Translations under genes and position numbers: made by a program
The notes under the pieces: model-generated
Databases searched by the model: none
Told to the model about the DNA's origin: nothing
What the model saw: only the letters and a program-made list of their open reading frames with translations
Assembly: GCF_003991155.1 (NCBI RefSeq)
Contig: NZ_CP031293.1
Length of the DNA: 64,000 nucleotides
Direction: 5' to 3' (one strand)
Source of the DNA: Escherichia coli
GTDB lineage: Bacteria > Pseudomonadota > Gammaproteobacteria > Enterobacterales > Enterobacteriaceae
In this document: positions 1 through 64,000 of the stretch, piece after piece
Layout of the letters: every line of letters starts with the position of its first letter
Position numbering within the stretch: position 1 is the stretch's first letter

Positions 1-391
1 ATAACTCAGTGGCCATTTTAATGTTTTTTAAGCCCATCTGGCATTGCCCCATATAATAAACCAAAGAGAAATCGTTATCGGGAGATAGCATTAAACAGAT
101 ATGATACATGTCGAATGCCTTTTGATAATCTTTCTTCAATTGACAGACGGCGGCATATCCTTTTAGATAGTTATAATTTTGGAAATCATAAATACAGAGA
201 AATTTAAAAAAGAGTTCAGCTTCGTCAAGTCTTCCTTTTTCATAAAAGTTATAAGCGTAAGCATAAACGCCTTCAAGGGTATCCGGGGTTATGCCATGCA
301 GCTCTGCAAGTGTTGCTCCCATACCTAATGCACGTTCGAACTTACTGGCAATTTCTTTATTTTCTTCTAAATCCAGATTTGCGCTTTCCAT
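1..391 (-). CDS. Type III secretion class II chaperone-like protein (SycD/LcrH/SicA/IpgC family, TPR); first ~130 codons, 3' end beyond window start; possibly eicA of the ETT2-associated eip locus
   Basis: Minus-strand frame starts at ATG (plus 389-391) after an AAGGAG Shine-Dalgarno and runs off the window edge. Translation MESANLDLEENKEIASKFERALGMGATLAELHGITPDTLEGVYAYAYNFYEKGRLDEAELFFKFLCIYDF...AAVCQLKK closely resembles SicA/IpgC. Absent from ORF track because no stop lies inside the window. Confidence 0.55.
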   Translation of the reverse strand, partial: MESANLDLEENKEIASKFERALGMGATLAELHGITPDTLEGVYAYAYNFYEKGRLDEAELFFKFLCIYDFQNYNYLKGYAAVCQLKKDYQKAFDMYHICLMLSPDNDFSLVYYMGQCQMGLKNIKMATEL

Positions 392-692
392 CTCTACTCT
401 CTCCTTTCGAACATTCTTTGTTCAGACTTCACCATTTTTTAGAGGGTGGTGATATCAAAATTCGCTCATTTTTATGTCCATCCGTTGGGCTTCGTTTTCT
501 GCATTAAAAACAAGTATTGTTTCAATGAGATAAGATTTTCTATGTGATGAAATGAAAATAATGTAGAGGGAAATTTATCCACAATCCTGATGAACGGGTT
601 CAATTTTGATTGGAATTTAAAAAAGCAGGTGATTTACTGATGTGCGAGCTTAAGTCAGCGGCTGCTGGCCTGAGCGCGGAGGTGTGCGAAAT

Positions 693-986
693 TCACATAT
701 CCGGGCATTCCACCTTACCCAGCGCTTCCCAGTAGTTATTCTGATTATTACGCTCCATCGCCACAATAGCTTCGCGGATATGTTGTTTGTTACTCTCATC
801 AGACAACATTAATTTTTCCCACGCTTCGTCTGATAATGACGCCTGTGGCGTGCAAATTTTACGTAAATCTTGCAATACCGTGGTTTTCTCTTTTGCCGAC
901 TGTAGCGAGCTGAATGGCGACTCGGCCTGAGAAATGGCTGGAAAAGTCAGGAATACGGTAATCATGAGTAGCATCGTTGGCTTCAT
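693..986 (-). CDS. yicS: YicS, small periplasmic protein (97 aa)
   Basis: ORF 693..1055 trimmed to internal Met (MKPTMLLMITVF... signal peptide); matches remembered E. coli YicS. Confidence 0.8.
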   Translation of the reverse strand: MKPTMLLMITVFLTFPAISQAESPFSSLQSAKEKTTVLQDLRKICTPQASLSDEAWEKLMLSDESNKQHIREAIVAMERNNQNNYWEALGKVECPDM

Positions 987-1194
987 AGCGGCAACCTTCT
1001 GCAAATGTGCATCGAATGAAGCATAAGTGTAGTTTGCTTTTACCGCTCTCATCATGCTGTACGAAAGGTGTTTGCGTGGTCAGTAAGAAGTGCCAGTTTT
1101 TTATACCTTTTTCTTCTATTCGATAGCTTTTCGTTTTTTAAATCGTAGTGATCTTGCCATTATAGTCAGTTAATGATTAAAAAAAGGATAAAAA

Positions 1195-2013
1195 ATGAAA
1201 CTGACAACACATCATCTACGGGCGGGGGCCGCATTATTGCTGGCAGGAATTCTGCTGGCAGGTTGCGACCAGAGTAGCAGCGATGCAAAACACATTAAAG
1301 TTGGCGTTATAAATGGCGCAGAACAAGATGTCGCGGAAGTCGCTAAAAAGGTGGCAAAAGAGAAATATGGCCTCGATGTTGAACTGGTAGGATTTAGCGG
1401 TTCGTTGCTACCGAACGATGCGACAAATCATGGCGAGCTTGATGCGAACGTCTTCCAGCATCGGCCCTTTCTTGAACAAGATAATCAGGCGCATGGTTAT
1501 AAACTGGTAGCGGTGGGAAATACGTTTGTCTTCCCTATGGCGGGTTATTCCAAAAAAATCAAAACCGTGGCGCAAATAAAAGAAGGCGCGACAGTGGCGA
1601 TCCCCAACGACCCGACCAACCTTGGTCGCGCGCTTTTACTGTTGCAAAAAGAGAAGCTAATTACTCTGAAAGAGGGAAAAGGGTTATTACCTACCGCACT
1701 GGATATAACCGATAATCCTCGTCATTTGCAGATTATGGAACTCGAGGGGGCGCAGCTCCCGCGCGTACTGGATGATCCCAAAGTTGATGTGGCGATTATC
1801 AGCACCACTTACATTCAGCAGACCGGACTTTCTCCGGTGCACGACAGCGTATTTATTGAAGATAAAAATTCGCCGTATGTGAACATTCTGGTAGCACGGG
1901 AAGATAATAAGAATGCAGAAAACGTGAAGGAATTTCTGCAATCTTATCAATCATCCGAAGTCGCTAAAGCGGCAGAAACCATCTTTAACGGTGGCGCGGT
2001 GCCTGGCTGGTAA
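1195..2013 (+). CDS. nlpA: Lipoprotein-28, methionine-binding lipoprotein family (MetQ paralog)
   Basis: 272 aa; lipobox LAGC after signal peptide; sequence matches E. coli NlpA. Confidence 0.9.
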   Translation: MKLTTHHLRAGAALLLAGILLAGCDQSSSDAKHIKVGVINGAEQDVAEVAKKVAKEKYGLDVELVGFSGSLLPNDATNHGELDANVFQHRPFLEQDNQAHGYKLVAVGNTFVFPMAGYSKKIKTVAQIKEGATVAIPNDPTNLGRALLLLQKEKLITLKEGKGLLPTALDITDNPRHLQIMELEGAQLPRVLDDPKVDVAIISTTYIQQTGLSPVHDSVFIEDKNSPYVNILVAREDNKNAENVKEFLQSYQSSEVAKAAETIFNGGAVPGW

Positions 2014-2016
2014 TTC

Positions 2017-2940
2017 TCACTCATCCCGCGCCGGACGATTTATTTTTCTGGCGCGGCGACGGGAATCCATTGAAATCAAAATCACTGATGACAGAATCAG
2101 AAGCGTTCCCAGCCAGTCCGGTAATGTGAATGTGATCCCCAGCAACAGCAAAGAGAGCAGCGCGCTACTTAATGGTTCTGCACAGCTCAAAATGCTGGCT
2201 TTTGGACCGCCAATTAATTGTGCTCCTTTCAGGTACAGACTAAATGTCAGGGACGTACCAATGACCACCAAATAAAAAAACGCCAGAATCAAACTGCCGT
2301 TAACGACAAAGTTTGTCCCTTGTCTGGCATAAAAAGGCAACAGAATCAGACCGCCGATCAGCATACTCCAGCCGACGACAGGCAACGTGCCATAGCGGGC
2401 AATTAGCGTTGAGGGATAGGTGGTATAGAATGCCGCAGCAAATGCCGAGGCAATGCCCCAGAATAACGCGGCAGGAGAGATCGATAATGACGTCGGATTA
2501 CCGTGTGTCACCAGTAAAAAAGTCCCGACCAGCGATGTCAAAATAGCGCAAAAAACCAGAATGCCCGGGCGCGATTTACGTACCAGTGAGAACCAGGCGA
2601 CGATAATCGTCGGTGAGAGGAATTGCAGCACCGTTGCCGTGGCTGCGTTCGATTTTTCGATGGTTAGCAAAAAAGTGAGCTGTACGGTTAGCGCGCCAAC
2701 CACGGAAAAAATCAGCAGACTAATGGCATCTTTGTGATTGTTAATAATAGAAAAGATTTTATCGCCATGAACAAATGACAGCGTCAGCAGAATCAAACCG
2801 GCGAATATCAAACGCGTCATAGTCAAAAACTGCGACGACATCTGGCTTTGCTCCATGATGTATTGCGCGCAGACCCCTGAACTTCCCCACAACACGGCGG
2901 CAATCAGAACGTTCAGCATCCCCTTTCTGGTGGAACCCAT
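2017..2940 (-). CDS. yicL: EamA/DMT-family inner membrane transporter YicL
   Basis: 307 aa polytopic membrane protein; position between nlpA and setC as in E. coli. Confidence 0.8.
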
Positions 2941-3050
2941 TTTTCCCTCTGCATACTGTTTTGTCGTTTATGTATGCAGGCATGATAGCAAAAATGGCGA
3001 GGATGGCTCTGTTTGCGCCACGCCGATTTTTCTTAGCCCAGACTGGTGAG

Positions 3051-4235
3051 CTAAATATCTTTAATAAACAGCAGGCAAATCATCGCAATACCCAACATCC
3101 CTATCGCCAGCCAGAACAACGCGTGGTAGCTCCAGATTTCAACCATAATTCCGTCAACAGAGCCGGCGATAATCCAGCCGACGCGTGAGGTATTTGCATA
3201 TAACGTTGTCGCAGAGCCTATTTTTTCAGGCATCAGATCCTGAAAATAAAGCATGCCGATACCACAGAGAATACCAAGGAAGATGGCATTAAGAATTTGC
3301 AATTCCAGCTCAACTGCCGGAGTCGTCGCCATGAGTACGCTGGCGTAAAAACACATTCCACTCACGATAGCAATGAGCATTAATAGCCGCTTGCCAATAC
3401 GTTTCATGTAATAGCCTGCGATTAACATCATCGGAATTTCCAGACCGGCAGCGATACCAATCATTTCTCCAGCCAGTTTATCGGTTAGATGCAGTTCATC
3501 AATAATAAATAGCGGCATATTTATCATGTAGAGATTATTCGCCGCCCACATCATTGAACAGACCACAAAAAGTAGCCGCGTATCCCGCTTCCTGTGGGTG
3601 GAGGGTAAAATTTCTATGGGTTGGGTAACGACAGGAATATTTCTTTGTATTGATGGCAAAAACAACCAGACTATCAGTCCGCAAACAACAAATGCGATGG
3701 CAGCGGTGAGATACATCACTTTAAAACTAAATCCCATTGCCAGTTCATAAGCGAGCGGTGGCCCGATAACCCAGGCAAGCGAGATCTGAGCACGTAAAAA
3801 TGTACTGAACATGACCGTCTCACGGCCTGTTCTGTCGGCGTGTTCACGGGCGAGGGCGAACATTTGCGGGTTTGCAGTGGAAGCAAAACTACTCAGAAGT
3901 ACGCCCGTTGAGAGGAGAATGAAGTAGTTGCGATTCCACGCAAAAAGCGTGCAGGCCAGCACTCCAAATAAGCAACATAGCAGGATCAGTAATTTACGGT
4001 CGCCTTGTTTATCGGAGTGCCTTGCCAGAAATTGACTGACCAGAATTCCCATAATAGCGCTACCGGTGAAGAAAAAACCTACCATTATAGGACGGGCTTT
4101 CAGTTCATCTGCGAGGAATATACTTAGGGTGGGAGTCTGGAGAGCGCCCGCAATACCCGTCAGAAAGGCGACAAGTAAAAATGCCGCGGCAGTGAGATCA
4201 AGTATTTTTGATGGAGTAGTAGCCGTTTTTTGCAT
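3051..4235 (-). CDS. setC: Sugar efflux transporter SetC (MFS)
   Basis: 394 aa MFS protein matching E. coli SetC; canonical neighbour of selC. Confidence 0.85.
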   Translation of the reverse strand: MQKTATTPSKILDLTAAAFLLVAFLTGIAGALQTPTLSIFLADELKARPIMVGFFFTGSAIMGILVSQFLARHSDKQGDRKLLILLCCLFGVLACTLFAWNRNYFILLSTGVLLSSFASTANPQMFALAREHADRTGRETVMFSTFLRAQISLAWVIGPPLAYELAMGFSFKVMYLTAAIAFVVCGLIVWLFLPSIQRNIPVVTQPIEILPSTHRKRDTRLLFVVCSMMWAANNLYMINMPLFIIDELHLTDKLAGEMIGIAAGLEIPMMLIAGYYMKRIGKRLLMLIAIVSGMCFYASVLMATTPAVELELQILNAIFLGILCGIGMLYFQDLMPEKIGSATTLYANTSRVGWIIAGSVDGIMVEIWSYHALFWLAIGMLGIAMICLLFIKDI

Positions 4236-4689
4236 TCTTCTGAATCACCGGGCGACAAAATATAACTGAGTTACAAATAAGTACCAGTCGAATGAGTATT
4301 GTATTAAGAATTTTTGAGTATCGCTGATACAACCAGAAAGCAATGCTAGCGCAATATTATAGGGCCAGCAATTGAGATTATTAGCAAAAGCATGTTAAGA
4401 GTTAATCACCGAATTTATATATTAATTATAGTAAGACAATGAGCTATTTTTGATAGTAAAAATAAAACAAATTTATTTGATATATTAAATGAACAAATTA
4501 ATCTTGATGGCAGTCTGATTATTGGTGAAGTTTACAGGTCAGTTTTTTTCGCCAGCGGTTAAAGGAATAGAATCGTCGTATAAAAAAAGGGTGTTCTGGG
4601 GCGTGTAAAACAACATCTTCACCTTAATGGCGATACAGTTGGCTGAGAGTCAGCAGGGGGGCAAATCACCTGCAAATAAACACGGCGCA

Positions 4690-4810
4690 TGCTGGCGCGA
4701 ATATCGCGGATGCGTTCGAGGACAGAAGAACCGACAGGCGGATTCTTCAGCCGCTCATCGTCCATCACAAAACCTTTGACCAGGTATTCCTGAAGCCGAT
4801 TGAATATTGA
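4690..4810 (-). pseudogene. Fragment of a RhuM-family (virulence protein RhuM-like) gene
   Basis: Minus-strand translation ...NRLQEYLVKGFVMDDERLKNPPVGSSVLERIRDIRASMRRV contains the LERIRDIRAS motif remembered from RhuM-family proteins; no intact ORF. Confidence 0.35.
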
Positions 4811-4872
4811 GCAGTAGAAAATATCTGGATTGACAGTATTACAAGGGATTGGAGAACGTCAGAAGAGGCATT

Positions 4873-4897
4873 TTGGCGGAAGATCACAGGAGTCGAA
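4873..4897. repeat. attR-like direct repeat: partial copy of selC 3' end (TTGGCGGAAGATCACAGGAGTCGAA)
   Basis: Exact 25-bp match to 49999..50023 (3' end of selC); additional AGAAGAGG shared just upstream. Confidence 0.8.
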
Positions 4898-5032
4898 TAT
4901 GAGAGTTAATGTTTTGATTTTAAATGATTAATACGTGTTGGATAAATGAGTAACCCCCATAAGAACCCCCAAATGACTTTGCGTAAGGGAATGAGGCTAA
5001 AATACACAATCGAATCAATTCTTAGAGCTTTA

Positions 5033-5878
5033 TTATGAAGGTAACACTCCCGGATAGTGTTTCGCAATAATCTCATTAAGTCTGTCAACCAGTTCTGGTT
5101 TCCTGAACGTGATGTGCGCGGAGCCCTTCTTAAAGTATCTGATGCTGAACATCTCATCTTCATAGTCCTCTTTACCCTGAACTGAGTGGATGTGATCATC
5201 CAGACGAATAGTGATGTTTTCCCGGTTGTCGGGGATCGGTTTGCCGCTGAACAGGTGTAGCATTCTTTCCAGATCGGCAAGTCGATCTGCCTGTTGCCCG
5301 GTGATAAGATGAAACCCCCACCGGTCCCACCTCACCAGGTTGTTGACGATAATTTTACTGCCAAATTTACAGGGCGAGTTGGTTTTGTAATCCCAGCCCA
5401 GTCCTCTGAAAACGTTGATCACCCCTCGCTCAAACACCTCATCCTTATTCTGGTGCAGTTGTTCAAATGTGCTCAGAATGTTCGCTTCATTGATTTTCGG
5501 AAAATTATCATATTCCAGTGACCGGTACCATGTATCACGGGCCTGTGCATCCATTAAGGAAAGCATCCCTGAACGTTGCATCAAGTTTCGCCAGATTTCA
5601 CGGTCAAGGTTCCGGGTGATGGCTTTCATTGCGGTTTCCGGTTTTTCCATCAGCCAGCAACCGCAGCGAAAATCCTGTTTCATCGCCCAGTCCAGGGCGG
5701 TTTTACCTCCAATACTTTCTGTCAGTACTGAGATTTCTGCCAGTTGCCGGATAAGTGTGTCGATTTGCAGCAGCGCACTCTTTCGTACAGCCAGAATGTG
5801 GCGGATACTGGTTGAGCAGATAACGTCCGTATGCCCGTTGACCAGTTCCGGGCGGGAGATTGTGATATCTGACATCAT
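5033..5878 (-). CDS. Conserved island-end protein, probably DUF4942 family
   Basis: 281-aa ORF at the integrase-distal island end downstream of the CbtA module; family assignment from memory. Confidence 0.55.
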   Translation of the reverse strand: MMSDITISRPELVNGHTDVICSTSIRHILAVRKSALLQIDTLIRQLAEISVLTESIGGKTALDWAMKQDFRCGCWLMEKPETAMKAITRNLDREIWRNLMQRSGMLSLMDAQARDTWYRSLEYDNFPKINEANILSTFEQLHQNKDEVFERGVINVFRGLGWDYKTNSPCKFGSKIIVNNLVRWDRWGFHLITGQQADRLADLERMLHLFSGKPIPDNRENITIRLDDHIHSVQGKEDYEDEMFSIRYFKKGSAHITFRKPELVDRLNEIIAKHYPGVLPS

Positions 5879-5890
5879 CGTTTTTCCTTT

Positions 5891-5930
5891 TGGTTTATAA
5901 ACGAAAACGCCAGCCCTGTTCAGGCTGGCG
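5891..5930 (-). terminator. Rho-independent terminator-like hairpin
   Basis: Stem CGCCAGCC/GGCTGGCG (5908-5930) followed on the minus strand by TTTTCGTTT. Confidence 0.5.
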
Positions 5931-5959
5931 TCAGTGGAATGAAGTCTGGTGAGTGAGAT

Positions 5960-6202
5960 TCACCGGTTCTGGTGCAGAAGCTGCAGTTGGCGCAGGGTAT
6001 GGATATCCTCCCTCGCCTGTTCAATACAGGACAACAGTGCTGCCGAATCCGTTTTATCCTCATTGTTGTCAAAGATAATTCCGGATTCGCAGTCGATATT
6101 GTCCTGCAGCCACGCAATCAGAATATCCAGTGCGGTTTCCGTGGTTAATGATTTCATGTTGCTCCTGGTTACCAGTTGAAAGTGGGTAAACCCGGCAGGC
6201 AT
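5960..6202 (-). CDS. Small YeeW-like protein
   Basis: 80-aa ORF (probable start at internal Met, ~6157) downstream of the cbtA-like toxin; resembles YeeW family. Confidence 0.4.
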   Translation of the reverse strand: MPAGFTHFQLVTRSNMKSLTTETALDILIAWLQDNIDCESGIIFDNNEDKTDSAALLSCIEQAREDIHTLRQLQLLHQNR

Positions 6203-6657
6203 TCAGCGCTGGCATCCAGATGAATGAGACTGACGCCATAACGTCGGGTAAGTGTGATAACCAGACGACGGAACGTTTTTGACAGCCCCAGGCGTTTAAG
6301 CCGCAGAACCGGATATGACCACGCATCGGTACGTAACAGATATCCGCTACCTGTGAAATGAATCCATTCTGATTCACCGAAGTCACTGGTCTGGTGTGAC
6401 AGCGAGTACAGCCAGGCGTTGTCCGTTTCCGTGATATGTGCGGTACTGCAGCGTATACCGGTCAGGGCAGCAAATGGTGGCATGCAGTCTGTTGAGGCCC
6501 GGTCAGATGCATCAACAACACGAAGGGAGTGGCCATTATCACAGACCACGTTAATCAGTTCAGCGAGATTAACACCATCGACGTCAACGACAATGCGTCC
6601 CATGTTCAGTGCCTGCACGTTAATGCTGTCGGCTTCCAGCGTCAGGGCCAGTTTCAT
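6169..6657 (-). CDS. Hypothetical protein, possibly DUF5983 family
   Basis: 162-aa ORF whose start overlaps the toxin stop (ATGA coupling). Confidence 0.5.
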
Positions 6658-7031
6658 TGTTTCGCCTCCGGATGTTTCCCCTGGGTAATGTTATTTACCG
6701 TTCTGTAGTTATCGCGGGTCATCAGGCCGGTTGCCCTGCGAGCCCGGAGAATATCAATACTGTTTATTAACTGAGAGCGGGTACAGGCGCTGAATCCCGG
6801 CTGGTCGGTACGTATCAGTGCGTATTTTTCAACGAGAAAGTTCACCGCATCACACAGTGAAATGCCAGCTTCAATATGCTGCTCAATCACACGTTCATCG
6901 GCGAACGGTGTGTCATTCAGTGTGAGGCCATAGTGCTGGTCCAGCAACCGGGACAGCAGTGTCTGCCAGATGGTGACGGGAGACGGGCAGCGAGATACCT
7001 CCCGTACATGTGTGTCGGATAATGTTTTCAT
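6654..7031 (-). CDS. Type IV toxin, CbtA/YeeV/YkfI family
   Basis: 125 aa; near-identical in long stretches to remembered YeeV (…[50 protein letters not shown]…). Confidence 0.85.
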
Positions 7032-7077
7032 CTTAAGTTCTCTGTAACTGGTAGTGCTAAAGGTGAGAGCTTCGGGG

Positions 7078-7452
7078 TTATGAGGTGGTTGCGGGTGCTG
7101 GTGTCGGATAAACAGTCAGATAAACGTAACCACAGGAGCCGAGGGTGTCGGCTTCGCAGGTCAGCCCTTTTGCATACAGCGTGACGGTATGCTGATGTCG
7201 GGGATTCAGTTCACCGCTGGTGAGCATGAGTTCCAGTTGTTTCATCAGCAGCGGAAAGGCCTGGTCCAGATGGTATGCATCTGCGTCGCTGAAGCGGCCT
7301 CTGATACCCGCGCGGTCGGCAAGGTAATGCAGGTGGTTACCCTCCTGCACCAGACGGGCGCCAAAACAGGGCCTCACTGTGCAGGGAAGCCCCCACCAGG
7401 GGCGGTCGTGATTGTCGTCGGGATGAGTTATCCCGGAGAGTTTGTCTGACAC
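7078..7452 (-). CDS. Type IV antitoxin, CbeA/YeeU/YfjZ family
   Basis: 124 aa; [43 protein letters not shown] matches YeeU. Confidence 0.85.
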
Positions 7453-7614
7453 GATAAAATCCTCTCTGAAAAGTGGTTAAGAATGGTTTAACGATGACAG
7501 GTCAGCCGGCGCGCTGACCGGTTTCGGTGAAGATGTATGCATTGATGAGAATGGCCTCATCCACAGCGGCGTCTGAGGTCATCTGGTCGTACTCGTTTCC
7601 CGGGTGACGGAACA

Positions 7615-7836
7615 TCAGTTCAGGGTGACACTCATCAGCCGGACATACGGGCCAAAACTGTCCTTACGGCGTTCTGCAAACACAGCCAGCACACCGGGAA
7701 TATCCTGCACTTCACGACCGGTATACGCTTCAGTGCCACCGTGCCAGCGGTACTTACCTGTGCAGAACGGAAAAAGACGGGATGCAGGATGCTGTTGGTG
7801 AATACGCATGGCTTCACCACGGGTGATGATTCTCAT
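7615..7836 (-). CDS. YeeT/YkfH-like protein (DUF987)
   Basis: 73-aa ORF in the conserved position between the RadC-like gene and the antitoxin. Confidence 0.55.
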   Translation of the reverse strand: MRIITRGEAMRIHQQHPASRLFPFCTGKYRWHGGTEAYTGREVQDIPGVLAVFAERRKDSFGPYVRLMSVTLN

Positions 7837-7898
7837 GATGTGATACCTCTGAAGACAGAAGATAAAAGTGAAAACAGGTGTGATGTGGTTGTGACGGG

Positions 7899-8375
7899 TT
7901 AAAGCAGACCATGTTCGGCAAAGGAGAATACCTGGCTGCCACCGACTATCAGATGGTCCGGCACCCGGATATCCACCAGGGCCAGCGCCTGAACCAGACG
8001 TTCCGTAATAAGCCGGTCTGCCTTACTGGGTGTGACTTCACCGGACGGATGATTGTGCGCCAGCACCACGGCAGCGGCATTGTGGTACAGGGCGCGTTTA
8101 ATCACCTCCCGGGGATGAACTTCCGTGCGGTTGATGGTGCCGGTGAAGAGGGTTTCACCGGCAATCAGCTGATTCTGGTTGTTCAGATACAGCACCCGGA
8201 ACTCTTCACGCTCCAGTCCCGCCATGTTCAGAATCAGCCATTCTCGTGCCGCACGGGTGGAGGTGAAGGCCACGCCGGGTTCATGAAGATGGCGGTCCAG
8301 GGTTTTCAGGGCCCGTTGAATGAGGCTGCGCTCACCGGGCGTCATTTCTCCGGGCAGAAAGGAAATCTGTTGCAT
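7899..8375 (-). CDS. RadC-like JAB-domain protein (YeeS/YfjY/YkfG family)
   Basis: 158 aa; HNHPSGEVTPSKADRLITERL matches the JAMM/RadC motif. Confidence 0.8.
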   Translation of the reverse strand: MQQISFLPGEMTPGERSLIQRALKTLDRHLHEPGVAFTSTRAAREWLILNMAGLEREEFRVLYLNNQNQLIAGETLFTGTINRTEVHPREVIKRALYHNAAAVVLAHNHPSGEVTPSKADRLITERLVQALALVDIRVPDHLIVGGSQVFSFAEHGLL

Positions 8376-8389
8376 TGTTCCGGCCCCTT

Positions 8390-8869
8390 TCAGTCAATGA
8401 TGCGCATAATGGCGCTGCATTCCGGATGCTGCAGGGCGTAATCCCGCAGCCGGTAATAATGGACCGTCATGGCATAACATTCCGTACGACAGGCATGATG
8501 GCTGTACGTCATCAGACAGGCGGCAATACCGGCAGCTTCCGGACTCATTTCAGCGCGGTTACCGTTCATGGCATTGAACAGTACCCATGTTTCGTCATCA
8601 TCGTCATCCGGTTCAGGTGCCATAAATGCGCCACCGTTGTTCAGGGTGTACAGATTCCAGATGCCCCCGCAGTAGTCTTCGCACAGACGGTCCATCCAGC
8701 CGAAGACACGGGGCTCCAGGGTCACCCACTGTGGAATGAGGCCAAAATGCTGCGGCCAGAAGCTGATACGTTGTTCATCAGGGACGGGAGTAGCAACCAG
8801 TTGGGGCTGGTTATTCCCTGGTGCTGTGGCTGAAGAAAGAGCAGTTGTGTTCTGAGAAACGATTTTCAT
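8390..8869 (-). CDS. Antirestriction protein, KlcA/ArdB-like (YfjX/YeeR-position)
   Basis: ORF 8390..8941 trimmed to Met25 (MKIVSQ...) with an upstream AAGGAT ribosome-binding site; acidic DDDDDE tract. Confidence 0.65.
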   Translation of the reverse strand: MKIVSQNTTALSSATAPGNNQPQLVATPVPDEQRISFWPQHFGLIPQWVTLEPRVFGWMDRLCEDYCGGIWNLYTLNNGGAFMAPEPDDDDDETWVLFNAMNGNRAEMSPEAAGIAACLMTYSHHACRTECYAMTVHYYRLRDYALQHPECSAIMRIID

Positions 8870-9134
8870 GAGTGAAATCCTTACAATGTGTATAAATGAG
8901 AGGAAATAAAGGCCGGGGGCTGACAACATCACGTTCATCACTGACCGTGAGACCCGGCAATATCAGGGATGAATGATATTCGGCTGAAATTCCGGACAGC
9001 CGTACGCGTAACCGTTCCGGTCACAGACGGATGGCCAGAAGATGCCATTGCCTGTACTCAGTCTGCACAGACTGAGTTCTCCGGGGCGTCGGGTGATTCT
9101 GGTGCCTGAATCACGCCTTCAGGGACAGATTGCA

Positions 9135-9953
9135 TCAGCGCAGGCTCTCCAGTAGCGTTTCTGCCATCACCCACAATGCGCGATTGAGCTTAATGTCGGT
9201 GTCGATGCTGTGAATGGCACGGGTGTGGATACGTTTTCCTCTGGCACTGCGACCGGAAATTCCGCCTTTCAGCATATTCTCCTGGATGGTCTGATAAGTA
9301 CTCCACAGGTCCTTACCGTAATCCTCCCGGCGTCGTGGCGTCAGAATGTCGGTAGTGGTGACGGGCTGATGTTCATCACCATAACGGTAAGTCAGCGCCG
9401 CCTGTGCCAGCGCCTGGCGTGCCGGTGGCGGCAGGACCAGCGACTGCATGGCATCACGCTTTTCCTCAATCCGGTCAAACACGCCCACCACTTCGTAAGC
9501 ACCTTCTATGACCCTGTCCACCACGTTTCCCCGGTGTGGCACCCGGACTTCTCCCAGCGACTGACCGCAGACCAGGCCATTGGTACAAATGGCACGAAAA
9601 TATCCGGGTAACATCTGGTAGCTGGATGAACCGTCATGGGAGTTGAGCAGAATAATTTCAGGCACATGCTGACCGGTTATCTGTCCGGCCCGCCGCAGAC
9701 GCAGCATATGTTTGGTATATTCCCGGCGGCTCTGGTCGCGCACACGGGTCTGGCAGGCGAAGAACGGCTGAAAGCCTTCCCGCTGCAGATTTTCCAGGAC
9801 GGTGATGGTGGGAATGTACGCATACCGTTCACTGCGGGAGGTGTGCCGGTCTTCTCCAAAAATACTCGGGACGTGGTACATCAGTTCTTCGCGTGTCAGT
9901 GGGCGCTCCCGACGGATCTGATTTACATGACCAAAACGACTGGCTAATTGCAT
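9135..9953 (-). CDS. DUF932-family protein (YfjQ-like)
   Basis: 272 aa; size, position and sequence resemble YfjQ of CP4-57. Confidence 0.65.
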   Translation of the reverse strand: MQLASRFGHVNQIRRERPLTREELMYHVPSIFGEDRHTSRSERYAYIPTITVLENLQREGFQPFFACQTRVRDQSRREYTKHMLRLRRAGQITGQHVPEIILLNSHDGSSSYQMLPGYFRAICTNGLVCGQSLGEVRVPHRGNVVDRVIEGAYEVVGVFDRIEEKRDAMQSLVLPPPARQALAQAALTYRYGDEHQPVTTTDILTPRRREDYGKDLWSTYQTIQENMLKGGISGRSARGKRIHTRAIHSIDTDIKLNRALWVMAETLLESLR

Positions 9954-9979
9954 ACTTTGCTCCTTATGAATGAATTAGC

Positions 9980-10021
9980 GGTATAAACGAAAAGGCCGCG
10001 TCTCCCGGAGAAGACGCGGCC
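9980..10021 (-). terminator. Rho-independent terminator-like hairpin
   Basis: Stem GGCCGCGTCT/AGACGCGGCC followed on the minus strand by TTTTCGTTTATA; same TATAAACGAAAA motif as the hairpin at 5891-5930. Confidence 0.5.
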
Positions 10022-10042
10022 TGATGGATGAAATGAAGACGT

Positions 10043-10276
10043 TTATTGCCTGAGAATTCCCTCACTGGCGAGGTACGAATTTAGCTGTTTTCCGGCGTCA
10101 GACTCAAAATTCCAGCACCGCCAGCGTAGTTGCCCTTCGGCATTGCGGATAACCAGCAGGAAATGCGTTCCATGGTCATCTTCAATAAGCACATTGCGGT
10201 AAGCTGTTGTGGCAGCCATTGCCTGTTTGCGTGAGAAAGGGCCTTCGGGCAATAAAACAGGGTGACAGTCCGACAT
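10043..10276 (-). CDS. Small hypothetical protein (77 aa)
   Basis: ORF sits in the operon-like minus-strand array and is followed by a terminator hairpin. Confidence 0.4.
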
Positions 10277-10281
10277 ACCGG

Positions 10282-10959
10282 CTATTTTCCGATAAATTCA
10301 ACGCTGGCACTGGTGGCATTACCGTCAGCACCAACCGTGACGGTCACTTTGTCGTACGCACGGTCTTCAGGATTGAATACTTCAAACTCAACCTTATTGC
10401 CTTTTACTTCGTAAGAGCCAAAATCAGCGGTTTCTGTTGTTTCCTCGTCATATTCCCGGGCGTATGCCTGCCGGGCAGCCTGCAGGACGGAGTCTTTATT
10501 AATAGTGGTCGTCTGTTTCGGGGAAAAACCGGCAAGTGATGTGACAAATTTCGGACAGACCTTCAGCATATCACCGCGGGTGAATTCCATTCGTACACCA
10601 AATGCCTGTAAAACGGACACATCACGCTCTGCTATGGAGTGAACGGCTTTTTTGACCATTTCCGGCGCCTGTCCGATTTCCACCTCAACAGCCCTGAATC
10701 CCGTCTGCTGATTACACATTTGTGATGTGGGGATCAGGTTACCGTTAATACTGATACGGCTGCCCAGGAGCGTCTGTACGCCATTCGGGCATCCCTGCAT
10801 CAGGCCGGTAATACCAATCGTGCCATTTTTCAGCATTACCAGCGCCTGACCATCTTCCGTCATGGTCTGACACCAGCCGTTTTTGACAGCCCAGTTGCCG
10901 GCGGAGGCGGAGAATGATGCCACAGTGAACAGCAGGGGAAAAAGAGCTCTGGTATTCAT
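10282..10959 (-). CDS. Secreted hypothetical protein (signal peptide, ~225 aa)
   Basis: ORF 10282..11064 trimmed to the internal Met preceding [20 protein letters not shown] (typical signal peptide). Confidence 0.5.
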
Positions 10960-11106
10960 GACTGACCTCTGAAATGAACGTACGGTGTTATTGATAATGA
11001 TGGAAGGTATGCAGTGACTGTTCAGGGAATGACGTAGCCGTATATTTAGTTTTCTGTTCAACATATTGTCTCCATACCTGTCGGGACGGCTTTGGCAGGC
11101 CGGCGA

Positions 11107-11787
11107 TCACAGGTTAAAGGTGTTGATAAGTTTATGGATGAAAGAGAAATGTGGCAGGGCGGAGATAAAACGCTCTTCAGCGACCAGACTGTGGATGTGG
11201 CCTCTCCGTTCAAACCGTTCTGATGTCAGGCTGACTGATTTGATATCTGCCAGAGGAAAGACCTGCAGTTTTCCCTTCTGTAACGCGATCAGATACCAGC
11301 TACCGCTGTAATAAATGAGCCGGCAGGGCTCCAGTGACGGATACCATCGCTCAGTCATCAGAGAGATGTGGATACACTGTCTTATTGCCAGGATGAGTTG
11401 CGAGAAACACTCGGGGAACGTTGCAGTGATATTCGGCGCCGGTAGCCAGATAAGGCAGGGAGAGGGCTCCTGGTTGTCGGTAAGACAGGTTATCAGTCGT
11501 CCGTTCCGGAGCGGAAGTATCCGTGCGATCCCGGTATTCTGTATAAAAGAAAGCATTTCAGGGATCGCACCTGGGCTGCTCTGTCGTCTGAGGCTGTACC
11601 TGCCATTTCTGTACTCTAAATCCAGGTGAACCAGACGCTGATGAAAATCGCGCTGTAAAGTACGTTCTGTAACGCCAAATTCATCTGACAGTGTTTTTAG
11701 TGACAGAGATTCTCCGGCCATCAGTCGGCTGATAATGAGTGATAAGCGAACCGCCAGGCGATCATGCCGGGAACGATTATCAGACAT
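11107..11787 (-). CDS. WYL-domain transcriptional regulator (YfjR-like, DeoR-type HTH)
   Basis: 226 aa; N-terminal HTH (LKTLSDEFGVTERTLQRDF); position next to the YfjP-like GTPase. Confidence 0.65.
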   Translation of the reverse strand: MSDNRSRHDRLAVRLSLIISRLMAGESLSLKTLSDEFGVTERTLQRDFHQRLVHLDLEYRNGRYSLRRQSSPGAIPEMLSFIQNTGIARILPLRNGRLITCLTDNQEPSPCLIWLPAPNITATFPECFSQLILAIRQCIHISLMTERWYPSLEPCRLIYYSGSWYLIALQKGKLQVFPLADIKSVSLTSERFERRGHIHSLVAEERFISALPHFSFIHKLINTFNL

Positions 11788-11989
11788 AGATGTGCACTCC
11801 GTAAGAAAACATCTTTTATTTCATGATGTTATTATGCCTCATGGTGTTGAAAGGATGTGTCGTATCTGAATAATCAGGAATAAAATGCAGCAGAAAAAAT
11901 ATTCCTTTAATTATCTGATTTTTAATGATGATTTCATAAAAAGAAGAATACTCATTAATCCAGCGACACATCCTGTCGGCGTGAGTGTG

Positions 11990-12874
11990 TCAGAACAGAC
12001 GATCCCACAGTGTTTCCAGCAGGCGGATAATGCGGTCCCGGGCTTTACGCAGAAGCTGTAACATCCAGACCGGAAAAGTGAACCGGGCAACGGCGTCGTC
12101 AAAACTTTTCCCGATGGCGTCACCAAAAGTCTGTTGTGCGTGTTTCTGGGCCTGTTCAGAGCGGTTTTCCCCCCGGATATGTGAATAAACCGCACTGGTT
12201 GCCTGCGGTGGCAGGGCGTGGATCATCAGCGACACAAACGCCGGAAGATTCCAGCCGACAGGCGCAGCAACGGGGAGTACCGGAAATGATGACGGGAACA
12301 GGGTTGCCACCCTGGCTGTAACAGTTGCCAGTGAGAGTTCCTGGTGACGGGATGGGCATTTTTCTGTGGCATTCCATTCTTCAGCAGGAAACACGCGATC
12401 GGCATGGCTGAGAACAAACAGAAAACGCGAGGGATCTGCACCTTCATTCAGTAAAAACTGATGCATGGCAATATCGGCAGCATACGCACGTTCATCAGCC
12501 CGCAGGATCCAGATAATCAGATCCAGTTCCGGCAGTAACTGACGGTAAAGCTCCCGGTATTCCTGATCATGCTGCGGTGTCTCACCAATGCCGGGCAGAT
12601 CGACCAGCGTCATTCTGCGTTCACCAATCTGCAGGGTGAGGCGATGAGCCTGGCGGGTGCAGCCGTTCAGGGGATGCGTGGCGCAGATACGGGACTGAAA
12701 AATGGCATTACACAGACTGCTTTTGCCGGAGCCGGATTTACCCATAATGCCAATCACGGGCTCGTAATGAATAACACCGTGGAGATGTTCAAGGATTTTC
12801 TGGCGAATTTCTTCAGGAAGAAACGTCAGATATGATTTCACTTGCGCGGAGAGGGAAGAATTGCTGAATGGCAT
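11990..12874 (-). CDS. YfjP/YkfA-like GTPase
   Basis: 294 aa; P-loop GIMGKSGSGKSS and DLPG motif. Confidence 0.8.
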   Translation of the reverse strand: MPFSNSSLSAQVKSYLTFLPEEIRQKILEHLHGVIHYEPVIGIMGKSGSGKSSLCNAIFQSRICATHPLNGCTRQAHRLTLQIGERRMTLVDLPGIGETPQHDQEYRELYRQLLPELDLIIWILRADERAYAADIAMHQFLLNEGADPSRFLFVLSHADRVFPAEEWNATEKCPSRHQELSLATVTARVATLFPSSFPVLPVAAPVGWNLPAFVSLMIHALPPQATSAVYSHIRGENRSEQAQKHAQQTFGDAIGKSFDDAVARFTFPVWMLQLLRKARDRIIRLLETLWDRLF

Positions 12875-12974
12875 ACCGGTATCCTGTTGATTTCACTGAA
12901 CCGGATCACACTAATCCGGTTTATCATTCAGGTAATATGGGTGTGAAAATTTTTCCATTGACGGGAAGAAGAGT

Positions 12975-14198
12975 ATGGCTAAAAACAAAGGTATCTGTCG
13001 GAATAAAAAATGCAGTAATCCTGTTTCAGAATTTGATGAGGCAAATGCCTTAAGGTTATGCGATGATCATTATAAGCTATGGAAGCGAAATAAAGAGAAT
13101 CGTCGGGTCAGGAATATTTGTCGTATAATTAGTAGATATGACAAAAGTCTGGACTGGGAGATATTTTATAGAGTAAGAGATGCTGCAAAAAATAAAACGG
13201 GAAAGAGAATTATTGAGGACGCAAAAATATTACATCAATGGCGTGCTTCAAAGCAAGTAAGAAAAAGTTTTCACAAGGGTGTGCTTCGGTCACGGGAATG
13301 GCTTAATACACAGGAGTTACTGAGCAGAAAACATATATCTGTTACAGGTGAACTATTTAAATTTTACATAAAAGATATTATCAGATTATATTGCTATAAG
13401 TTTCTCTACAGCAGAGAATATCTTAATGAAAACGCATACAAAAAACGATATCAGAGAGATATTCACCCCAGAAAAGTTAATGTTCCGATACTGCAACTTG
13501 AAGTTGCATGGATAAATAATAATTGCCGCTCAAGTGATTCAAGCACTGATATTATTATCCTTCCGAGGATGATAAGAAGAATGGTTGTATTTAATTATAC
13601 GAAGATAAATAAACAATTAGAGAAAGTGTTGGGGGGGATAGCACGAAAACAAACCTCAGAAAGGAATAAAGGCGGTCTCTATACCAGAATAAAAAAAGAA
13701 AGTGACTTTCTTTCTATGGATAGATTTATGGTGGAAATAGAAAATATCATAAGACCTGAAAGGTTTCCTACATCAATTTATCCAGTCTTTTCACATTCAT
13801 TTATTGAACGAGAGCTTCCGCTACTGAATCTTGCCCGATCACAGTATAAAAGAGCAATAAGTAAAAGAGTGGCGAATTCAATTTTTTATACTTTGCAAAA
13901 AACTAACGTGGCATTATGGCTATATCTTGAAATGTTTGCTCTGGTGGCATTCATTAAACTGTATACAGGAAAAGGTTTTGAATTCATAAAGAACATGTGT
14001 GTATTTATCGATTATGAGAAAGGGATAATAAAATCCACACATGAAGAACTGCTGGGTGAAATTAAGCGTAACATTCAAGTGAATTTGAAGGTGAATCCTG
14101 ATAATTTTCCAGAGTTAATAGACATATACAATTCATGCTTTAGTGAAAATATATTGTCATATGATATTCAGGATGGTAATTTTAAATGGCGCTCATGA
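12975..14198 (+). CDS. Orphan hypothetical protein, 407 aa, AT-rich, lysine/arginine-rich with N-terminal Cys/His cluster
   Basis: Long uninterrupted ORF in strongly AT-rich DNA, divergent from the GTPase gene; no family recognised. Confidence 0.6.
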   Translation: MAKNKGICRNKKCSNPVSEFDEANALRLCDDHYKLWKRNKENRRVRNICRIISRYDKSLDWEIFYRVRDAAKNKTGKRIIEDAKILHQWRASKQVRKSFHKGVLRSREWLNTQELLSRKHISVTGELFKFYIKDIIRLYCYKFLYSREYLNENAYKKRYQRDIHPRKVNVPILQLEVAWINNNCRSSDSSTDIIILPRMIRRMVVFNYTKINKQLEKVLGGIARKQTSERNKGGLYTRIKKESDFLSMDRFMVEIENIIRPERFPTSIYPVFSHSFIERELPLLNLARSQYKRAISKRVANSIFYTLQKTNVALWLYLEMFALVAFIKLYTGKGFEFIKNMCVFIDYEKGIIKSTHEELLGEIKRNIQVNLKVNPDNFPELIDIYNSCFSENILSYDIQDGNFKWRS

Positions 14199-15434
14199 TG
14201 TAAAAATATTAATTTCACATTACATATTAATTATTCACAAAAAACATATAATTAATTTCAATGAGTTACATATAAAAATGTTGATGATTAGCCAGCTTAG
14301 TATGGTTATGCAATGTGATGCTTAACGCTTACAGATAATAACACATTCATATGAGCTATATATCATAATATTCAATAATCATGATATGCTAATCTGATTA
14401 TGGATAAAAATTACTGAATGACGCCATATTATGATTGGCAGTGTTTCCTGTATACGATGACTTATCTCTCCCGCATCATATGGGGGCACGTTTCTTAGGA
14501 AAAGTGACGGGGTTACAGAAGCCAATTACGATAGTTTGTTGTAGAGTTATCACGAGTTTTTGTTGTTCTGAAGACGGAATCAAAAAAATAATTCCAGAGT
14601 AAACCTGTCTGTTTTTTGACCAGTAAAGATCCATGCTGGCCGTGAAAAACTGAAATCAACACTCAGTCTGCATGGATGTCTGAAGATATTGAGAATGTCG
14701 GGAATGGTACTATATACGTATTATACAGACATATCTTCACTAAGTGTTATACACGCATTTTCATAAACAATTCTACAAGTGTTTTCATTAAGCATTGCTG
14801 TACACATTGTTTGATCTGATACACATCCAGTTTAGTAAATCTTTACGTTAGCTAAAATCAGTTTAAAGCTGCTACAAAACAATTTTTCTTGTTTAAGTAA
14901 TCAGGATGATATTCTATTTTTCTGAAGTTACGTTTAACCTTTTCTTAGTTTTTGTGTTTTTAGTCGTTAACCTGAGACAAGTGTCTTTATGTAAAAACGC
15001 AAATCCGGCTGAGATAACCTGGCGTGATTTACTGTGTGCTTACGATGATTTTGTTAAATGGTTTTATGGATGATTTTGTAACGATGAGATTGATGAGATG
15101 ATTAACTGGCCCTGGTGTTTTTTCTCAGCGCAAGACTCTTTTCAGGAAAAGCGTGATGATTGGTTCTGGTGTTTTGATTCAGATGAGGTTTACGTTATCG
15201 ATGGTTAACCGTTTTTATGGAGCGTAGTTAAAAGTAACGTTTTCAGTATAAGAAAATCGATTCTGATGTTGGTGGTTTTTGTTCTTGGGGCGGGGGTGTC
15301 TGTAAACAGGTTTTAATCGCGCTGTTCGGCTCTGTGATTGAGTTGTGTGGTTAAGCTGTAGGTGTGGTGTGATCTTACACAGCAATAGTGGACACGCGGC
15401 TAAGTGAGTAAACTCTCAGTCAGAGGTGACTCAC

Positions 15435-15734
15435 ATGACAAAAACAGTATCAACCAGTAAAAAACCCCGTAAACAGCATTCGCCTGAATTTCGCAGTGAA
15501 GCCCTGAAGCTTGCTGAACGCATCGGTGTTACTGCCGCAGCCCGTGAACTCAGCCTGTATGAATCACAGCTCTACAACTGGCGCAGTAAACAGCAAAATC
15601 AGCAGACGTCTTCTGAACGTGAACTGGAGATGTCTACCGAGATTGCACGTCTCAAACGCCAGCTGGCAGAACGGGATGAAGAGCTGGCTATCCTCCAAAA
15701 GGCCGCGACATACTTCGCGAAGCGCCTGAAATGA
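15435..15734 (+). CDS. insE: IS3 transposase OrfA
   Basis: [29 protein letters not shown]... matches IS3 OrfA; ORF-track start 15426 is an upstream GTG. Confidence 0.85.
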
Positions 15735-16597
15735 AGTATGTCTTTATTGAAAAACATCAGGCTGAGTTCAGCATCAAAGCAATGTGCCGCGTGCTCCGGG
15801 TGGCCCGCAGCGGCTGGTATACGTGGTGTCAGCGGCGGACAAGGATAAGCACGCGTCAGCAGTTCCGCCAACACTGCGACAGCGTTGTCCTCGCGGCTTT
15901 TACCCGGTCAAAACAGCGTTACGGTGCCCCACGCCTGACGGATGAACTGCGTGCTCAGGGTTACCCCTTTAACGTAAAAACCGTGGCGGCAAGCCTGCGC
16001 CGTCAGGGACTGAGGGCAAAGGCCTCCCGGAAGTTCAGCCCGGTCAGCTACCGCGCACACGGCCTGCCTGTGTCAGAAAATCTGTTGGAGCAGGATTTTT
16101 ACGCCAGTGGCCCGAACCAGAAGTGGGCAGGAGACATCACGTACTTACGTACAGATGAAGGCTGGCTGTATCTGGCAGTGGTCATTGACCTGTGGTCACG
16201 TGCCGTTATTGGCTGGTCAATGTCGCCACGCATGACGGCGCAACTGGCCTGCGATGCCCTGCAGATGGCGCTGTGGCGGCGTAAGAGGCCCCGGAACGTT
16301 ATCGTTCACACGGACCGTGGAGGCCAGTACTGTTCAGCAGATTATCAGGCGCAACTGAAGCGGCATAATCTGCGTGGAAGTATGAGCGCAAAAGGTTGCT
16401 GCTACGATAATGCCTGCGTGGAAAGCTTCTTTCATTCGCTGAAAGTGGAATGTATCCATGGAGAACACTTTATCAGCCGGGAAATAATGCGGGTAACGGT
16501 GTTTAATTATATCGAATGTGATTACAATCGGTGGCGGCGGCACAGTTGGTGTGGCGGCCTCAGTCCGGAACAATTTGAAAACAAGAACCTCGCTTAG
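15731..16597 (+). CDS. insF: IS3 transposase OrfB (DDE integrase domain; made as OrfAB fusion by -1 frameshift)
   Basis: 288 aa with DDE motif region (…HTDRGGQY…CYDNA…). Confidence 0.85.
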
Positions 16598-16911
16598 GCC
16601 TGTGTCCATATTACGTGGGTAGGATCAGTGTTGCTGTTGATTTACAGCGCCAGAAAGCGTTCTGATTGCGTTTCTGACGTTTTGTTTGCGCGTTCTGTTG
16701 ATCCGTTTCCCTTCAGGCTTTGTAGTTTTTAAAAAACATTTATGCCGTTGTTGTGTGTTTTACTCTGCGTGTAGGTTTATTTTTTCTTCGTGGGGGATTC
16801 ATTCTGTTTTAATCAGGAGCCATTGGCGTTGCTCAATGGCGGGATGCCGTAAAGTTTTACCGCAGTGATTAATGATGTGAAGTCAATCCAAATCAACGGA
16901 GATCTCTCATC

Positions 16912-17643
16912 ATGAATCAACCAATACACAATGCTTACTGGTTATCCCGTTTTGAAAGTATTCTCAACAGTGCCCTGGCGCAACACCGTGCCGTCTCGTT
17001 AATCCGGGTGGATTTACGTTTCCCTGAGTATATGCCTGTCACCATCATGGATCCCGATCCGGATTCAGCGGTGATTTCCCGTTTTTTCGCATCCCTGAAA
17101 GCCAAAATTCAGGCTTACCAGCGGAAAAAAAGATGGGCCAATCAGCGTGTGCATGCAACCAGCCTGCGTTATTTCTGGTGCCGGGAGTTCGGCAAGATGT
17201 ATGGCAGGAAACATTATCACGTGATATTACTGCTCAACAAAGATACCTGGTGCTCGCTCGGGGATTTCAGCGAACCGTCTTCGCTGGCGACGATGATCCA
17301 GGAGGCATGGTGCAGCGCCCTGCATCTTGAGCCCTGGCAAGGCGATGGCCTGGTCCATTTTTCCAGGTGGACGCCTTCCCGTAAACCGACATCGTCTGAT
17401 GCTCGCCCTTCTTCCGATGACACGCCTTTGTCGGGTGGATGTTCTGATACCAGGAAGGCTTCAGACAAAAAGCCAGGTGAAGCCGCTGTGCTCTGGATCA
17501 AGCGTGGTGATGTGGAAGCGCTGCAGAAAGCCCGGAACAGAGCCAGTTATCTCGTGAAATATGAGACGAAGCAGCATGACGGTTCCGGGCAACGTAATTA
17601 TGGTTGCAGTCGTGGGCCGGGGCGTCTACTGGATGGCAGGTGA
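16912..17643 (+). CDS. YagK/YfjJ-family protein (inovirus Gp2-like domain)
   Basis: 243 aa; …SLIRVDLRFPEY… and …HYHVILLL… motifs typical of the family. Confidence 0.55.
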   Translation: MNQPIHNAYWLSRFESILNSALAQHRAVSLIRVDLRFPEYMPVTIMDPDPDSAVISRFFASLKAKIQAYQRKKRWANQRVHATSLRYFWCREFGKMYGRKHYHVILLLNKDTWCSLGDFSEPSSLATMIQEAWCSALHLEPWQGDGLVHFSRWTPSRKPTSSDARPSSDDTPLSGGCSDTRKASDKKPGEAAVLWIKRGDVEALQKARNRASYLVKYETKQHDGSGQRNYGCSRGPGRLLDGR

Positions 17644-18163
17644 ACCCGGTAAAACAGCATCCGGTGCCTGAGCGTATACCACGGTCAGGACGTTGGCTGA
17701 CGCCCTTAGCTCGTTTTCTGATAATCGCCCTGAAGTCATGAAACGGTATTTTTATCTGCTTCCATTCTCATGTTCATATTTCCCCTTACACTTTCACTGT
17801 CTGTCATTGGAAGTACCGATTTATTTTGGTGCTGCTCACTTACTGCCATTCACGGAAGAGGATAGTGGTGAACCGTACGATCCTGACTGCTGGCGAGGGA
17901 AGGTTCAGAACTGGTATGAGGTTTAGTGCTGGAAGATGACTTTGAATCCCGGACTGAGCAGTGAGGGGGCAGTGGGAGGATGCTCTGGTGTAACAGGCCT
18001 GGATTGCAAAATACAAAACCGGTTGTACACTCGTAACGGGCAAAAGGATACGGGCAATAACACGTGGTACCCGGTGAGACAGGATCTTGTATCGCATTAC
18101 CGGGAATATTCTGACAGGTGAAATGTTCTGATAAGAATCATCCTGAGGGAGGATACAACGGAT

Positions 18164-18616
18164 ATGCACGTTATTAACAGCGGCATTCGTGATGTGAAAT
18201 TTGGTGAAAATGTGAAAGTCGTCATGCCAGTAAACCTCTATGAATGTGAACTGGGGGATGATGTTTTTATCGGTCCCTTTGTGGAAATACAGAAGGGATG
18301 CATCATTGGCAAGCGGAGCCGAATTCAGTCCCACAGTTTCATCTGTGAGAACGTCATTTTAGGTGATGGCTGTTTCATCGGTCATGGCGTAACTTTTGCT
18401 AATGATCTTTTTAAGTGTGGTGGTCCCGATGCCTCTGCAGAAAGCTGGATACGTATCGTATTAGGTAACACTGTAACAGTGGGTAGCGGAGCGACTATTT
18501 TAACAACAGAAATTTGCAGTGGAGCAGTGATTGGGGCTGGTAGTGTGGTTACAAAGCCCGTGCTGGTAAAAGGCGTGTATGCCGGTAATCCAGCCAGACT
18601 TTTGAGAACGCTTTAA
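18164..18616 (+). CDS. Hexapeptide-repeat (left-handed beta-helix) acetyltransferase
   Basis: 150 aa with repeated [LIV]G..[LIV] hexapeptide pattern. Confidence 0.65.
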   Translation: MHVINSGIRDVKFGENVKVVMPVNLYECELGDDVFIGPFVEIQKGCIIGKRSRIQSHSFICENVILGDGCFIGHGVTFANDLFKCGGPDASAESWIRIVLGNTVTVGSGATILTTEICSGAVIGAGSVVTKPVLVKGVYAGNPARLLRTL

Positions 18617-19151
18617 TTATTATATTTACAAATCGTAAGCCAGAATTGACTCCAGACCATTATGTGCCTTATTCACCATGAGTGAAATGCGGGATGAGCC
18701 TGCAAGTTAAGAGGATATCGGAAACCAGCAACCAGGGCAGTGAGAGCGCTGTCGGGGTCATTGATATCTCCGAAGGGAAGCCCTGGTATAAGGTGTTTGC
18801 ATAAAATTATTAAACAGGCTCATTTTTAGCGATCCTCATGAAATTCATCGTAACATCCTGAATATCTTATGGTGTTTCCTGTCATCTCCGGTATTTATTC
18901 CGTTCATGCAAATAACCTGATGAAACAGGGCAACGCCATAAAACCGGATAAGGACAACATGGATTAACGATAAAAATTGTGATCCTGTTTTCATTTTTCA
19001 CTTTTTGATTCTGGACTGGTATTTACATTTCTAAAAACAGGCATAAAGTGAACACATGTTTGATTTTGAATATATGTTCAACTCTATCTGCGTGGTCGAA
19101 TAGAAATACAGATTTATTATTTTTGTGTTTTTAAATGTCAGGAGATGTGCC

Positions 19152-20087
19152 ATGTGTGATAAGGAATACATCATCACAATTGGCTCTGCCAATATAGATA
19201 TAGCCGGATATTCGTATGCCTCCTTAAATTATGCTGATTCTAACCCGGGGAAGATTAAATTCACGCCCGGAGGTGTGGGGCGTAATATTGCACATAATCT
19301 TGCTCTGCTGGGTAAAAAATCATGGCTGATGTCAGCTGTGGGAGATGATTTCTACGGGCAATCATTATTAGCACAAACGACTCAGTCCGGCGTTAATGTT
19401 GATAAATGTCTGATTGTTAATGGAGAAAATACCTCAAGTTATTTATCACTTCTCGATAAAACCGGTGAAATGTTGGTGGCAATAAATGACATGACGATTA
19501 GTGAACATATTTCAGCTGAGTTTTTATCACAGCATATTGATTTTATTCAGGGAGCGAAGGTTATTGTTGCAGACTGTAATATCAGTGAGTCAACACTTGT
19601 CTGGCTACTGAATAATGCAGGTAAGGTTCCGGTATTTGTTGACCCGGTATCTGCATGGAAGTGTGTCAAAATTCGTGAACATTTAGCACAAATTCATACT
19701 CTCAAGCCCAACCGGCTTGAAGCAGAAACACTCAGTGGTATTTCGCTTTCAGATCGGAATGATGCTGAAAAAGTGGCGGTATGGTTCCATACACATGGTC
19801 TGAATCGCCTTGTGCTCAGCATGGGGGGGGATGGAGTTTATTACAGCGAACTGTACGGAGCCAGCGGCTGGTCGCCGCCAGTAAAAACACAGGTGGTGAA
19901 CGTTACGGGGGCAGGGGATGCCATGATGGCAGGGCTGGCTTCCTGCTGGGTTGATAATATGCCATTTATTGATTCCATTCGATTTGCACAGGGGTGTTCA
20001 TCAATGGCGCTGGCCAGTGAGTATACCAATAATCCTGAATTATCTGTTGCTAACGTTAAAAGCTTAGTGGAGAAACAGAATGTCTGA
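19152..20087 (+). CDS. PfkB-family kinase, pseudouridine kinase (PsuK/YeiC)-like
   Basis: ORF 19125..20087 trimmed to Met10 after an AGGAGA ribosome-binding site; PfkB motifs GGVGRNIA and GAGDA. Confidence 0.75.
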   Translation: MCDKEYIITIGSANIDIAGYSYASLNYADSNPGKIKFTPGGVGRNIAHNLALLGKKSWLMSAVGDDFYGQSLLAQTTQSGVNVDKCLIVNGENTSSYLSLLDKTGEMLVAINDMTISEHISAEFLSQHIDFIQGAKVIVADCNISESTLVWLLNNAGKVPVFVDPVSAWKCVKIREHLAQIHTLKPNRLEAETLSGISLSDRNDAEKVAVWFHTHGLNRLVLSMGGDGVYYSELYGASGWSPPVKTQVVNVTGAGDAMMAGLASCWVDNMPFIDSIRFAQGCSSMALASEYTNNPELSVANVKSLVEKQNV

Positions 20088-21015
20088 AATAACCATTTCT
20101 TCTGAATTACTGCAAATTTCACCGGAAGTACAGGATGCCATTAACAGTAAAAAACCTGTTGTTGCTCTCGAGTCAACAATTATCTCACATGGTATGCCTT
20201 TTCCTCAGAATGCTCAGACGGCTATTGAAGTCGAAGAAACTATACGTAAACACGGAGCAGTACCAGCCACCATTGCCGTTATTGGCGGTGTAATGAAAGT
20301 CGGGTTAAGTAAAGATGAGATTGAATTACTGGGTCGCGAAGGACATAACGTTACCAAAGTCAGTCGCCGGGATTTACCTTTCGTTATTGCTGAAGGAAAA
20401 CATGGTGCAACAACGGTAGCTTCAACCATGATTATTGCTGCTCTTGCCGGAATTAAAGTTTTTGCCACAGGAGGAATTGGCGGCGTTCATCGCGGTGCAG
20501 AACACACTTTTGATATTTCAGCCGACCTACAGGAACTGGCACATACTAATGTCACCGTGGTTTGTGCAGGCGCGAAATCCATTCTCGATTTAGGGTTAAC
20601 CACGGAATATTTAGAAACATTTGGTGTACCTTTAATTGGCTATCAGACAAGATCATTGCCGGCATTTTTTTGCCGCACCAGTCCGTTTGAGGTCAGTATA
20701 CGTCTGGACAGTGCAAAAGAGATTGCCCGCGCGATGGCAGTGAAATGGCAAACCGGCCTGAACGGTGGTCTGGTTGTTGCCAATCCGATTCCGGAAGCTT
20801 ACGCCATGGCGGAAGAGAAAATTAATGCAGCAATTGACCAGGCCGTAAAAGAAGCGGAAGTGCAGGGCATTACCGGTAAAGAAAGCACACCGTTCCTGCT
20901 GGCACGGGTGGCAGAATTAACCGGTGGTGACAGTCTGAAATCAAATATTCAGCTGGTATTCAACAACGCAGTTCTGGCCTGTGAGATAGCAAAAGAATAT
21001 CAACAAATTGTCTGA
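20080..21015 (+). CDS. Pseudouridine-5'-phosphate glycosidase (PsuG/YeiN, IndA family)-like
   Basis: 311 aa, collinear with PsuG; start overlaps the upstream kinase stop. Confidence 0.8.
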   Translation: MSEITISSELLQISPEVQDAINSKKPVVALESTIISHGMPFPQNAQTAIEVEETIRKHGAVPATIAVIGGVMKVGLSKDEIELLGREGHNVTKVSRRDLPFVIAEGKHGATTVASTMIIAALAGIKVFATGGIGGVHRGAEHTFDISADLQELAHTNVTVVCAGAKSILDLGLTTEYLETFGVPLIGYQTRSLPAFFCRTSPFEVSIRLDSAKEIARAMAVKWQTGLNGGLVVANPIPEAYAMAEEKINAAIDQAVKEAEVQGITGKESTPFLLARVAELTGGDSLKSNIQLVFNNAVLACEIAKEYQQIV

Positions 21016-21098
21016 TATAAATGAACGGGCAGTGTGAGGTCGCCCGAAATTACCTGAACCAGATTCCGTGTCTGGTTCAGGTATAAGGGGAGAGCATT

Positions 21099-22349
21099 AT
21101 GGACATCATGAGAAGTATAGTGGGAATGGCAGTATTGCTGATAATTGCATTTCTACTATCAGTGAATAAAAAACGTATCAGTTTACGTACCACAGGAGCT
21201 GCACTGGTTCTTCAAATCGCGATTGGTGGGATCATGCTCTATTTCCCCCCGGGGAAATGGCTGGTTGAACAGGCTGCACTGGGCGTACATAAAATTATGT
21301 CTTACAGTGATGCGGGCAGTGCCTTTATTTTTGGCTCTCTGGTAGGGGACAAAATGGACGTACTGTTCGATGGGGCGGGTTTTATCTTCGCCTTCCGTGT
21401 ACTTCCTGCCATCATTTTTGTTACAGCGCTTATCAGTCTGCTGTACTACATCAGAGTGATGGGGGGGCTTATCCGTATTCTGGGGGGGATTTTTCAGAAA
21501 GCTCTGAACATAAGTAAAGTTGAGTCATTTGTGGCAGTAACGACAATTTTCCTGGGGCAAAACGAGATCCCGGCAATTGTAAAACCGTTTATTAATCGTC
21601 TGAATCGTAATGAATTATTTACTGTCATCTGCAGTGGGATGGCTTCGATTGCCGGTTCAATGATGATCGGCTATGCCGGGATGGGGGTTCCGATTGACTA
21701 TTTGCTGGCGGCGTCGTTGATGGCGATCCCGGGGGGGATCCTTTTTGCCCGTATTCTGAGTCCGGCCACAGAAGAATCAAAAGTCACTTTTGAAAATCTT
21801 TCTTTCACTGATACTCCTCCCAAAAGTGTTATTGAAGCAGTGGCCAGCGGGGCGATGACCGGGTTGAAAATCGCTGTCGGAGTTGCAACGGTAGTGATGA
21901 CCTTTGTTGCTATTATTGCTCTGATTAACGGTATAATCGGTGGTATCGGAGGCTGGTTTGGTTATGGTAATATTACCCTTGAGGGCATTTTCGGCTGGAT
22001 TTTGGCTCCCCTTGCGTGGATCATGGGCGTTGACTGGGCGGATGCTTCACTGGCAGGAAGTCTGATTGGTCAGAAGCTGGCAATTAACGAATTTGTTGCT
22101 TATCTCAATCTTTCACCCTATTTACAGCCAGGCAGTACGCTTGATGTGAAAACCACCGCAATTATTTCTTTTGCACTGTGTGGTTTTGCCAACTTTGGCT
22201 CCATTGGTGTGGTGGTGGGTGCCTTTTCAGCCATATCACCTCAGCGTGCACCTGAAATTGCACAACTGGGCATGCGTGCACTGGCGGCGGCCACCCTGTC
22301 AAACCTGATGAGTGCGACTATCGCTGGTTTTTTCATTGGGCTGGCATAA
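21099..22349 (+). CDS. NupC-family nucleoside transporter (PsuT/YeiM-like)
   Basis: 416-aa polytopic membrane protein with NupC-like sequence. Confidence 0.8.
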   Translation: MDIMRSIVGMAVLLIIAFLLSVNKKRISLRTTGAALVLQIAIGGIMLYFPPGKWLVEQAALGVHKIMSYSDAGSAFIFGSLVGDKMDVLFDGAGFIFAFRVLPAIIFVTALISLLYYIRVMGGLIRILGGIFQKALNISKVESFVAVTTIFLGQNEIPAIVKPFINRLNRNELFTVICSGMASIAGSMMIGYAGMGVPIDYLLAASLMAIPGGILFARILSPATEESKVTFENLSFTDTPPKSVIEAVASGAMTGLKIAVGVATVVMTFVAIIALINGIIGGIGGWFGYGNITLEGIFGWILAPLAWIMGVDWADASLAGSLIGQKLAINEFVAYLNLSPYLQPGSTLDVKTTAIISFALCGFANFGSIGVVVGAFSAISPQRAPEIAQLGMRALAAATLSNLMSATIAGFFIGLA

Positions 22350-22367
22350 AAAATACAATCCCGGGTG

Positions 22368-23462
22368 TTACCCCCGGGATGTTTTTAACAGATATTGCGC
22401 GTTATTAACGGAAAGTGTTGGGTTATTGATGCTGGTGCTGGCACGTGACAGTGCTGCACATGCCATCGCAAAGTGAGCACTTTCCTGGAAACTACTTCCT
22501 TCCAGAAAACTGTAAAGCAGACCTGCCATAAAGCCATCATCTGCACCAAAGCTGTCCACAACGGCATGAACGGGCGGTGTGAGCAGAAATTGTTCTCCCT
22601 CTCTTTGGCTACAGAAAACGGATTCATCTCCCATCCAGACAAAAATCTGTTGCACACCCTGCTGATGTAGTGCGTTCACTGCGGTGAGTAGATCGGTCTC
22701 ATTGTTGACAGGGGAACCCCATAATATCTCCAGTTCTTTTTGTGTGGGTTTCAGGGTATGGATATGCGGAAGCCAGTTTTTTACATTAACAGCCTTAAAT
22801 TTCGACACTGTATCAATAAAAACGGGAATGCCGTCAGCGACCGTAAAGATCCATTCAAGGGCGGCAGGTGTCAGATTACAGTCAGCCAGCACCACGCCAG
22901 CGTGACGGATTAACATACGTGAGGCGTCCAGCAACTGCGGCGTCAGTTGTTGCAGAATATGGGTATCATTAATCGCCATCACTGTTTCTGCCTGTAGGTC
23001 GGCGATGGAGACATAAGTTGAAGTATTTTGTCCGTTCAGTCGAATACAATTGGTGACATTAACGCCGGCCAGGCGGGTCTGCTCCAGTAATGTTTCGCCA
23101 TAAAAATCATTGCCTACAGCAGATATCAGATGCACATTGCGGCCCAGAAGGGCGAGATTATGGGCGATGTTGCGTCCGACACCTCCGGCAGAGCAGTAAA
23201 TACTGCCCGGACTGGAGGATTTCTGTGGATAATGGATATCCGCCACCCCACGGATATCCATGTTAATCGCCCCAAGAACAACACAGTATTCCTGTTCTGT
23301 CAGGATGTAGCCTTTCCCTTTAATCGCACCTTTGCGCATCAGATCCATAATGTGTGCAGCAACACGCGACCGACTGATTTGTAAAATCTCAGCAATTTCA
23401 TTCTGCTGGATCAGTGGGTTGTGACGCAGGATCCTGAGTATCTCTTTTTCTCTGTTGTCCAT
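22368..23462 (-). CDS. HTH-domain + PfkB kinase fusion protein (YeiI-like)
   Basis: 364 aa; N-terminal winged-helix (ILRILRHNPLIQQNEIAEILQISRSRVAAHI) plus PfkB kinase motifs. Confidence 0.75.
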   Translation of the reverse strand: MDNREKEILRILRHNPLIQQNEIAEILQISRSRVAAHIMDLMRKGAIKGKGYILTEQEYCVVLGAINMDIRGVADIHYPQKSSSPGSIYCSAGGVGRNIAHNLALLGRNVHLISAVGNDFYGETLLEQTRLAGVNVTNCIRLNGQNTSTYVSIADLQAETVMAINDTHILQQLTPQLLDASRMLIRHAGVVLADCNLTPAALEWIFTVADGIPVFIDTVSKFKAVNVKNWLPHIHTLKPTQKELEILWGSPVNNETDLLTAVNALHQQGVQQIFVWMGDESVFCSQREGEQFLLTPPVHAVVDSFGADDGFMAGLLYSFLEGSSFQESAHFAMACAALSRASTSINNPTLSVNNAQYLLKTSRG

Positions 23463-23900
23463 GATTATGCAACTGCCTGTTCGGTTTTTCGTCAGCGATC
23501 ATCAAAGTAAATAGCTTCGTTTTTCCCGGTGAACGTGAAGCTAGGGGAGATTATACTTCCGGATGTTCATTCAGGGCAGAAGAATAATACATCAGTTAAT
23601 TTTCTGTTAGTACTTTGTAGTCGAATGTTTGGGGAGTGTGTCTGAATGACAGCCAGATGGAATGACTTTTTGTAGCCAGGTCATGACTACGACTCATACG
23701 CTATTCTTAATTCTTATTTCTTTCCATTATACGCAAGTATTTTTAATTTAGGTTTATTACTATAATTATATTCACTTTGTCTTTATTCACTCTGTTTTTA
23801 CTTACTCTCTATCTTTACTCATTCCATTACTCTGACCCTCACCCGATTATACTTACTCCCTTCCTTGTCTAATCTTCATTGCCACCATTATCATGGTATC

Positions 23901-23927
23901 CACCTTCTCCACCTTCTCCACCTTCTC
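23901..23927. repeat. Tandem repeat 3 x CACCTTCTC inside a ~200-bp polypyrimidine (CT-rich) tract
   Basis: Direct reading of sequence. Confidence 0.6.
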
Positions 23928-24762
23928 CTTCATTCAATCATAACTACTGTAATTCATACGATACTCAGATAAGTTATTTTACTACGTTGTTGCTAATATC
24001 TACCTGTTATCAGTCTTCACTGAAACAGCAATTGATTTTAGTCATTATCCATAATGAACTGTATTGACTTAACGATGATTGTTGTTGACCTGAAGTGTTT
24101 TAACTATTCTGGTAAATATCAATACTTCTGTCATCACTGATTAACTGGATGTTTACTCTTTGATAAGGTATCCATGATTTCGTCATGTTTAACAGCGCAG
24201 GATAAACAATGAAATTAACAGAGTGAATTCCTGATTATATTTGTTCGTTTCTGATTATCTTGTATGTTAAACAAAATGAAAATTATCCATCCATGGTATA
24301 TTTTATTCTGGTACCGTGTACCCGTTAACGCTCATGTTTTGAAGTGAGTTGTTTTTAACAGATTAAATGAGAGTGTATGATTTTATCAGGTTACAGATAT
24401 GTGTTGGCCTTGTACACGTTTTTGCAGACTCACTGAGAGCAAGTTTGTAGTTTATGATGTGATTGGTCGCAATATGTTTCTTAATCTCCAGGTAGTGGGG
24501 TTTTAGCTCGTATTTTACAGTATTTCGTGATGTTTTATTGAGTCTGTATTTTCTTTACTCCTCGTTTATCTCATCTCTTTAGCTAATACCATCAGATAAT
24601 CCATTTCTTTCTGCATAATGCTGCGTATCGTTAATAACCCGTCGTATCCATTCTGCTACAGCATGCCTGATAAATACCATCTGTAAGTTATTACCGTTAT
24701 GAGCGAAAGCATTAATTCGTTCACAGAGCTTAAAACATCATTAACTTTCAGGAGTCATCAAC

Positions 24763-25329
24763 ATGCCTAAATCTTACACACCAAACTGGTTTTTTACCGC
24801 TTTACTTGACAATCACATCAATCAAATGCTGGCACGTTATTCCTGCCTGCGAGCTTTACGGATGGATTTCTTCTACAGGAAAGATACGCCTGATTTCTTA
24901 CAACCTGATCATCGCTGGCTTGAATTGCAGTTGCGTATGATGCTGGAACAGGTTGAACAATTTGAAAATATCGTTGGCTTCTTCTGGGTGATTGAATGGA
25001 CGGCTGATCATGGTTTTCATGCGCATGCGGTTTTCTGGATCGATCGTCAGAGGGTTAAAAAAATATATCCCTTTGCGGAGCGGATTACGGAATGCTGGCG
25101 GTCTATTACGCATAACAGCGGTTCGGTACATCGCTGTACATATCAGCCGCATTATACATACAACATCAACATTCCTGTGCGCCACAACGATCCTGAAAGC
25201 ATCAATAATATTCGCGGTGCCCTGCATTATCTGGCGAAAGAAGAGCAAAAAGACGGGTTGTGTGCCTACGGCTGCAATGAAGTTCCTGAACGTCCTGCTG
25301 CAGGGCGTCCTCGTAAGCCTCACTTCTGA
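24763..25329 (+). CDS. YagK/YfjJ-family protein (paralog)
   Basis: 188 aa; …LRALRMDFFYRKD… motif; upstream region similar to that of the 16912 gene. Confidence 0.5.
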   Translation: MPKSYTPNWFFTALLDNHINQMLARYSCLRALRMDFFYRKDTPDFLQPDHRWLELQLRMMLEQVEQFENIVGFFWVIEWTADHGFHAHAVFWIDRQRVKKIYPFAERITECWRSITHNSGSVHRCTYQPHYTYNINIPVRHNDPESINNIRGALHYLAKEEQKDGLCAYGCNEVPERPAAGRPRKPHF

Positions 25330-25575
25330 AGCTTAAGGCCTGAGCCTCCGCTCCTGGAAACACTCCGTCGGTAAAACCTTACCACCTTGCTTAATGATGT
25401 GAACTGAAGTCAACGGAGATCATTCATCCTGAACCTGAATCCGGTGTTCTGTCCCTTATCTTCCCGTTCTGCTTCAGTTCTTCACTTATTCCATCAACCC
25501 CATCCGCAAACCATAACACGTCAGCGCATCCACGGGCAGGACGCGTTGTGGGCTGCGCATAACGGAACATATCTT

Positions 25576-25959
25576 ATGAATGCTATTCCTTATTTCGACT
25601 ATAGCCTGGCACCCTTCTGGCCATCTTATCAGAACAAAGTCATCGGCGTCCTTGAGCGTGCGCTACGTGAGCAGTCCTGCGCCCGGGTACGGCGGATCCT
25701 GCTTCGCCTGCCGGGGGAACATGACAACATCTTCAGTGACAGAAAAACCTGGTTCGGTATGGCCTTTATCGAAACTGTCAGTGCGCTGATGAATGCAACC
25801 CCCGGACGCGACCTCTGCTGGCTCCTGACCCGTCATCCTGAAAAGCCGGAATACCACGTGGTGCTGTGTGTCAGACAGGAGTATTTCGACGGCCCTGAAC
25901 TGGACCGGCTGATTCTGGATGCCTGGAGCAACGTACTGGGCTTCGCGTCACCGGGTTAA
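25576..25959 (+). CDS. YagK/YfjJ-family-like protein, short (paralog or fragment)
   Basis: ORF 25444..25959 trimmed to Met45; …ARVRRILLRLPGEHD… and …YHVVLCV… motifs. Confidence 0.4.
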   Translation: MNAIPYFDYSLAPFWPSYQNKVIGVLERALREQSCARVRRILLRLPGEHDNIFSDRKTWFGMAFIETVSALMNATPGRDLCWLLTRHPEKPEYHVVLCVRQEYFDGPELDRLILDAWSNVLGFASPG

Positions 25960-26219
25960 GCAAAGCCGTATCAGAAGCAGATCACCCGGGATGTAGTACT
26001 GGACAGTCGTTCGCCGGACTGCGAAGACCTGTTTAAAGACCTGATCTGGGCATTCAGCGATTTTGCCCGCGATCGTCGTGGTGTGTGCGATCCGGAAGCT
26101 CGTTGCCTTGCCGGTAATCCCGGGTATCCCGGATCTGCAGGACCGTTCTGAAAACACGGCTCAGCATCTTCTTCCGCATTTGCACAACCTTCATAAATCT
26201 CACAAAGGACATTCTGACC

Positions 26220-26453
26220 ATGTTGACCACAACAAACCACGACAGCGTGTTGCTGCGTGCCGACGATCCCCTGATCGACATGAACTACATCACCAGTTTC
26301 ACTGGCATGACAGATAAATGGTTTTACAAGCTGATCAGTGAAGGCCATTTCCCTAAACCCATCAAACTGGGGCGCAGCAGCCGCTGGTACAAAAGTGAGG
26401 TGGAGCAGTGGATGCAGCAACGAATCGAGGAATCCCGGGGGGCAGCAGCATGA
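26220..26453 (+). CDS. AlpA-family phage/island transcriptional regulator
   Basis: …MNYITSFTGMTDKWFYKLISEGHFPKPIKLGRSSRWYKSEVEQWM… is a typical AlpA HTH. Confidence 0.7.
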   Translation: MLTTTNHDSVLLRADDPLIDMNYITSFTGMTDKWFYKLISEGHFPKPIKLGRSSRWYKSEVEQWMQQRIEESRGAAA

Positions 26454-26704
26454 AACGTGTTGTAATGCCGGCGCTGGTATTGCGGAAATCAGCCCTGTCC
26501 CCGATGCTGGCGACACTCCCGCTCATCTTTCAGCTGACTCCTCTGGTCAGCCAACTGTTTGTCATCATTTCCTGACTGATTCGTCATTCCCTTCGTCCCG
26601 CCAGTCGCTGGTGTTTGTATTGTACCGTGCCGGTGTTGATGTGCGCTTTCCGTGTGTCTGCACCGGCTTAACAAAATTCAACAGGGTTTGAAAAGGAACA
26701 TTTC

Positions 26705-27253
26705 GTGCAAATAACCGAAGCCTTAATTTCAGAGCCGGGAGACATCCGGCGTTTTGTTCAGCAGGCGGTGGACCACTGGCCGCATCTGCTGGCATTTTAC
26801 TTCACACTCCATTCGGCAGAAGGAAATATCAACGGGCGACAGATTCATGCATTCTGTACTTCCTTTTACCGACAGGTGCACGAACGTATTACTGAGCGTA
26901 ATCACACGGCCAGTCCATCCTCGCCGGTGGTATTACGCTGGTTGCGGGAACAACATGGAGGAGCAACAATACGATGCCTGTTGCTGCTCAGCCAGACGAG
27001 CATTTGCCATCCGCGGGCCAGTGCCACGGTTGATGAACAATGTTCGCAAGTGGTGGATTTGCTGCAACAGAGCTGGCAGGTGATAAGTGCTGGCGGACAA
27101 TGCCGGGTGGAAAGGTGTTTTCGGGTTGCCCGGGGTGATACATCCGGCCAGTATGTTGCGTTAAAAACAGTCGCATTGTCTCTGGGGTTACCGGTTGTGA
27201 CCGCCATTACCCATCGTCCGGTACAGCGCTGTACATTGATTACAGCTCAGTGA
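26705..27253 (+). CDS. Hypothetical protein (possibly degenerate YagK/YfjJ-family)
   Basis: 182-aa ORF downstream of alpA. Confidence 0.4.
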   Translation: MQITEALISEPGDIRRFVQQAVDHWPHLLAFYFTLHSAEGNINGRQIHAFCTSFYRQVHERITERNHTASPSSPVVLRWLREQHGGATIRCLLLLSQTSICHPRASATVDEQCSQVVDLLQQSWQVISAGGQCRVERCFRVARGDTSGQYVALKTVALSLGLPVVTAITHRPVQRCTLITAQ

Positions 27254-27484
27254 ATCAGCGCTTTCTGGCTTTTCGTCGGTCATTCTGTCAACGCCACGAT
27301 GTTTGACCGTTATGGGGATGCGGACGATTTCCTGCACAGCGTTGTTTCACGGTGGTGGATGATGCAGCACCGCTGTTAAAAACAGTCGTTCAGTCCTTTG
27401 TGTTACCGGTTATGACAACAATCAGCTGGTGATGGTCGTGTGAACCAGCTGCGCTTCCGTTGATTCTTATGGACTGATAAAGTT

Positions 27485-27859
27485 TTGTCTGCTGAATCTT
27501 TATACGGAATTCTTTTCAGTATGCGTACACGAATTGATTATCTGGCGGATAAATACAGTTTTACTGAGCTGAATGAGTCTCCCCGTCTTCGCCGGCAGTG
27601 GCAGGATGTTCTGGAGGAGTGTCGGCAGACAGAGGCAGGGCCAGAAGAACGGTTGCGTATTGCACTGTTGAATGTGGATTACGTCACCAGTTTTGAACTG
27701 CCTTTTCGCTTGTTGCTTACCCGTACACCACAACTGACTGCTATGCTGCGTGAAGAATGGGATATCAGCCAGAAAAATGTGGTGTTCAACGATAAACGCT
27801 TTGGCTGCGTGTACAGCCTGAAGGCCAGTCTTTGTGGTGTGCTTCAGGCCGATGCTTAG
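27485..27859 (+). CDS. Hypothetical protein
   Basis: 124-aa ORF; no family recognised. Confidence 0.35.
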   Translation: MSAESLYGILFSMRTRIDYLADKYSFTELNESPRLRRQWQDVLEECRQTEAGPEERLRIALLNVDYVTSFELPFRLLLTRTPQLTAMLREEWDISQKNVVFNDKRFGCVYSLKASLCGVLQADA

Positions 27860-27862
27860 GCG

Positions 27863-28315
27863 TTATACGAATCCGGCAGAGTAACGGAAGCCGCGTGTAT
27901 GGCTCATTCCCGGAGAAGAATCCACGATGTGCATGTAAGAGTGCCAACCGACATCACCACGGAAGCCCTGCAGCGTATCGGCAATGGTTTGTTCCAGACC
28001 ATGCCGCTTACAGACCTCGAAATCAGTCACCGTGCAAGGTTCATAACCGCCAATCTGAAATGCCACCACCACAAAATCGGCATCCTGTAAGGCTTCTTTC
28101 TGTTGGGTGTGGCAGGTGATTTTGCCGCTGGCCCCTGCTGAATCCATCAGCTTACGCACCACAATATGCGACTCTTCCCGGCGGGTGGGATCAATGTCCA
28201 TCAGGGCAATATGCGCCGTTTTCAGCGCCTCACGATGGAACACATCACCAAGAATATTTTTAACGAAAATCGTCGAACCAGCGCCGATAAATGTAATTTT
28301 GGGTGCAGACATCAT
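27863..28315 (-). pseudogene. melA: 5' fragment of alpha-galactosidase gene melA (GH4)
   Basis: MMSAPKITFIGAGSTIFVKNILGDVFHREALKTAHIALMDIDP… matches the MelA N-terminus; reading frame ends after ~150 codons. Confidence 0.7.
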
Positions 28316-28596
28316 GCAGATCTCCTGGCTTGCTTGATAACTTCATCATGGCAGGCGAATCTGCAGAAAACCTCCGGCTTCCAGATTGAGAATTCCCATA
28401 AACTCAGATCCTGCGTGAAGCATCAGTAAATCTGAGTTTATGGGAATAAATTACCTGAAAAGAAGAGTTTTCGGCCTCATGATGCTCGGACGGACCCCTC
28501 TCCTCTCTGGGTAGAGGGTGAAAACCGTGCTCCCACTCGCAGTCATCCTCCCTCACTCCTGCCATAATTCTGATATTCCAGGAAAGAGAGCCATCC

Positions 28597-28764
28597 ATGA
28601 ATACAGATCTCTTTATGTGCAGCAGTGCTTTAATCATCCCCGTGCCAGTAATAGCAGGGGTGAAAGATCTCGAAATAACACTGATAATCAGGGCGACGAT
28701 CCCAGCCGGCTTCGCGTTTTTATCGCTGCCTGCCGCGCCTTTCTTCTCCAGCAGCACATTATAG
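28597..28764 (+). pseudogene. melR: Degenerate 5' end of melR (AraC-family melibiose regulator)
   Basis: Frame begins MNTDLFMCSS (MelR N-terminus) then diverges; divergent from the melA fragment across a ~280-bp gap, as in the mel locus. Confidence 0.35.
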
Positions 28765-28801
28765 AGCAGGCGATAAACCTGCTGTACCTCATTACCAATA
28801 A

Positions 28802-28978
28802 CTATCTGGAACTGAAGCCTTTCTCCACCACGCAGATCAGGCCAGGGAGGGCACCAATCTGCGCATTGTTAACCTTTGAGCTGTCGTTGAACTCGGGGTA
28901 AGCAATGGTGAGCATACGGATGTTTTCCGCACCGCCCATCACGTAGAGGATTTTGTCTGCTGTTTCGTTATAGTTCAT
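28802..28978 (-). pseudogene. Degenerate N-terminal fragment of a glucose-family PTS EIIB domain
   Basis: …ADKILYVMGGAENIRML…KVNNAQIGALPGLICVVEKG resembles BglF-type EIIB but lacks the catalytic Cys motif. Confidence 0.3.
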
Positions 28979-29398
28979 AGTGTCCCCTAGTGTTGGCGCA
29001 AAAAAGACCAAAACGGCAGTGGCAATGGCATTCTCCAGCGTTTAAACGGAGAGCCGGATGCGTTGAAAGGTGCTGCTCCGGTTCGGAGAGGAGATACTGG
29101 GAAATAGTTCGACTACCCCCTATCTCTTACTCTACTCTGGACAGGTTAACGATGAGATACCTCACAGTAATATTTGCTCTGTTCGCAAGAAAGCTAGTGG
29201 GATGGGTAATGTTGTTGGACTGAATCGCCACGGATAATCAGGCATTTCTGAGTTGTTTCAAGAAGGCGGCATTATTTGTGCTGCTCGTATCCCGGTCATC
29301 AGTGAACCGGTGAACGTAAATCAGCCGGAGGCACGATTTGGGCAAAAGAGATTTCCTGACAGGCAAGAAGCCAGCGAATGGCTGGCTTCCTGAAGGAT

Positions 29399-30646
29399 TT
29401 AGCCAAATTTAGGTAACACGTTAAAGACGTTACCGAACCAGCATAAAATTACGGTTATACCAAAGAGAATGACAATCGCCGGAATAAGATTGCCGCCCCA
29501 GACTGTGAACATCTGATTGGGAAATTTCTTGCGGGCTTTGATTGCCAGCACTGCGGGAATAATGACCGCCCAGATGGTGGCGCACAGTCCGGCACCGCCG
29601 ATCCCGTAAATAAAGCCGTTCGGGAAGATCAGATACAACAACGCGGGTGGCAGGAAGGTTAACAGCACGGTTTTGAAACGCCCGGCGTGGGAGTTATCAA
29701 TCTTAAACAGATCCGCCAGATAATCGAACAATCCCAGCGTGACACCAAAGAACGAACTGGCAACAGCTAAGTTAGAGAACACCAGCAGGCAAAACTCGAT
29801 AATCCCATGCTGTTTGGTGCCGAGGAATGATTTCACCAGCGAATCAACGTTGCCGCCTGAGGAGATTATCGCCTTAAAGCTTTCTCGCGGGATATTCCCC
29901 ATCGTGCAATAGAGCCAGAAGAGATAAATCACCAGCGCCAGCAGCGAACCGAAGACCACGCTTTTGATTAGCTTATCTTTGCGTTTTCCATAGCAAATAA
30001 TCAGGCTGGGAATATTGCCGTGGAAACCAAATGACGCCAGACACACCGGCAAAGCCATAAAGATATACGGGAAGTAAGACTTACCCGCAGTGGAGCTGGC
30101 TGCATCGCGCAGAATGGAATAATCGGCCTGGAAGAAGAGAGAGCCAAACACGATCACAAAGGAGATAATCTTCAGCCCGAGGAACAATGAGGTAATACGA
30201 CTGGCGGCTAACGAACTTATCCACAATACGCTGGCAACGAAAATGGCTGTGCAGACTCCGACAATACGTGGATTAGCGTGATAACTCAGATTCATTGATA
30301 TCGTTTCGCTAATGATTGCGCCGTTAGCAGAAATATAGGCATAAGTGAGGATATAGAGAACGAAGGCAACGGTAATACCGCTGATAATGTTCCAGGTGTT
30401 ACCGATTAAATCTTTGGCGATGGTGTTAAAACTGGATCCGACGGGATAGTTTAAATTTGCTTCTAATAACAATAACCCGGAATGAAGCATTGAAAACCAG
30501 GCAATGATAAGGATAAAGGCTCCCCAGAAAAACCAGGCACCGGCAAGATCAACAGGTAAAGCAAACATCCCACCGCCAATTACCGTACCGGCTATAACCA
30601 TAACACCCCAAAATGCAGAGTGTTTTTTTTCAGCTTGTTCAGTCAT
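29399..30646 (-). CDS. tnaB: Low-affinity tryptophan permease TnaB
   Basis: 415 aa; matches E. coli TnaB. Confidence 0.9.
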   Translation of the reverse strand: MTEQAEKKHSAFWGVMVIAGTVIGGGMFALPVDLAGAWFFWGAFILIIAWFSMLHSGLLLLEANLNYPVGSSFNTIAKDLIGNTWNIISGITVAFVLYILTYAYISANGAIISETISMNLSYHANPRIVGVCTAIFVASVLWISSLAASRITSLFLGLKIISFVIVFGSLFFQADYSILRDAASSTAGKSYFPYIFMALPVCLASFGFHGNIPSLIICYGKRKDKLIKSVVFGSLLALVIYLFWLYCTMGNIPRESFKAIISSGGNVDSLVKSFLGTKQHGIIEFCLLVFSNLAVASSFFGVTLGLFDYLADLFKIDNSHAGRFKTVLLTFLPPALLYLIFPNGFIYGIGGAGLCATIWAVIIPAVLAIKARKKFPNQMFTVWGGNLIPAIVILFGITVILCWFGNVFNVLPKFG

Positions 30647-30737
30647 GATGCCACCTTTAGATGAAGGCTATTTTTATTATTGAGGATGTAGGGTAAGAGA
30701 GTGGCTAACATCCTTATAGCCACTCTGAGTGTTTTAA

Positions 30738-32153
30738 TTAAACTTCTTTCAGTTTTGCGGTGAAGTGACGCAATACTTTCGGTTCGTAGGTAAAGGTTAA
30801 CCCTTTAATATTCGCCGCGTTCTCTTTCACATGTTTAAAGGCTTCAATAATGAAGTCCATATGTGTTTGAGTATATGTTGCGCGCGGAATGGTTAAACGC
30901 AGCAGTTCAGCCGGGCATGGCAGTTGTTTACCGGTTTTCGGATCGCGGCCTAACAGGAAAGAGCCAATTTCTACCGCACGGATACCGGCGACTTTATACA
31001 GCTCGCAGGCCAGCGCCTGTGCCGGGAACTGATCTGCCGGGATATGCGGCAGTAGTTTACCGGCATCAACGAATGCCGCGTGACCGCCCGCCTGCTGGCA
31101 GACAACGCCAATCTCTTCCAGGCCATCGACCAGATACTGCACCTGCGCAATACGATAAGCCAGCCAGTCCAGATTCATGCCGTCATACAGACCTACCGCC
31201 AGACGCTCCATAGCGCCGCCTTCCAGGCCGCCATATGTCGGGAAGCCTTCCTGCACCACGCAAAGGGTTCTGCATTCGGTGTACACATCAAAGAAGCTGT
31301 CGTCTTTCATGCACAGCAGGCCGCCCATCGGCACCATCGCATCTTTCTTGGCGGACATCGCCAGCATATCGGCATATTTGTAGGTTTCGCGGGTGATTTG
31401 CTCGATGGTCCAGTCTTTGTATTCTGCTTCACGCTGCTTGATGAAATAGGCGTTTTCGGCAAAGCGTGCGGAGTCCATTACCACCGGAATATCGTATTTC
31501 TTCGCGATGCTGTACATCGCTTTTAAGTTTGCCAGTGAAACCGGCTGACCACCTGCGGAGTTACTGGTGATGGTTGCAACGATATACGGCACGTTATTCG
31601 GGCCAACTTCTTCAATACCGCGTTCTAATCCCTCAAGGTCAAAGTTGCCTTTAAAGTCGTAACGCACGCCCGTATCGAAGGCTTCTTTGATATAGACGTT
31701 ACGCACGGTACAGCCGTTAATCTGGCTATGGCCCTGCGTGGTATCAAAGAAATAGTTAGAGAACGCCACCATTTTGCTGCGATCCAGGCCTTTTTCCTGC
31801 TCGCGTTTTTTAATCAGTACCGGAATATAGATTTGCTCTGCACCACGGCCCTGGTGAGTCGGAATAGTGTATTGATAACCAAAGATATTTTTCACTGACT
31901 CGGCTAACGCGTAGTAGCTGCGGCTGCCGCTGTAAGCTTCGTCGCCGCGCATCATCGCGGCCTGCATACTCTGCGTCACCGCCCCGGTACCGCTGTCGGT
32001 CAGTAAATCGATAAACACATCTTCACTATCCAGCAGGAACGGGTTCATGCCGGCTTTAATAATTGCTTCTTCACGATAAGCGCGAGTGGTACGTTTTACT
32101 GGCTCAATAACACGAATGCGGAACGGTTCAGGGAGATGTTTAAAGTTTTCCAT
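30738..32153 (-). CDS. tnaA: Tryptophanase TnaA
   Basis: ORF 30738..32168 trimmed to [11 protein letters not shown] (471 aa); matches E. coli TnaA. Confidence 0.9.
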
Positions 32154-32359
32154 TACGTAATCCTTCATTTATTTTAAGGACAGAAAATTACGGAGATATT
32201 GCAAATGCAATACCCGATAGTTCGCTAAAATATTTGCAAGAGACATCATTTATAAAAATGAATGATAGTCTTTACAAAAGCAGAAATAAGATATGCCAAA
32301 CAGACAGGTTAGATGGAATTCAATCTATTTGACAAAAATGATGGTTACAGAAAGGCAAG

Positions 32360-32434
32360 TTAAGGGTGGTGTTCAACAATCTTGTTGTCGATATTGAACC
32401 ATTTTGAGGTCACACATATATGTAAGATATTCAT
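32360..32434 (-). CDS. tnaC: tna operon leader peptide TnaC (24 aa)
   Basis: Minus-strand ATG AAT ATC TTA CAT ATA TGT GTG ACC TCA AAA TGG TTC AAT ATC GAC AAC AAG ATT GTT … CCT TAA gives MNILHICVTSKWFNIDNKIV..P with Trp12 and Pro24, ~205 bp upstream of tnaA. Confidence 0.75.
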   Translation of the reverse strand: MNILHICVTSKWFNIDNKIVEHHP

Positions 32435-32509
32435 AATGCACTTATCCTCGAAAGACACGAGGTTACAGTATAATACTCAAGAAATTTGTCTATCCTGAAA
32501 TTGTTTAAA

Positions 32510-32525
32510 TGTGAATCGAATCACA
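32510..32525 (-). promoter_or_regulatory. CRP (CAP) binding site of the tna promoter
   Basis: TGTGAatcgaaTCACA perfect consensus half-sites ~80 bp upstream of tnaC; tna promoter is known to be CRP-dependent. Confidence 0.55.
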
Positions 32526-33488
32526 GTTGGTTATTAGTGATATAAAATGACAATGATTTTGCATCATTAAAAATATTTATCAATTACGTTGATAAAACTA
32601 TTACATGCAGGTGTTAATAAATGGTGATAAAAATGGTAAATGACAGAGATGTAATGTTGAAGATGATTCCTTGATGAGAATTATGTTCTACGGAAGTGGT
32701 ACATCAACTTTTTGGGAAGGTATATAAATAAAGCAGAATAGATCACGTTTGGCACACATCTGATTACTCATGTAATTAACTAATTTCAGCACGGTTTTTC
32801 TTGCTTTTTTAGAGTAATTAATATACCGATGCCCAAGATGAATATCATAAGAAATACTATCAAAATAATGTCTGGAATGAAATATTATACAGATGAATGA
32901 TTGCGGTTACCTGATGATTTAAATAATGAATATGTGATTTGCTTGTTATATAAGAAAATTTAAATATTGCCGATAGTGTATTGAATAGTGCCTGCTTAAC
33001 GGGGTCCCCTGTTAAGTTGTCAAGCATGTTTATGAGACTGCTGGGGGATAAAAAGTCCCGGCACACATCCTGCTAACAGGACATCACTGCACTGTCTGAG
33101 CGATAAACGCTTGGTTGTGTCGTATTCCACGGCTCATTTTACGTGTGTAGTACGTTTGGGTATTGGTTTTCGGAGAGCAGCAAAGGCTGACAGGAACAAT
33201 GCCCGTTTGATGAGTTTATTGTCTCGTCTTGGCGGATGTTCGCCACATATTGATGAACCGTAACGCTAGGTAAAAAGGGGAAGCAAGACCCCACTGTTTC
33301 ACTTCAAAAGCCTTGCTTATGTAGAGTGATGAGATGGAGTGCCAGAAGGCCTGGAGTGGCAGAATAACGACTGCGGCATGCGTACCGGGAGCGATCATGG
33401 TTTGTTGTACCAGTGCCTGAGTGATGTCTGCCGCGGGGCGTTTTTCAAGATGAGGCTCAAGCTTGCAGGGCTGCCAGCTTCTTTTCAC

Positions 33489-34883
33489 TTAGCGAAGCCA
33501 GTTTTTCCGGCCTACGGCTACTCCCCGTAAGGCGTTCTCTGCGATGTTGTTGTCGATTTCCACCCAGCCATTGCTGCAGTACACGTTCAGGCCATCCCAC
33601 TGTTTCAGCAGGTATGCGAACGCTTTTGCCGTATCTGAGTGACGCGACAGTGTTTTCATCTGTTGCTGTATCCAGTCATACAGTGACTGCATCAGTGGCG
33701 CGGCTCTGGCTTTTCTTGCCGCCAGACGCTGTTCTGCTGAACAGCCCCGGACCTCTGCCTCGATGGCATACAGTTCACCGATACGCTGCAGGGCTTCCGT
33801 GGTGATGTAGGTGGGCGCTCTTGCATGCACATCGTGGATTTTTCTCCGGGCATGAGCCATACACGCGGCTTCCGTTATTCTGCCGGATTCGTATAACGCC
33901 CGGTAACCACCGTAAGCATCGGCCTGAAGCACACCGCTGTAACCGGCCAGGTGATTTTGTGGATGGATACCTTTCCGGTCCGGACTGTACGCGAACCAGA
34001 CCGCCGGGGGCATCTGTGAACCGGCGTTACGGTCATCACGGACGTAGACCCACAGCCGGGCTGTCCGGGTTTTACCGCTGCCCGGCTCCTGGACCGGGAC
34101 GGGGATATCATCAGCATGGACTTTACCGGGCATCAGCACATACTGGCGCAGGACGTCATACAGCGGCTCCAGCAGTTCAGCAACAGCACCTGTCCAGCGC
34201 CCCAGTGTGGCACGGCTCAGCTCCACTCCCTGACGACGGTATATTTCTGACTGGCGGTATAACGGCAGATGGTCTGCATATTTCCCGGTGACAACATGGG
34301 CCAGAAGCCCCGCTCCGGCATAACTGCGTGCAATGGGTTTTGAAGGTACTGGTGCCTGCACGATATGGTCGCACCGGCAACAGGCCTGTTTCGGACGTTG
34401 TGTTTCGATAACCTTAAAGGCGCTGCTGATAAGCTCCAGTTGCTCTGACACATCACATCCCAGAGAACTGAGTTCACCACCACAGGCAGGACAGCATTCC
34501 TCTTCCGGCCGGATAACCCGGGTTTCACGGGGAAGTGAGGCCGGTAACGGTTTACGGGCTGAAGACTGGCGCAGGGCGGATGGCAGTACCGGGTCATATT
34601 GCTCACCCAGCGTTTCCGCCATTTCTTCCTGAAGTGCGCTGATTCGCTCCTGTGCTTCCTGTATCTGCCGTTCGGTTTTTGCACGAAGTTTTTCTGAGCT
34701 TTTACCGAACTGCATACGTTGCAGTTTCGCAACCAGCGCCTTCAGCCGGTTGATTTCGGAAGCATAAGCCGCCACCCGCTGTGAGAGCAGGCGGTTGTAT
34801 TCAGCCATCTGGCGGATGGTGTCCTGTTGCGTCTGCAACAGTGCCCGCAGGCGGGCGTTCTCATGAGCAAGTGAGGTGTCCAT
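33489..34883 (-). CDS. IS66-family transposase TnpC (orf3), C-terminally truncated
   Basis: 464 aa with the CxxC…CxxC zinc-finger region and DDE domain typical of IS66 TnpC. Confidence 0.75.
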
Positions 34884-34902
34884 ATCCTCACTTTACAACG
34901 GG

Positions 34903-35250
34903 TTATATGCGGATTCCAGCGCGTTCCGTTCGTTTCGGGTGCTTCCAGTTGATACCTTCAAGAAGCATGGATAACTGAGCCGGAGTAAGGTGCACCTTGC
35001 CGTCACGGGTGACTGGCCAGACGAAGCGGCCCCGCTCCAGGCGTTTGGTGAAGAGGCACAGTCCGTCACTGTCAGCCCACAACACTTTTATCTGGTCACC
35101 CCGGCGTCCGCGGAAGATGAACAGGTGTCCGGAGAACGGGTCATCCTTCAGGACGTTCTGAACTTTTGATGCCAGGCCGTTAAAGCCATTTCGCATATCG
35201 GTGATACCTGCAACCAGCCAGATACGCGAACCTGCAGGGAGAGATATCAT
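34903..35250 (-). CDS. IS66-family TnpB (orf2)
   Basis: 115 aa; MISLPAGSRIWLVAGITDMRNGFNGL… typical of IS66 orf2. Confidence 0.75.
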   Translation of the reverse strand: MISLPAGSRIWLVAGITDMRNGFNGLASKVQNVLKDDPFSGHLFIFRGRRGDQIKVLWADSDGLCLFTKRLERGRFVWPVTRDGKVHLTPAQLSMLLEGINWKHPKRTERAGIRI

Positions 35251-35927
35251 CAGTGGCTGCTCCCTTTTATTTCGCGGATAAGTGTCTGTAATAACGCCGG
35301 CGTCAGTTTACCTTTAAGCCTGAGAGTTCCGGCCGGCAGAACCAGCTCACAACACAGACTGTCGGACGGTGTATTTATCTGCTCTGGTTCCTGTGCGGGG
35401 GCCGGGATTTTATTATCCGGCTCCGGCGTTAACGTCACGGGAAGCAGTGCCGGCATATTTTTTCCGGAAGGCAGCAGGCCACCTTTCCGGTATTGATGGC
35501 GCCAGTTGAAGAGCAGGTTATCGTTGATTCCGTTTTCCCGGGCGATCTGCGCCACACAGGCTCCGGGCTGCAGTGACTGCTCCACTAAGGCGATTTTAAA
35601 CTCATAAGGGAAGTTGGGCCGCCGGGGACGTTTTTTTACCACGGGGGCTTCGGATATAACGGTGCTTTCAGGACGTACGACTGGTACCGTGGAAAATTGT
35701 CCGTAAAGGCAGGCATCAAGTTCCTGCTCCGACATGCCTGCGGGCAAAGGCCACGAAAGGCCAGCTCTCCGAAAGCGCACGAACATACTACAAACTGTTG
35801 ATTTTGGTACACCCAGGCGACGCCCGGCCACAACCCGGGGTAAATGTTCTTCAAAGTGAAGACGTAAAGCTTCAGTGATCCAGGTCCGGTGTTTCATACG
35901 ATAGTGTCCATTAAAAATGATGGACAT
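35250..35927 (-). CDS. IS66-family orf1 (TnpA) with N-terminal extension
   Basis: C-terminal half (…FPYEFKIALVEQSLQPGACVAQIARENGINDNLLFNWRHQY…) is IS66 orf1-like; N-terminal ~65 aa of unclear origin. Confidence 0.55.
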   Translation of the reverse strand: MSIIFNGHYRMKHRTWITEALRLHFEEHLPRVVAGRRLGVPKSTVCSMFVRFRRAGLSWPLPAGMSEQELDACLYGQFSTVPVVRPESTVISEAPVVKKRPRRPNFPYEFKIALVEQSLQPGACVAQIARENGINDNLLFNWRHQYRKGGLLPSGKNMPALLPVTLTPEPDNKIPAPAQEPEQINTPSDSLCCELVLPAGTLRLKGKLTPALLQTLIREIKGSSH

Positions 35928-35976
35928 TATTTTTGTAGAGCCGGAGGAAACAGACCAGACGGTTTAAATGAGCCGG

Positions 35977-36180
35977 TTACTTTCCCTCGCGCCATTGTTG
36001 TCGCCATTTGAACAACAGATTGGCGTTAATGCCATTTTCAAGAGCAAGTTTTGAGATGGATATCCCGGGTTCACAGGAGGCAGCAACGAGCTGCTGTTTA
36101 AATTCGGGAGGATAATTAGGGCAGCCTTTTCGCCTGCCGGGAGTCACATTTTTCTGCATATCTGACACTTTGGTTCCCAC
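35977..36180 (-). pseudogene. IS66-family orf1 N-terminal fragment
   Basis: …NYPPEFKQQLVAASCEPGISISKLALENGINANLLFKWRQQW… paralogous to the adjacent orf1. Confidence 0.5.
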
Positions 36181-36836
36181 TACTTATTTGGTGGACACCA
36201 CTTTGTCTAATTCGTCAGATTCTGACCAGACGGTTCAGGCTGTACGCTTACGTAGAACGCAGGTTCGTTTCGGTTCAGGATCGCGACAGTGCCCCCTCAC
36301 CTTCAGCTACAGTTCCCATAGAATTTTTTTCAGGTCAGTAATACTGGCTGCTGTTGTTGTCAGGATTTGATAGCTCATAAGCCCCGTTTGTCTTATTGGT
36401 ATAAGAGCATCTTTAAAAGCACTCTTAAAAGTACTCGTGTTGAAAAAACAGCCAGAACAAATGAAGTATGGCTCTTTCCGACAACTCTCTAAAACGTTCT
36501 GTAACACATTCTGAGCGTTTTTACGTCAGTTAGGCACGCCGCTCAGTGCTTCTGAGCGGCCTTGTTGCCGCGATCTGTTGTCCTGATCTTGATAAATGAA
36601 CATCAATACGGCGTTCCGTCAGTGTTTACAATAACTCCCAATTCATAACTACTTTTAACACATTTGTGTGATTCCCCCTTTCTGCTGAAAATATAGTTAT
36701 TTCCAATATAATCAATGAGTTTTATTAATTTGTTGATTTTTTTTTTCATGTTTTTTTTGTGATAATTATCATTTGAATGTGAATGTTGCTCCTGAATAAT
36801 GTTTATCAAAGTTGTCTGGTACGAGGGAGAAATTTC

Positions 36837-38099
36837 ATGGCTATCATCATGGGGATCATCGCTGACGATTTTACTGGCGCGACTGATATTGCCTGCTTTA
36901 TGGCAGAGAATGGTTTTCGGGTTGCGCTGTTGCCCGGTTTGCATGCACTCACGCAGTCATGGGATGAAGAGGCTGATGCAATAGTCATTTCACTGAAAAG
37001 TCGTTCATTACCCGCGAATCAGGCAATTGAGCAGACTTTGCTAAGTTATCATTGGTTGCGTGACTGTGCGGGGGCGCAGCAGATCTATTTCAAATATTGC
37101 TCAACATTTGATTCCACTGCAGATGGCAATATCGGCCCGGTCAGCGATGCACTGATGAAGGTGATGGGCACACCTTATGTCGTGCATTGTCCCGCTTTGC
37201 CCCAAAATGGCCGAACAGTTATCCATGGACATCTTTTTGTTAACGGTATACCCCTTAACGAATCCGGCATGGAAAAACACCCCCTGAATCCAATGACCGA
37301 CACTAACCTGCTGCGCGTACTGGCTGCACAAACCCCCAATAGAGTTGGTAATCTTGATCTGAGGACAGTTCAACAGGGCGAGCAAGCCATCACCACCGCA
37401 CTTTCCCGTTGTCAGGCTGAAGGGAAGCAACACATTATTGTCGATACATTAACTGAAAATGATCTGCAAAGCCTGGCAAATGTATTACGCCATACACCTT
37501 TACTGGCTGGGGGATCCGGACTGGGTGGGGCGTTAGCCGCTTTTTTACAGCAACATCCTTATACGCCAGCCTCCGCGTTTCCCAATCCTGCCAGAACGGT
37601 AATCTTCTCCGGAAGTTGTTCAGTGATGAGTAATCGACAGGTGGATGCTTATAAATCGCATGCAGCCACGCAGTTGCTTGATGTTGCTCGTTGTCTGGAC
37701 GATGGCAATAGATATATCGATCAATTACTTGAATGGACAATTGCGCACATCAATGATCCGCTTGCTCCGTTGATTTACGCCACTCAACCTGCGGATGTGT
37801 TGAAATCTATACAGCAAACCTGGGGTGAACACGCGGCAAGTAAAGCCATTGAACAAACTTTTGCGCAGCTTAGCCAAAAATTGCAGGTCGCGGGTGTCAA
37901 CACTTTTATTGTTGCTGGGGGAGAAACTTCCGGGACTGTAGTGGAAGCGCTAAATGTGAAACGGCTAACAGTGGGGAGCACTATTACGCCGGGCGTACCA
38001 TGGGTTTTTTCGGCAGAACCGCCCCTGGCACTGGCGCTGAAATCTGGCAATTTTGGGGAGCCTGATTTTTTCATTAAGGCTCAGGAGCATGGATTATGA
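36837..38099 (+). CDS. Four-carbon acid-sugar kinase family protein (DUF1537; OtnK/YgbK-like)
   Basis: ORF 36783..38099 trimmed to Met19 after a GAGGGAG ribosome-binding site; N-terminal MGIIADDFTGATD motif. Confidence 0.75.
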   Translation: MAIIMGIIADDFTGATDIACFMAENGFRVALLPGLHALTQSWDEEADAIVISLKSRSLPANQAIEQTLLSYHWLRDCAGAQQIYFKYCSTFDSTADGNIGPVSDALMKVMGTPYVVHCPALPQNGRTVIHGHLFVNGIPLNESGMEKHPLNPMTDTNLLRVLAAQTPNRVGNLDLRTVQQGEQAITTALSRCQAEGKQHIIVDTLTENDLQSLANVLRHTPLLAGGSGLGGALAAFLQQHPYTPASAFPNPARTVIFSGSCSVMSNRQVDAYKSHAATQLLDVARCLDDGNRYIDQLLEWTIAHINDPLAPLIYATQPADVLKSIQQTWGEHAASKAIEQTFAQLSQKLQVAGVNTFIVAGGETSGTVVEALNVKRLTVGSTITPGVPWVFSAEPPLALALKSGNFGEPDFFIKAQEHGL

Positions 38100-38734
38100 G
38101 TGAACTCATCGAACAAAAATTACGTGAACAACTCGTCTATTACGGGCGTTCGCTCTTTATGCGCGGTTTCAGTAGTGGCGGTTCCGGCAATATCAGCGTC
38201 AAACTGGCTGAAGACCGTTTTTTGGTCACGCCGACCAATTCCTGTCTTGGCGAGTTAGATAGTGAAAGAGTGAGTCTTATCGATATTCATGGCAACCATA
38301 TCAGTGGTGATAAGCCGTCAAAAGAGGTGCCTATGCATCTTGCCTGGTATCGACATCGTCCGAACTGTGGAGCGGTGGTACATCTGCACTCGCCATGGCT
38401 GACGGCACTTTCGTGTTTACCTTGCACAACACCAGAGAATTGCTTACCGCCGCTCACTCCCTATTACGTGATGCGTGTGGGGAAATTACCATTATTGCCT
38501 TATTTCAAACCAGGACATGAGGATATCGCTACGGCATTAAGCCATATAGCGGCCGACTCTACCGCAGCTCTGTTGGCGAATCATGGCCCCGTTGTCAGCG
38601 GAAGAACATTGCGCGAAGCGGTATTTAATGCCGAAGAGCTGGAAGACAGTGCCCGTATCTGGCTGACCTTAAAACCACTTGGCTATGTTCCTCTTTCGGC
38701 AAAAGACATCGCTGAACTGGAACAGGCCAGATGA
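38096..38734 (+). CDS. Class II aldolase/adducin-family protein (OtnC/YgbL-like decarboxylase)
   Basis: 212 aa; start overlaps the kinase stop; class II aldolase-fold motifs. Confidence 0.7.
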   Translation: MSELIEQKLREQLVYYGRSLFMRGFSSGGSGNISVKLAEDRFLVTPTNSCLGELDSERVSLIDIHGNHISGDKPSKEVPMHLAWYRHRPNCGAVVHLHSPWLTALSCLPCTTPENCLPPLTPYYVMRVGKLPLLPYFKPGHEDIATALSHIAADSTAALLANHGPVVSGRTLREAVFNAEELEDSARIWLTLKPLGYVPLSAKDIAELEQAR

Positions 38735-38749
38735 TAACGAGGTGAGAGG

Positions 38750-39556
38750 ATGATACCCGAGCAAAGGCGAGACTTTATTTACCGCTATGTCCATGAGAAA
38801 AACGTTGCTTCATTTAATGAACTGGCTGAGTTGATGAGCGTTTCGCATATGACAGTGCGTCGTGATATTCAATTACTGGAAGAAGAAGGCAAAGTTATTA
38901 CCATAAATGGCGGCGTTAAGCTGAACAACCAACTTAAATTGGAGTTACCGTGGCGAGAAAAAGCTGAACTGCATCATGATATTAAGCGTGACATGGGGCA
39001 GCTTGCTGCGATGTTGATCGAACCCGGGCAGACACTCTATTTAGATGCCGGAACCTCATTATTTGAGGTCGCAAAAGCAATCGTTGCCAGCCAGTGCTTT
39101 AATCTCACTATCGTGACAAATGATTTCTCTATCAGCCATTACCTGATGGATATGCAACATATCACGCTTTACCACACCGGGGGATTGGTAGATCAACGCA
39201 ATCGTTCTTGTTTGGGGAAAAGTGCAGCTGATTTTCTGCGCACGATTAATATCGATGTTGCATTTCTTAGCTCCTCTTCATGGGATACACAAAGAGGAAT
39301 GTCAACACCAAATGAAGGTAAAGCTACAGTGAAAGAGGCGGCGCTTACGGTCTCCCGTCGCCGCGTATTAGTGTGTGATAGCAGTAAATTCGGTAAATAC
39401 GGAATGTTCCATATATGCGAGCTCAGCCAATTGACCGATATCATTTCAGATAACCAGTTGCCTTTATCGGCGCAGGAAAGCATTACACAGCTGGGCGTGA
39501 AATTACATCTGGTTAATAGCCGGGAGGGAACGCAGCATGTTGAAGCTGGCGGCTAA
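38750..39556 (+). CDS. DeoR-family transcriptional regulator (YgbI-like)
   Basis: 268 aa; N-terminal HTH (…FNELAELMSVSHMTVRRDIQLLEEEGKV…) plus sugar-binding domain. Confidence 0.75.
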   Translation: MIPEQRRDFIYRYVHEKNVASFNELAELMSVSHMTVRRDIQLLEEEGKVITINGGVKLNNQLKLELPWREKAELHHDIKRDMGQLAAMLIEPGQTLYLDAGTSLFEVAKAIVASQCFNLTIVTNDFSISHYLMDMQHITLYHTGGLVDQRNRSCLGKSAADFLRTINIDVAFLSSSSWDTQRGMSTPNEGKATVKEAALTVSRRRVLVCDSSKFGKYGMFHICELSQLTDIISDNQLPLSAQESITQLGVKLHLVNSREGTQHVEAGG

Positions 39557-40313
39557 TCTCGACTGGTTGTTCACAGAACTGCCGATGTCTGCACGGTTTC
39601 ATGCAGCCAGACGGGAGGGGTTTCGTGCTGTTGAAGGAATGTTTTTCTGTCAGCATTCTCTGGATATGCTGAGAATTGCGCAGCAAGAATCGGGAATGAG
39701 CGTGGTGCTGATGAATGCTCCGGCAGGTGACTGGCTACGAGGTGAGCGTGGCCTGGCTGCACTTCCTGGCCGCGATGATGAATACCTGAACAGTTTGCTC
39801 ATTGCCCGCCGATATGCAGGGACGCTGGGATGCAGGCAGGTTCATGTTATGGCGGGCCTTCGGGATCACTCTGTGACAGAAGATGAACAACTGGAGTTAC
39901 TGGTTAATCGCTTGTGCATAGCCTGCGATGTGCTGGCGGAAAAAGATATTACAGTATTAATCGAACCCCTGAATTCTGAAGATATGCCTGGCTATATTAT
40001 TAATAGCCTTCCTCGAGCAAAAGATATTATCCGGCGGGTTTCTCACCAAAATATTGGTTTGCAGTTTGATATTTATCATTGCCAGAAAATTCATGGTAAT
40101 GTCACCCAAAATATAGATAAATATTTATCAATAGTTAAGCATTTTCAGATTGCCTCTGTGCCTGGTCGCCACGAACCAGGTTCTGGTGAGCTAAATGATA
40201 CGTGGATATTAAATTTTATTAATCAAAAAAACTTCCAGGGCTGGATTGGCTGTGAGTATAAACCTTCCACACTGACAACCGAGTCATTACGCTGGATGAA
40301 ACCATATTTATAA
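39537..40313 (+). CDS. Hydroxypyruvate isomerase-family TIM-barrel protein (OtnI/YgbM-like)
   Basis: 258 aa, xylose-isomerase-like TIM barrel; overlaps regulator stop. Confidence 0.65.
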   Translation: MLKLAANLDWLFTELPMSARFHAARREGFRAVEGMFFCQHSLDMLRIAQQESGMSVVLMNAPAGDWLRGERGLAALPGRDDEYLNSLLIARRYAGTLGCRQVHVMAGLRDHSVTEDEQLELLVNRLCIACDVLAEKDITVLIEPLNSEDMPGYIINSLPRAKDIIRRVSHQNIGLQFDIYHCQKIHGNVTQNIDKYLSIVKHFQIASVPGRHEPGSGELNDTWILNFINQKNFQGWIGCEYKPSTLTTESLRWMKPYL

Positions 40314-40334
40314 AATCTTTTTCTGGAGGAAAAT

Positions 40335-41147
40335 ATGTCGGATACCGTCATAATTTCGTTGGCACCTGTGGCCGCAGACTGCACCAGAGTCATACCCGAA
40401 GAATTGGCGCAGGAAATTTTGGCTTGCGTTGAATATGGAGCAGCAATTGTTCATTTACACGTTCGTGATAAGCAAGGCAAGTTAACGCCAGATACAACCG
40501 ATTTCCAGTCAACCATTGATCTCGTCAGACATCAATCAGACTTAATTATTCAGGCTTCTACGGGCGGAGTCTCTGCCATGTCAATAGCCGAGCGTTGCGC
40601 GCCTCTGGACTGCCCTGGCGTTGAAATGGCGTCGCTGAATGTAGGGTCGGTGAACCTTGGTGATGCCGTCTACGCTAATCCAACACCGGATGTCGAATAT
40701 TGTTCACAGCAAATTACCGCGCGTAGTATTGTTCCTGAATTTGAAGTGTTTGAAATTGGAATGGTTAATAATATTTTAACCCTCAATGAAAAGATAAAAT
40801 TCAGAAACCCCATGTTATTTAATATTGTACTTGGTCATAGAGGAAGTTCTCCGGCGACAATAGATGCATTAATTGCGATGCGCAGTATGATCCCGCGAGA
40901 TGCATTATGGGGTATTACTCACTTTGGCAGAAAGAATTTTGATGTTATTGCTGCTGCGGTAGCTATGGGAGCTAGCGAGGTCAGAATTGGTTTTGAAGAT
41001 AGTTATTATTTAAGTGCAGAGGAGATGGCGGAACAAAATTATCAGCAAGTTAAAAAACTCGCCAGACTTATTCGTAGTATGGATAAACAAGTGGCCTCAC
41101 CGGAAATTGCCCGACGGATATTAAATATCCCAATCCGGCAGCAATGA
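40335..41147 (+). CDS. Beta-keto acid cleavage enzyme (BKACE/DUF849, 3-keto-5-aminohexanoate cleavage enzyme family)
   Basis: 270 aa; …AAIVHLHVRDKQGK… resembles the BKACE metal-binding motif. Confidence 0.6.
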   Translation: MSDTVIISLAPVAADCTRVIPEELAQEILACVEYGAAIVHLHVRDKQGKLTPDTTDFQSTIDLVRHQSDLIIQASTGGVSAMSIAERCAPLDCPGVEMASLNVGSVNLGDAVYANPTPDVEYCSQQITARSIVPEFEVFEIGMVNNILTLNEKIKFRNPMLFNIVLGHRGSSPATIDALIAMRSMIPRDALWGITHFGRKNFDVIAAAVAMGASEVRIGFEDSYYLSAEEMAEQNYQQVKKLARLIRSMDKQVASPEIARRILNIPIRQQ

Positions 41148-41168
41148 CGACAGACAGGACATTTTACT

Positions 41169-42479
41169 ATGACTATAACAACCCTAATACAAAAAGCAGG
41201 ACTTACAATCTGTATAGCTGGCGGTGTACTCGCGGCAACAGGCGGGTTGATGCAATCCGCTGTGCTCTGGCAACCTGGATTGGTGATGCTTACTGCAGGC
41301 TTTGCCCTCGGTGCTGGTTACTGGCCGATACTTCGAAGTTATCAATTCACGTTATGGATTATCGCAGGTTTCGTGGCTGCGATGACCTGGTCGATGGATT
41401 TGATTGTCTGGGGCGGGTTTAACATTACTCACAAATGGATCGTGTTTTTAGTCATTCAGGCAACGATGTTCAGTATGGGTACCAAACTGACGATTCAGGA
41501 TTTTATCGATGTTGCCAAAATGCCATGGGCGGTGTTTATTGGCACCTTCTGCCACTTTGTGATTATGCCGTTGCTGGGGCTAACCATTACGCTGTTATTT
41601 GATTTTCCGCCAGAAGTTGCGGTGGGGATCCTGCTCATAGGTGCCTGCCCTAGCGGTTTATCATCAACTGTTATGGTTTATATCGCTAACGCGAACCTCG
41701 CGCTGGCGGTATCAATCGCCGCAGTTTCTACGCTGGCAGCAACGGTTATGACGCCGTTGTGGGTAAATTTGCTGGCTGGCTCCATGATTGACATCCAACT
41801 TACCGCAATGGTTATGGACGTGGTGAAAATTGTCCTTATACCAATTGGTGCAGCAATTTTGCATGACTACCTGAAAACGTACGCTGGAGTTCGAGGTCGA
41901 CGAACCGTGCAGCTTCTCGCCGGGATCTGCGCCCTGTGGCTAATTTACATGAGCTCTGGTGGTTGGGACTATCTCTTTGACAACGCCAGTGCAGACGTAC
42001 AAATGTATGCCGTGGTACTGAACTTTGTCACGGGTGGCATTGTATGGGCGTTGTTCTATAACTGGCTGTACAGTCGCGTGGAAGGCATTCAAAAGATTAT
42101 GCCAACCATCTCTATGATTGGGATCATCTTCTTTACCACCACCGCTGCGGCAGCTGGTCGTGATAACCTGTTGCAGGTTGGTTTCCTGCTTTGTTTCGCC
42201 ATGTTGTTGCATAACCTTGGCGGTTTCCTGATTGGCTATCTGATGAGTCGCTGGATATTCCGCATGGACGAACAATCGTCCCGTACCGTAGCCTTTGAAG
42301 TGGGATTGCAAAACGGAGGTATGGCGTCAGGTCTGGCAGCGGCAATGGGCAAACTGGCTACAGTTGGCCTTGCCTCTGCAGTCATGACACCTCTCGGCAA
42401 TGTGAGTGGTTCGCTGTTGGCAAACTACTGGCGCAAAAAAGACGCTCGTAAAGCACAGACTGCGAATAAAGACAAATAG
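41169..42479 (+). CDS. BASS-fold (bile acid:Na+ symporter-like) membrane transporter
   Basis: 436-aa polytopic protein; …GACPSGLSSTVMVYIANANLALAVSIAAVSTLAA… resembles BASS crossover motifs. Confidence 0.6.
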   Translation: MTITTLIQKAGLTICIAGGVLAATGGLMQSAVLWQPGLVMLTAGFALGAGYWPILRSYQFTLWIIAGFVAAMTWSMDLIVWGGFNITHKWIVFLVIQATMFSMGTKLTIQDFIDVAKMPWAVFIGTFCHFVIMPLLGLTITLLFDFPPEVAVGILLIGACPSGLSSTVMVYIANANLALAVSIAAVSTLAATVMTPLWVNLLAGSMIDIQLTAMVMDVVKIVLIPIGAAILHDYLKTYAGVRGRRTVQLLAGICALWLIYMSSGGWDYLFDNASADVQMYAVVLNFVTGGIVWALFYNWLYSRVEGIQKIMPTISMIGIIFFTTTAAAAGRDNLLQVGFLLCFAMLLHNLGGFLIGYLMSRWIFRMDEQSSRTVAFEVGLQNGGMASGLAAAMGKLATVGLASAVMTPLGNVSGSLLANYWRKKDARKAQTANKDK

Positions 42480-42514
42480 TCTGCCTGTTGTAACCTTTCA
42501 AAAGGAAACTCAAT

Positions 42515-42934
42515 ATGACGACATTGACCCTGAAACAAGCATTGCTTGCAGTAGAGTATGCGCTTGATCTTGCAGTGCAACAATATGCTGGCCGTCCTTT
42601 AAGTGTGGCAGTATGCGATGTTAATGGTGAATTGCTGAGCTTTGCCCGCATGGATAGAGCCAAACTGTTAACTATTGAATTAACGCAGCGTAAAGCACGA
42701 ACCAGTAGTCGTCTGGGCTGTACGACAGCAGCATTCTTACAGCGTCTACAAAAAGAGCAACTTGATATCAGCTATTTTGGAGATCCCCGGTTTACCGCAT
42801 TACCAGGAGGGATCCCTATTCTGGTTAAAGGAAAATGCATTGGTGCTGTTGCTGTGGGGGGATTATCCGCACGAGAAGATCATGATGCGGCACAGGCTGT
42901 CGCAGATAAACTGCTTGAGGAGATGACCAAATGA
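42515..42934 (+). CDS. GlcG/HbpS-like protein (DUF336)
   Basis: 139 aa; …GGIPILVKGKCIGAVAVGG… typical of GlcG-like proteins. Confidence 0.65.
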   Translation: MTTLTLKQALLAVEYALDLAVQQYAGRPLSVAVCDVNGELLSFARMDRAKLLTIELTQRKARTSSRLGCTTAAFLQRLQKEQLDISYFGDPRFTALPGGIPILVKGKCIGAVAVGGLSAREDHDAAQAVADKLLEEMTK

Positions 42935-43581
42935 AAAAAATAGCCATGCTTCACACCAGTTCAGCCACGCTTGCGGTGATGCAACAACTGATAGGCGATA
43001 TCATGCCTGAGGCTGAAGTGATGCATCTGGTTGAGGAGTCTATGATTAAGCAGGTGATGAAAGCGGGCGGTGTTACGCCAGATATCGCCGCACGGATCGC
43101 TGATTACATACGGATCGCTGAAAAAGCCGACTGCGATATTTTCATTACCGCTTGTTCATCAATTGGTACTGCTGTCGAACAGTGTCAATTTATGACTTCA
43201 GTACAACTGGCACGGATTGACTGTGCGATGGTGGATGAAGCAATCAACAAAGGGGAACACATTGCTGTGCTGGCAACGGTGGCCACAACGCTGAAACCGA
43301 CGCTTGATTTTGTCCGGCGAAAAGTTCAGGAAAGTGGAAAACAGCGGATTATTACACCTGTTTTAATGGAAGAAGCCTTCCATGCGTTATTGAATGGTGA
43401 TATGGGAACGCATGACCGCATTGTGAGTGAAGGATTACAAAAGGCCTTTGGGCAGGCAGATGTTATTATGTTAGCGCAGGCATCGATGGCACGGGTGCTG
43501 CAAAATATGCCTGAGCCTCCGGTTCCGGTATTAACATCGCCAGAAAGCGGTATTCGCTGGTTGAAAACATTCGCGAGTTAA
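42931..43581 (+). CDS. Asp/Glu/hydantoin racemase-family enzyme
   Basis: 216 aa; start overlaps GlcG stop; conserved Cys-containing ACSS segment. Confidence 0.6.
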   Translation: MKKIAMLHTSSATLAVMQQLIGDIMPEAEVMHLVEESMIKQVMKAGGVTPDIAARIADYIRIAEKADCDIFITACSSIGTAVEQCQFMTSVQLARIDCAMVDEAINKGEHIAVLATVATTLKPTLDFVRRKVQESGKQRIITPVLMEEAFHALLNGDMGTHDRIVSEGLQKAFGQADVIMLAQASMARVLQNMPEPPVPVLTSPESGIRWLKTFAS

Positions 43582-44101
43582 GTCAGGTATAGTTTCTATA
43601 TTAAAGACGTTTACACATAATGGTGTACAGGCCCATTCAGAAACGGAACTGGGAATTTATTAACGGATAATCCGGAAACGTATTAAATGGCAGAAGGTAA
43701 CTACTTTCTGCCATTTCACAGACAGGATGTACATATTAATCGGCCATGATGGTTGACATAAAAAATGCATCGGCAGTGATGTGGCAAGTTTTTCCCGGAC
43801 AATGTTTTTCTTCATCCCACTTGCAGAAAATATATAATATTATATTTTATATAACATTTTCTAACTCATTGAATACACTTGCAAATCTTCTCATTCTTAC
43901 TTAGAAATATTATTAATTTTAACGTTCTTTGTTGAATGTTTGTTTGGTTACAGCCATCTAATTTTTTAAATGCACAGTATCTGTGGATAACTTTGCGTAA
44001 ACACTGGGGACAGAGCTCGTTGAACCAGAGAAAGCACGCATGAAAACAAAATACTCATTCTTTAACCATTCTGTATAAGATCAGATGTCAGATCTGCTCA
44101 A

Positions 44102-44157
44102 TTCCGCTTTCCCGGTCACTGACTCGCTACGCTCGATCGTTCGGTTGCGGCGAGCGG
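44102..44157. other. ColE1/pBR322-type primosome assembly site (pas/ssi)-like sequence
   Basis: TTCCGCTTTCCCGGTCACTGACTCGCTACGCTCGATCGTTCGGTTGCGGCGAGCGG is ~90% identical to the remembered pBR322 segment TTCCGCTTCCTCGCTCACTGACTCGCTGCGCTCGGTCGTTCGGCTGCGGCGAGCGG. Confidence 0.4.
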
Positions 44158-44455
44158 AGTCTCCTTTCTCAAAATCAGGCTTCGTGCATCTGGTCACAAA
44201 CCCGTATATCAATCATCATTGATGAGAAATTATCTTTATGAGGGCGTTTTTTTGGTTTCAGTTTTGCACGGAACCAGGAGATTTTTGGGAGTTGTTTTAT
44301 GTATGTTGTAAATAAAATTTTAATATTGACATCTACTGTACGTGCATAGAGTACGCCGGTGACCAACGTCAGCATTCCACTGTTCCAGTAACTAATTAAC
44401 GTAAGTGAAGTTATCGAGGAAGCAATACTGGATGGAGAAGTCGTCCTTGAGGTAT

Positions 44456-44737
44456 TCACTTTCCTTTCGTTCTGCCCATTAGTGGACAGCTAACTAGTGG
44501 CAGGACATCGGAGTACAGCACCTTCCCGTTGTTATTTATCAGCACGGCAGCTTTCTGGTTATTGACGAGCACAGTTTTCACGCCGCCGCCAAAGTTGTGG
44601 AAGACTCGCACCAGTGACTCATGGGTATGTTCAGCATCCTGTATGGGGCAGCAAAGAGATAGAAGCGACGTGAGAACCCCCTGCGTATTAGTCGCGAAGT
44701 TAATGCAGCATCGTTGTCTGACCAGTACCCCAGTCAT
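44456..44737 (-). pseudogene. IS21-family IstA transposase fragment
   Basis: …DAEHTHESLVRVFHNFGGGVKTVLVNNQKAAVLINNNGKV… matches the IstA segment …DAEHTYESLVRAFRYFGGCVKTVLVDNQKAAVLKNNNGKV…. Confidence 0.55.
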
Positions 44738-44952
44738 GCTGGAGCTGGTAATCCGGCTGAGTTTTGAAGCGAACCGTTTTCTTCGATTTCCGTCTGGGAA
44801 GTAATCAGACTCAGCACGGACAAAAATTGCAGCGCCCGGATGGCACGGGTAATGGTCAGATTACCGGATGCGGATTAGGTGCCGCGTAGTGAAGCGCGCC
44901 GGATTCAGAGTCGCTAGTATGGTCATACAGCGAAGGAAAGCCGCCAATTTTT

Positions 44953-45225
44953 GTGCCGGACGTGGAATATACAGCGAATGCTGATGTAAAAGGCGCTCGT
45001 AATATTTTAGCTGCGGGACATACTGTGCTTGCCAGGGAAGGGATGGTGCAGTCAGACCACCCGTTGAAGCGAAATGAACCTGAACCATACGACAACCTGA
45101 AAGTAGCAGGAATCCACGCCCTGAAGGACGTGGAGGAAGTCAAATCGATGGTAGGTTGTAGGTTTATGGCAACATCTGCTTCATTAGATACATGTCGATA
45201 TACAGAACATATATCACATTTATGA
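44953..45225 (+). pseudogene. 3' fragment of an IS200/IS605-family tnpB (RNA-guided nuclease) gene
   Basis: …ANADVKGARNILAAGHTVLAREGMVQ… resembles the conserved TnpB C-terminus; no N-terminal part upstream. Confidence 0.4.
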
Positions 45226-45903
45226 ATTTTCTTTTATCCTGCTATTTTGGGGTTTATTGTGAAAGTAACTTTCAAGAACAGGCAGATAGTACCAGGATTC
45301 AGGATGTTTTTTCAGGAATTCATTTAAAAATGATTGCATTGTTAAATATAAATCTTTGTTATTTCCTTTATGTATAAAATCATAAATCCACACGTAATTA
45401 CTGTAATTAGAATCAAAGTATGATGCAATAAAATACGCATTAGCACCTGCGCGTCTTACAATATATTCCCAACCACCGTGCAACCATGCTTTCTTATTCA
45501 GTAGACAAGCTTCTCTTACAGAACCATAGTTTTCGCTACTATACACTGAGGGTATATCTGGTAATATAATCAAATTAGCTCCGTTTTTTACAAGCTTAAT
45601 CATGGCCTTTATTTCTGTAATGCCATTTTTTTCGAAAACAGTAATCTGATGCCCAAGTCCAGAAAGTGAATGTATTAATTCCAACTCATTGAGACCATTT
45701 ACAGAACTTCTATAAAAAATAAAATGTGAGTTAGATTTATATGAAAGTAGAATTTTATGAATGGCTGTCCAGTATTCACCAGAATGTAAAACTACAAACA
45801 CAGAATTATTAAGTGTTTTATGTAATGCATCCAAAAAACAGTCTTCATATATAAATTTTGTACGGTGTGCATACTCATGAAGGGTATTCATAGACACAAT
45901 CAT
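45220..45903 (-). CDS. Orphan hypothetical protein, 227 aa, AT-rich (weak resemblance to LpxL/LPLAT-type acyltransferases)
   Basis: Uninterrupted ORF in low-GC DNA; family assignment uncertain. Confidence 0.5.
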   Translation of the reverse strand: MIVSMNTLHEYAHRTKFIYEDCFLDALHKTLNNSVFVVLHSGEYWTAIHKILLSYKSNSHFIFYRSSVNGLNELELIHSLSGLGHQITVFEKNGITEIKAMIKLVKNGANLIILPDIPSVYSSENYGSVREACLLNKKAWLHGGWEYIVRRAGANAYFIASYFDSNYSNYVWIYDFIHKGNNKDLYLTMQSFLNEFLKKHPESWYYLPVLESYFHNKPQNSRIKENS

Positions 45904-45983
45904 TTTAGCCCTATTACTGACAATAATGATAATTGATATTCTGAGCGTATCGAAAATAAGTCCGAATTATCAGAAGGTTTATT

Positions 45984-46756
45984 ATGAAAATACTCATTGC
46001 AGGGGCAACCGGAAGTATTGGTCTTCATGTCGTGAATACCGCTATTGAAATGGGTCATCAGCCCGTGGCGCTGGTCAGAAATAAACGCAAAGTAAAATCT
46101 CTTCCTCGTGGAACAGATGTTTTTTACGGCGATGTTTCAATGCCGGAAACACTCACCGAATTGCCGAAAGATATTGATGCCATCATCTTCACTCTCGGTT
46201 CTGATGGCCAGGGGCGTATTGGTGCCAGAGCGATCGATTACGGAGGAGTGCGTAATATTTTGCGAATATTCAGGGATACACCTGTTCGTATCAGCTAATG
46301 ACCACGATTGGCGTGACTGAGCGGCTCAGCACTTGGAATCAACGCACTGAGGTTCATGACAGGAAAAGACGTGCCGAGCGTCTGGTCAGGGCCAGCGGTC
46401 ATCCCTATATTATCGTCCGGCCCGGCTGGTTTGATTACAACAATGATGATGAACACAGGATCGTTATGCTTCAGGGGGATCGTCGCCATGCAGGAACACC
46501 GGAAGATGGTGTGATATCCCGGGAGCAAATCGCCCAGGTTCTGGTCAGTGCCCTGACCAACGACGAGGCAAAAAATAAAACGTTCGAGCTGGTGGCTGAA
46601 CGAGGTGAAGCACCACAGGATCTTACCCCACTGTTTGCAGAACTGCAGACTGATGATGCACAAAAAAATGATGGGGTTCTGGACATAGACAATATGCAGC
46701 TGAGAGAAGAACCGGAGTGCATTATTAACGAGCTGAACCTGTATTCAAAAAATTAA
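45984..46756 (+). pseudogene. NAD(P)-binding SDR/NmrA-like oxidoreductase gene split into two ORFs (104 aa + 152 aa)
   Basis: N-terminal Rossmann motif GATGSIGLHVV in ORF1; ORF2 continues the same fold in a different frame; ORFs overlap at TAATG (46296-46300). Confidence 0.5.
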
Positions 46757-46897
46757 ACAATCTACAACCCTGACAATTTTGTCATATAGCGGTCAGCCTC
46801 ATGACAGTTTAAGTCTGTATATTTACATACACAAACGGGGATAGTTCCCTTGATACGAATCCAGTTTTAAACATAGATTTTAAAAGAGGTATTAAAT

Positions 46898-47149
46898 ATG
46901 AAAGCATTACTTATTACTACATTGGTCATGGGGTTTATTTCAGTGAATGCCGCATCTGCAGCTCAGGAAATTAACCATGCAGATGGGAAAGAAAAGATAG
47001 GTGTAGTCTCAGCCAGCAATGCCTATACGCTTGATGAATTATCGAATACGCTTTCTCGTAAGGCTGATGAACAAGGAGCAACATCGTTCAAAATTCTGTC
47101 AACCACGGGGAATAACCGGCTGCACGGGGTTGCTGAAATCTATAAGTAA
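46898..47149 (+). CDS. DUF1471 (YdgH/BhsA/McbA-family) periplasmic stress protein
   Basis: 83 aa with signal peptide and the family's C-terminal …FKI.S..G.N.L.G.AEIYK motif. Confidence 0.7.
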   Translation: MKALLITTLVMGFISVNAASAAQEINHADGKEKIGVVSASNAYTLDELSNTLSRKADEQGATSFKILSTTGNNRLHGVAEIYK

Positions 47150-47205
47150 ATCATTAGTATCCTGAGCAGGATGTGTCTTAACCCTCTTATAGCGAGCGTC
47201 GATTT

Positions 47206-47541
47206 ATGTTTAGAACAGAAGACATCATCGATGAGATAACCCAATGGATTGATTCAAATTTACATAAGCCGCTGAAGATAGAGGATGTTGCTGCGCGGGC
47301 AGGATACTCGAGGTGGCATCTTCAGCGGATTTTTGTGCAGGTGAGAGAAATTAGCCTTGGGAAGTACATAAGAGATACGAAACTTAGACTTGCAGCAAAA
47401 GATCTTATCGCGACTAATGAGCCAGTGATGGTTATCGCCTTTAAATATGGATTCGATTCACAACAAACTTTTACTCGGATTTTCTTTAAAAAATATAAAT
47501 TGCCACCATTGAAATATAGGGTAATGACTCCAACTTATTGA
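47206..47541 (+). CDS. MarA/SoxS-like small AraC-family regulator, C-terminus replaced by IS1 insertion
   Basis: 111-aa ORF with two HTH motifs; its last 7 codons lie inside IS1. Confidence 0.6.
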
Positions 47542-48038
47542 TAGTGTTTTATGTTCAGATAATGCCCGATGACTTTGTCATGCAGCTCCACCGATTTTGA
47601 AAACGACAGCGACTTCCGTCCCAGCCGTGCCAGGTGCTGCCTCAGATTCAGGTTATGCCGCTCAATTCGCTGCGTATATCGCTTGCTGATTACGTGCAGC
47701 TTTCCCTTCAGGCGGGATTCATACAGCGGCCAGCCATCCGTCATCCATATCACCACGTCAAAGGGTGACAGCAGGCTCATAAGACGCCCCAGCGTCGCCA
47801 TAGTGCGTTCACCGAATACGTGCGCAACAACCGTCTTCCGGAGCCTGTCATACGCGTAAAACAGCCAGCGCTGGCGCGATTTAGCCCCGACGTATCCCCA
47901 CTGTTCGTCCATTTCCGCGCAGACGATGACGTCACTGCCCGGCTGTATGCGCGAGGTTACCGACTGCGGCCTGAGTTTTTTAAATGGCGGAAAATCGTGT
48001 TGAGGCCAACGCCCATAATGCGGGCGGTTGCCCGGCAT
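47535..48038 (-). CDS. insB: IS1 transposase InsB
   Basis: 167 aa matching IS1 InsB. Confidence 0.9.
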
Positions 48039-48232
48039 CCAACGCCATTCATGGCCATATCAATGATTTTCTGGTGCGTACCGGGTTGAGAAGCGGTGTA
48101 AGTGAACTGCAGTTGCCATGTTTTACGGCAATGAGAGCAGAGATAGCGCTGATGTCCGGCGGTGCTTTTGCCGTTACGCACCACTCCGTCAGTAGCTGAA
48201 CAGGAGGGACAGCTGATAGAAACAGAAGCCAC
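47957..48232 (-). CDS. insA: IS1 InsA
   Basis: 91 aa matching IS1 InsA (zinc finger CPSC…CSHC). Confidence 0.9.
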
Positions 48233-48522
48233 TGGAGCACCTCAAAAACACCATCATACACTAAATCAGTAAGTTGGCAGCATCACCGAAATATAGAAAC
48301 GCGGAAAGGAGAAAAAAACTTCACCAGCCCATGTCTTAAGTTCTGTCAGTATGGCTACAGCCTGTTTGCTGAGTGGCACAAGGTGTGGTGTTCGAATCTT
48401 GGTTCCCCAATGAGAGTTCAGGCGGTGTGGGCAAATAAAAAAGAAAACATAAATAAAACCATCCGACCGTTGGTGGGGCTGGATGGTTATTCATTATTTC
48501 TATGTCACTGAACTTTCATTCA

Positions 48523-49704
48523 TCAGATCTGCTCAGAAAGTGAATCAATGTAGTCAGCATACCACTGCATCATTTCACGGCGACCATCCAGATACTGGGC
48601 ATGATTATAGGTACCTCTGATAGCGTTTTTATCCATATGAGCTAACTGCATTTCAATCCAGGCAGAATTAAAGCCCTGTTCGTGCAGAATTGTACTCATG
48701 GTGTGTCTGAAACCGTGCCCTGTGAGTCTTCCCTTATATCCTAGTAATTCAATGACTTGGTTTATGCTTTCCTTACTAATTGGTTTGCGAGGATCGTTCC
48801 TACCGATAAAGACCAGAGGATGATGTTTTGAGATTGGTTCAAGTTGCTTAAATAGCGCAATGACCTGCTCAGAGAGCGGCACAATATGAGGTCGCTTCAT
48901 CTTCATTACTTCTGCCGGGATCTCCCATAATTTTGTCTCAAAATCGATATCCTCCCAGCGTGCGAAACGCAATTCTTGAGTTCGTACACCAGTTAGCATA
49001 ATGATTTGAGTGGCTGTCTTAGTGATAATACTTCCGGTATAACCCGCCAGATCATTGAGGAAGTGGGGAAGTTCATTAGCAGTAAGAAAGGGAAAATGTA
49101 CTTTTTTCGGTGTAGCTAAAGCACTGGCAAGATCGGGAGCAGGGTTGTAGTTAGCCCGACCAGTAACAATTGCATAGCGGAACACCTCTCCACAGCGCTG
49201 GCGGACCTTACGCATTTTCTCCAGAGCTCCACGTTTTTCCATTTTACGCAATGCTTCCAGTAACTCCATTGGTTTGATTTCAGCAATAGGGCGTTTGCCA
49301 ATATAGGGAAAAATATCTTTTTCAAAGGTATCAATGATTTCATCACGATAGCGTAATGACCACCGATCGGCTTTTGACTGATGCCATTCTCGAGCAACGG
49401 CCTCAAATGTGTTTTTCAAACTCATTTGCAGCGCGATTTTTTCTTCTTTTTTTGTCTCACCCGGATCGCATCCTGCAGCGAGGATTTTCCTAGCTTCACT
49501 GCGTTTTTCGCGAGCGTCGGCTAGAGTTACATCGGGGTATACGCCAATAGAAAGCATCTTTTCTTTGCCAGCAAAGCGGTACTTCATACGCCAATATTTA
49601 GAACCATTAGTGTTAATGAGTAGATACATACCGCCACCATCAGACAGCTTATAGGGCTTTTCTTTTGGTTTTGCGGTTTTCACTTTAATATCAGTTAACG
49701 CCAT
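48523..49704 (-). CDS. P4-type tyrosine integrase (site-specific recombinase)
   Basis: 393 aa; catalytic HGFRHT and C-terminal Tyr region; immediately adjacent to selC. Confidence 0.9.
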   Translation of the reverse strand: MALTDIKVKTAKPKEKPYKLSDGGGMYLLINTNGSKYWRMKYRFAGKEKMLSIGVYPDVTLADAREKRSEARKILAAGCDPGETKKEEKIALQMSLKNTFEAVAREWHQSKADRWSLRYRDEIIDTFEKDIFPYIGKRPIAEIKPMELLEALRKMEKRGALEKMRKVRQRCGEVFRYAIVTGRANYNPAPDLASALATPKKVHFPFLTANELPHFLNDLAGYTGSIITKTATQIIMLTGVRTQELRFARWEDIDFETKLWEIPAEVMKMKRPHIVPLSEQVIALFKQLEPISKHHPLVFIGRNDPRKPISKESINQVIELLGYKGRLTGHGFRHTMSTILHEQGFNSAWIEMQLAHMDKNAIRGTYNHAQYLDGRREMMQWYADYIDSLSEQI

Positions 49705-49998
49705 GACATCCTCCGGATTTTGATGAATCCATGTTCCTGGACTTCTGCCAGTAACTGACCTGATATCCCCAATGCACCCCCATGTATAACAAAGATGTTG
49801 TTAAAAGCCGTTGTTATATATCACATTTTTTCCATTATGGGGGTGCTGATATTTTAAGAGAAAATAGTACCCCCTAAAGTACCCCCAAAAGCAACTTGAT
49901 ATGGGGTGATACCGGTTGACCTCGGGATACAAAGAAATCCTGATATACAATAGGTTATATGGAGATTGTTGATATAAGGAGAGTTCAGAAGAGGTTAA

Positions 49999-50023
49999 TT
50001 GGCGGAAGATCACAGGAGTCGAA
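49999..50023. repeat. attL core: 25-bp direct repeat overlapping the 3' end of selC
   Basis: Identical to 4873..4897. Confidence 0.8.
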
Positions 50024-50094
50024 CCTGCCCGGGACCGCTGGCGGCCCCAACTGGATTTGAAGTCCAGCCGCCTCACCGGAGACGACGATCTTCC
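50000..50094 (-). tRNA. selC: tRNA-Sec (selenocysteine tRNA)
   Basis: Reverse complement matches the 95-nt E. coli selC sequence GGAAGATCGTCGTCTCCGGTGAGGCGGCTGGACTTCAAATCCAGTTGGGGCCGCCAGCGGTCCCGGGCAGGTTCGACTCCTGTGATCTTCCGCCA. Confidence 0.95.
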
Positions 50095-50386
50095 GCGCCT
50101 CGATTGCTACATGGAGGCGGGGCGCATTATAGCTACTTCCTTGAGTTTCTACATCCCCCAGATCAGTTTTTTCCGCCTAATACACGCAGCGTATTATCAC
50201 GAAAGCATTATAATTCATATAAAACCCATACTTTACAATGATATATGAGCGTAATTTACGCTACCACGATCACATAAAACAAGAATCATAAATTAATAAC
50301 CAGATATCGGAATATTCGCTCTCACAGGGATGGTTTACAAAATGCGTTATCGGTCTCAGCACCCCTATAGCATCAAGGAAAAGCAG

Positions 50387-51769
50387 ATGAAGAGTGAAGT
50401 GTTGTCCGTTAAAGAGAAAATTGGTTATGGCATGGGAGACGCCGCCAGCCACATTATTTTCGATAACGTAATGTTATATATGATGTTCTTTTATACCGAT
50501 ATTTTTGGCATTCCTGCCGGATTTGTCGGAACCATGTTTTTGGTCGCTCGTGCACTGGATGCGATTTCCGATCCTTGCATGGGGTTGTTGGCCGATCGAA
50601 CGCGCTCTCGCTGGGGTAAATTTCGTCCGTGGGTACTGTTTGGCGCACTGCCATTTGGGATCGTCTGTGTACTGGCCTATAGCACGCCAGATCTCAGTAT
50701 GAACGGAAAAATGATTTATGCAGCAATTACTTACACCCTACTTACCTTACTTTATACCATCGTTAATATCCCTTACTGCGCATTGGGTGGGGTAATCACC
50801 AATGACCCGACTCAGCGTATCTCGCTGCAATCCTGGCGTTTTGTGCTGGCGACCGCGGGAGGCATGCTCTCTACTGTTCTGATGATGCCACTGGTTAATT
50901 TAATTGGTGGTGATAATAAACCACTCGGTTTCCAGGGCGGAATCGCGGTCCTTTCCGTGGTGGCATTTATGATGCTGGCATTTTGTTTCTTCACCACTAA
51001 AGAACGCGTTGAAGCACCACCTACAACGACGTCTATGCGGGAAGATTTACGTGATATCTGGCAAAACGACCAGTGGCGTATTGTCGGTTTACTAACCATT
51101 TTCAATATTCTGGCGGTATGCGTACGCGGTGGGGCGATGATGTATTACGTCACATGGATTTTGGGTACGCCGGAAGTGTTTGTCGCTTTTCTTACCACTT
51201 ATTGCGTGGGTAACCTGATTGGTTCCGCACTGGCGAAACCGCTGACCGACTGGAAATGTAAAGTCACTATCTTCTGGTGGACGAACGCCCTGCTGGCAGT
51301 GATTAGCCTGGCGATGTTCTTTGTTCCTATGCAGGCCAGCATCACCATGTTTGTCTTCATCTTCGTGATTGGTGTGCTGCATCAACTGGTGACACCTATC
51401 CAGTGGGTAATGATGTCCGATACCGTCGATTACGGCGAGTGGTGCAATGGTAAACGCCTGACCGGGATCAGTTTTGCTGGCACGCTGTTTGTGCTCAAAC
51501 TGGGGTTGGCCTTCGGCGGCGCTCTTATCGGCTGGATGCTGGCTTATGGCGGATATGATGCGGCAGAAAAAGCGCAGAACAGCGCCACGATTAGCATCAT
51601 TATTGCGCTATTCACGATTGTTCCGGCGATCTGTTATTTGCTGAGCGCGATTATCGCTAAACGCTACTACTCACTCACGACGCACAATCTGAAAACCGTT
51701 ATGGAACAGCTGGCCCAGGGCAAACGCCGTTGCCAGCAACAATTCACCTCTCAAGAAGTGCAGAACTAA
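50387..51769 (+). CDS. yicJ: GPH-family transporter YicJ
   Basis: ORF 50330..51769 trimmed to MKSEVLSVKEKIGYG (460 aa); matches E. coli YicJ. Confidence 0.85.
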   Translation: MKSEVLSVKEKIGYGMGDAASHIIFDNVMLYMMFFYTDIFGIPAGFVGTMFLVARALDAISDPCMGLLADRTRSRWGKFRPWVLFGALPFGIVCVLAYSTPDLSMNGKMIYAAITYTLLTLLYTIVNIPYCALGGVITNDPTQRISLQSWRFVLATAGGMLSTVLMMPLVNLIGGDNKPLGFQGGIAVLSVVAFMMLAFCFFTTKERVEAPPTTTSMREDLRDIWQNDQWRIVGLLTIFNILAVCVRGGAMMYYVTWILGTPEVFVAFLTTYCVGNLIGSALAKPLTDWKCKVTIFWWTNALLAVISLAMFFVPMQASITMFVFIFVIGVLHQLVTPIQWVMMSDTVDYGEWCNGKRLTGISFAGTLFVLKLGLAFGGALIGWMLAYGGYDAAEKAQNSATISIIIALFTIVPAICYLLSAIIAKRYYSLTTHNLKTVMEQLAQGKRRCQQQFTSQEVQN

Positions 51770-51778
51770 GGAACGGCA

Positions 51779-54097
51779 ATGAAAATTAGCGACGGAAACT
51801 GGTTGATTCAACCTGGCCTCAATTTGATTCACCCGCTTCAGGTGTTCGAGGTTGAACAGCAGGGTAATGAAATGGTGGTCTATGCTGCCCCTCGTGATGT
51901 GCGTGAACGTACCTGGCAGCTTGATACGCCTTTATTTACGCTGCGCTTTTTCTCCCCACAGGAAGGTATTGTCGGTGTACGGATTGAGCATTTTCAGGGG
52001 GCGCTGAATAACGGTCCTCATTATCCGCTCAATATTTTGCAGGACGTGAAGGTCACAATCGAAAACACAGAACGTTACGCTGAGTTTAAAAGTGGCAACT
52101 TAAGCGCGCGTGTCAGCAAAGGTGAGTTCTGGTCACTGGATTTTCTGCGCAACGGCGAACGTATTACCGGTAGTCAGGTGAAAAATAACGGCTACGTGCA
52201 GGACACGAATAATCAACGAAATTATATGTTTGAGCGGCTGGATCTTGGCGTTGGCGAAACAGTTTACGGTCTGGGAGAGCGCTTTACTGCCCTGGTGCGC
52301 AATGGCCAGACGGTAGAGACCTGGAACCGGGACGGCGGCACAAGTACTGAACAGGCGTATAAAAATATTCCGTTCTATATGACTAACCGTGGTTATGGGG
52401 TACTGGTCAATCATCCTCAATGCGTCTCTTTTGAAGTGGGATCGGAGAAAGTCTCCAAAGTGCAGTTCAGCGTTGAGAGTGAATATCTCGAATACTTTGT
52501 TATCGACGGCCCGACGCCGAAAGCGGTACTTGATAGTTATACCCGTTTTACTGGTCGTCCGGCGCTGCCGCCCGCGTGGTCCTTCGGCCTGTGGCTAACC
52601 ACTTCATTTACCACCAACTACGACGAAGCGACGGTAAACAGCTTTATCGATGGTATGGCGGAACGCAATCTGCCGCTGCATGTTTTCCACTTTGACTGTT
52701 TCTGGATGAAAGCCTTCCAGTGGTGCGATTTTGAGTGGGACCCGCTGACTTTCCCGGACCCGGAAGGGATGATCCGCCGCCTGAAAGCGAAAGGGCTAAA
52801 AATCTGCGTCTGGATTAACCCCTATATCGGGCAAAAATCCCCTGTCTTTAAAGAGTTACAAGAGAAAGGTTATTTACTCAAACGCCCGGACGGTTCGCTG
52901 TGGCAGTGGGATAAATGGCAGCCAGGTCTGGCGATTTATGACTTTACCAATCCGGATGCCTGCAAATGGTACGCCGACAAACTGAAAGGTCTGGTCGCGA
53001 TGGGCGTTGATTGCTTTAAGACCGACTTTGGCGAACGTATTCCAACCGATGTTCAATGGTTTGATGGTTCCGATCCGCAGAAAATGCATAACCATTATGC
53101 GTACATCTACAACGAACTGGTGTGGAACGTGCTCAAGGAAACCGTTGGCGAGGAAGAAGCCGTCTTGTTTGCCCGCTCGGCCTCCGTCGGTGCGCAGAAA
53201 TTCCCGGTACATTGGGGTGGCGACTGTTACGCTAACTACGAATCAATGGCGGAAAGCCTGCGCGGTGGTTTGTCTATTGGCCTTTCTGGTTTTGGCTTCT
53301 GGAGCCACGATATCGGCGGCTTTGAGAATACCGCTCCGGCGCACGTTTACAAACGCTGGTGCGCGTTTGGTTTGCTCTCCAGCCATAGCCGTTTACACGG
53401 CAGCAAATCTTATCGTGTGCCGTGGGCCTATGATGATGAGTCCTGTGATGTGGTGCGCTTCTTCACGCAACTGAAATGCCGCATGATGCCGTATCTGTAT
53501 CGTGAAGCTGCACGTGCAAACGCCCGGGGTACCCCGATGATGCGGGCCATGATGATGGAGTTCCCGGACGATCCGGCTTGTGATTACCTTGACCGTCAAT
53601 ACATGTTAGGCGATAACGTGATGGTTGCTCCGGTGTTCACTGAAGCGGGCGATGTGCAGTTCTACCTGCCGGAAGGTCGCTGGACACACCTGTGGCACAA
53701 CGATGAACTCGACGGTAGTCGCTGGCATAAACAGCAGCACGGCTTCCTGAGTCTGCCCGTTTATGTGCGTGATAACACCCTACTGGCGCTGGGCAACAAC
53801 GAGCAACGTCCCGATTACGCGTGGCACGAAGGCACGGCATTCCAGCTCTTTAATCTGCAAGACGGGCATGAAGCCATCTGTGAAGTGCCCGCTGCCGATG
53901 GTTCCGTTCTTTTCACCCTGAAAGCGGCGCGTACTAGCAACACAATTACTGTGACTGGTGCGGGCGTGGCGAAGAACTGGACGCTGTGCTTGCGCAATGT
54001 TGTGAAAGTAAATGGTCTGCAAGGCGGTTCGCAGGCTGAAAGTGAGCAGGGGCTGGTGGTGACGCCTCAAGGGAATGCGCTGACAATTACGTTGTAA
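51779..54097 (+). CDS. yicI: Alpha-xylosidase YicI (GH31)
   Basis: 772 aa; matches E. coli YicI. Confidence 0.9.
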
Positions 54098-54111
54098 TCT
54101 ATTGAAGAATG

Positions 54112-54142
54112 CCGGATACGAATGGTTTTGTGTCGTATCCGG
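54112..54142 (+). terminator. Hairpin downstream of yicI (possible terminator; no clear T-tract)
   Basis: Stem CCGGATACGA/TCGTATCCGG with 11-nt loop. Confidence 0.3.
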
Positions 54143-54391
54143 TAAATAATCTCACATCTGGTAATAAATATTTCTTCCATCGTATTTGCGAGCATGATCA
54201 CGATTATTCATCACGAAAATGTGATCTGTGCTGAAAAATATCCCTTAACCGCCTTGCTTTGTTTTATCACTGTCCGGATTACGGACATATTTTAGTATTG
54301 TTGTGAAATTATTCTGCTTTATATTTACCCTCAGAGATGGCAACTGAAGCTCTTCCTCATAGGGCTTCTTAATCTGTGATAAGGGTAAAAA

Positions 54392-55945
54392 ATGCAAATG
54401 ATTACCTCGCGACAAAACAGATTATTACGATTCCTTTTACCTCGAAGGGAATATACGACTATTGTTACGATTGCCGGCTATTTAAATGTTTCGGAAAAAA
54501 CCATTCAACGTGATTTACGTTTACTTGAGCAATGGCTGGGGCAATGGAGAATAAATGTTGAGAAGCGTGCTGGCGCGGGTGTGATGTTAAGCGCGGAGAA
54601 TATTGCTGATTTGCTGCATCTTGATCATTTGTTGGGAGCAGAATGTGAAGAGATTGATGGTGTAATGAATAATGCCAGGCGCGTTAAAATAGCGTCGCAG
54701 TTATTAAGTGAAACACCGAATGAAACGTCGATCAGTAAATTGTCAGAACGCTACTTTATCAGCGGAGCCTCTATTGTTAATGACCTGAGAGTAATTGAGT
54801 CCTGGCTTGCGCCGTTGGGGTTATCATTGATCCGCAGCCCAAGTGGTACGCATATTGAAGGTAGTGAAGGGCAAGTCCGACAGGCAATGGCATTACTGAT
54901 TAACGGCATTATTAACCATAATGAGCCGCAAGGTGTCGTGTATTCACGTCTGGATCCCGGAAGTTATAAAGCATTAGTCCATTATTTTGGAGAAGAAGAG
55001 GTGTTATTTGTCCAGTCATTGTTACTGGATATGGAAAATGAATTAAGTTGGTCTTTGGGAGAGCCTTATTACGTTAACATTTTTACTCACATCCTTATTA
55101 TGATGTATCGCAACACGCACGGGAATGCGTTATCCAGAGAAGAAGATCAAACCAGGCAATATGATGAAAATATCTTTAATGTTGCCAGTCAGATGATTCA
55201 TAAGATAGAACAACGAATTGCACATACATTGCCCGATGATGAAGTCTGGTTTATTTATCAATATATCATTTCATCAGGTGTGGCGATTGATGGACAAAAA
55301 GATGTGAGCATTATTTCACATATGCAGGCCAGCAATGAAGCGCGTCTGATTACCTGGCGTTTAATTACGGTATTCAGTGACATCGTGGACTGCGATTTTA
55401 GTGAAGACAGCGCATTATATGATGGCTTGTTGGTTCATATTAAGCCGCTGATTAACCGACTAAATTATCGCATTCATATCCGTAATCCATTGCTGGAAGA
55501 TATTAAAGCAGAATTAGCGGATGTCTGGCGGTTGACGCAATATGTGGTGAATCAGGTATTTAAAACCTGGGGTGAGAATGCAGTGAGCGAGGATGAAGTG
55601 GGTTACCTGACCGTTCATTTTCAGGCTGCGATGGAGCGGCAAATTGCCCGTAAACGCGTATTACTGGTCTGTTCAACCGGAATCGGAACTTCGCATCTAC
55701 TGAAAAGCCGTATTCTGCGAGCGTTTCCTGAATGGACGATTGTTGATGTTATTTCAGCAGCGAATTTATCACAGGTTTTGCCTGACAATATCGAACTGAT
55801 TATTTCGACCATTAATTTGCCTACAGTCACTATGCCGGTCGCTTATGTTACCGCTTTTTTTAATGATGCCGATATTAAGCGGGTCACTGAAATGGTGATT
55901 ACGGAAAAATTACATCATGCGACGTCTCGGGTCGTTGAAATTTAA
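54392..55945 (+). CDS. PRD-containing transcriptional activator (MtlR/LicR/Mga-type) with C-terminal PTS EIIB-like domain; frz-type operon
   Basis: 517 aa; N-terminal HTH, PRD-like central region, C-terminal …VLLVCSTGIGTSHLL… EIIB-like phosphorylation motif. Confidence 0.7.
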   Translation: MQMITSRQNRLLRFLLPRREYTTIVTIAGYLNVSEKTIQRDLRLLEQWLGQWRINVEKRAGAGVMLSAENIADLLHLDHLLGAECEEIDGVMNNARRVKIASQLLSETPNETSISKLSERYFISGASIVNDLRVIESWLAPLGLSLIRSPSGTHIEGSEGQVRQAMALLINGIINHNEPQGVVYSRLDPGSYKALVHYFGEEEVLFVQSLLLDMENELSWSLGEPYYVNIFTHILIMMYRNTHGNALSREEDQTRQYDENIFNVASQMIHKIEQRIAHTLPDDEVWFIYQYIISSGVAIDGQKDVSIISHMQASNEARLITWRLITVFSDIVDCDFSEDSALYDGLLVHIKPLINRLNYRIHIRNPLLEDIKAELADVWRLTQYVVNQVFKTWGENAVSEDEVGYLTVHFQAAMERQIARKRVLLVCSTGIGTSHLLKSRILRAFPEWTIVDVISAANLSQVLPDNIELIISTINLPTVTMPVAYVTAFFNDADIKRVTEMVITEKLHHATSRVVEI

Positions 55946-55971
55946 TGTCAGAATTTTATGAGGTATGACGA

Positions 55972-56442
55972 ATGGACATAACAAAAATCCTGAATACGAA
56001 TCGCGTTATTTTAGATATGCAAGCGACGAATAAAGCGGAGGCGATTGAAGAATTAACTAATCTTCTCAAAAAAGATGGTGCGATCGATTGTCGGGAAACC
56101 TTTATTAAAGATGTCTGGCAGCGCGAAGCGGAAGGCTCGACTGGTTTTGAAAATCATATTGCGATCCCGCATGGTAAATCTTCTGCGGTAATTAATACTA
56201 CGCTGGCAATTGGCCGTACCCGCCAGGATATTCCCTGGGAAACGCTGGATGGCAGTAGCGTGCGCTGTATTATTTTATTTGCGGTACGTCTTGAAGATCA
56301 AAATACCACTCATATCCGTTTACTTTCCCAGGTCGCGGGCGCGCTGGCGGATGATGACATCATAGAACAATTGTTAGTTGAGACGAGTCCGCAAAAAATC
56401 ATTGATCTCTTTAGTCAGTATGCACAATCCGATGTCTGCTAA
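55972..56442 (+). CDS. PTS EIIA component, fructose/mannitol type
   Basis: 156 aa; …HIAIPHGK… active-site His motif. Confidence 0.75.
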   Translation: MDITKILNTNRVILDMQATNKAEAIEELTNLLKKDGAIDCRETFIKDVWQREAEGSTGFENHIAIPHGKSSAVINTTLAIGRTRQDIPWETLDGSSVRCIILFAVRLEDQNTTHIRLLSQVAGALADDDIIEQLLVETSPQKIIDLFSQYAQSDVC

Positions 56443-56459
56443 ATAACAGGGAGTATGTC

Positions 56460-56774
56460 ATGAATATTGTCTGTGTTGCCGCCTGTACGGCGGGTATTGC
56501 TCATACCTATATTGCTCGTGAAAAGTTAATCAAAGGAGCAAAAGCTCTGGGCCATACCATTAAAGTTGAAACCCAGGGAACCATTGGTACAGAAAATGAA
56601 TTACAGGCGGCAGATATCTCTGCTGCTGACGTCGTGATTCTTGCTGTAGATGTGAAAATAAAAGGAGAAGAACGCTTCACCAATAAACGTATTGTGCGAG
56701 TAAAGACAGAGATCGTCATTAAATCGCCCGTTCAATTTCTTGAAAAGGTCGAAAAATCACTGGGAAACAAATGA
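56460..56774 (+). CDS. PTS EIIB component, fructose type
   Basis: 104 aa; N-terminal …IVCVAACTAGIAHTY… Cys phosphorylation motif. Confidence 0.75.
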   Translation: MNIVCVAACTAGIAHTYIAREKLIKGAKALGHTIKVETQGTIGTENELQAADISAADVVILAVDVKIKGEERFTNKRIVRVKTEIVIKSPVQFLEKVEKSLGNK

Positions 56775-56798
56775 TCCTTATACTGGAGGGATCTTAAT

Positions 56799-57890
56799 AT
56801 GAAAGACAATAAAATTCCGGTTTCACAGGAAATTAAAAAACATTTATTAACCGGCATCTCGTGGATGATACCCCTTATTGTGGCCGCCGGGATATGTATT
56901 GCGTTGGGGCAAGTTCTTGGCGGTACAGATGTTGGTGAAAAAACAGGAACAATCCCGTGGATGCTTAATCAGATTGGCGGCTGGGGAATGGGGCTGATTG
57001 TGCCGCTGATTAGCGCGGCAATTGCCTATTCTATTGCCGATCGTCCCGGATTTGCCCCGGGTCTGATTGTCGGCTTTCTCTGTGGGCAAATCCATACCGG
57101 ATTTATTGGCGGTATGTTGGGTGGTTTCCTGGTGGGCTACACCATTTTGCTACTTAAACGCTATATCCGCCTGCCGCAGTCGATGCAAGGACTCATGCCA
57201 ATCATGGTGTTGCCGGTATTAAGCACCATTATCGGTGGGCTGTTAATGATGACGCTGATTGGTAAACCCATCGCCTGGTTACAAGAAGCACTGATTCATT
57301 TGCTCGAGTCGATGCAGGGCGGATCGCGCTTCCTGATGGGGGCCATACTTGGCGCGATGGCAACCTTCGATTTCGGTGGTCCGGTCAACAAAACCATGTC
57401 GCTGTTTTCCGATGGCTTGCTGGTCAGTGGCGTCTACGGACCAGAAGCCGTGAAATTTGTCGGCTCAATCATCCCTCCGTTTGGCATCACACTTTCGTTC
57501 TTACTGACACGCCATAAATACACCCGTGCGGAGCGCGAGGCGCTGAAAGCCGCGTTTCCGATGGGGATCTGCATGATCACTGAAGGAGTCATTCCGATCG
57601 CCGCGCGTGACCTGCTGCGAGTAGTGGGATCTTGTGTGGTGGCATCGGCGGTCGCGGGCGGCTTAATCATGGTGTGGGGCGTGGAGAGTCCGGTTCCGCA
57701 TGGCGGCATGTTTGTTGTGCCTCTGTTCACCCATCCTCTGCTGTTTTGCCTGGCGCTGGGTATAGGCACGGTGATTTGTGGCGTGATGCTTTCACTCTGG
57801 AAGAAACCGGTAACGGAACGCGACGAAGAGTTTGACGAACTGAGCGATCAAAAGCTGAAAGATGAAGAGATCACTTTCACCCTCGAATAA
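56799..57890 (+). CDS. PTS EIIC component, fructose-like
   Basis: 363-aa polytopic membrane protein. Confidence 0.75.
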   Translation: MKDNKIPVSQEIKKHLLTGISWMIPLIVAAGICIALGQVLGGTDVGEKTGTIPWMLNQIGGWGMGLIVPLISAAIAYSIADRPGFAPGLIVGFLCGQIHTGFIGGMLGGFLVGYTILLLKRYIRLPQSMQGLMPIMVLPVLSTIIGGLLMMTLIGKPIAWLQEALIHLLESMQGGSRFLMGAILGAMATFDFGGPVNKTMSLFSDGLLVSGVYGPEAVKFVGSIIPPFGITLSFLLTRHKYTRAEREALKAAFPMGICMITEGVIPIAARDLLRVVGSCVVASAVAGGLIMVWGVESPVPHGGMFVVPLFTHPLLFCLALGIGTVICGVMLSLWKKPVTERDEEFDELSDQKLKDEEITFTLE

Positions 57891-57901
57891 CCGGAGGCCC
57901 T

Positions 57902-58753
57902 ATGTTTGCCGATATGAAAAGTATGGTGATGAAAGCCTGGCATGAACATTACGCCTTACTGGCGATCAACTGTATGAATCTGGAAAGTGCTCACGCAGCT
58001 ATCCGCGTGGCGGAGAAGAATCGCGCTCCGATCATTCTCAATCTCTATCAGGGGCATCTGGCGCATTTTCCAGCACCCGTCGCGGCGGCAGTGGTTAAAA
58101 CGCTCGCGGAATCTGCCTCAGTACCGGTCGCTCTGGCGCTTGATCATGGCAAAAATCCGGACTGTATTCGTCAGGCGTTTCGTGCTGGTTTCAGCGGATT
58201 AATGATTGATGCTTCTGCTTTTCCCCTGGAGGAAAACGTGCGCCAGACCAGGGCGGTGGTGGAACTCGCCGCCAGCGTGCAGCTCTGCGTGGAAGGCGAA
58301 CTGGGCCATCTGGCAGATGCGCCGCGTTACGACCAGGCCGCCAATGCAGACCTGATGACGCAACCCACTGATGTGGAACCGTTTATCGCGCAGACAGGCA
58401 TTGATCTACTGGCCGTCTCGGTAGGCACGGCGCACGGCATGTACGCGCCTGGTGTTGTACCTGCTATTGATTTTCAGCGTCTGGCGGAGATTTTCCACTG
58501 CTCGAGCGTGCCTCTGGCATTACATGGCGGTAGCGGTACGCCGTTCGATCAGCTCCAGCTCTGTACGACGCTGGGGGTAGCAAAAATCAACGTGGGGGCG
58601 GCCATTTTTGAACGGGGGAAATCCGCGCTCCTGCATACCCTCTGTCACGATATATCCATTGAACTGGTGGACGCGCTGAAAGCTATGGAACTGGCCTTCG
58701 AAGAAGCGATTACACCGTATTTACAGGCGAGCGGCTCTATCGGCAAAGCCTGA
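57902..58753 (+). CDS. Class II ketose-bisphosphate aldolase (GatY/KbaY/FbaA family)
   Basis: 283 aa; …LDHG…, …GELG…, …TAHG… motifs. Confidence 0.7.
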   Translation: MFADMKSMVMKAWHEHYALLAINCMNLESAHAAIRVAEKNRAPIILNLYQGHLAHFPAPVAAAVVKTLAESASVPVALALDHGKNPDCIRQAFRAGFSGLMIDASAFPLEENVRQTRAVVELAASVQLCVEGELGHLADAPRYDQAANADLMTQPTDVEPFIAQTGIDLLAVSVGTAHGMYAPGVVPAIDFQRLAEIFHCSSVPLALHGGSGTPFDQLQLCTTLGVAKINVGAAIFERGKSALLHTLCHDISIELVDALKAMELAFEEAITPYLQASGSIGKA

Positions 58754-58833
58754 TTCATTTTCTGTCATGGCCTTTATGCCAGTGCAATAACGCACCGGCA
58801 GGGCGGACTACACGCTGAAACTGGAGATTTAAC

Positions 58834-59694
58834 ATGTTAGTTTCGATGAAAGAATTACTGCAACCTACCCGCCAGCACGGCTTTGCCATTGGCGCATTTA
58901 ATGTGGCGGATAACTGTTTCCTTCGCGCAGTCGTGGATGAAGCAGAAGCGACAAATACTCCGGCGATTATTGCCATCCATCCCAGCGAACATGATTTTGT
59001 GGGCGATGCCTTTTTCGCTCACGTTCGCGAAATTACCCAGCGTAGTCCGGTCCCGTTTGTACTGCACCTCGATCATGGTGCCTCTGTAGAGCATGTTTTG
59101 CGTGCGATTCGCTGCGGATTTACCTCAGTAATGATCGACGGTTCGCTGCTGCCGTATGAAGAAAACGTGGCGCTGACCGCAGAAGTGGTTCGCCTCGCTC
59201 ACGCGGTTGGAGTGTCGGTTGAGGGTGAACTGGGAACCATCGGACAAACAGGAACGTCGGTAGAAGGTGGTGTTTCACAAGTGACCTACACAGATCCGGC
59301 GCAGGCCGCCGATTTTATTGCTCGTACAGGTGCCGACACTCTGGCTGTGGCGATTGGTACAGCACATGGCATCTATCCAAAAGGGATGCAGCCGAAGCTG
59401 CAAATGGACATTTTGCGCGACATTGCCGGACGTATTGATATTCCGCTGGTGCTACACGGTGGTTCGGCAAACCCGGACGCGGAGATTGCTGAATCAGTTA
59501 CGCTCGGCGTCGGCAAAATCAATATCTCCAGCGATATGAAATACGCCTATTTCCAGAAAGTGCGTGAAATTCTCGCTAAAGAGAGCTGGTGGGACCCGAA
59601 CGTCATCTATCCGGATGCGATTAACGCGGCGCGGGAAGTCATTCGCCACAAAATGAAACTGTTCGGTTCGCTCGGTAAAGCATCACTGTACTAA
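58834..59694 (+). CDS. Class II ketose-bisphosphate aldolase (second paralog)
   Basis: 286 aa; …LHLDHG…, …EGELGTIG…, …TAHGIYP… motifs. Confidence 0.75.
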   Translation: MLVSMKELLQPTRQHGFAIGAFNVADNCFLRAVVDEAEATNTPAIIAIHPSEHDFVGDAFFAHVREITQRSPVPFVLHLDHGASVEHVLRAIRCGFTSVMIDGSLLPYEENVALTAEVVRLAHAVGVSVEGELGTIGQTGTSVEGGVSQVTYTDPAQAADFIARTGADTLAVAIGTAHGIYPKGMQPKLQMDILRDIAGRIDIPLVLHGGSANPDAEIAESVTLGVGKINISSDMKYAYFQKVREILAKESWWDPNVIYPDAINAAREVIRHKMKLFGSLGKASLY

Positions 59695-59741
59695 GCCAGA
59701 AGGGCGGGGTGACCCGCCTTTTACGCAACAAGGAACGAGAA

Positions 59742-60674
59742 ATGCACTATCTGGGGTTGGATATTGGTGGGACCAAAATCGCCGCCGTCGTCATGGATGC
59801 GCATGGCTGGGAGATTCGCCGTTACCGCTGCCCGACGCAAAAGTCGACATATCAACAATTTGTCTCATGTGTTGTGGCGCTTATCGAGCAGATTAGGCGG
59901 GACGTTCAACGACCGATGCTGACAGGGATCGCCTTACCCGGCAGTATCTCGCCACTCACTGGCCTGATTAAAAACGCGAATATTCAGGTGATTAACGGTC
60001 ATGCGTTACAGGCTGATTTGCAGCAATTGCTTGGGCAACCGGTGGTGATAGCCAATGATGGTAACTGTTTCGCGCTATCAGAAGCTTGCGACGGTGCCGG
60101 GCAAGATTATGACGTGGTATTTGGTATTACGCTTGGTACGGGCTGCGGCGGTGGCATTGCCATCAAGCAACGACCGTTTATAGGGGCCTGGGGAAATGCT
60201 GCCGAATGCGGTCATATCACGTTGCCAGGCTATACGGAGCAGGAAGATGGTCCATCAGTCAGTTGCTATTGCGGCAAACACAACTGCGTGGAGTCGTTTG
60301 TTTCCGGCAGCGGTTTTAGTGAACGCTATCAACAGATGACTGGTAACTTGCTCACTCCTGCGGCGATTGTCACCCTGGCACAACGTGGTGATGCTGGTGC
60401 CATGCAGCAGGTGGCACGTTTTCGCCAACAGCTTGCCCGCACGCTGGCAACCATCGTTAATGTTGTTGACCCTGGCGTGATTGTGATCGGCGGCGGGCTT
60501 TCGAATGTGGAACTGCTTATCACCGATCTGAACGCAGAAGTTGCTCCACTGGTTTTCACCGATCAATTCACCACTCCCATTGTAAAAGCACAGCACGGCG
60601 ACAGTAGCGGAATGCGTGGCGCTGCCTGGCTTGCTATGCGCAACGGAGAAGCCAATGAAACGTTCACAAATTAA
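59742..60674 (+). CDS. ROK-family sugar kinase
   Basis: ORF 59709..60674 trimmed to MHYLGLDIGGTK; ROK zinc motif CYCGKHNCVE. Confidence 0.75.
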   Translation: MHYLGLDIGGTKIAAVVMDAHGWEIRRYRCPTQKSTYQQFVSCVVALIEQIRRDVQRPMLTGIALPGSISPLTGLIKNANIQVINGHALQADLQQLLGQPVVIANDGNCFALSEACDGAGQDYDVVFGITLGTGCGGGIAIKQRPFIGAWGNAAECGHITLPGYTEQEDGPSVSCYCGKHNCVESFVSGSGFSERYQQMTGNLLTPAAIVTLAQRGDAGAMQQVARFRQQLARTLATIVNVVDPGVIVIGGGLSNVELLITDLNAEVAPLVFTDQFTTPIVKAQHGDSSGMRGAAWLAMRNGEANETFTN

Positions 60675-61335
60675 TTATGTTATTGATAAAGCACATGCCA
60701 TTGCGCAGACCTTCCGCGTTTGTTTGCCAGAGTTCGCCTATTTTACGGTGGATGACTGGCTGCAGCGGGAACGGGATAACTGGCAAGAAGTGGTCGACTT
60801 ACAGCTCGGTTGGGATATCACCGATTTTGGTCGTGGTGATTTCAACCAAACGGGACTAACACTGCTAACGATGCGCAACGGCGCGCTGGGGTCGGCGGCA
60901 TATCCAAAACCGTATGCTGAGAAAATGTTGCAGATCCAACAAGATCAGCAGACTCCCTGGCATTTTCACACCCACAAAATGGAAGATATCCTCAATCGGG
61001 GCGGTGGAGACTTATGCATGCAGTTGGCCTGGGCCAACGAAGCCAATCTCTGTGATGATCAACGAGTCATTACCGTGAGTGTTGATGGTCAGCGGCGTAC
61101 CATGAAACCTGGTGAAACGCTGGTGCTAAAGCCGGGGCAGGGCATTTGCCTGCCGCCGCGTCTGTATCATCGCTTCTGGGCGGAAAAAGCGTTTGTTCTC
61201 GGCTGGGAAATTTCGATGGTAAATGATGACCAACACGATAATTATTTTCTTGAGCCGGGAGGACGTTTTCCGGCGATAGAAGAAGATGAACCGGTGAAAT
61301 GGTTATTGTGCAGTGAGTATGGAATTTTGCGCTAA
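60655..61335 (+). CDS. Cupin-superfamily sugar isomerase-like protein (D-lyxose/mannose isomerase type)
   Basis: ORF 60616..61335 trimmed to Met14 after a GGAGAAG ribosome-binding site; …WHFH.H…E… cupin metal-site pattern. Confidence 0.6.
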   Translation: MKRSQINYVIDKAHAIAQTFRVCLPEFAYFTVDDWLQRERDNWQEVVDLQLGWDITDFGRGDFNQTGLTLLTMRNGALGSAAYPKPYAEKMLQIQQDQQTPWHFHTHKMEDILNRGGGDLCMQLAWANEANLCDDQRVITVSVDGQRRTMKPGETLVLKPGQGICLPPRLYHRFWAEKAFVLGWEISMVNDDQHDNYFLEPGGRFPAIEEDEPVKWLLCSEYGILR

Positions 61336-61344
61336 TAACGGGGA

Positions 61345-61380
61345 ACGCTAGCGCTGATATCCGCTAGCGTCCTTATTTTT
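61345..61380 (+). terminator. Rho-independent terminator between the frz-type operon and yicH
   Basis: Stem ACGCTAGCG/CGCTAGCGT followed by CCTTATTTTT. Confidence 0.6.
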
Positions 61381-63088
61381 ACTGCACCGGCTCCGTCGAC
61401 GTAACTTCACCACTGGAAACGACGCCCGCATTTATGGTTTGAGTCACTTGCTGCTTTGCGGCATTCACGGCATGCAATTGCCCGCTAACCGTAGGTTTCA
61501 GCGGGACATTGGCCTGAATATCGCCACTGGCGGTAAGCTGAATATTGCCGTCGCCAGTCAACGGTAATTCAGGCCATCCCCAATGTTGCAAAATATTCAC
61601 CGGCACACCGCGTCCATTCAGGCTGATATGGGTCTGACGTTGTGGCGTTTGTGAAACACTGGCGGTGGCTTCCAGAATGCCTTTTTCAGTAAATGCACTC
61701 AGTTCGCTGATATTCACCGTGCTGCTGTTGGCGGTCAGCGCCAGCGATGGGCGACGAACATCAACACGATTGAATGTCGCGGCGGCGGCATTCAGATTCG
61801 CCGAACCACTCCAGACGCCCCATTTATGATCGGTAACCAGCGTCAGGTTGGCACCGTAACCATCGAGCGCGGTGAGCTGCCACGGGAAGTCAGGGTCGAT
61901 ATCAATGATCAGATTGCGGCTGGCGCTAAATCTCTTCAGTTGCAGGCTGTTTAACCAACCGGGTGTCGTTTCCATCCACAACTGTTGCCAGTTTTTTGGC
62001 AAGGTATATTCCAGTCCGGCAATTGCCGCATCATCGAGGATCAACATTTTCCCGTCACGCAACCAGTTCCCTGACGTTCTGACCATGCCCCCTTCCCAGC
62101 GGCTGGTGAACTGGCGCAGTGCTACGCCCTGCGGGGAAAATTCCGCGTTTATAATCGGGTCAAATAAATGCAGCGAACCATAAATGAACTCGCTGGCGTT
62201 CATCGACAGTTTGCCTTCCTGTGTCTGCCAGTCATCTTTACTGAAGGTCATGTTGCGCAAGCTGAGATCGAGGTCGGTCACCGCCCAGTCCGGACCTTGC
62301 AAACGAGCATCGATCACTTCCAGGCGACCAATCTGCAACGACGGGACAGAGCGTAATGGCGCAAAGAAGTCGGTTAGCGATTTTTCGCTTTGTAGACGGA
62401 TATCCGCCATGCGCAGATTTTCCACTTGCCAGCTGCCGTCGGCGTTACGCTGCGCGTTTCCGGTTAATGTCCCGCGGGCGATGTCGGCACCCAGGTTAGT
62501 CAGCGTAACGCGATCGTTATCAATACTGCCTTCAATCAGTACATTGGTGGCAGGAACATCATTGAGCGAAAGCGATCCGGCACTAAACTGAATCTGCGCC
62601 TTCGTACCCAGCACTTTACCGGCTTCTGGTGACCACGGAACCACGCCGCCATTTACCCGCTGCGCGCTCAGTTTCCATTCGCTATTCGGGCTATTAAACG
62701 CCATATTACGCAGTTGCAGACGATCGGCTTTGAACGGTAGCGGCGCGGTCTGGTCGGTGAGATTCAGCGTCCCGTTTTCCAGCAGGATGGTATCGACATG
62801 GCGTGGTTCGGTCAGTTGCCGACTGCTTAGCGCAATGTCGACACTTTTTGCCACCAGGGTCGCGGGCTGGCCATCACGACCAAACGTGACGTTCTCCAGC
62901 ACGATATGAGATGGCGCGGAAAAACGGTGATCCATCGCCCCGAAGGCCAGATGATAGTCGCTATTCTCGGAAACCCATGCGCTGATATGTTCTGCTCCCC
63001 AGCGAGTTTGCAGAAGAAAATAGAGGCCAGCGATCACCACTAACAGAGCGATGAGAATGTAGAGAAGCAGCTTCCCAATAAATTTCAT
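61379..63088 (-). CDS. yicH: AsmA-family protein YicH
   Basis: ORF 61379..63112 trimmed to MKFIGKLLLYIL (569 aa); matches E. coli YicH. Confidence 0.85.
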   Translation of the reverse strand: MKFIGKLLLYILIALLVVIAGLYFLLQTRWGAEHISAWVSENSDYHLAFGAMDHRFSAPSHIVLENVTFGRDGQPATLVAKSVDIALSSRQLTEPRHVDTILLENGTLNLTDQTAPLPFKADRLQLRNMAFNSPNSEWKLSAQRVNGGVVPWSPEAGKVLGTKAQIQFSAGSLSLNDVPATNVLIEGSIDNDRVTLTNLGADIARGTLTGNAQRNADGSWQVENLRMADIRLQSEKSLTDFFAPLRSVPSLQIGRLEVIDARLQGPDWAVTDLDLSLRNMTFSKDDWQTQEGKLSMNASEFIYGSLHLFDPIINAEFSPQGVALRQFTSRWEGGMVRTSGNWLRDGKMLILDDAAIAGLEYTLPKNWQQLWMETTPGWLNSLQLKRFSASRNLIIDIDPDFPWQLTALDGYGANLTLVTDHKWGVWSGSANLNAAAATFNRVDVRRPSLALTANSSTVNISELSAFTEKGILEATASVSQTPQRQTHISLNGRGVPVNILQHWGWPELPLTGDGNIQLTASGDIQANVPLKPTVSGQLHAVNAAKQQVTQTINAGVVSSGEVTSTEPVQ

Positions 63089-63208
63089 GGTCTTCCATCC
63101 CGTGAAATGCACATAAGGGAGTTATGCACGATTTACGCGCAATCCTCAAGGCGGGAATGGTGAAAGAGGTGAGACTGCGGCGGTAATTATCTTACCGCCG
63201 CCAGTGAA

Positions 63209-64000
63209 TTACTGTTTTTCTGGTGGGAAAATCAGATTCAGCACGATGGCAGTAATACCGCCCGCGGCGATCCCGGAGGAGAGCAGGTTTTTCAGCCATT
63301 CAGGGGCAAACTGCAAAATCAGCGGCTGCTGAGACACGCCCAGACCGACCGCCAGCGACAGCGCGATAATCAGAATCGCCCGGCGGTTCAGCGGCTCACG
63401 AGAAACGATACGCACACCGGAGGCGGCGATGGTGCCAAACATTACAAGCGTTGCGCCGCCCAGAACCGGTTCTGGAATGTGTTGTACAAAACCGCTCACT
63501 GCCGGGAACAGACCCAGCACGATCAACATCAGCGCGACGACAAAACCGACATAGCGGCTGGCAACACCGGTTAACTGGATCACCCCGTTGTTCTGCCCGA
63601 AGCAGGAGTTCGGGAAGGTATTAAATACCGCCGAGACAAACGAGTTCAGGCCGTTTGCCAGCACGCCGCCTTTCAGGCGTTTCATGTACAGCGGACCGGA
63701 AACCGGCTGTTCGGAAACGTCAGAGGTCGCCGTGATATCGCCAATGGTTTCCAGCGAAGTGATCATAAAGACCAGCATCAGCGGCAGCAGCAGACTCCAT
63801 TCAATGCCAAGACCGTAATAGAGCGGCGTTGGCACCATAATCAGTTCTTGCGTCATCGGTTCGTTGCTTTCTGGCAACATGTCCATAAACCACGCCAGCG
63901 CATATCCAGCCGCCATCGCAATCACCAGTGAGGCCACGCGTAAGTAAGGGTTACGTTGACGGTTAAGCAGGATAATTAAGGCTAAGACCACGCCTGCCAG
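63209..64000 (-). CDS. xanP: Xanthine permease XanP (YicE), C-terminal part; N-terminus beyond window end
   Basis: C-terminus …[21 protein letters not shown] matches XanP; frame remains open to the window edge. Confidence 0.85.

Follow-up and report, generated by a model that had tools for sequence, protein, structure and literature searches.

How a substrate could enter an oxo-tetronate-type pathway without the dehydrogenase that usually opens it is the question raised by eight genes in the selC (tRNA-Sec) island of Escherichia coli. These genes are located within the window, i.e., the whole analysed stretch of 64,000 nucleotides (contig NZ_CP031293.1), as follows:

36837-43581, plus strand: the eight-gene cassette as a whole
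36837..38099, plus strand: OtnK-type DUF1537 acid-sugar kinase, 420 aa (NF043035; RefSeq name otnK)
38096..38734, plus strand: OtnC-type class II aldolase-fold enzyme, 212 aa (NF043034)
38750..39556, plus strand: DeoR/GlpR-family repressor, YgbI-like, 268 aa (NF040890)
39537..40313, plus strand: TIM-barrel isomerase of the hydroxypyruvate-isomerase/OtnI family, 258 aa (NF043033, Hyi)
40335..41147, plus strand: BKACE-fold (DUF849) Zn enzyme of a distinct subfamily, 270 aa (PF05853)
41169..42479, plus strand: BASS/SBF-family carboxylate transporter, 436 aa (TIGR00841)
42515..42934, plus strand: GlcG/HbpS-like (DUF336) protein, 139 aa (RefSeq name GlcG/HbpS family)
42931..43581, plus strand: one-Cys member of the Asp/Glu-racemase superfamily, 216 aa (PF01177), here termed racemase-like

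All eight ORFs are intact, and they match the genes called by RefSeq in 21 E. coli chromosomes at an identity of at least 99%. The genes are tightly packed, with overlaps of 4 bp (otnK/otnC and glcG/racemase) and 20 bp (deoR/otnI) and gaps of 15 bp (otnC/deoR), 21 bp (otnI/BKACE and BKACE/BASS) and 35 bp (BASS/glcG). The cassette is rare, being carried by 21 of 5,426 complete genomes. Three further, unrelated chromosomal sites, in Klebsiella, Yersinia and Budvicia, show the identical eight-gene order, with BKACE identities of 64-83%, a recurrence far beyond chance. The cluster described in the first-pass annotation is therefore real, the synteny comparison that it proposed gave the same order, and its family assignments are upheld by profile matches and RefSeq names.

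A truncated IS66 (ISCro1-like) element indeed lies upstream of the cassette in E. coli, and loss of an upstream gene had been suspected. This suspicion was not borne out: cassettes at the three other sites also begin with otnK, and the region upstream of otnK is intact. As noted in the first-pass annotation, an LtnD/YgbJ-type dehydrogenase is absent; none was detected within the cassettes of E. coli, Klebsiella, Yersinia or Budvicia. Since the same order recurs at three unrelated sites, the cassette is complete, truly devoid of a dehydrogenase and has lost nothing to IS66. Upstream of otnK, the following features were located:

36650..36836, plus strand: putative operon regulatory region containing conserved blocks
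about 36657-36673, plus strand: inverted repeat of the (T)TCACA-N6-8-TGTGA(A) type
36685-36712, plus strand: sigma-70-like site CTGAAA-16-TATAAT, a promoter-like match
about 36756-36784, plus strand: conserved block TTTGTGATAATTATCATTTGAATGTGAA

The blocks are common to E. coli, Klebsiella, Yersinia and Budvicia, and a ribosome-binding site (GAGGGAG) precedes the otnK ATG. Judging from the nucleotide sequence, the region may serve as operator and promoter; the total number of promoter-like matches within it does not exceed shuffle expectation.

Within the cassette, the otnK product reached 510 bits against the 3-oxo-tetronate kinase model NF043035 (cutoff 350) and just 134 bits against OiaK, and is 48% identical to K-12 YgbK. 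OtnC scored 289 bits against NF043034 (cutoff 250; 52% identity to YgbL). It is proposed that OtnK phosphorylates the terminal CH2OH of 3-oxo-tetronate or of a branched 3-oxo acid, and that OtnC acts as 3-oxo-tetronate-4-phosphate decarboxylase, yielding DHAP and CO2. The DeoR protein (NF040890, 261 bits, under the cutoff of 400; 45% identity to YgbI) and the OtnI-like isomerase (NF043033, 282 bits, under 325; Hyi, 275 bits, under 353; 38% identity to YgbM) scored lower. The latter is accessory, since its gene is missing from several otherwise equivalent clusters, namely loci L097, L084 and L099 and the Firmicutes/Bacteroidota modules. GlcG, with weak NCBIfam matches to heme-degrading-domain models, is likewise accessory; orthologues in related loci, including Klebsiella, belong to PF03928 (HbpS-like), only some proteobacterial versions possess the gene, and it is missing from loci L008, L093 and L097 and from Firmicutes. 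The BASS protein (TIGR00841, 171 bits; PanS, 172 bits, under the cutoff of 400) is proposed to import an acid sugar, and TRAP or MFS acid transporters take its place at other loci. Along its entire length, it shares 48% identity with a Hymenobacter BASS protein whose gene adjoins a racemase-like gene, a kinase and a RuBisCO-like protein (RLP) in an RLP-type module.

The racemase-like protein was matched by PF01177 (Asp_Glu_race, E=4e-16) and by no NCBIfam model. Its earlier placement in the Asp/Glu-racemase family thus stands, but a two-base racemase is ruled out because only one catalytic Cys is present. C75-S76-S77, D97, T116, P123-T124 and S203 do not vary among 92 racemase-like sequences. 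Q183 occupies the position of the second catalytic Cys, matching that residue in an alignment with allantoin racemase; the invariance of Q183, S185 and M186 arises partly by construction, since the selection pattern includes Gln183. An AF2 model (pLDDT 96) gave racemase-fold matches at an identity of at most 18%. The protein represents a large uncharacterised one-Cys subfamily with Gln in place of the second catalytic Cys and with relatives in at least 578 species-level genomes. One catalytic Cys together with Gln183 fits a single-base isomerase, not a racemase, and aldose-ketose isomerisation of aceric acid is proposed as its function; to our knowledge, such an isomerase has never been demonstrated in the Asp/Glu racemase fold.

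Genomic contexts were counted for the best 80 racemase-like loci, picked by a peptide pattern containing Gln183. A DUF1537 kinase is encoded nearby at 72 of these loci, a BASS orthologue at 69 and an RLP at 61, and the racemase-like gene is the hub of the system. At the RLP loci the kinases are OiaK-like (439 bits) and the RLPs OiaX-like (503 bits), both under the cutoff of 700; they are paralogues of enzymes for the branched 3-oxo-isoapionate. Fusions of the racemase-like domain to a DUF1537 kinase (in one Firmicute) and to a GH78-like rhamnosidase were also observed. In Caballeronia, the racemase-like gene sits in a different, non-phosphorylative context.

The cassette itself is a fusion of two modules, an upper one (DeoR-BKACE-BASS-GlcG-racemase-like) and a lower one (OtnK-OtnC-OtnI). 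Only the upper module, including DeoR, occurs in one Erwiniaceae genome; Desulfovibrio and Propionivibrio combine a TRAP transporter with BKACE and the racemase-like gene; locus L097 joins OtnK and OtnC to the racemase-like/BKACE set; and in alpha- and other proteobacterial variants both halves are interleaved in differing orders.

Aceric acid (3-C-carboxy-5-deoxy-L-xylose) is a rare branched sugar of the pectin rhamnogalacturonan-II and is freed by glycosidases. The aceric-acid hydrolase family, of which one member was scored (from L021; NF049879, 1194 bits, cutoff 950), occurs within 10 kb at 21 of the 80 loci and directly upstream on the same strand at 10. At these 21 loci, further rhamnogalacturonan-II glycosidases also lie within 10 kb of the racemase-like gene; other rhamnogalacturonan-II/pectin enzymes, SusC/D and a transketolase module of the apiose type are likewise encoded nearby. 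In Chloroflexi, the order is GH2 - AceA hydrolase (996 bits) - RLP - kinase - racemase-like, and in Lachnospiraceae GH2 - racemase-like - GH127 - kinase - BKACE, where GH127 reached 731 bits (AcerHdlse; under the cutoff of 950). Firmicutes thus pair the racemase-like gene with the same BKACE subfamily as E. coli, the Lachnospiraceae and E. coli enzymes being 53% identical. Given these neighbourhoods, in which orthologues of the racemase-like protein, BASS and BKACE are found, the branched tetruronic acid aceric acid is more likely than a plain four-carbon acid; from the substrate class suggested earlier, the unusual acid sugar is retained and the plain four-carbon acid recedes. The direct link to aceric acid is limited to Bacteroidota, Chloroflexi and Firmicutes loci, and GH127 was not seen beside any proteobacterial OtnK-type cluster. 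Moreover, the racemase-like protein of E. coli shares only about 40% identity with relatives in aceric-acid contexts, so that its specificity could differ.

Based on this evidence, the cassette is tentatively regarded, at somewhat less than an even chance, as the form taken in proteobacteria by a widespread, uncharacterised route that degrades a branched aldo-acid sugar, most likely aceric acid; the substrate and every reaction of the following scheme are predictions. Free aceric acid would be imported by the BASS transporter and converted by the one-Cys racemase-fold enzyme, acting as a single-base aldose-ketose isomerase, from OHC-CHOH-C(OH)(COO-)-CH(OH)CH3 to HOCH2-CO-C(OH)(COO-)-CH(OH)CH3, the methyl homologue of 3-oxo-isoapionate. 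Because both an aldehyde and a carboxylate are present in aceric acid from the start, a single isomerisation would deliver a DUF1537-type substrate and no dehydrogenase would be needed. The BKACE-fold Zn enzyme may then perform a CoA-independent retro-aldol cleavage through the Zn-stabilised alpha-carbanion of a beta-keto acid, as BKACEs normally generate it, releasing the 1-hydroxyethyl branch as acetaldehyde and leaving 3-oxo-tetronate. The latter would be phosphorylated by OtnK, and the product decarboxylated by OtnC to DHAP; cleavage and phosphorylation may come in either order. The DeoR protein would act as repressor, GlcG might be auxiliary, and the OtnI-like isomerase could hold the 2-oxo/3-oxo-tetronate pool in a kinase-competent form; neither of the latter two has a compelling role in the scheme. 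Proteobacterial clusters of the BKACE type possess OtnK-type kinases and RLP-type clusters OiaK-type kinases, which we read as serving unbranched and branched substrates, respectively; this matches the prediction that the branch is removed before decarboxylation. A new entry route to DHAP, as first suggested, stays the best reading. In line with the initial view that the gene combination is not a characterised pathway, a literature search found no published pathway or function for the eight-gene set, no described breakdown route for aceric acid and no paper on the proposed pathway.

In Thermoleophilia, the racemase-like gene, OtnK and OtnC are accompanied by an MFS acid transporter but by no BKACE, so branch removal is not universal. 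This self-sufficient three-enzyme route fits an unbranched aldo-acid, e.g., L-threo-tetruronate (tartrate semialdehyde) or another small acid derived from plants or ascorbate, which the racemase-like enzyme would isomerise directly to 3-oxo-tetronate for OtnK and OtnC, with BKACE, OtnI-like isomerase and GlcG acting in a side reaction or on a second related substrate. OtnK and OtnC score above the NCBIfam equivalog cutoffs set for unbranched 3-oxo-tetronate enzymes, and the modest identity to aceric-acid-hydrolase neighbours points the same way. Nevertheless, such a substrate is rather unlikely: it leaves without reason the tight pairing with the BKACE subfamily, near which a racemase-like gene lies at all 14 loci examined, as well as the stand-alone upper operon. 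BASS and BKACE orthologues occur in aceric-acid/rhamnogalacturonan-II contexts, and no abundant free source of tetruronic acid is known for a family so common in polysaccharide degraders.

Canonical BKACE chemistry, in which a beta-keto acid and acetyl-CoA yield acetoacetate and an acyl-CoA (the chemistry of the lysine, carnitine and deoxyribonate routes) and the Otn enzymes take up one fragment, appears improbable. The Pfam match is strong (PF05853, E=3e-69), Kce is the closest curated family, the Zn-binding residues are kept along with the catalytic Glu, Arg and Asp, and 3-oxo-tetronate is a beta-keto acid too; but the scores lie under every curated BKACE equivalog cutoff (Kce, 243 bits; cutoff 382). 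The CoA-sulfur-contacting Tyr145 of Kce is replaced by Phe139, invariant across 21 subfamily members and also present in the non-canonical BsfD, and no CoA-transferase, thiolase, acetoacetate or acyl-CoA-handling genes were found inside the cluster at the 14 BKACE loci. Hence, from the beta-keto acid option raised initially the BKACE fold is kept, whereas its canonical chemistry is doubtful. Furthermore, the Claisen step would be impossible on a branched 3-oxo acid lacking an alpha-hydrogen, and cleavage of 3-oxo-tetronate would give glycolyl-CoA and 2-hydroxyacetoacetate, bypassing OtnK and OtnC. Under the preferred aceric-acid scheme, the enzyme is instead proposed to be a CoA-independent retro-aldolase cutting the side branch off a 3-oxo acid, although we know of no retro-aldol activity demonstrated for any BKACE-fold enzyme. 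The fold is known to support non-CoA activities as well (PMC4922564 Table 7; PDB 5ZMU).

An ordinary second L-threonate/D-erythronate pathway, drawing its dehydrogenase in trans from chromosomal ygbJ or a similar gene, with BKACE, racemase-like, GlcG and BASS genes forming an adjacent unrelated operon, fits the OtnK and OtnC scores, the ygbIJKLMN genes elsewhere in E. coli and the lone upper half in Erwiniaceae, but is very improbable, given that eight genes with overlapping stops and starts co-travel at four chromosomal sites, that DUF1537 kinase genes adjoin racemase-like genes at 72 of the 80 loci, that alpha- and other proteobacteria interleave both halves and that the island proteins share only 38-52% identity with YgbK/L/M/I. 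The separate operon that had been named as a counter-argument does exist, yet this half is functionally linked to the kinase, as the racemase-like/kinase fusion indicates.

Compared with known systems, the cassette BKACE is a TIM-barrel Zn enzyme like Kce of lysine fermentation (PDB 2Y7D-G) and keeps its Zn ligands His40, His42 and Glu221 as well as the catalytic Glu137, Arg217 and Asp222. It differs by the Phe for Tyr145, by a context devoid of CoA/acetoacetate genes and by a predicted CoA-independent retro-aldol reaction instead of acetyl-CoA chemistry.

The racemase-like protein shares its fold with Asp/Glu/hydantoin/allantoin racemases, arylmalonate decarboxylase and maleate isomerase (Foldseek TM 0.75-0.80 with Glu and Asp racemases), with at most 18% identity to solved structures of the superfamily. 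The first catalytic Cys motif is kept (ACSS versus ACNT), whereas the second Cys is an invariant Gln (LAQxSM versus LGCxxM). Arylmalonate decarboxylase retains only the second Cys, making the racemase-like protein its mirror image. Its genomic context is one of sugar catabolism and not of amino-acid, hydantoin or cell-wall metabolism.

With the '4-step' L-threonate/D-erythronate pathway (LtnD/DenD, OtnI, OtnK, OtnC; E. coli ygbIJKLMN), reportedly described by Zhang et al. 2016 and summarised in PMC12994016, the cassette shares the DUF1537 kinase, the class II aldolase-fold decarboxylase, a Hyi-family isomerase, a YgbI-like DeoR repressor and the predicted end product DHAP. That pathway employs an NAD-dependent dehydrogenase and a GntP-type transporter, both absent from the cassette, and lacks BKACE, BASS, GlcG and the racemase-like enzyme; YgbK/L/M/I are only 38-52% identical to the cassette proteins. 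Its entry is an oxidation, whereas isomerisation and C-C cleavage are proposed here.

The oxidative D-apiose pathways via 3-oxo-isoapionate (OiaK, then the RuBisCO-like decarboxylase OiaX/OiaC or OiaT; models NF042436 and NF042437), said to have been described by Carter et al. 2018, follow the same logic: a DUF1537 kinase phosphorylates a 3-oxo-tetronate-type acid that is branched and 2-substituted, and CO2 is lost afterwards. The E. coli cassette has OtnK/OtnC types plus BKACE and no RLP; instead of apiose dehydrogenase, lactonase and oxidoisomerase, racemase-like modules have an acid transporter and the racemase-like enzyme. Bacteroidota racemase-like modules use OiaK-like and OiaX-like paralogues, far under the equivalog cutoffs (439 and 503 versus 700 bits), and apiose and aceric acid both derive from rhamnogalacturonan-II.

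Eight open reading frames were confirmed on the + strand where the first-pass annotation had placed them, in agreement with the RefSeq gene calls. They are arranged with overlaps of 4 bp and 20 bp and gaps of 15-35 bp.

Features of the cassette
36837-43581, + strand: eight-gene cassette in the order otnK, otnC, deoR, otnI-like, BKACE, BASS, glcG, racemase-like
40335-41147, + strand: gene of the BKACE (DUF849) protein
42931-43581, + strand: racemase-like gene, encoding a 216-aa one-Cys PF01177 protein

Profile searches upheld every family assignment made previously. The predicted 3-oxo-tetronate kinase OtnK (NF043035, DUF1537) scored 510 bits, above the equivalog cutoff of 350, and its full-length alignment (residues 5-417 of 420 aa) comprises the SBD_N and NBD_C architecture required for membership. 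The predicted 3-oxo-tetronate-4-phosphate decarboxylase OtnC (NF043034, class II aldolase fold), named only 'aldolase' in RefSeq, exceeded its cutoff by a narrow margin (289 versus 250 bits). The OtnI-like protein reached 282 bits on the 2-oxo-tetronate isomerase model NF043033 (cutoff 325) and a near-equal 275 bits for hydroxypyruvate isomerase (cutoff 353); judged by these scores, it is a member at family level only. The DeoR protein is YgbI-like, with 261 bits below a cutoff of 400. Identities to the K-12 counterparts were 48% (OtnK/YgbK), 52% (OtnC/YgbL), 38% (OtnI-like/YgbM) and 45% (DeoR/YgbI), and on sequence comparison the island proteins are diverged paralogues of YgbK, YgbL, YgbM and YgbI. 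The BKACE was assigned to PF05853 (E=3e-69), its best equivalog being Kce, the BKACE of lysine fermentation (243 bits, cutoff 382). With 172 bits against the ketopantoate/pantoate transporter PanS (NF047939, cutoff 400), the BASS protein is not PanS at equivalog level; it is far nearer to BASS transporters of racemase-like modules (48% identity and 373 bits to that of a Hymenobacter locus). Furthermore, the cassette encodes a GlcG/HbpS-like protein and the racemase-like member of the PF01177 Asp/Glu-racemase family. At equivalog level the E. coli kinase is not OiaK, the kinase of oxidative D-apiose pathways (NF042436, 134 bits, cutoff 700), and a RuBisCO-like protein (RLP) is absent from the E. 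coli cassette. None of the models in NCBIfam release 20 is dedicated to the racemase-like protein, to this BKACE subfamily or to the associated RLP.

Homologues of the BKACE with 64-85% identity were found in Citrobacter, Klebsiella, Trabulsiella, Enterobacter, Erwiniaceae, Yersinia frederiksenii, Edaphovirga and Budvicia. The synteny comparison proposed at first pass recovered all eight genes in identical order at three further chromosomal sites, flanked by an AraC-type regulator and sucCD in Klebsiella, by a PTS/ADH operon and an HTH gene in Yersinia, and by glpE and rpoH in Budvicia. The absence of a dehydrogenase noted for E. coli also holds in these genera, with neither a YgbJ-type (LtnD/DenD) nor an Ltn3D gene in any of the four cassettes. 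Moreover, otnK is the first cassette gene in all four, and the 190 bp 5' of it contain blocks conserved among them: an inverted repeat of the TCACA-N6-8-TGTGA type (36657-36673) and a TGTGAnAATnATCATnTGAATGTGAA block (36756-36784). These represent candidate DeoR operator and CRP sites. The TGTGAnAATnATCATnTGAATGTGAA block itself resembles a CRP half-site plus a repeat. The suggestion that an upstream gene had been lost to the neighbouring IS66 element has to be dropped: since otnK comes first at the three other sites and the upstream blocks are conserved, the truncated IS66 in E. coli removed neither a gene nor the control region. Promoter and terminator scans gave counts not above shuffle expectation, and the latter found no convincing terminator right after 43581.

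Matches to bases 36500-44000 at ≥99% identity were obtained in 21 of 5,426 complete E. coli genomes, all chromosomal and single-copy. The cassette is located inside a mosaic island of ~45 kb, the edges of which are setC and an integrase adjoining tRNA-Sec (selC), and which is crowded with IS and prophage debris.

Further features observed in the window
1-391, - strand: SycD/LcrH-family type III secretion chaperone gene, cut by the window start, near yicS, nlpA and yicL
4634-23462: remainder of the island, with CP4-57-like prophage remnants (CbtA/YeeU toxin-antitoxin pair, RadC, antirestriction gene, DUF932), IS3, an inovirus Gp2-family gene, a sugar kinase, and a pseudouridine kinase/pseudouridine-5'-phosphate glycosidase/NupC cluster
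29399-32434, - strand: tnaC-tnaA-tnaB tryptophanase operon, likewise located in the selC island, with fragments of IS110/IS66 and of melA and bgl pseudogenes on its flanks
45984-46756, + strand: NAD(P)-binding SDR/NmrA-like gene, frameshifted into ORFs of 104 aa and 152 aa (RefSeq: frameshifted SDR oxidoreductase)

The tna protein accessions are island-specific, so this operon may be an extra or foreign copy and not the native tna locus. The frameshifted NAD-binding gene was rejected as the missing dehydrogenase, since the cassettes of other genera lack it and since mobile-element debris, RepA and TnpB fragments included, lies between it and the E. coli cassette.

In the BKACE subfamily, a racemase-like gene was located within a few genes of BKACE in 14/14 loci examined.

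Gene arrangements at BKACE-subfamily loci
Enterobacterales: eight-gene cassette
Alphaproteobacterial MAG: DeoR, then OtnK - BKACE - BASS - racemase-like - OtnC - OtnI
Soil proteobacterial MAG: TRAP transporter replaces BASS
Propionivibrio: TRAP - BKACE - GlcG - racemase-like
Desulfovibrio: racemase-like - TRAP - GntR - BKACE
Contig L097: DeoR, OtnC, OtnK; divergent DctP - DctQM - racemase-like - BKACE
Locus L098: racemase-like - TRAP - GntR - cupin - BKACE - HIBADH-type dehydrogenase
Paenibacillus: racemase-like - kinase - BKACE, adjoining a sugar ABC transporter
Lachnospiraceae: GH2 - racemase-like - GH127 - kinase - BKACE - SASA - fucosidase
Oscillospiraceae: transketolase - ADH - FGGY - racemase-like - BKACE - ABC transporter - GH78 - GH43
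Gut Firmicute (gut metagenome contigs L091, 7704-9794, and L092, 7178-9268): racemase-like and DUF1537 kinase fused (696 aa), directly 5' of BKACE
Erwiniaceae genome: DeoR - BKACE - BASS - GlcG - racemase-like only

The modular composition of these loci indicates that the E. coli cassette is a fusion of an upper module (DeoR, BKACE, BASS, GlcG, racemase-like) with the lower Otn genes, and OtnI-like and GlcG are dispensable accessories. In Rosetta-stone fashion, the fused gut Firmicute protein connects the first gene of the E. coli cassette with the last. At the Lachnospiraceae locus, the BKACE is 53% identical to that of E. coli; the sole model matched by its GH127 protein is that of aceric-acid hydrolase (731 bits, below the cutoff of 950). 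At this one BKACE-type Firmicute locus, linkage to an aceric-acid hydrolase thus reaches only a sub-cutoff score.

The BKACE retains fold and metal site, as its Zn ligands H40, H42 and E221 and its catalytic E137, all invariant across the subfamily, correspond to Kce His46, His48, Glu230 and Glu143; the subfamily also keeps the Kce Arg and Asp. Canonical BKACEs, which form acetoacetate and acyl-CoA, contact the CoA sulfur through a Tyr (Tyr145 of Kce according to the flavophos preprint; Tyr173 of PdKce). At the Kce Tyr145 position the subfamily carries Phe139, invariant among 21 members of 51-83% identity, which leaves the protein without the CoA-contact Tyr of acetyl-CoA-dependent enzymes; an equivalog-level score is lacking too. 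CoA-transferase, thiolase and acetoacetate genes were not found within the cluster at the BKACE loci examined. Members of the fold with other chemistry are known, among them a cis-epoxysuccinate hydrolase, BsfD and family group G6, which shows decarboxylation only. Plain decarboxylation by the BKACE was considered and dismissed for clusters of the E. coli type, because OtnK and OtnC would then have nothing to act on.

An exhaustive search with the racemase-like protein yielded 1,221 cluster representatives at E≤1e-10. Among 40 diverse members aligned, Cys75 is invariant in an ACSS motif and Gln183 in LAQ(A/G)SM. Profile alignment placed Cys75 at the first catalytic Cys of glutamate racemase and Gln183 at the second catalytic Cys of allantoin racemase (5LFD, LGC). 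The protein belongs to the PF01177 fold and has only the first of the two catalytic residues (two Cys or Cys/Thr, one per domain) of two-base racemases; judged from these residues, it is a one-base enzyme and not a two-base racemase. Its AlphaFold model (pLDDT 96) resembles Glu and Asp racemases with TM 0.75-0.80 at ≤18% identity, and phmmer against the PDB returned no significant match, placement being achieved by profile and fold searches only. In 92 sequences from all contexts, C75-S76-S77, D97, T116, P123-T124 and S203-P204 are invariant, as are Q183, S185 and M186, the invariance of these three being partly built in by the search pattern. Probably the same chemistry operates in all contexts. 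His161, elsewhere conserved in the family, is replaced by Phe in three Firmicutes sequences (L010, L091, L092) and is thus probably not essential for catalysis. An arylmalonate-decarboxylase-type activity was set aside, since the DUF1537 kinases and RLP/OtnC decarboxylases that follow in the pathway require a substrate which still has its carboxylate.

Scanning one genome per species detected at least 578 racemase-like relatives, of which the best 80 loci were kept for neighbour counts by our own ORF calling and clustering.

Gene families beside the racemase-like gene (best 80 of at least 578 loci)
DUF1537 kinase: 72/80
BASS transporter: 69/80
RuBisCO-like protein: 61/80
Aceric-acid hydrolase family: 21/80

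The racemase-like gene is hence the hub of a far larger system than the E. coli cassette, and the BKACE is part of this system too. The commonest order in the best 80 of at least 578 loci is RLP - kinase - racemase-like - BASS. In Bacteroidota, the kinase is a paralogue of OiaK (439 bits, below the NF042436 cutoff of 700) and the RLP a paralogue of OiaX, the RuBisCO-like decarboxylase of oxidative D-apiose pathways (503 bits, below the NF042437 cutoff of 700). The two hydrolases scored on the aceric-acid hydrolase model NF049879 (L021, L068) both exceeded its cutoff of 950, that of L021 with 1194 bits. The hydrolase gene lies directly 5' on the same strand in 10 of the 21 hydrolase loci (best 80 of at least 578), and a Chloroflexi locus shows the order GH2 - aceric-acid hydrolase (996 bits) - RLP - kinase - racemase-like. 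SusC/D, a BT0996-like glucuronidase/arabinofuranosidase, rhamnosidases and a pectate-lyase-like protein were further neighbours. Moreover, the metagenomic protein P0254 (1082 aa) joins a racemase-like domain (residues 1-212) to a GH78-type alpha-L-rhamnosidase (618 bits on NF041573).

In a Sphingobacterium (L015, 985-9839) and a planctomycete (L089, 3-7369), the racemase-like, BASS, RLP and kinase genes are contiguous with a second module composed of a split transketolase, an RbsABC-like sugar transporter, an FGGY (GlpK-like) kinase and an epimerase-fold isomerase. This module resembles the D-apiose transketolase pathway, so that a single locus appears to deal with two rare rhamnogalacturonan-II sugars. 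Taken together, all these associations implicate rhamnogalacturonan-II, and more narrowly an acidic monosaccharide of this glycan.

Aceric acid is 3-C-carboxy-5-deoxy-L-xylose, its open chain being a branched tetruronic acid, OHC-CHOH-C(OH)(COO-)-CH(OH)CH3. Lacking a primary hydroxyl, it cannot serve as the substrate of a DUF1537 kinase. A single aldose-ketose isomerisation would yield HOCH2-CO-C(OH)(COO-)-CH(OH)CH3, the methyl homologue of 3-oxo-isoapionate, a known OiaK substrate. Entry by isomerisation would account for the dispensable dehydrogenase, the carboxylate-carrier transporter, the OiaK/OiaX paralogues of Bacteroidota and a one-base enzyme that is universal and at times fused to the kinase. 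In RLP-type phyla, the RLP would then decarboxylate the phosphorylated acid to a 5-deoxypentulose 1-phosphate. Since the kinase of BKACE-type clusters is of the unbranched OtnK type, the BKACE-fold enzyme is proposed to remove the hydroxyethyl branch as acetaldehyde, leaving 3-oxo-tetronate, which OtnK and OtnC would convert to DHAP and CO2; aceric acid would thus give DHAP, CO2 and acetaldehyde. The stand-alone upper module of the Erwiniaceae genome fits a product usable by a separately encoded Otn pathway.

We place this aceric-acid pathway, as stated, just short of an even chance, with lower ratings for each individual step. To our knowledge, neither a retro-aldol reaction in the BKACE fold nor an aldose-ketose isomerase in the racemase fold has a precedent. 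The scheme assigns only vague roles to OtnI-like and GlcG. Further weak points are a Thermoleophilia locus combining the racemase-like gene with OtnK and OtnC without BKACE, the Caballeronia context, and the proteobacterial clusters, beside which no GH127/aceric-acid hydrolase gene was seen among the loci examined. As to the Caballeronia/Burkholderia loci (L052, L065, L076), they combine the racemase-like gene with an MFS transporter, a Zn-ADH, aldehyde dehydrogenases, a PrpD/MmgE-like protein, an HpaI/GarL-type aldolase and a GhrB-type reductase, a canonical OtnK (648 bits) being encoded ~5 kb away; they may represent a different, non-phosphorylative use of the same isomerase.

A broader reading, which is tentative and as a whole somewhat less likely than not, regards the operon and its hundreds of relatives as the missing aceric-acid catabolic pathway. 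It would comprise two activities new to their folds, namely a single-Cys aldose-ketose isomerase of the Asp/Glu-racemase superfamily and a CoA-independent retro-aldolase of the BKACE fold, with a third enzyme recruited by phylum (RuBisCO-like, OtnC or BKACE). In the gut, Bacteroidota and Firmicutes that degrade pectin would free aceric acid, and the few cassette-bearing lineages of E. coli, Klebsiella and Citrobacter would scavenge it.

No plant glycan of the diet is more complex than rhamnogalacturonan-II, and its glycosidases have been mapped; the fate of aceric acid, its oddest monosaccharide, was not found described in literature searches. If true, the proposal would provide a function for a gene family that has members in at least 578 species-level genomes and is at present annotated only as 'aspartate/glutamate racemase family protein', and likewise for the BKACE subfamily, the OiaK/OiaX-like paralogues and a BASS transporter clade. 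It would also imply new chemistry in two superfamilies and would give rare Enterobacterales lineages a concrete niche based on cross-feeding. Four purified proteins and one substrate would suffice for a direct test of the aceric-acid hypothesis. Should the substrate be wrong, the cassette would still represent a conserved, mobile and dehydrogenase-free entry into the oxo-tetronate module, one left unexplained by current annotation.

Regarding known systems, the cassette parallels the logic of the oxidative D-apiose pathways, not their enzymes; statements on these pathways follow NCBIfam model names and what Carter and co-workers reportedly described in 2018. The first-pass view that this is not a characterised pathway was corroborated by full-text searches, which found no paper joining these genes or describing aceric-acid catabolism. 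The 2026 Ltn3D paper concerns an SDR bypass unrelated to this gene set, and the NetSyn BKACE preprint mentions neither a kinase nor a racemase. The oxo-tetronate route with its Ltn3D and three-step variants is summarised in PMC12994016, and the lower half of the cassette probably works like this published route, as a member of it. However, the canonical L-threonate/D-erythronate cluster encodes an NAD-dependent 2-dehydrogenase together with the Otn genes (PMC12994016), whereas the cassette has no such gene. We regard the cassette as an acid-sugar catabolic operon, of the kind centred on a DUF1537 kinase, whose entry route is probably new.

Follow-up and report, generated by a model that had tools for sequence, protein, structure and literature searches.

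A ColE1-like primosome assembly site in a selC island of Escherichia coli, probably part of plasmid replication-region debris

The sequence described here lies at positions 44102-44157 of a window of 64,000 nucleotides of Escherichia coli DNA, the window being the whole stretch that was analysed. A composite island of approximately 45 kb extends in it from setC, a gene of the core genome, to the tRNA-Sec gene selC (50000-50094, minus strand), with a tyrosine integrase encoded at 47746-48927. The annotation of the island was taken from one genome, NZ_CP041996.1, in which the window position equals the record position minus 64001, and it contains no relaxase, oriT or Rep. The core sequence sits inside this selC island, in agreement with the original prediction, between a metabolic operon on the left and a cluster of pseudogene fragments on the right. 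The operon ends with an aspartate/glutamate racemase gene (42931-43581), and beyond this gene a hairpin resembling a terminator is formed at 43685-43716 by an inverted repeat of 15 bp that is nearly perfect (AAATGGCAGAAGGTA / TACTTTCTGCCATTT). It is probably the terminator of the operon and marks the left limit of the plasmid-like debris.

The core at 44102-44157, TTCCGCTTTCCCGGTCACTGACTCGCTACGCTCGATCGTTCGGTTGCGGCGAGCGG, resembles the primosome assembly site (pas) of ColE1, known as ssiA or n'-pas, the strand that bears AAGCGG being the minus strand. Alignment with natural ColE1 (NC_001371, approximately 1313-1370, opposite strand) gave 50 identical positions out of 56 (89.3%). We take the pBR322 and p15A sequences to match the core equally well (50/56), and the classical boundaries of the site in pBR322 are presumably close to 2350-2414. 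The 19-mer CACTGACTCGCTNCGCTCG occurs a single time in the 64-kb window when three mismatches are permitted, against 0.02 occurrences expected, and BLAST retrieved more than 5000 plasmid matches to the core region, with E-values that go down to 9e-26 for a 95-bp core region and to 1e-47 for the 217-bp module described below. The position of the matching segment in ColE1 can be reconstructed from RNAI, which Rfam locates at 645-749 of NC_001371. RNAII begins opposite the end of RNAI and the ColE1 origin lies some 555 nt beyond. Because of this offset the origin was placed near 1198, and the segment that matches the core is then situated about 115-170 nt downstream of the inferred origin, on the strand displaced by leading-strand synthesis. 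The hexamer AAGCGG is said, after Imber, Low and Ray in 1983, to be conserved on the active strand of such sites. The sequence AAGCGGAA, located on the minus strand at 44102-44109, is invariant in 11 of 11 aligned copies. Taken together with the ColE1 homology, the motif leads to the expectation that the active strand of the window copy would be the minus strand. In the literature on ColE1, ssiA or n'-pas occupies that same place downstream of the origin (PMC3167613, PMC3640518). There, PriA recognises a fork-like structure adopted by the displaced strand, PriB and DnaT are recruited, DnaB-DnaC is loaded and DnaG synthesises the primer (PMC3167613, PMC5778457). The claim that about 56 bp are approximately 90% identical to the region downstream of the pBR322/ColE1 origin was thus borne out at the ssiA position, and the alignments confirmed that the homology to the ColE1/pBR322 primosome assembly site is real and well beyond chance.

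By its sequence, the core belongs to the family of ColE1, pMB1 and p15A sites (ssiA, n'-pas or rriA), with which it shares 89% identity over 56 bp, the AAGCGG motif on the homologous strand and a CGCTCG/CGAGCG stem, but it lacks the context of the family, which is a nearby origin and a location on the displaced strand. No RNAI or RNAII was detected in the window at the Rfam gathering thresholds, nor at E<=5 between 43000 and 46500, as had been predicted, and the Rfam matches near the site correspond to chance-level snoRNAs and sRNAs only. Unlike the ColE1 site, the window copy has neither an RNAII/RNAI origin nor rop beside it, its flanks are non-homologous, a DnaA box lies on the other side and five substitutions are private to it. 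The similarity also outruns the core: 44084-44178 is matched at 86-88% and 43962-44178 at about 80% (79-81%), and the best plasmid partners over these intervals are IncX1-type plasmids, not ColE1-like ones. Once the flanks are counted, the identity with ColE1 drops to 55%, whereas IncX1-type plasmids hold 71-88%.

The interval 43962-44178 corresponds to a 217-bp module that comprises a DnaA box, a spacer, the pas core and TCTCCTTTCTCAAAA, and that is homologous to the outer flank of IncX1-type origins. BLAST found it in 958 plasmids with 79-81% identity over query positions 3-219, the closest sampled plasmid reaching approximately 81% over the module and 88% over its central 95 bp. Clear homology to plasmid pE001 starts at about 43962 (TTTTTTAAATGCACAG), and TCTCCTTTCTCAAAA is conserved directly after the pas core, as a 20-bp extension to the right. 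The perfect DnaA box TTATCCACA (43982-43990, minus strand) is located around 110 bp to the left of the core within an invariant block, CTGTGGATAACTTTGCG, at 43981-43997. Further to the left, an A+T-rich spacer (43912-43981) leads from the DnaA box to an iteron relic and, in the alignment, stands where gamma-type origins have their A+T-rich segment. The relic itself (43883-43911, plus strand), AAATCTTCTCATTCTTACTTAGAAATATT, consists of one 22-bp iteron of the IncX1 type and the start of the next, and 25 of its 29 positions agree with the iteron array of pE001. Its local alignment score of 38 was reached by none of 300 shuffles (20 +/- 2.7, maximum 32), it is the top match of the iteron position weight matrix on both strands of the whole 64-kb window, and it lies at the distance and in the orientation expected from IncX1-type origins. 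The repeat search of the window locus revealed no iteron array, of which pE001 has 6-7 copies, and an initiator of the pir or Rep_3 type was found neither in the annotation of the island nor among the open reading frames. In the window as a whole there are four perfect DnaA boxes (575, 23224, 30217 and 43982) against 0.57 expected, a number that was reached in 0 of 100 shuffles.

The context of the module was read in seven plasmids, namely pE001, pECTm80, pFORC51, pMRY16-002_1, pKKo009_1, the 34-kb plasmid of FDAARGOS_1291 and pNORD8_6. In all seven, the module is upstream of the gene for the replication initiator, at a distance of a few hundred bp. A toxin-antitoxin pair follows beyond the module in six of them, stbD/relE in five and a RelE/ParE toxin with a DNA-binding protein in the FDAARGOS_1291 plasmid, while pNORD8_6, whose initiator is of the RepB type, carries DnaJ-domain genes in its place. 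The order of elements in IncX1-type plasmids is pir/Rep, 22-bp iterons, A+T-rich stretch, DnaA box, pas-like core and stbDE. Among the IncX1-type contexts read, 22-bp iterons were demonstrated only in pE001, where 6-7 of them and an A+T-rich stretch fill the interval from the initiator gene to the module. In pN17S914-3 the iterons are quite different and the module is the same, and because of this pairing the module can be viewed as a cassette for host factors that is independent of the specificity of the initiator. The window resembles the origin flank of pE001, pECTm80 and pFORC51 in its 79-81% identity over 217 bp, the DnaA-box block, the 20 bp after the core and the iteron relic. It differs from it in lacking pir, the iteron array and stbDE, and in having IncFII and insertion sequence debris on the right. 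The gamma origin of R6K (IncX2) shows the same succession of iterons, A+T-rich segment and DnaA box, with TGTGGACAAC at the same position, but the homology goes no further than the DnaA box, beyond which a pas-like core and a conserved spacer are both missing. R6K was rejected as a carrier of the module, the layout alone being common to both.

The sequences to the right of the module come from other elements. The segment 44236-44316 (minus strand) is about 80% identical to IncFII/IncFIC sequence found in the plasmid loci L009 and L010 at 404-484 bp past the stop codon of repA, and its counterpart lies just beyond oriR, the DnaA box of which is visible in the alignment. An IS21-family istA fragment (44354-44787, minus strand) follows, with approximately 73% identity to the istA of ISEc62, a weak match to the NCBIfam family transpos_IS21 and a PGAP annotation as IS21 transposase in some genomes. 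Next to it, 31 codons from the interior of an IncFII RepA gene (44782-44874, minus strand) match positions 99-128 of the 275 of TIGR03474 (incFII_RepA) with an E-value of 2.9e-8 and are annotated by PGAP as a pseudogene. Another PGAP pseudogene, a fragment of an IS200/IS605-type TnpB (InsQ) gene at 44920-45146 on the plus strand, is about 76% identical to TnpB genes of plasmids. A 66-codon open reading frame at 44175-44375 (minus strand) has no family in Pfam or NCBIfam. Since the RepA and post-oriR pieces are collinear on the minus strand and separated by 466 bp, mostly IS21, compared with approximately 845 bp in an intact replicon, they plausibly derive from one IncFII replicon broken by insertion sequence activity. 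The collinear orientation of the 31-codon RepA fragment and the 80-bp piece is shared with the repA-oriR region of R1/R100-type plasmids. In contrast to an IncFII replicon, the window has no oriR and no CopA, for which Rfam gave no match at E<=5 between 43000 and 46500, most of repA is missing, an IS21 fragment intervenes, and the IncF replicons examined have no pas. The 80-bp block just downstream of oriR is itself conserved in IncFII/IncFIC plasmids (GGTTTCAGTTYTGCRCGGAACC...; 3001-3081 in L009 and 3001-3082 in L010), and could represent the primase-dependent G site known from R1. When phage origins of the G4 type were sought with blastn, the block matched no microvirus, and the G-site idea is unsupported at the sensitivity of that program.

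On the basis of these features, the region between 43883 and 44874 is best explained, with considerable probability, as debris of plasmid replication regions embedded in the selC island of the E. coli chromosome. It would consist of a remnant of approximately 300 bp from the flank of an IncX1-type (R6K gamma-like) origin, formed by the iteron relic, the A+T-rich stretch, the DnaA box, a 110-bp spacer and the pas core, adjoined by a broken IncFII replicon represented by the post-oriR piece, the IS21 fragment and the RepA fragment. Plasmids that combine IncF and IncX1 replicons are common among the matches to the module, and a multi-replicon plasmid of this kind would be a simple source of such mixed debris. 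Neither a functional IncX1-type origin nor a functional IncFII origin is to be read from the segment, which lacks the iteron array, the initiator, oriR and CopA alike. All the fragments share 73-81% identity with their counterparts in E. coli plasmids, which suggests an old or unsampled donor lineage. The exact pas variant of the window had no match in 100,044 species genomes, no sampled plasmid carries its private substitutions and no plasmid was found with the adjacent metabolic operon.

A remnant of a genuine ColE1-family plasmid, which would have integrated and then lost the RNAII/RNAI origin, is the source that the name ColE1-type suggests. The 50 of 56 positions shared with ColE1 ssiA speak for it, as does the observation that most plasmid matches to the core alone belong to small mobilizable ColE1-like plasmids in which the site adjoins rop. 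Against this, the identity that falls to 55% with the flanks and stays at 71-88% with IncX1-type plasmids, the 217-bp homology that places a DnaA box on the opposite side and is specific to iteron plasmids, the presence of an IncX1-type iteron relic and the absence of RNAI, RNAII and rop make a ColE1-family source quite improbable. This is the part of the original prediction that did not hold, because the flanks outside the 56-bp core are unalignable to ColE1 and align instead to the flank of an IncX1-type iteron origin, with an IncFII remnant adjoining. Since the DnaA box, the right-hand extension and the iteron relic match an IncX1-type origin and the IncFII remnant lies next to them, the donor appears to have been an iteron or multi-replicon plasmid carrying a homologue of the ColE1 site, rather than a ColE1 plasmid.

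The expectation that the segment is a natural plasmid remnant and not vector sequence was, on the other hand, upheld. Vector contamination, an assembly chimera or chance similarity would have in their favour the resemblance to the pBR322/pUC backbone and nothing further. The 501 bp from 43900 to 44400 are 100% identical in 21 independent complete E. coli chromosomes (21 of 5426 genomes contain them), with the selC island annotated in one of these genomes, the similarity is limited to 56 bp at 89% and leaves out the vector origin, with no origin, RNAI or rop accompanying it, and E-values between 1e-23 and 1e-47 exclude chance. An extended near-100% match to a vector was not found; exact identity over an extended span is what the original prediction had named as the sign of contamination, and contamination was thereby refuted on the grounds that the prediction itself had set; the probability left for this whole group of explanations is negligible. 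In complete genomes of E. coli, 2898 of the 2945 places where the pas family occurs are plasmid-borne (98%) and 47 are chromosomal. The selC locus of the window accounts for 21 of these 47 chromosomal places, and the other 26 lie elsewhere.

The proximity of the IncFII pieces raises another explanation, according to which the pas served an IncFII-type or hybrid IncFII/IncX replicon as the lagging-strand primosome site of the unidirectional fork that leaves oriR. The order on the minus strand would suit it, given that the RepA fragment, the IS21 sequence and the post-oriR piece are followed, after 78 bp, by the pas with AAGCGG on that strand, and ColE1 has this geometry too, its site being on the displaced strand shortly downstream of the origin. 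However, a pas is missing from this place in both of the IncF replicons examined, the homology that contains the pas also takes in the IncX1-type DnaA box and iteron relic, and a rearrangement in a multi-replicon plasmid could equally give the adjacency. A role in an IncFII-type replicon is on balance unlikely, and the debris of an IncX1-type origin flank next to a broken IncFII replicon is the preferred reading. The ColE1-like geometry of the window pas relative to the IncFII debris may offer a second reading of the reversed orientation seen in the plasmid relatives, described below.

The state of the copy was assessed by aligning the core with its relatives, 11 copies in all from ColE1-like, IncX1-type and other replicons. 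Forty-seven of the 56 positions are invariant among them and the flanks are unalignable. Among the 11, the window copy stands out as the most diverged, carrying five private substitutions (44110, 44112, 44115, 44136 and 44145 on the plus strand) that fall where the other ten sequences are invariant or nearly so. A hairpin may tentatively be drawn on the minus strand at 44130-44156, with an outer stem of 6 bp (CGCTCG/CGAGCG) and an inner stem of 3 bp. In this proposed structure positions 44136 and 44145 are partners, and their substitutions turn a G-C pair into A-T, and the neighbouring inner pair is T-A, C-G or C·A among plasmids; 92.9% of the cells of the alignment are paired and two pairs change on both sides. 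The chance of obtaining one compensatory pair among six random hits was estimated at approximately 3%. RNAalifold preferred another fold, in which two of the window substitutions break pairs, and the core proved too conserved for it to report any covariation. The folding energy was no better than that of shuffled sequences for the window, ColE1 and IncX1 copies on both strands (Z from -1.65 to +1.0). The evidence for the hairpin is suggestive at best. The compensatory pair 44136/44145 would, in this hairpin, point to selection that preserved the structure at some time rather than to pure decay, and the changes at 44110, 44112 and 44115, close to AAGCGG, fit a relaxed constraint.

Whether such a site would be exposed as a single strand depends on its surroundings. 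The dnaA-dnaN-recF-gyrB cluster occupies record positions 1-6000 on the plus strand and the GC skew is positive throughout the window, and for these reasons the fork from oriC is taken to move rightward through it. The minus strand, which carries AAGCGG and the pas, would then be the leading-strand template and is normally not expected to be exposed. There is no functional origin near the core relative to which it could occupy a displaced-strand position, and in the chromosomal copy nothing would be left to open the duplex. As neither an initiator gene nor an iteron array nor a primer RNA is present, and since the strand is the leading-strand template, the pas copy of the window is most likely non-functional and passively inherited with the island. 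A site that still works, either by loading PriA for replication restart or for initiation at R-loops (of the cSDR type) or by priming the transferred single strand of the excised island, would account for the intact outer stem and AAGCGG, the compensatory nature of two of the private changes and the retention of a perfect DnaA box. The open reading frame at 44175-44375 lies upstream on the minus strand, and transcription in the minus sense could displace the pas strand. But the island has no relaxase, oriT or Rep, its pas strand serves the fork as leading-strand template, another three private substitutions alter positions with little or no variation among the other ten copies, the locus occurs in only 21 of 5426 genomes, and no promoter-like site is aimed into the pas, the promoter scan having yielded fewer sites than expected by chance. 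Continued function is accordingly very unlikely, and the inert, inherited copy is the reading that is retained here.

The plasmid relatives of the module provide information about what the site may do where it is intact. DnaB loaded on the AAGCGG strand of IncX1-type plasmids would move toward the iterons and pir, the opposite of the situation in ColE1. By homology with ColE1, the AAGCGG strand of these plasmids, when single-stranded, would form the hairpin and be primed through PriA. The module is found at approximately 5001-5218 in the plasmid locus L006 and 620-834 in L002. Transcription of the relaxase genes proceeds away from oriT, and the leading region runs toward the pas; the distance to the pas is about 1 kb from the nikA oriT (L002) or about 3 kb from taxA (L006). 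Because of this arrangement, the pas of IncX1 and pN17S914-type plasmids is predicted to be on the transferred strand, which fits a site that primes the complementary strand in the recipient. This suggests that synthesis of the complementary strand after conjugation, rather than vegetative priming of the lagging strand, is what the IncX1-type pas serves. An extended proposal would make the DnaA box plus pas a portable host-primosome module shared by ColE1 and IncX1-type plasmids, acting on the transferred strand in the latter, of which the chromosomal copy would still be a competent PriA site that seeds initiation or restart; taken as a whole, this proposal is highly improbable.

The invariance of 47 of 56 positions despite unalignable flanks suggests a strong constraint imposed by recognition through the host PriA. 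A ColE1-type pas is a constant element in the origin regions of IncX1-type plasmids, where it is turned the other way than in ColE1 with respect to the origin core. Its presence there may be under-described, as no paper in the library searched mentions both IncX and the primosome. As important vehicles of resistance genes, IncX plasmids lend some practical interest to their dependence on host factors. For the window itself the finding has little weight, plasmid fragments in genomic islands being ordinary, but it indicates that at least two types of plasmid replicon have left fragments in the selC island, a record that helps to rule out contamination and to reconstruct the history of the island.

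Other parts of the window also bear marks of mixed descent. The setC-proximal portion of the island contains a block similar to CP4-57/CP4-44 (5033-14198), with the cbtA/yeeU toxin-antitoxin genes, radC, an antirestriction protein, a DUF932 protein and a GTPase, and because of it the island looks like a composite of several elements. A match to a group II intron (29049-29135, plus strand) scores 50.1 bits, over the Rfam gathering score, and adjoins fragments of IS66, melA and bglF. A tryptophanase operon, tnaC-tnaA-tnaB, is located at approximately 29399-32434 on the minus strand between insertion sequence fragments of the selC island, a place other than the tna site of K-12.

Follow-up and report, generated by a model that had tools for sequence, protein, structure and literature searches.

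The question raised by this locus is whether mobile-element DNA lying between a catabolic gene cluster and an orphan gene of Escherichia coli is spent debris or still holds a working part, in particular a guide RNA. The DNA is chromosomal and belongs to a stretch of 64,000 nucleotides (64 kb), here called the window. A sequence-only reading had noted an IstA fragment on the minus strand and a TnpB C-terminal fragment on the plus strand at 44456-45225, had assigned them to the IS21 and IS605 families, and had proposed that an IS605 right end surviving just downstream could still encode an omega-RNA-like transcript. The debris is bordered by the plus-strand catabolic cluster (otnK/otnC to a racemase gene, ending at 43581) and by the orphan gene on the minus strand (45220-45903). 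A tRNA-Sec gene is located at 50000-50094 (minus strand) and an integrase gene adjoins it in matching genomes, which places the fragments about 5 kb inside a selC-linked genomic island. Of 5426 complete E. coli genomes, 21 carry the segment 44000-45400, at 100% identity, and the others lack it; strains WW2, 2016C-3878 and MRY15-117 are among the carriers.

Sequence comparison resolves the 0.8-kb segment 44347-45143 into three adjacent pseudogene fragments, derived from istA, from an IncFII repA and from the 3' end of an IS609-like tnpB (Table 1). Each is an internal or terminal part of its parent, and neighbours either abut or share a few bases. In the 21 carrier genomes each of them already has a pseudogene label from PGAP, the RefSeq annotation pipeline. 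By these comparisons, homology of the three fragments is confirmed far beyond chance; the E-values, together with a right-end (RE) boundary that coincides exactly with that of relatives, rule out accidental similarity. The IstA and TnpB fragments of the sequence-only reading are thereby borne out, with strands as given, and their identity as remnants of the IS21 and IS200/IS605 families agrees with the PGAP pseudogene annotation. The interval in which they had been placed is that of two chance open reading frames (ORFs) rather than of the homologous segments, and the IncFII repA fragment between them had been overlooked. The IS605 right end does survive, but inside that interval and not at about 45200-45400, where a search had been advised; that region is unrelated flank and orphan-gene DNA, and homology stops at 45143.

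Table 1. Features of the locus, in coordinates of the window.
Feature	Position	Strand	Evidence
IncX1-type plasmid backbone scraps	43883..44229	+	blastn, 81-86% vs pECTm80
istA pseudogene fragment, ISEc62-like, IS21 family	44347..44798	-	tblastn, blastn, NCBIfam, PGAP
IncFII repA fragment, RepA aa 106-136 of 284	44782..44881	-	blastn, tblastn, PGAP pseudogene
IS609-like tnpB 3' fragment, TnpB/InsQ aa ~338-402 of 402	44920..45100	+	tblastn, blastn, alignments, PGAP
IS609-type right end (RE), by alignment	45101..45143	+	boundary common to relatives
Stretch homologous to omega-RNA (reRNA) scaffold, decayed according to the models	44979..45143	+	covariance model, pair counts, energy
Flank ATCGATGGTAGGTTGTAGGT, would-be guide segment if an omega-RNA were made	45144..45163	+	without homology to any relative
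Chance ORF of the sequence-only reading, 90 codons	44953..45225	+	ORF list; without Pfam or NCBIfam match
Chance ORF of the sequence-only reading, 93 aa	44456..44737	-	ORF list

A tblastn search of the window with the IstA protein of ISEc62 (390 aa) gave three collinear pieces in three frames (combined E 3e-38): aa 98-124 at 44798-44727, aa 133-228 at 44716-44459 and aa 234-270 at 44457-44347. The fragment spans aa 98-270, which is the DDE core including the HDWG motif, with 54-78% amino acid identity per piece and 73-80% DNA identity; blastn with ISEc62 istA gave 73% over 434 nt (E 1e-82). It is damaged by two frameshifts, an internal stop, and deletions of 3 and 10 aa, and it extends 109 nt to the left of the minus-strand ORF, for which the NCBIfam profile transpos_IS21 gives a weak match (E 0.004). 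PGAP describes it as 'IS21 family transposase, frameshifted, incomplete'. Unlike ISEc62, which consists of istA and istB, the fragment lacks the N-terminal DNA-binding part, the C-terminus and istB, and it is too short to include IS ends. Because ISEc62 homology stops inside istA on both sides, the IS21 terminal inverted repeats cannot be present. The 64-kb window contains neither a tblastn match to the ISEc62 IstB helper ATPase nor a second IstA.

The neighbouring plasmid-derived piece covers 31 codons of repA, with 80.6% identity over 93 nt to a Salmonella plasmid repA (blastn, E 3e-15; local E 1.5e-20) and 71% amino acid identity (tblastn, E 1e-9). It resembles the IncFII RepA replication initiator in this stretch, but it is an 11% internal fragment without the origin, copA, tap or the rest of the gene. 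Further plasmid scraps are found to the left. According to blastn against pECTm80, two pieces, 43883-43911 and 43962-44178, correspond to sequence adjoining the rep gene of this IncX1 plasmid, and a third, 44171-44229, to the 3'-terminal part of a RelE/ParE toxin gene; about 850 bp of pECTm80, with the antitoxin and the 5' part of the toxin gene, is deleted between the pieces. The segment 44100-44160 may resemble a ColE1-type primosome-assembly hairpin.

The plus-strand fragment corresponds to TnpB (InsQ) of IS609, an E. coli element with tnpA and tnpB/insQ. With the 402-aa protein as query, tblastn aligned aa 358-396 to 44968-45084 (72% identity, E 1e-12) and found a small collinear piece, aa 338-345, at 44921-44944. 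The DNA of IS609 matches 44920-45143 with 74% identity over 224 nt (blastn, E 6e-41). The last ~65 codons of tnpB are kept, including the RuvC-III motif 'ANADVxGARNI'; this is the C-terminal 16% of the gene, the first 84% being missing. Relative to IS609 there are deletions of 12, 1 and 5 nt, and the 12-nt deletion and a frameshift have removed or scrambled the second CxxC region of TnpB. The ancestral stop codon TGA is present at 45098-45100 but is out of frame as a result of the 5-nt deletion, and hence the plus-strand ORF runs on to 45225. Its first 44 codons overlap the TnpB homology, the remainder is frameshifted read-through over the RE, and the last 82 nt lie in flanking DNA. Profile scans of this ORF with Pfam and NCBIfam gave no match since the fragment is too short and frameshifted, so that homology was established by tblastn and blastn. 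The PGAP label is 'RNA-guided endonuclease InsQ/TnpB family protein, frameshifted, incomplete'. Within the 64-kb window, tblastn with IS609 TnpA (the Y1, HUH transposase) gave no match at E up to 1, and there is no intact or second TnpB. The copy differs from IS609 by its DNA identity of ~74-75% (~80% to the nearest relatives found, on Salmonella and E. albertii plasmids), by the lack of the left end (LE) and tnpA, by its three indels and by degraded scaffold pairs. DNA homologous to insQ (~75%, blastn) is present in 4925 of the 5426 E. coli genomes, and the carrier genomes have 3-4 other IS609-type 3' ends.

Alignments show that an IS609-type right end survives exactly at the position given in Table 1. 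Five independent chromosomal IS609 insertions (next to ydcO, hslO, yedK and yfeD, and inside a TetR gene) and the window copy are homologous up to ...GTGGAGGATGTCAA and diverge at once thereafter. The window RE reads ...GTGGAGGAAGTCAA, with the boundary GGAGGAWGTCAA| at 45143 and flank from 45144. The same terminus is found in 8 plasmid-borne relatives from Salmonella, E. albertii, Pantoea, Klebsiella and the Plautia stali symbiont, and in 5 held-out relatives including those of Pseudoalteromonas and Acinetobacter, so the boundary is identical in 18 relatives altogether. The 43 terminal nucleotides are well kept, with 6 substitutions, and are the only part of the relic that still has a family-typical appearance. 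They contain a GAAT motif (45110-45113), a subterminal hairpin (45114-45133), a 6-nt spacer and the terminal TCAA (45140-45143), as IS609 does. The hairpin, CCACGCCC-TGAA-GGACGTGG, has 7 of 8 stem pairs by hand count, with one C/A mismatch at a position that is T-G or C-G in relatives; it ends 10 nt from the terminus, a family-typical spacing, and its pattern occurs once in the window. In the IS608 mechanism, GAAT, hairpin and TCAA are reportedly what TnpA reads at the RE.

The left side of the element is gone. In five intact IS609 copies the left boundary is TTAT|CCGGTGCGCC... and the LE hairpin is CCCCGTCC-TTCA-GGGCGGGG; the alignment of these copies implies that TTAT is the insertion target of IS609, and TTAT is probably also the TAM of its TnpB. 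The 64-kb window has no match to this LE at up to 3 mismatches, and no second match to the hairpin pattern. The would-be guide 20-mer (45144-45163) likewise has no second copy in the window at up to 3 mismatches. Like PATEs and other MITE-like IS200/IS605 derivatives, the relic carries an end hairpin but no working transposase. A PATE has an LE as well as an RE, whereas only an RE is found here, which makes the window copy a truncation and not a miniature element; a PATE/MITE origin was ruled out because left end, second hairpin and second guide copy were all not found. The exact RE/flank junction (GGAGGAAGTCAAATCGATGGTAGG) had 0 matches in 100,044 species-representative genomes, and the same search yielded no less-decayed ancestor and no empty site.

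Whether the DNA upstream of the RE could still give a folded guide RNA was approached through its structure. Rfam models, applied with permissive E-values to 43500-46500, brought no omega-RNA family near threshold; HgcC gave a weak match (13.6 bits, E 6.4). Intact IS609, used as control, also gave sub-threshold matches only, to RAGATH-18 (19.4 bits), HgcC (16.6 bits) and sot0042 (9.4 bits), which are RNAs described at tnpB 3' ends (PMC11061315, PMC4615843). These matches fit the idea that IS609 plausibly encodes a canonical guide RNA, and prove little. Since intact IS609 also stays below every gathering score, Rfam is uninformative here and a family-specific model was built. For 11 intact relatives, RNAalifold predicted a consensus structure of the final 170 nt, in which 49 pairs form 8 helices and 6 pairs show compensatory double changes; 96.8% of the cells are paired, compared to ~38-47% with partners slid, and the covariation score exceeds that of all 500 column shuffles. 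The structure remains a prediction, backed by modest covariation and the sub-threshold Rfam matches.

The window copy lies where an omega-RNA scaffold is typically located, at the tnpB 3' end, ending at the RE and with the flank in the place of the guide. In this position, and in its weak HgcC match, which IS609 shares, it resembles the omega-RNAs (reRNAs) of TnpB for which ISDra2 is the paradigm, but the conserved structure has been lost. It keeps 33 of the 49 consensus pairs, versus 45-49 in intact relatives. Its energy on the consensus structure is -2.7 kcal/mol as compared to -45 to -69 in intact copies, and its minimum free energy is -41.9 kcal/mol (z = +0.2) as compared to -59 to -74. 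Among 109 columns that are invariant in the 11 intact relatives, 23 are changed or deleted. The broken pairs touch every helix, including a fully invariant one (columns 54-58/91-95) and the stop-codon stem, and a T-to-A change in the otherwise invariant GGAGGATGTCAA terminus breaks a long-range pair.

A long-range helix is predicted between columns 24-29 and 162-167 (window 45002-45007 and 45135-45140), where ACAUUU inside the RuvC-III coding motif would pair with GGAUGU right before the TCAA terminus. As this helix hardly varies among the relatives, it is out of reach of covariation. It may be the counterpart of the pseudoknot in characterised omega-RNAs.

Two covariance models were derived from one alignment, R1 with structure and R2 from sequence only, and sequences outside the training set served as controls (Table 2). 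Entropy weighting differs between R1 and R2, so that absolute bit differences are approximate, although the contrast is large. Structure adds +28 to +42 bits in complete elements and +3.7 bits in the window copy, and complete elements that are as divergent in sequence as the window copy, or more so, still gain ~30 bits. The Acinetobacter copy, in which only the C-terminal half of InsQ is matched, may itself be a remnant.

Table 2. Scores of covariance models with structure (R1) and from sequence only (R2).
Copy	R1 (bits)	R2 (bits)	Gain (bits)	Remark
IS609	205-207	163-164	+42	complete tnpB
Klebsiella plasmid element	183.0	148.9	+34	held-out, complete tnpB
IncI2-plasmid element	131.7	101.4	+30	held-out, complete tnpB
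K. quasipneumoniae element	109.3	81.6	+28	held-out, complete tnpB
Pseudoalteromonas element	80.2	47.2	+33	held-out, complete tnpB
Acinetobacter copy	61.0	45.6	+15	held-out; DNA without annotated tnpB
Window copy, full length 44979-45143	103.4	99.7	+3.7	
Second relic (L008)	42.9	47.4	-4.5	

The second relic in Table 2 is another IS609-type right-end remnant, at 1947-2068 of L008, from E. coli AR_0077 plasmid NZ_CP026754.1. It is cut 4 nt before TCAA, where an IS256-family (IS1414-type) transposase pseudogene begins. A 372-nt CDS called 'astA' by PGAP starts as EAST1 and runs on through the relic on the opposite strand.

According to these models the omega-RNA scaffold upstream of the window RE is structurally decayed, and the loss of 16 of 49 pairs together with the small structure gain speaks against the proposal that the surviving right end could still encode an omega-RNA-like transcript. 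An intact but divergent lineage with a compensated structure of its own was ruled out, as the 23 columns that are hit are invariant from Escherichia to the Plautia symbiont; the many non-canonical pairs in the structure-aware alignment and the broken coding frame also oppose it. Regarding transcription, a consensus scan found no sigma-70-like site on the plus strand of 43600-45143, which does not prove that transcription is lacking, and two terminator-like hairpins (44137-44157 and 44738-44757) are located between the upstream operon and the relic.

We consider it very likely that 44347-45143 is non-functional debris of successive plasmid and IS insertions into the selC island, followed by deletions and point-mutational decay. 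The directly observed basis for this is the homology, the boundaries, the frame disruptions, the loss of RNA pairs, and the absence of partner genes and left end from the window; we infer in what order the events took place and that transcription is lacking. In the proposed course, plasmid-derived DNA carrying IS copies would have been acquired by the selC island, after which nested insertions and deletions, and then neutral decay, would have followed. The IS609-like element would have been deleted from its 5' side, leaving the last ~224 bp; such a truncation explains that the original right terminus and the junction 45143|45144 are intact. The flank beyond 45143 would then be the AT-rich DNA into which the element had inserted. 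With 100% identity among the 21 carriers, the DNA gives no indication of ongoing activity. The stretch is neither a functional IS nor a functional omega-RNA: LE, tnpA, an intact tnpB and istB are missing, and the conserved scaffold structure is lost. All its parts come from known families (IS21/ISEc62, IS200/IS605/IS609, IncFII RepA) and are already pseudogenes in RefSeq. The only new points are where exactly the RE ends, TTAT as the inferred target of IS609, and the structural decay of the scaffold.

Other readings, in which some part of the stretch would still be in use, have to be weighed against debris. That the relic acts as an orphan guide RNA or decoy on resident IS609 TnpB, with the guide ATCGATGGTAGGTTGT... 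directing or titrating the nuclease, or that its RE is nicked by TnpA supplied in trans, is very unlikely. If true, the trans-acting reading would mean an orphan guide RNA for a transposon nuclease. Taken separately, an omega-RNA-like transcript of the relic, loaded in trans by the resident IS609 TnpB with 45144-~45163 as guide, would draw on an RE, a scaffold-homologous stretch of 165 nt and an RE/flank junction that are all present, on the other IS609-type loci of the carriers, from which TnpB and TnpA may be available, and on a family that plausibly encodes such an RNA in view of the sub-threshold Rfam matches of intact IS609. These points are opposed by the broken pairs across all helices, the small structure gain, the altered terminus with its lost long-range pair, the missing promoter-like site upstream and a would-be target without a second copy in the window, and we regard such a transcript as extremely unlikely.

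The RE by itself could be a substrate for IS609 TnpA acting in trans, with single-strand nicking at TCAA or one-ended events that would make the locus a minor hot spot of instability. The motifs, the hairpin and the family-typical spacing described above are in line with this, but no LE or TTAT-linked left hairpin exists in the 64 kb and there is thus no excisable unit, the hairpin carries its C/A mismatch, and complete identity of the locus in 21 of 21 carriers gives no sign of instability; this reading is unlikely. A domesticated small protein, encoded by the plus-strand ORF from the TnpB fragment or by the minus-strand ORF from the IstA fragment, has in its favour that both frames are open for 90-93 codons. 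Neither has a domain match above threshold, however, the length of the plus-strand ORF comes from the frameshift, by which it continues across the RE into unrelated flank, PGAP calls neither as a gene in most genomes, and the indels and stop in the remnants are typical of neutral decay, so that its probability is close to negligible.

As debris, the stretch itself matters little: most of the IncX, IncFII, IS21 and IS609-type DNA that the selC island took up was later lost, a typical island history. It does illustrate that truncated IS200/IS605 relics can retain a perfect right-end junction, so annotation and omega-RNA searches keyed to the RE will pick up structurally dead 'orphan guides'. Comparing structure-aware with sequence-only covariance models, with held-out relatives as reference, offers a quick test of live versus dead copies.

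Some observations concern the DNA to the right of the debris. The orphan gene encodes 227 aa, is AT-rich (33-38% GC) and is annotated as hypothetical by PGAP; it shows sub-threshold similarity only to LpxL/LpxM-type lipid A acyltransferases (Pfam PF03279, E 5e-4; NCBIfam PRK08419, 26.9 bits with a cut-off of 248). An SDR-family oxidoreductase gene at 45984-46756 (plus strand) is split into two ORFs, 45984-46298 and 46298-46756, and is flagged by PGAP as frameshifted in matching genomes. Further on, IS1-type ORFs recognised by eye at ~47535-48232 (InsB-like 47535-48038, InsA-like 47957-48232) break a helix-turn-helix gene (start at 47206) at its 3' end. The same gene is uninterrupted in strain WW2, where it encodes 118 aa, which points to a recent and strain-specific insertion.

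Follow-up and report, generated by a model that had tools for sequence, protein, structure and literature searches.

The 227-aa open reading frame (ORF) at positions 45220–45903, on the minus strand of the 64,000-nt stretch of Escherichia coli chromosome analysed here (the window), is a 5′-truncated, chimeric gene fragment. It is the relic of an acyltransferase gene from a peptide exporter operon, fused to a start codon from foreign DNA, and is very probably non-functional. The ORF lies within the tRNA-Sec (selC) island and is the kind of remnant that a decaying island ordinarily leaves behind. The parent family is more interesting than the relic, since it is rare and linked to exporters of double-glycine (GG) peptides in every case examined, across Salmonella, Yersinia, ETEC plasmids, Pantoea, Aeromonas and Pseudoxanthomonas.

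The basic description of the ORF in an earlier note holds: it exists as first listed there, starts with ATG and encodes 227 aa. PGAP annotates a shorter version (45220–45891, minus strand, 223 aa) as the hypothetical protein WP_176398622.1. The ORF has a low GC content (0.30–0.34 along its length, compared with about 0.47–0.50 in the flanks); by our own count, the acyltransferase-derived remnant has a GC content of 0.312, compared with 0.474 for the whole window. No confident family assignment had been made from the sequence, and the database models bear this out, as the ORF matches both Pfam and NCBIfam only below threshold. It scores 19.8 bits (E = 5e-4) against PF03279 (Lip_A_acyltrans), which has a gathering score of 22.3 bits, and 26.9 bits against the NCBIfam lauroyl acyltransferase model, far under the cut-off of 248. 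As a single query against the PDB sequences, it returns only noise. The Pfam match covers profile positions 98–289 of 295, and its start at position 98 is a first hint that the N-terminal third of the domain is absent from the window ORF.

The nearest protein relatives of the ORF are 76–82% identical to it. In Yersinia enterocolitica they are 294–299 aa long, and the relatives in E. coli, called at 253–256 aa, reach 296 aa when read from an upstream ATG, while more distant relatives range from 269 to 358 aa. In the alignment, the intact proteins extend about 75 residues further towards the N-terminus than the window ORF, whose likeness to them begins only at codon 10–11. At the DNA level, the window resembles the intact E. 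coli copy over 45209–45896 only, which corresponds to 8795–8108 of contig L006, where the intact ORF starts at 7872. The acyltransferase-derived segment (45209–45877, minus strand) comprises codons 86–296, plus 11 nt past the stop codon, of a 296-codon gene whose product is predicted to have the LpxM/PatA fold. Its DNA is 86% identical to the intact copy on ETEC plasmids and 78% identical to the Yersinia-type copy.

Codons 1–85 of the 296 are missing from the relic. This amounts to 29% of the protein and includes the hydrophobic N-terminal anchor and all of the N-terminal helices, those at residues 2–83 of an AlphaFold2 model falling within the missing part. The hydrophobic N-terminal segment reaches a KD19 value of up to 1.96 in the intact proteins, compared with a maximum of 1.04 in the window fragment, and the combination of a membrane anchor with a domain of about 300 aa is found in the intact relatives and not in the window ORF. 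The fragment does keep H40, D116 and W204, which are invariant in the family. The view of the ORF as an intact 227-aa orphan gene is contradicted by the length of its homologues, the loss of codons 1–85 and the borrowed start codon. The earlier note had itself named evidence for a gene fragment as grounds for giving up its reading, and a truncated 5′ end joined to a foreign start codon is evidence of that kind.

Automatic annotation also calls the start of the intact acyltransferase too short, at 186, 253 and 256 aa (L009, P0003 and P0004). In L009, which comes from NZ_CP024274.1, the intact gene is found at 9722–10612 of the contig, encodes 296 aa and begins 4 nt after the stop codon of the exporter gene. 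The length of the intact E. coli ORF and its start 4 nt past the stop of the preceding gene indicate that gene callers under-call the start.

The first nine codons of the window ORF (MIVSMNTLH) come from a LysR/SDR locus, and acyltransferase sequence begins at E10/Y11, corresponding to codons 86–296 of the intact gene. Other E. coli strains have an intact gene for an SDR-family oxidoreductase with a divergent LysR gene, and the similarity of the window to these loci begins at the 5′ end of the ORF. By four-way alignment and base-by-base comparison, the recombination junction was placed at 45872–45877 (minus strand), a 6-bp microhomology, TGAGTA, that is common to the acyltransferase gene and the LysR-SDR intergenic region. 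On the left of this sequence, which reads TACTCA on the other strand, the window agrees with the acyltransferase gene, and on the right with the LysR/SDR loci of LF82 and FDAARGOS_1373. Between the ATG and the microhomology, the window agrees with the LysR-SDR intergenic region at 26 of 27 bases. The SDR-proximal part of this divergent intergenic region occupies 45878–45983 and supplies the ATG at 45903 along with codons 1–9. The LysR gene is absent from the window, and the acyltransferase relic stands in its place. The recombination cost the LysR/SDR locus its LysR gene, and it cost the acyltransferase gene its 5′ 29% along with all of the DNA farther upstream.

Two other readings of the 5′ end were considered and rejected. 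The apparent continuation of acyltransferase homology into the 5′ end with a 1-nt indel is an alignment artefact, and comparison with the LysR/SDR loci gives a clean junction instead. Nor do codons 1–9 represent the N-terminus of LysR, whose translation begins with MLKENF; they derive from an intergenic mini-ORF. In intact LysR/SDR loci, the donor stretch is this mini-ORF of 18 codons, located 12 nt upstream of the LysR start. The mini-ORF (MIVSMNTLHEYAMKGMPP, followed by a stop codon) is conserved in L019 (2458–2514, minus strand) and at the same position in L020, and could be a leader peptide or a mere coincidence.

The fragment stems from a mobile, AT-rich operon of four genes, intact copies of which are found in Yersinia and on ETEC plasmids. 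Illegitimate recombination at the 6-bp microhomology fused codon 86 of the terminal acyltransferase gene of this operon to the LysR/SDR intergenic region, and no more than the 211 codons at the 3′ end of the gene are left in the window. An ATG nine codons upstream of the join happened to be in frame, giving rise to the 227-codon ORF. The window ORF thereby shows how an ORF that looks plausible, with a start codon borrowed from elsewhere, can arise through illegitimate recombination.

The acyltransferase family is small. An exhaustive profile search among 1.84 billion sequences yielded only 23 representatives at E ≤ 1e-3, and a word-indexed profile search added one further named member, from Pantoea. 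The named members come from Salmonella enterica, Y. enterocolitica, E. coli, Pantoea, Aeromonas veronii and Pseudoxanthomonas, and nearly all are annotated as “hypothetical protein”. In an alignment of 24 sequences, the residues H116, D192 and W280 (numbering of the intact Yersinia-type protein, P0007) are invariant, and the family motifs are H-x-G-[DE]-Y-W and F-x-D-L-P. PF03279 is matched at E < 0.01 by nine of the 24 members (best, 8.6e-7), and the intact Yersinia and E. coli proteins score 12.9–20.8 bits, again below the gathering score.

The weak resemblance to LpxL/LPLAT-type acyltransferases that had been noticed in the sequence proved to be genuine. Against the PDB sequences, the profile made from the 24 members finds PatA (E = 1.4e-6) and Acinetobacter baumannii LpxM (E = 1.6e-4), the latter over nearly the full length (family positions 19–292 against LpxM 19–284). 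A confident AlphaFold2 model of P0007 (pLDDT 89.8, pTM 0.89), the kind of structure prediction that the earlier note had proposed as a check, was compared with the PDB by Foldseek: all 14 matches at E ≤ 1e-3 are LpxM or PatA, with E values from 5.6e-10 to 2.9e-7 and TM scores of 0.58–0.68, and the next match is noise (E = 7e-3, TM 0.23).

LpxM and LpxL (MsbB/HtrB) are the secondary acyltransferases of lipid A and, like PatA, belong to PF03279. LpxM of A. baumannii (5KN7, 5KNK) matches the fold of the model nearly in full (E = 5.6e-10, TM 0.58–0.61, 283 columns), and the intact family shares with LpxM/LpxL a length of about 300 aa and a hydrophobic N-terminal anchor, although the sequence identity is only 13–14%. 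PatA (5F2T, 5OCE) is the best profile match, over a C-terminal FGR-x-A...G...LA...P-x-W region, with a TM score of 0.64–0.68 relative to PatA, and its HSGNWD sequence aligns with the His region of the family, HtGdYw. PatA, an enzyme of Actinobacteria, differs from the exporter-linked, gammaproteobacterial family in being a mycobacterial phosphatidylinositol-mannoside acyltransferase with a glycolipid acceptor and a canonical HX4D motif. H116 of the family aligns with H122 of LpxM and with the His of HSGNWD in PatA, and the invariant D192 aligns with the Asp of the LpxM PDHTP motif. The canonical HX4(D/E) motif is not present: position +5 from the His, E127 in LpxM, is Trp in most members, and the Asp or Glu is usually found at +3. 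The replacement of the acid at +5 by Trp makes the catalytic motif non-canonical. The profile matches, the fold match of the model and the aligned His and Asp together mark the family as a divergent branch within the LpxL/LpxM/PatA fold of acyltransferases. A member with 26% identity is found on the unannotated 206-kb S. enterica plasmid CP053317.1 (188338–189090), and the 289-aa protein cluster to which it belongs also occurs in serovars Ball and Minnesota.

In Yersinia-type contigs (L002–L005) and in E. coli contigs and plasmids (L006–L009), the acyltransferase is the last gene of a four-gene unit that consists of a GG-leader peptide, an AprE/HlyD-type membrane fusion protein (MFP), a Peptidase_C39-ABC transporter and the acyltransferase itself. 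On the ETEC plasmid NZ_CP024274.1, the intact operon spans 122983–127517. A C39-ABC exporter, with matches to Peptidase_C39, ABC_membrane and ABC_tran, and an AprE/HlyD-type MFP are found beside the acyltransferase in L002–L008, L010–L012, L014–L016 and L018; of the short contigs, L013 has the exporter only and L017 has the MFP and the 5′ part of the exporter. The same linkage is seen even for relatives that are only 15–24% identical (P0011, P0012, P0014, P0016, P0017, P0021, P0024 and P0025), with genes that are usually 1–4 nt apart or overlap by 4–14 nt. A TolC-like OEP follows the unit in two loci, and the gene order is permuted in one.

The first gene of the unit is an ORF of 60–68 aa with a double-glycine leader that ends in ELDMEACKEISGG and is followed by FLGALCLGMALAGGAIIGTGLGMTVSG. 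In L002 (6343–6525), ELDMEACKEISGG is followed by FLGAL, and leaders ending in [VI]RGG are also present in L006, L010 (two), L011 (two), L015 and L016, with the cargo peptide genes at 822–1148 in L010, 8067–8367 in L011, 2994–3119 in L015 and 394–507 in L016. The mature cores are short, about 22–35 aa, mostly hydrophobic and rich in Gly and Ala with GxxxG-like spacing; one of the two L011 peptides is charged and amphipathic instead. Phe opens the core after GG in five of seven different peptides. A Phe in this position in all cores was considered and rejected: it is found in L002, L006, L010 and L011, and L015 (GPGLLF after GG) and L016 (IFAPS after GG) differ. Tandem pairs of peptide genes occur in several of the exporter-acyltransferase loci. 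A GG-leader ORF was sought in L013, L014, L017 and L018, three of which are short contigs, and none was found. In the E. coli and Yersinia units, a search for a small conserved ORF besides the peptide gene found none, and there is accordingly no adjacent small membrane immunity gene.

The GC content of the operon is 0.313 and 0.316, compared with 0.312 for the relic, and because the two are equal, the low GC of the relic is taken to be inherited from the parent operon. The suspicion of horizontal acquisition in the earlier note agrees with this, since low GC and an IS-rich island do point to acquired DNA. In the Yersinia-type contig L002, the DNA ahead of the operon (2172–5257 and 5683–5997) encodes a transporter of the ShlB type and a short protein with a TPS domain, a two-partner secretion pair that looks truncated, and also includes a TnpB-like relic. 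In the window, too, a TnpB relic (44921–45084) adjoins the remnant.

The intact operon is present in seven of 5,426 complete E. coli genomes, in all cases on plasmids of about 130–150 kb. These are ETEC plasmids of the virulence type, and their hosts include strains of serotypes O169:H41 and O27:H7. The relic, on the other hand, is always chromosomal, and the window from 44000 to 47200 is 100% identical in 21 of the 5,426 genomes; AR Bank #0349 and 2016C-3878 are examples of strains that carry it.

The intact family is most likely an acyltransferase coupled to a peptide exporter. Its genes lie in a peptide exporter operon, unlike those of LpxM and LpxL, which belong to lipopolysaccharide biosynthesis, and this exporter context argues against a housekeeping role in lipid A synthesis; the copy in the window is, in addition, truncated. 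HlyC is the lysine acyltransferase of RTX toxins, and RaxST is a sulfotransferase that accompanies RaxAB; both are co-encoded with type I exporters. The HlyC/HlyA/HlyBD and RaxST/RaxX/RaxAB systems and CdiC (PMC8510554) offer an analogy only, that of a modifying enzyme encoded together with the export of a toxin: HlyC and CdiC have another fold, that of the TAAT family, RaxST is a sulfotransferase, and no homology to the exporter-linked family was detected. By this analogy, acylation of the exported hydrophobic peptide is the favoured putative role, and self-protection by lipid modification would be the main alternative. A more specific proposal is put forward tentatively and is rather less likely than not to be correct as a whole: the membrane-anchored acyltransferase of LpxM/PatA fold may be an undescribed fourth component of some gammaproteobacterial type I exporters of GG peptides, translationally coupled to the C39-ABC transporter, that either lipidates the short hydrophobic cargo peptide or remodels the lipids of the producer as a form of immunity.

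Judged by its genes, the parent operon appears to be a class II microcin-like unit. None of its other genes is left in the window, where exporter, MFP and peptide genes were sought without result between 43001 and 47500. Class II microcin and double-glycine export clusters have been reviewed (PMC10233263, PMC12219008). Like the cvaA-cvaB-cvaC-cvi cluster of MccV, the parent operon comprises a GG-leader peptide, an MFP, a C39 ABC exporter (PCAT) and sometimes a TolC-like OEP. A small membrane immunity gene beside the peptide gene is typical of class II microcins (PMC12219008), whereas the parent operon has no such adjacent gene and carries a conserved LpxM-fold acyltransferase instead. Its cores also differ in being very short, 22–31 aa in the clearest cases, and mostly very hydrophobic. 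The Cdz system of Caulobacter (PMC5380434) resembles the operon, by description, in its glycine-rich, hydrophobic GG-leader peptides and its C39-ABC exporter with a HlyD-type adaptor; it differs in having a dedicated membrane immunity protein, CdzI (PMC5380434), and the peptides of the exporter-acyltransferase loci are shorter. The word “acyltransferase” does not occur in the Cdz paper (PMC5380434). Literature searches, which took in the Cdz paper and recent surveys of class II microcins, brought up no description of either the family or the operon; as the coverage was incomplete, this is weak evidence of novelty. Peptide acylation or enzymatic immunity, if true, would represent a new logic of tailoring or immunity for class II microcin-like systems, and if the cargo is lipidated, acylated microcin-like peptides would form a class of their own.

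In the relic, the anchor, the N-terminal helical layer, the exporter and the peptide partners are all lost, which makes the 227-aa product most likely inactive debris, whether or not the leftover promoter region on the LysR side drives its transcription. The main competing explanation is that the ORF has been domesticated as a functional orphan gene, which would encode either a soluble acyltransferase core without an anchor or an orphan immunity factor against a competitor's hydrophobic peptide, transcribed from the leftover LysR-side promoter. This is improbable, although several features are in keeping with it. The frame is open over all 227 codons, the three invariant residues are kept, and the ATG is preceded by regulatory DNA inherited from the LysR-SDR intergenic region, which may carry the LysR promoter and could drive transcription of the relic. 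However, a promoter scan gave six promoter-like matches, compared with 5.0 expected, which is chance level, and a one-in-three chance accounts for the in-frame ATG. Since the intact E. coli and Yersinia operons have no separate small immunity gene, the acyltransferase could itself be the immunity determinant, and orphan immunity genes are commonly retained. Against this, 29% of the protein is gone from the relic. The missing part contains the membrane anchor and every N-terminal helix, and the solved structures related to this fold are of membrane-associated proteins. The relic is also surrounded by pseudogenes and IS fragments. The dN/dS ratio is 0.09–0.17 between the relic and the intact copies and 0.13 between intact copies; such low values are equally expected from recent truncation and from constraint, and because the 21 relic copies are identical, there is no signal of selection within the relic.

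The orphan reading that was first proposed, taken as a fast-evolving but complete gene of some 227 aa whose likeness to the LPLAT family is due to chance, is very unlikely. The single-sequence Pfam match below the gathering threshold and the RefSeq label of hypothetical protein are what such a gene would give, but they are outweighed by the 76–82%-identical homologues of 294–299 aa with some 75 more N-terminal residues, the precise junction to foreign DNA at codon 10, and the profile and fold evidence for homology to LpxM and PatA. Least probable of all is that the reading frame arose by chance in non-coding, AT-rich DNA. Although AT-rich DNA with few GC-rich codons in a region full of debris might suggest it, such DNA is rich in stop codons and a frame of 227 codons is not expected there, and the segment shares 86% identity with a gene that several genera have conserved, at the low dN/dS ratio given above. 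As the truncated remnant of an exporter-linked acyltransferase gene, WP_176398622.1 is better annotated as a chimeric pseudogene fragment than as a hypothetical protein.

The setting of the ORF among IS21 and IS605 remnants and an SDR pseudogene was read correctly from the sequence and matches the RefSeq annotation of the 100%-identical E. coli chromosomes. Downstream of the relic, mobile-element debris at 44395–45084 (positions transferred from PGAP's annotation of the identical DNA) includes fragments of an IS21-family transposase, IncFII RepA and TnpB/InsQ of the IS605 type. A plasmid origin of the flanking debris is not supported, as PLSDB gives only short matches of about 78% identity to window positions 43600–45215; the PGAP label of the small IncFII RepA fragment is the only hint of such an origin.

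On the other side of the relic, the SDR-family oxidoreductase pseudogene (45984–46756, plus strand) is frameshifted near 46298 and split into the ORFs 45984–46298 and 46298–46756. Intact versions of 774–783 nt are present in 272 other E. coli genomes at 85–92% identity, and in FDAARGOS_1373, the intact SDR gene is accompanied by the same DUF1471 and HTH neighbours. A copy of IS1 (insA/insB-type ORFs, 47535–48232) is inserted at the 3′ end of a small HTH/AraC-like gene (47206–47541). In AR Bank #0349, which has an otherwise identical island, the HTH gene is 357 nt long and no IS1 lies between it and the integrase. The island boundary (48523–50094, minus strand) is formed by a tyrosine integrase gene (48523–49704) and tRNA-Sec (50000–50094).

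Upstream in the island, at 40335–43581, is an intact-looking catabolic cluster. It encodes a 3-oxo-tetronate kinase, an aldolase, a DeoR regulator and a hydroxypyruvate isomerase-like protein, together with a 3-keto-5-aminohexanoate cleavage-like protein, a transporter of the bile acid:sodium symporter family, a GlcG-like protein and an Asp/Glu racemase-like protein.

Follow-up and report, generated by a model that had tools for sequence, protein, structure and literature searches.

The window analysed here, a 64,000-nucleotide stretch of Escherichia coli DNA, carries a mosaic genomic island of ~45 kb whose attachment site is the tRNA-Sec gene selC (50000–50094, minus strand; ARAGORN). An intact P4-type tyrosine integrase gene (48523–49704, minus strand; Pfam Arm-DNA-bind_3, Phage_int_M and Phage_integrase) adjoins selC, and a 25-nt direct repeat of the selC 3′ end stands at 4873–4897 and 49999–50023, giving the island both hallmarks of a tRNA-integrated element, namely an integrase adjoining a tRNA together with a far-boundary repeat of the tRNA 3′ end. 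Beside this integrase and 1.7 kb from selC lies a 2.45-kb patch of a gene module read on the plus strand. It consists of an NmrA-type SDR gene (45984–46756) split by a frameshift at ~46298 into two open reading frames (ORFs; 45984–46298 and 46298–46756), a gene for a DUF1471 (YdgH/BhsA/McbA-like) protein (46898–47149; PF07338, 1.5e-18) and, directly downstream of the latter, a gene for a RamA-like single-domain AraC-family regulator (HTH_18, ramA_TF). The regulator gene retains its native codons 1–105 (47206–47519, the last codon being completed by the next base), is then interrupted by a complete IS1 element of 768 bp (47520–48287) and has its displaced 3′ end on the far side of the element (48297–48339, plus strand), where 48297 is the third base of the R105 codon, 48298–48336 encode the tail and 48337–48339 form the stop. 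The interrupted locus had been predicted to span 47206–48296; the latter position marks the end of the right copy of the target duplication, and the displaced gene tail continues to 48339.

Homologous modules occur in Klebsiella, Enterobacter, Citrobacter, Cronobacter, Kosakonia and some E. coli, and comprise two aldo-keto reductase genes, a divergent LysR gene, an NmrA-type SDR gene (257–263 aa), a gene for an 83-aa DUF1471 protein and, in last position, the regulator gene, followed downstream by variable genes and in many cases an integrase. The DUF1471 and regulator genes are constant partners, their order and spacing being conserved in the loci of other species. The window lacks the aldo-keto reductase and LysR genes, and DNA homology to the module of other Enterobacteriaceae (90–92% identity) extends, across the empty IS1 site, from 45869 to exactly 48319. 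The SDR frameshift is shared with E. coli 2016C-3878, a strain with an empty site, where the gene is annotated as ‘SDR family oxidoreductase, frameshifted’, while relatives encode intact proteins of 257–263 aa. Since the homology patch is partial, the SDR gene is frameshifted and the native stop codon of the regulator gene was lost to an integrase relic (see below), the module was already in decay when IS1 arrived. A promoter and terminator scan of 45700–48600 gave counts at background, the only sites returned being the known promoter-like site in the IS1 IRL and, ahead of the DUF1471 gene, a weak one; we accordingly propose no native promoter or terminator.

The regulator has the traits of the MarA/SoxS/Rob/RamA subgroup, a lone DNA-binding domain of ~100 residues that contains two helix-turn-helix motifs and is joined to no separate sensor domain, and matches the Pfam families HTH_18 (residues 29–106, 1.7e-19) and HTH_AraC. 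The original prediction of a MarA/SoxS-like regulator struck at its 3′ end thus holds at the level of the subgroup, but the closest relative is RamA, with NCBIfam scores of 153.1 bits for ramA_TF against 124 for Rob, 120 for SoxS and 107.8 and 106.6 for MarA. All of these scores lie below the equivalog cut-offs, which are 180 bits for RamA (NF012144), 174 bits for SoxS (NF007584) and 202 or 250 bits for MarA (NF008564 and NF012198), and it is because the protein falls below the RamA cut-off that PGAP names it merely a ‘helix-turn-helix domain-containing protein’. Among structures in the PDB the top match is Klebsiella pneumoniae RamA (7bef, 3.4e-37), followed by MarA, Rob and SoxS, and the alignments to all four cover the entire domain. 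The protein shares 56% identity with K. pneumoniae RamA (over 104 residues), 47.5% with MarA and 45.5% with the N-terminal domain of Rob, and it conserves both recognition helices (RWHLQRIF and QQTFTRIF, compared with KWHLQRLF and QQTFTRVF in RamA). Judged by these sequence relationships, the protein is best described as a RamA paralogue, a more precise designation than MarA/SoxS-like, and when intact it would probably act as a marbox-type activator, as RamA does. Members of this subgroup act at marbox-type sites on acrAB, tolC, micF and related genes, and it is the conserved recognition helices that suggest such an activity here. A scan of the window for the marbox consensus returned 16 matches where chance alone predicts 19.7, and none of them lies near the module.

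The inserted element is a standard IS1 of the IS1B type, with its transposase genes on the minus strand, and shows the length, the ~23-bp terminal repeats, the InsAB′ frameshift and the 9-bp duplication of its family without any difference; the original prediction of an IS1 is borne out by each of these features and by its Pfam domains (Zn_ribbon_InsA, HTH_Tnp_IS1 and the IS1-type DDE domain DDE_Tnp_IS1). Its imperfect terminal inverted repeats match at 18 of 23 positions (left, GGTAATGACTCCAACTTATTGAT at 47520; right, as reverse complement and ending at 48287, GGTGATGCTGCCAACTTACTGAT), and it is oriented with the IRR end against the regulator gene and the IRL end at 48287. The genes insA (48232–47957) and insB′ (48038–47535) are linked by an intact A6C frameshift motif at IS1 position 307, where a simulated −1 shift opens a 232-aa InsAB′ fusion frame. 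Many chromosomal and plasmid IS1 copies of E. coli are 100% identical to it, including those annotated by PGAP as ‘IS1B family’ in 2016C-3878, where they lie on both the chromosome and a 277-kb plasmid, and donor copies therefore exist in the lineage. IS1 is multicopy in these genomes (median of 11 places per genome), and no second copy was found within the 64-kb window.

IS1 favours AT-rich targets and usually duplicates 9 bp, occasionally 8. Here the element is flanked by perfect copies of the 9-bp sequence GAAATATAG (47511–47519 and 48288–48296), an identity expected by chance at these fixed positions with a probability of ~4e-6; the target is A/T at seven of nine positions and covers codons 103–105 of the regulator gene. 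Excising IS1 together with one repeat copy in silico yields a 118-codon ORF with the end that the original prediction had given, and its product is the same as WP_061092946.1, the 118-aa ‘helix-turn-helix domain-containing protein’ of E. coli 2016C-3878 (NZ_CP029747.1). In that strain the empty site is exact, with a single copy of GAAATATAG between contiguous flanks. The two genomes are collinear, with 1 mismatch in the 47,519 nt of 1–47519 and 0 mismatches in 48288–49126 (99.998% identity across the region), the regulator stretch 47206–47519 is 100% identical to the uninterrupted allele, and IS1 plus 9 bp is the sole structural difference. The predicted in-situ insertion with a 9-bp duplication is hereby confirmed as a simple event free of deletion or rearrangement. 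An IS1-mediated deletion or a composite transposon is ruled out by the single IS1 in the window and by the contiguity of the flanks at the empty site.

As the original prediction had proposed, the uninterrupted allele could be compared in other strains: a megablast search of 5426 complete RefSeq E. coli genomes revealed 21 in which the two flanks directly adjoin each other at 100% identity, and none with IS1 at this site. In a wider public collection the uninterrupted protein was counted on 372 contigs and the IS1-fused protein on 32, and the fused 111-aa product is already deposited (AZR86989.1 and others) as ‘helix-turn-helix domain-containing protein, partial [E. coli]’. We read at least 24 contigs with the fused protein and displayed the junctions for eight assemblies. 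The left junction is identical in all eight, the right junction is also present in the two long, megabase-scale contigs, and the short-read contigs stop inside IS1, as expected. One of the two long contigs, CP134912.1, agrees with the window at 100% identity across 6.3 kb; another carrier of the IS1 allele (GCA_028736835.1) has a second IS1 in its DUF1471 gene, with the duplication GTCTCAGCC at window positions 47006–47014. A single junction shared by every copy fits one insertion event followed by clonal inheritance, and we infer that the IS1 allele descends clonally from one event and marks a lineage.

Comparison with other species further indicates that the uninterrupted allele itself has an unusual end. 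In relatives the gene closes with ...GAAAAAAAC AC TAA (KKH*), giving the tail NAEKRKKH, whereas in the window it reads ...GAAAAAAAC|TTCACCAGCCCATGTCTTAA (KK|LHQPMS*). The displaced tail is native regulator sequence (NAERRKK) only to 48319, where module homology stops; the final LHQPMS* comes from the antisense strand of a relic of a second P4-type integrase of ~32 codons (48320–48415, minus strand, ...HLVPLSKQAVAILTELKTWAGE). From 48320 onwards the DNA corresponds at 90–96% to tyrosine-recombinase genes found in hundreds of E. coli, and it also matches a longer integrase relic adjoining selC in strain 2014C-3011 (93.8%). PGAP marks a partial pseudogene at the relic in 2016C-3878, and the ...HLVPLSKQAVAILTELKTWAGE of the relic parallels ...HIVPLSEQVIALFKQLE of the intact integrase. 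The stop of module homology at 48319 together with the integrase match from 48320 shows that an older rearrangement removed the native last codon and stop. The uninterrupted allele is accordingly a chimera of the regulator gene and the antisense strand of an integrase relic, so that of the restored ORF, originally taken as the intact allele, the NAERRKK portion is ancestral and the LHQPMS* ending is not. Other natural alleles of the regulator gene have different 3′ junctions (...KKLTF, ...KKLNCRR and extensions of 28–30 residues), the module recurrently having its edge at this point. We also considered 48340–48410 (...GGTGTTCGAATCTTGG...) as a tRNA 3′ fragment and rejected it; ARAGORN finds no tRNA there, and the stretch is the antisense of the integrase relic.

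The ORF now present (47206–47541, plus strand) encodes a 111-aa fusion of 105 native residues and VMTPTY, with its stop codon inside IS1. The last ~12 codons had been thought to be replaced; the tail is indeed replaced, and the exact exchange is of 13 displaced codons, encoding NAERRKKLHQPMS, for six IS1-encoded codons followed by a stop (VMTPTY*). The last native residue kept, R105, is invariant in an alignment of 33 family members, in which all invariant and near-invariant columns lie at or before it. To call the gene truncated, as was done at first, is correct in that the tail is lost but overstates the damage, given that the native sequence survives through the last invariant residue and that 111 aa is within the usual family length (relatives have 111–113 aa). 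Among 93 homologues with the C-terminal motif, the tails after R105 measure 4–30 residues, mostly 6–8 (for example NAEKRKKH, NAKKIK and NTEKIKKH), and nearly all hold lysines or arginines; the fused tail has six residues and no basic one. Intact homologues that stop where the native part of the fused version stops were not encountered, as none of the 93 ends at R105 or has a tail of zero length. The natural C-terminus of SoxS corresponds to residue 108 of the regulator, three residues past the equivalent arginine (in a conserved YR).

AlphaFold2 predicts seven helices for both the restored and the fused protein (mean pLDDT of 91.9 and 90.7, respectively), although the method is insensitive to destabilizing changes, which makes an unchanged predicted fold weak evidence. 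Both helix-turn-helix motifs are intact in the fused protein and the last helix alone is shortened, predicted helix 7 spanning residues 101–113 (13 residues) in the restored version and 101–107 (7 residues) in the fused one, with the mean pLDDT of residues 101–110 falling from 96 to 84. Positions 31, 75, 76 and 84, which correspond to polymerase contacts in RamA, all lie upstream of the cut. We lean, by a modest margin of confidence, towards a fused protein that still folds and binds DNA, because conservation stops at R105, the same helices are predicted, SoxS manages with a short tail and the RamA contacts lie upstream. The loss of all basic residues and of half of the predicted last helix could nevertheless affect stability or DNA binding.

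Taken together, we propose that a resident IS1B-type element transposed recently into the AT-rich target GAAATATAG at codons 103–105 of a horizontally acquired RamA-like activator gene located ~1.7 kb from selC on the 45-kb mosaic island. The insertion leaves residues 1–105 in place, with both helix-turn-helix motifs, every invariant residue and the beginning of the final helix, while exchanging the basic NAERRKKLHQPMS for the neutral VMTPTY, and the regulator mRNA would now end inside IS1. We hold with high confidence to the structural part of this account, a simple transposition of a resident IS1 that left a tail-swapped 111-aa protein. An assembly artefact or a larger IS1-mediated rearrangement, such as a deletion or a composite transposon, might be suspected from the multicopy nature of IS1, as repeats are a common source of misassembly, yet it deserves next to no credence in view of the perfect 9-bp duplication, the contiguity of both flanks in the empty-site strain, the recurrence of the left junction in eight of eight independent assemblies and of the right junction in two long contigs, and the absence of any other IS1 from the 64-kb window.

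What the insertion did to the regulator, and why it persists, is a matter of more graded judgement. The loss of the basic tail and of half of helix 7, an altered 3′ end of the mRNA and antisense transcription that may issue from IS1 might together abolish activity, and such a true knock-out is a reading that we keep tentatively as a real possibility. It would fit the observation that no homologue has fewer than four residues after R105, lysine or arginine nearly always being among them, the drop of predicted helix 7 from 13 to 7 residues with falling confidence, the direction of IS1 transposase transcription, which runs antisense toward the regulator gene, and the ‘partial’ tag given to the product by PGAP. 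Against it stand the placement of all invariant and near-invariant columns at or before R105, the activity of SoxS with just three residues past the equivalent arginine, the upstream location of the known RamA polymerase contacts, and the character of the tail itself, which is the least conserved part of the protein and has been swapped for unrelated sequence several times in natural alleles (...KKLTF, ...KKLNCRR). A selected change is a different matter: altered activity or turnover, or the silencing of a costly activator, may have been favoured in an E. coli lineage from clinical or wastewater settings, and the dozens of contigs with the IS1 allele could come from a clonally expanded lineage where selection had favoured it. 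The recurrence of the allele, seen in different samples and on 24 contigs or more, and the position of the insertion exactly at the boundary of the conserved domain speak for such an adaptive tail swap, as does the precedent of acquired RamA homologues, such as plasmid RamAp, that change host gene expression and resistance.

We nonetheless regard an adaptive swap as very improbable. One junction in all copies is consistent with one event and clonal descent, the surrounding module was already degraded, the second IS1 in the DUF1471 gene of one carrier points to continuing erosion, and a target with seven A/T positions out of nine is what IS1 prefers. Moreover, the Lon-dependent turnover of MarA, SoxS and RamA proceeds via N-terminal, not C-terminal, residues. 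A bolder extension, in which the module, carried by integrase-bearing islands in several genera, would be a mobile cassette regulating stress or efflux, its RamA paralogue switching on the host mar/sox/rob regulon in the manner of plasmid RamAp and the IS1 tail swap having been selected for its effect on the activity or stability of that activator, strikes us as very improbable. The most likely reading is that the IS1 insertion is a neutral, not an adaptive, step in the erosion of island cargo, because the module was decaying before IS1 arrived, with genes absent, the SDR frameshifted and the native stop lost; the insertion would then be the latest step in a stepwise erosion.

At one level this is an ordinary IS1 insertion in accessory-genome cargo, both alleles of which are already deposited and annotated. 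The near-isogenic empty-site strain makes the insertion a clean lineage marker, and the natural tail-swap allele offers a way to find out whether RamA-type activators need their variable, basic C-terminal tail. To our knowledge, E. coli is a species without a chromosomal ramA. The locus also draws attention to a horizontally mobile, uncharacterized RamA paralogue in E. coli that, if active, could influence efflux-mediated multidrug resistance; in the literature we found nothing specific on this RamA-like paralogue, its locus or a comparable C-terminal IS1 insertion.

Among known systems, RamA of Klebsiella, Salmonella and Enterobacter (PDB 7bef/7beg) shares with the regulator described here the single AraC/XylS domain, the two helix-turn-helix motifs and a length of ~113 aa. 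The RamA residues that contact the RNA polymerase alpha C-terminal domain or sigma region 4, as identified by mutagenesis, are H31, Y75, D76 and D84 (PMC8811837). The window regulator differs at several of these positions, having R31 in place of the alpha C-terminal domain contact H31 and M75/V76 in place of Y75/D76, and also in its neighbourhood, as ramA genes adjoin ramR/romA, whereas the window gene follows the DUF1471 gene and the NmrA-type SDR gene of an island-borne module. MarA, SoxS and the N-terminal domain of Rob share the fold and size class of the regulator but are more distant from it than RamA. They are moreover encoded by core genes, unlike the island-borne window regulator, which has no MarR- or SoxR-type partner gene. 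Identity with the plasmid-borne RamAp was considered and rejected, since no plasmid-borne copy in PLSDB exceeds 60% identity to the regulator and no plasmid there carries a close copy. RamAp, carried on IncHI2 and other multidrug-resistance plasmids, is nonetheless a comparable case, being described as an acquired RamA-like regulator in E. coli and Salmonella that is shaped, in expression or structure, by an adjacent insertion sequence (PMC13253676). In that case a truncated ISEcp1 lies upstream of RamAp and raises its expression, whereas IS1 in the window sits in the 3′ coding end of the regulator gene.

The regulator gene into which IS1 is inserted, a RamA-like, single-domain member of the AraC family, belongs to a 2.45-kb patch of a conserved module (45869–48319, IS1 excluded) that shares 90–92% identity with other Enterobacteriaceae, where the module comprises two aldo-keto reductase genes together with those for a LysR regulator, an NmrA-type SDR, a DUF1471 protein and the RamA-like protein. 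The patch is cut at both ends, on one side just within the intergenic region between the LysR and SDR genes and on the other a single codon short of the native stop of the regulator. Immediately beyond the latter cut, in the stretch separating the regulator from the intact integrase, lies a relic of a second P4-type integrase (about 32 codons, 48320–48415, minus strand). The ‘uninterrupted’ regulator allele draws its final six codons and its stop from the antisense strand of this relic, which has a longer, 453-bp counterpart next to selC in E. coli 2014C-3011 (locus L010).

The NmrA-type SDR gene (45984–46756, plus strand) is frameshifted at about position 46298, leaving ORFs of 104 and 152 amino acids. 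The same frameshift is found in the empty-site strain E. coli 2016C-3878, where PGAP annotates the gene as ‘frameshifted’, and it is therefore older than the IS1 insertion. Adjoining the module, at approximately 44200–45100, the annotation of the near-identical strain places short remnants of two genes, one for an IncFII RepA and one for TnpB/InsQ, which suggests plasmid- and IS-derived debris within the island.

A second IS1 was found in the DUF1471 gene of one strain carrying the IS1 allele (GCA_028736835.1, locus L003, 2033–2800), at a target corresponding to 47006–47014 in the window. This copy belongs to another variant (98.7% identity), has the same orientation and is flanked by a 9-bp duplication, GTCTCAGCC. 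The empty-site strain has an identical IS1B copy elsewhere on its chromosome (NZ_CP029747.1, 4197748–4198515; hit H97), where it overlaps another gene annotated as an AraC-family regulator and distinct from the RamA-like gene.

Among the other alleles of the regulator family, P0068 switches to an unrelated C-terminus at about residue 70, and some alleles add 17–30 residues beyond the basic tail; P0068 and P0108 are encoded on the same 4.69-Mb E. coli contig. The variant C-termini noted for P0068, P0108, P0009, P0015 and P0003 indicate independent disruptions or junctions at the regulator gene in other strains.

The island as a whole spans about 45 kb and lies between setC and selC. Its two boundaries are marked by the 3′ end of selC, 25 nt of which occur as a direct repeat (4873–4897 and 49999–50023). 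A RhuM gene fragment is located between the distal repeat and setC. The distal end carries a CP4-57-like block (5033–9953) encoding DUF4942, DUF957, DUF5983, the toxin CbtA and antitoxin YeeU, RadC, an antirestriction protein and DUF932.

The island also carries other genes. A cluster at 36783–43581 (plus strand), annotated as 3-oxo-tetronate kinase (otnK), an aldolase, a DeoR regulator, a hydroxypyruvate isomerase-like protein, a 3-keto-5-aminohexanoate cleavage protein, a member of the bile acid:sodium symporter family, GlcG and an Asp/Glu racemase, looks like an acid-sugar catabolic operon. The annotation of the 99.998%-identical strain places a tnaC-tnaA-tnaB tryptophanase operon at 29399–32434 (minus strand), with IS66 and IS110 debris on its flanks; this would be an additional copy if the core tna locus is retained in the genome as well. 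Genes for a pseudouridine kinase, a pseudouridine-5′-phosphate glycosidase, a NupC-type transporter and a sugar kinase (19125–23462) look like paralogues of the core psuK, psuG and psuT.
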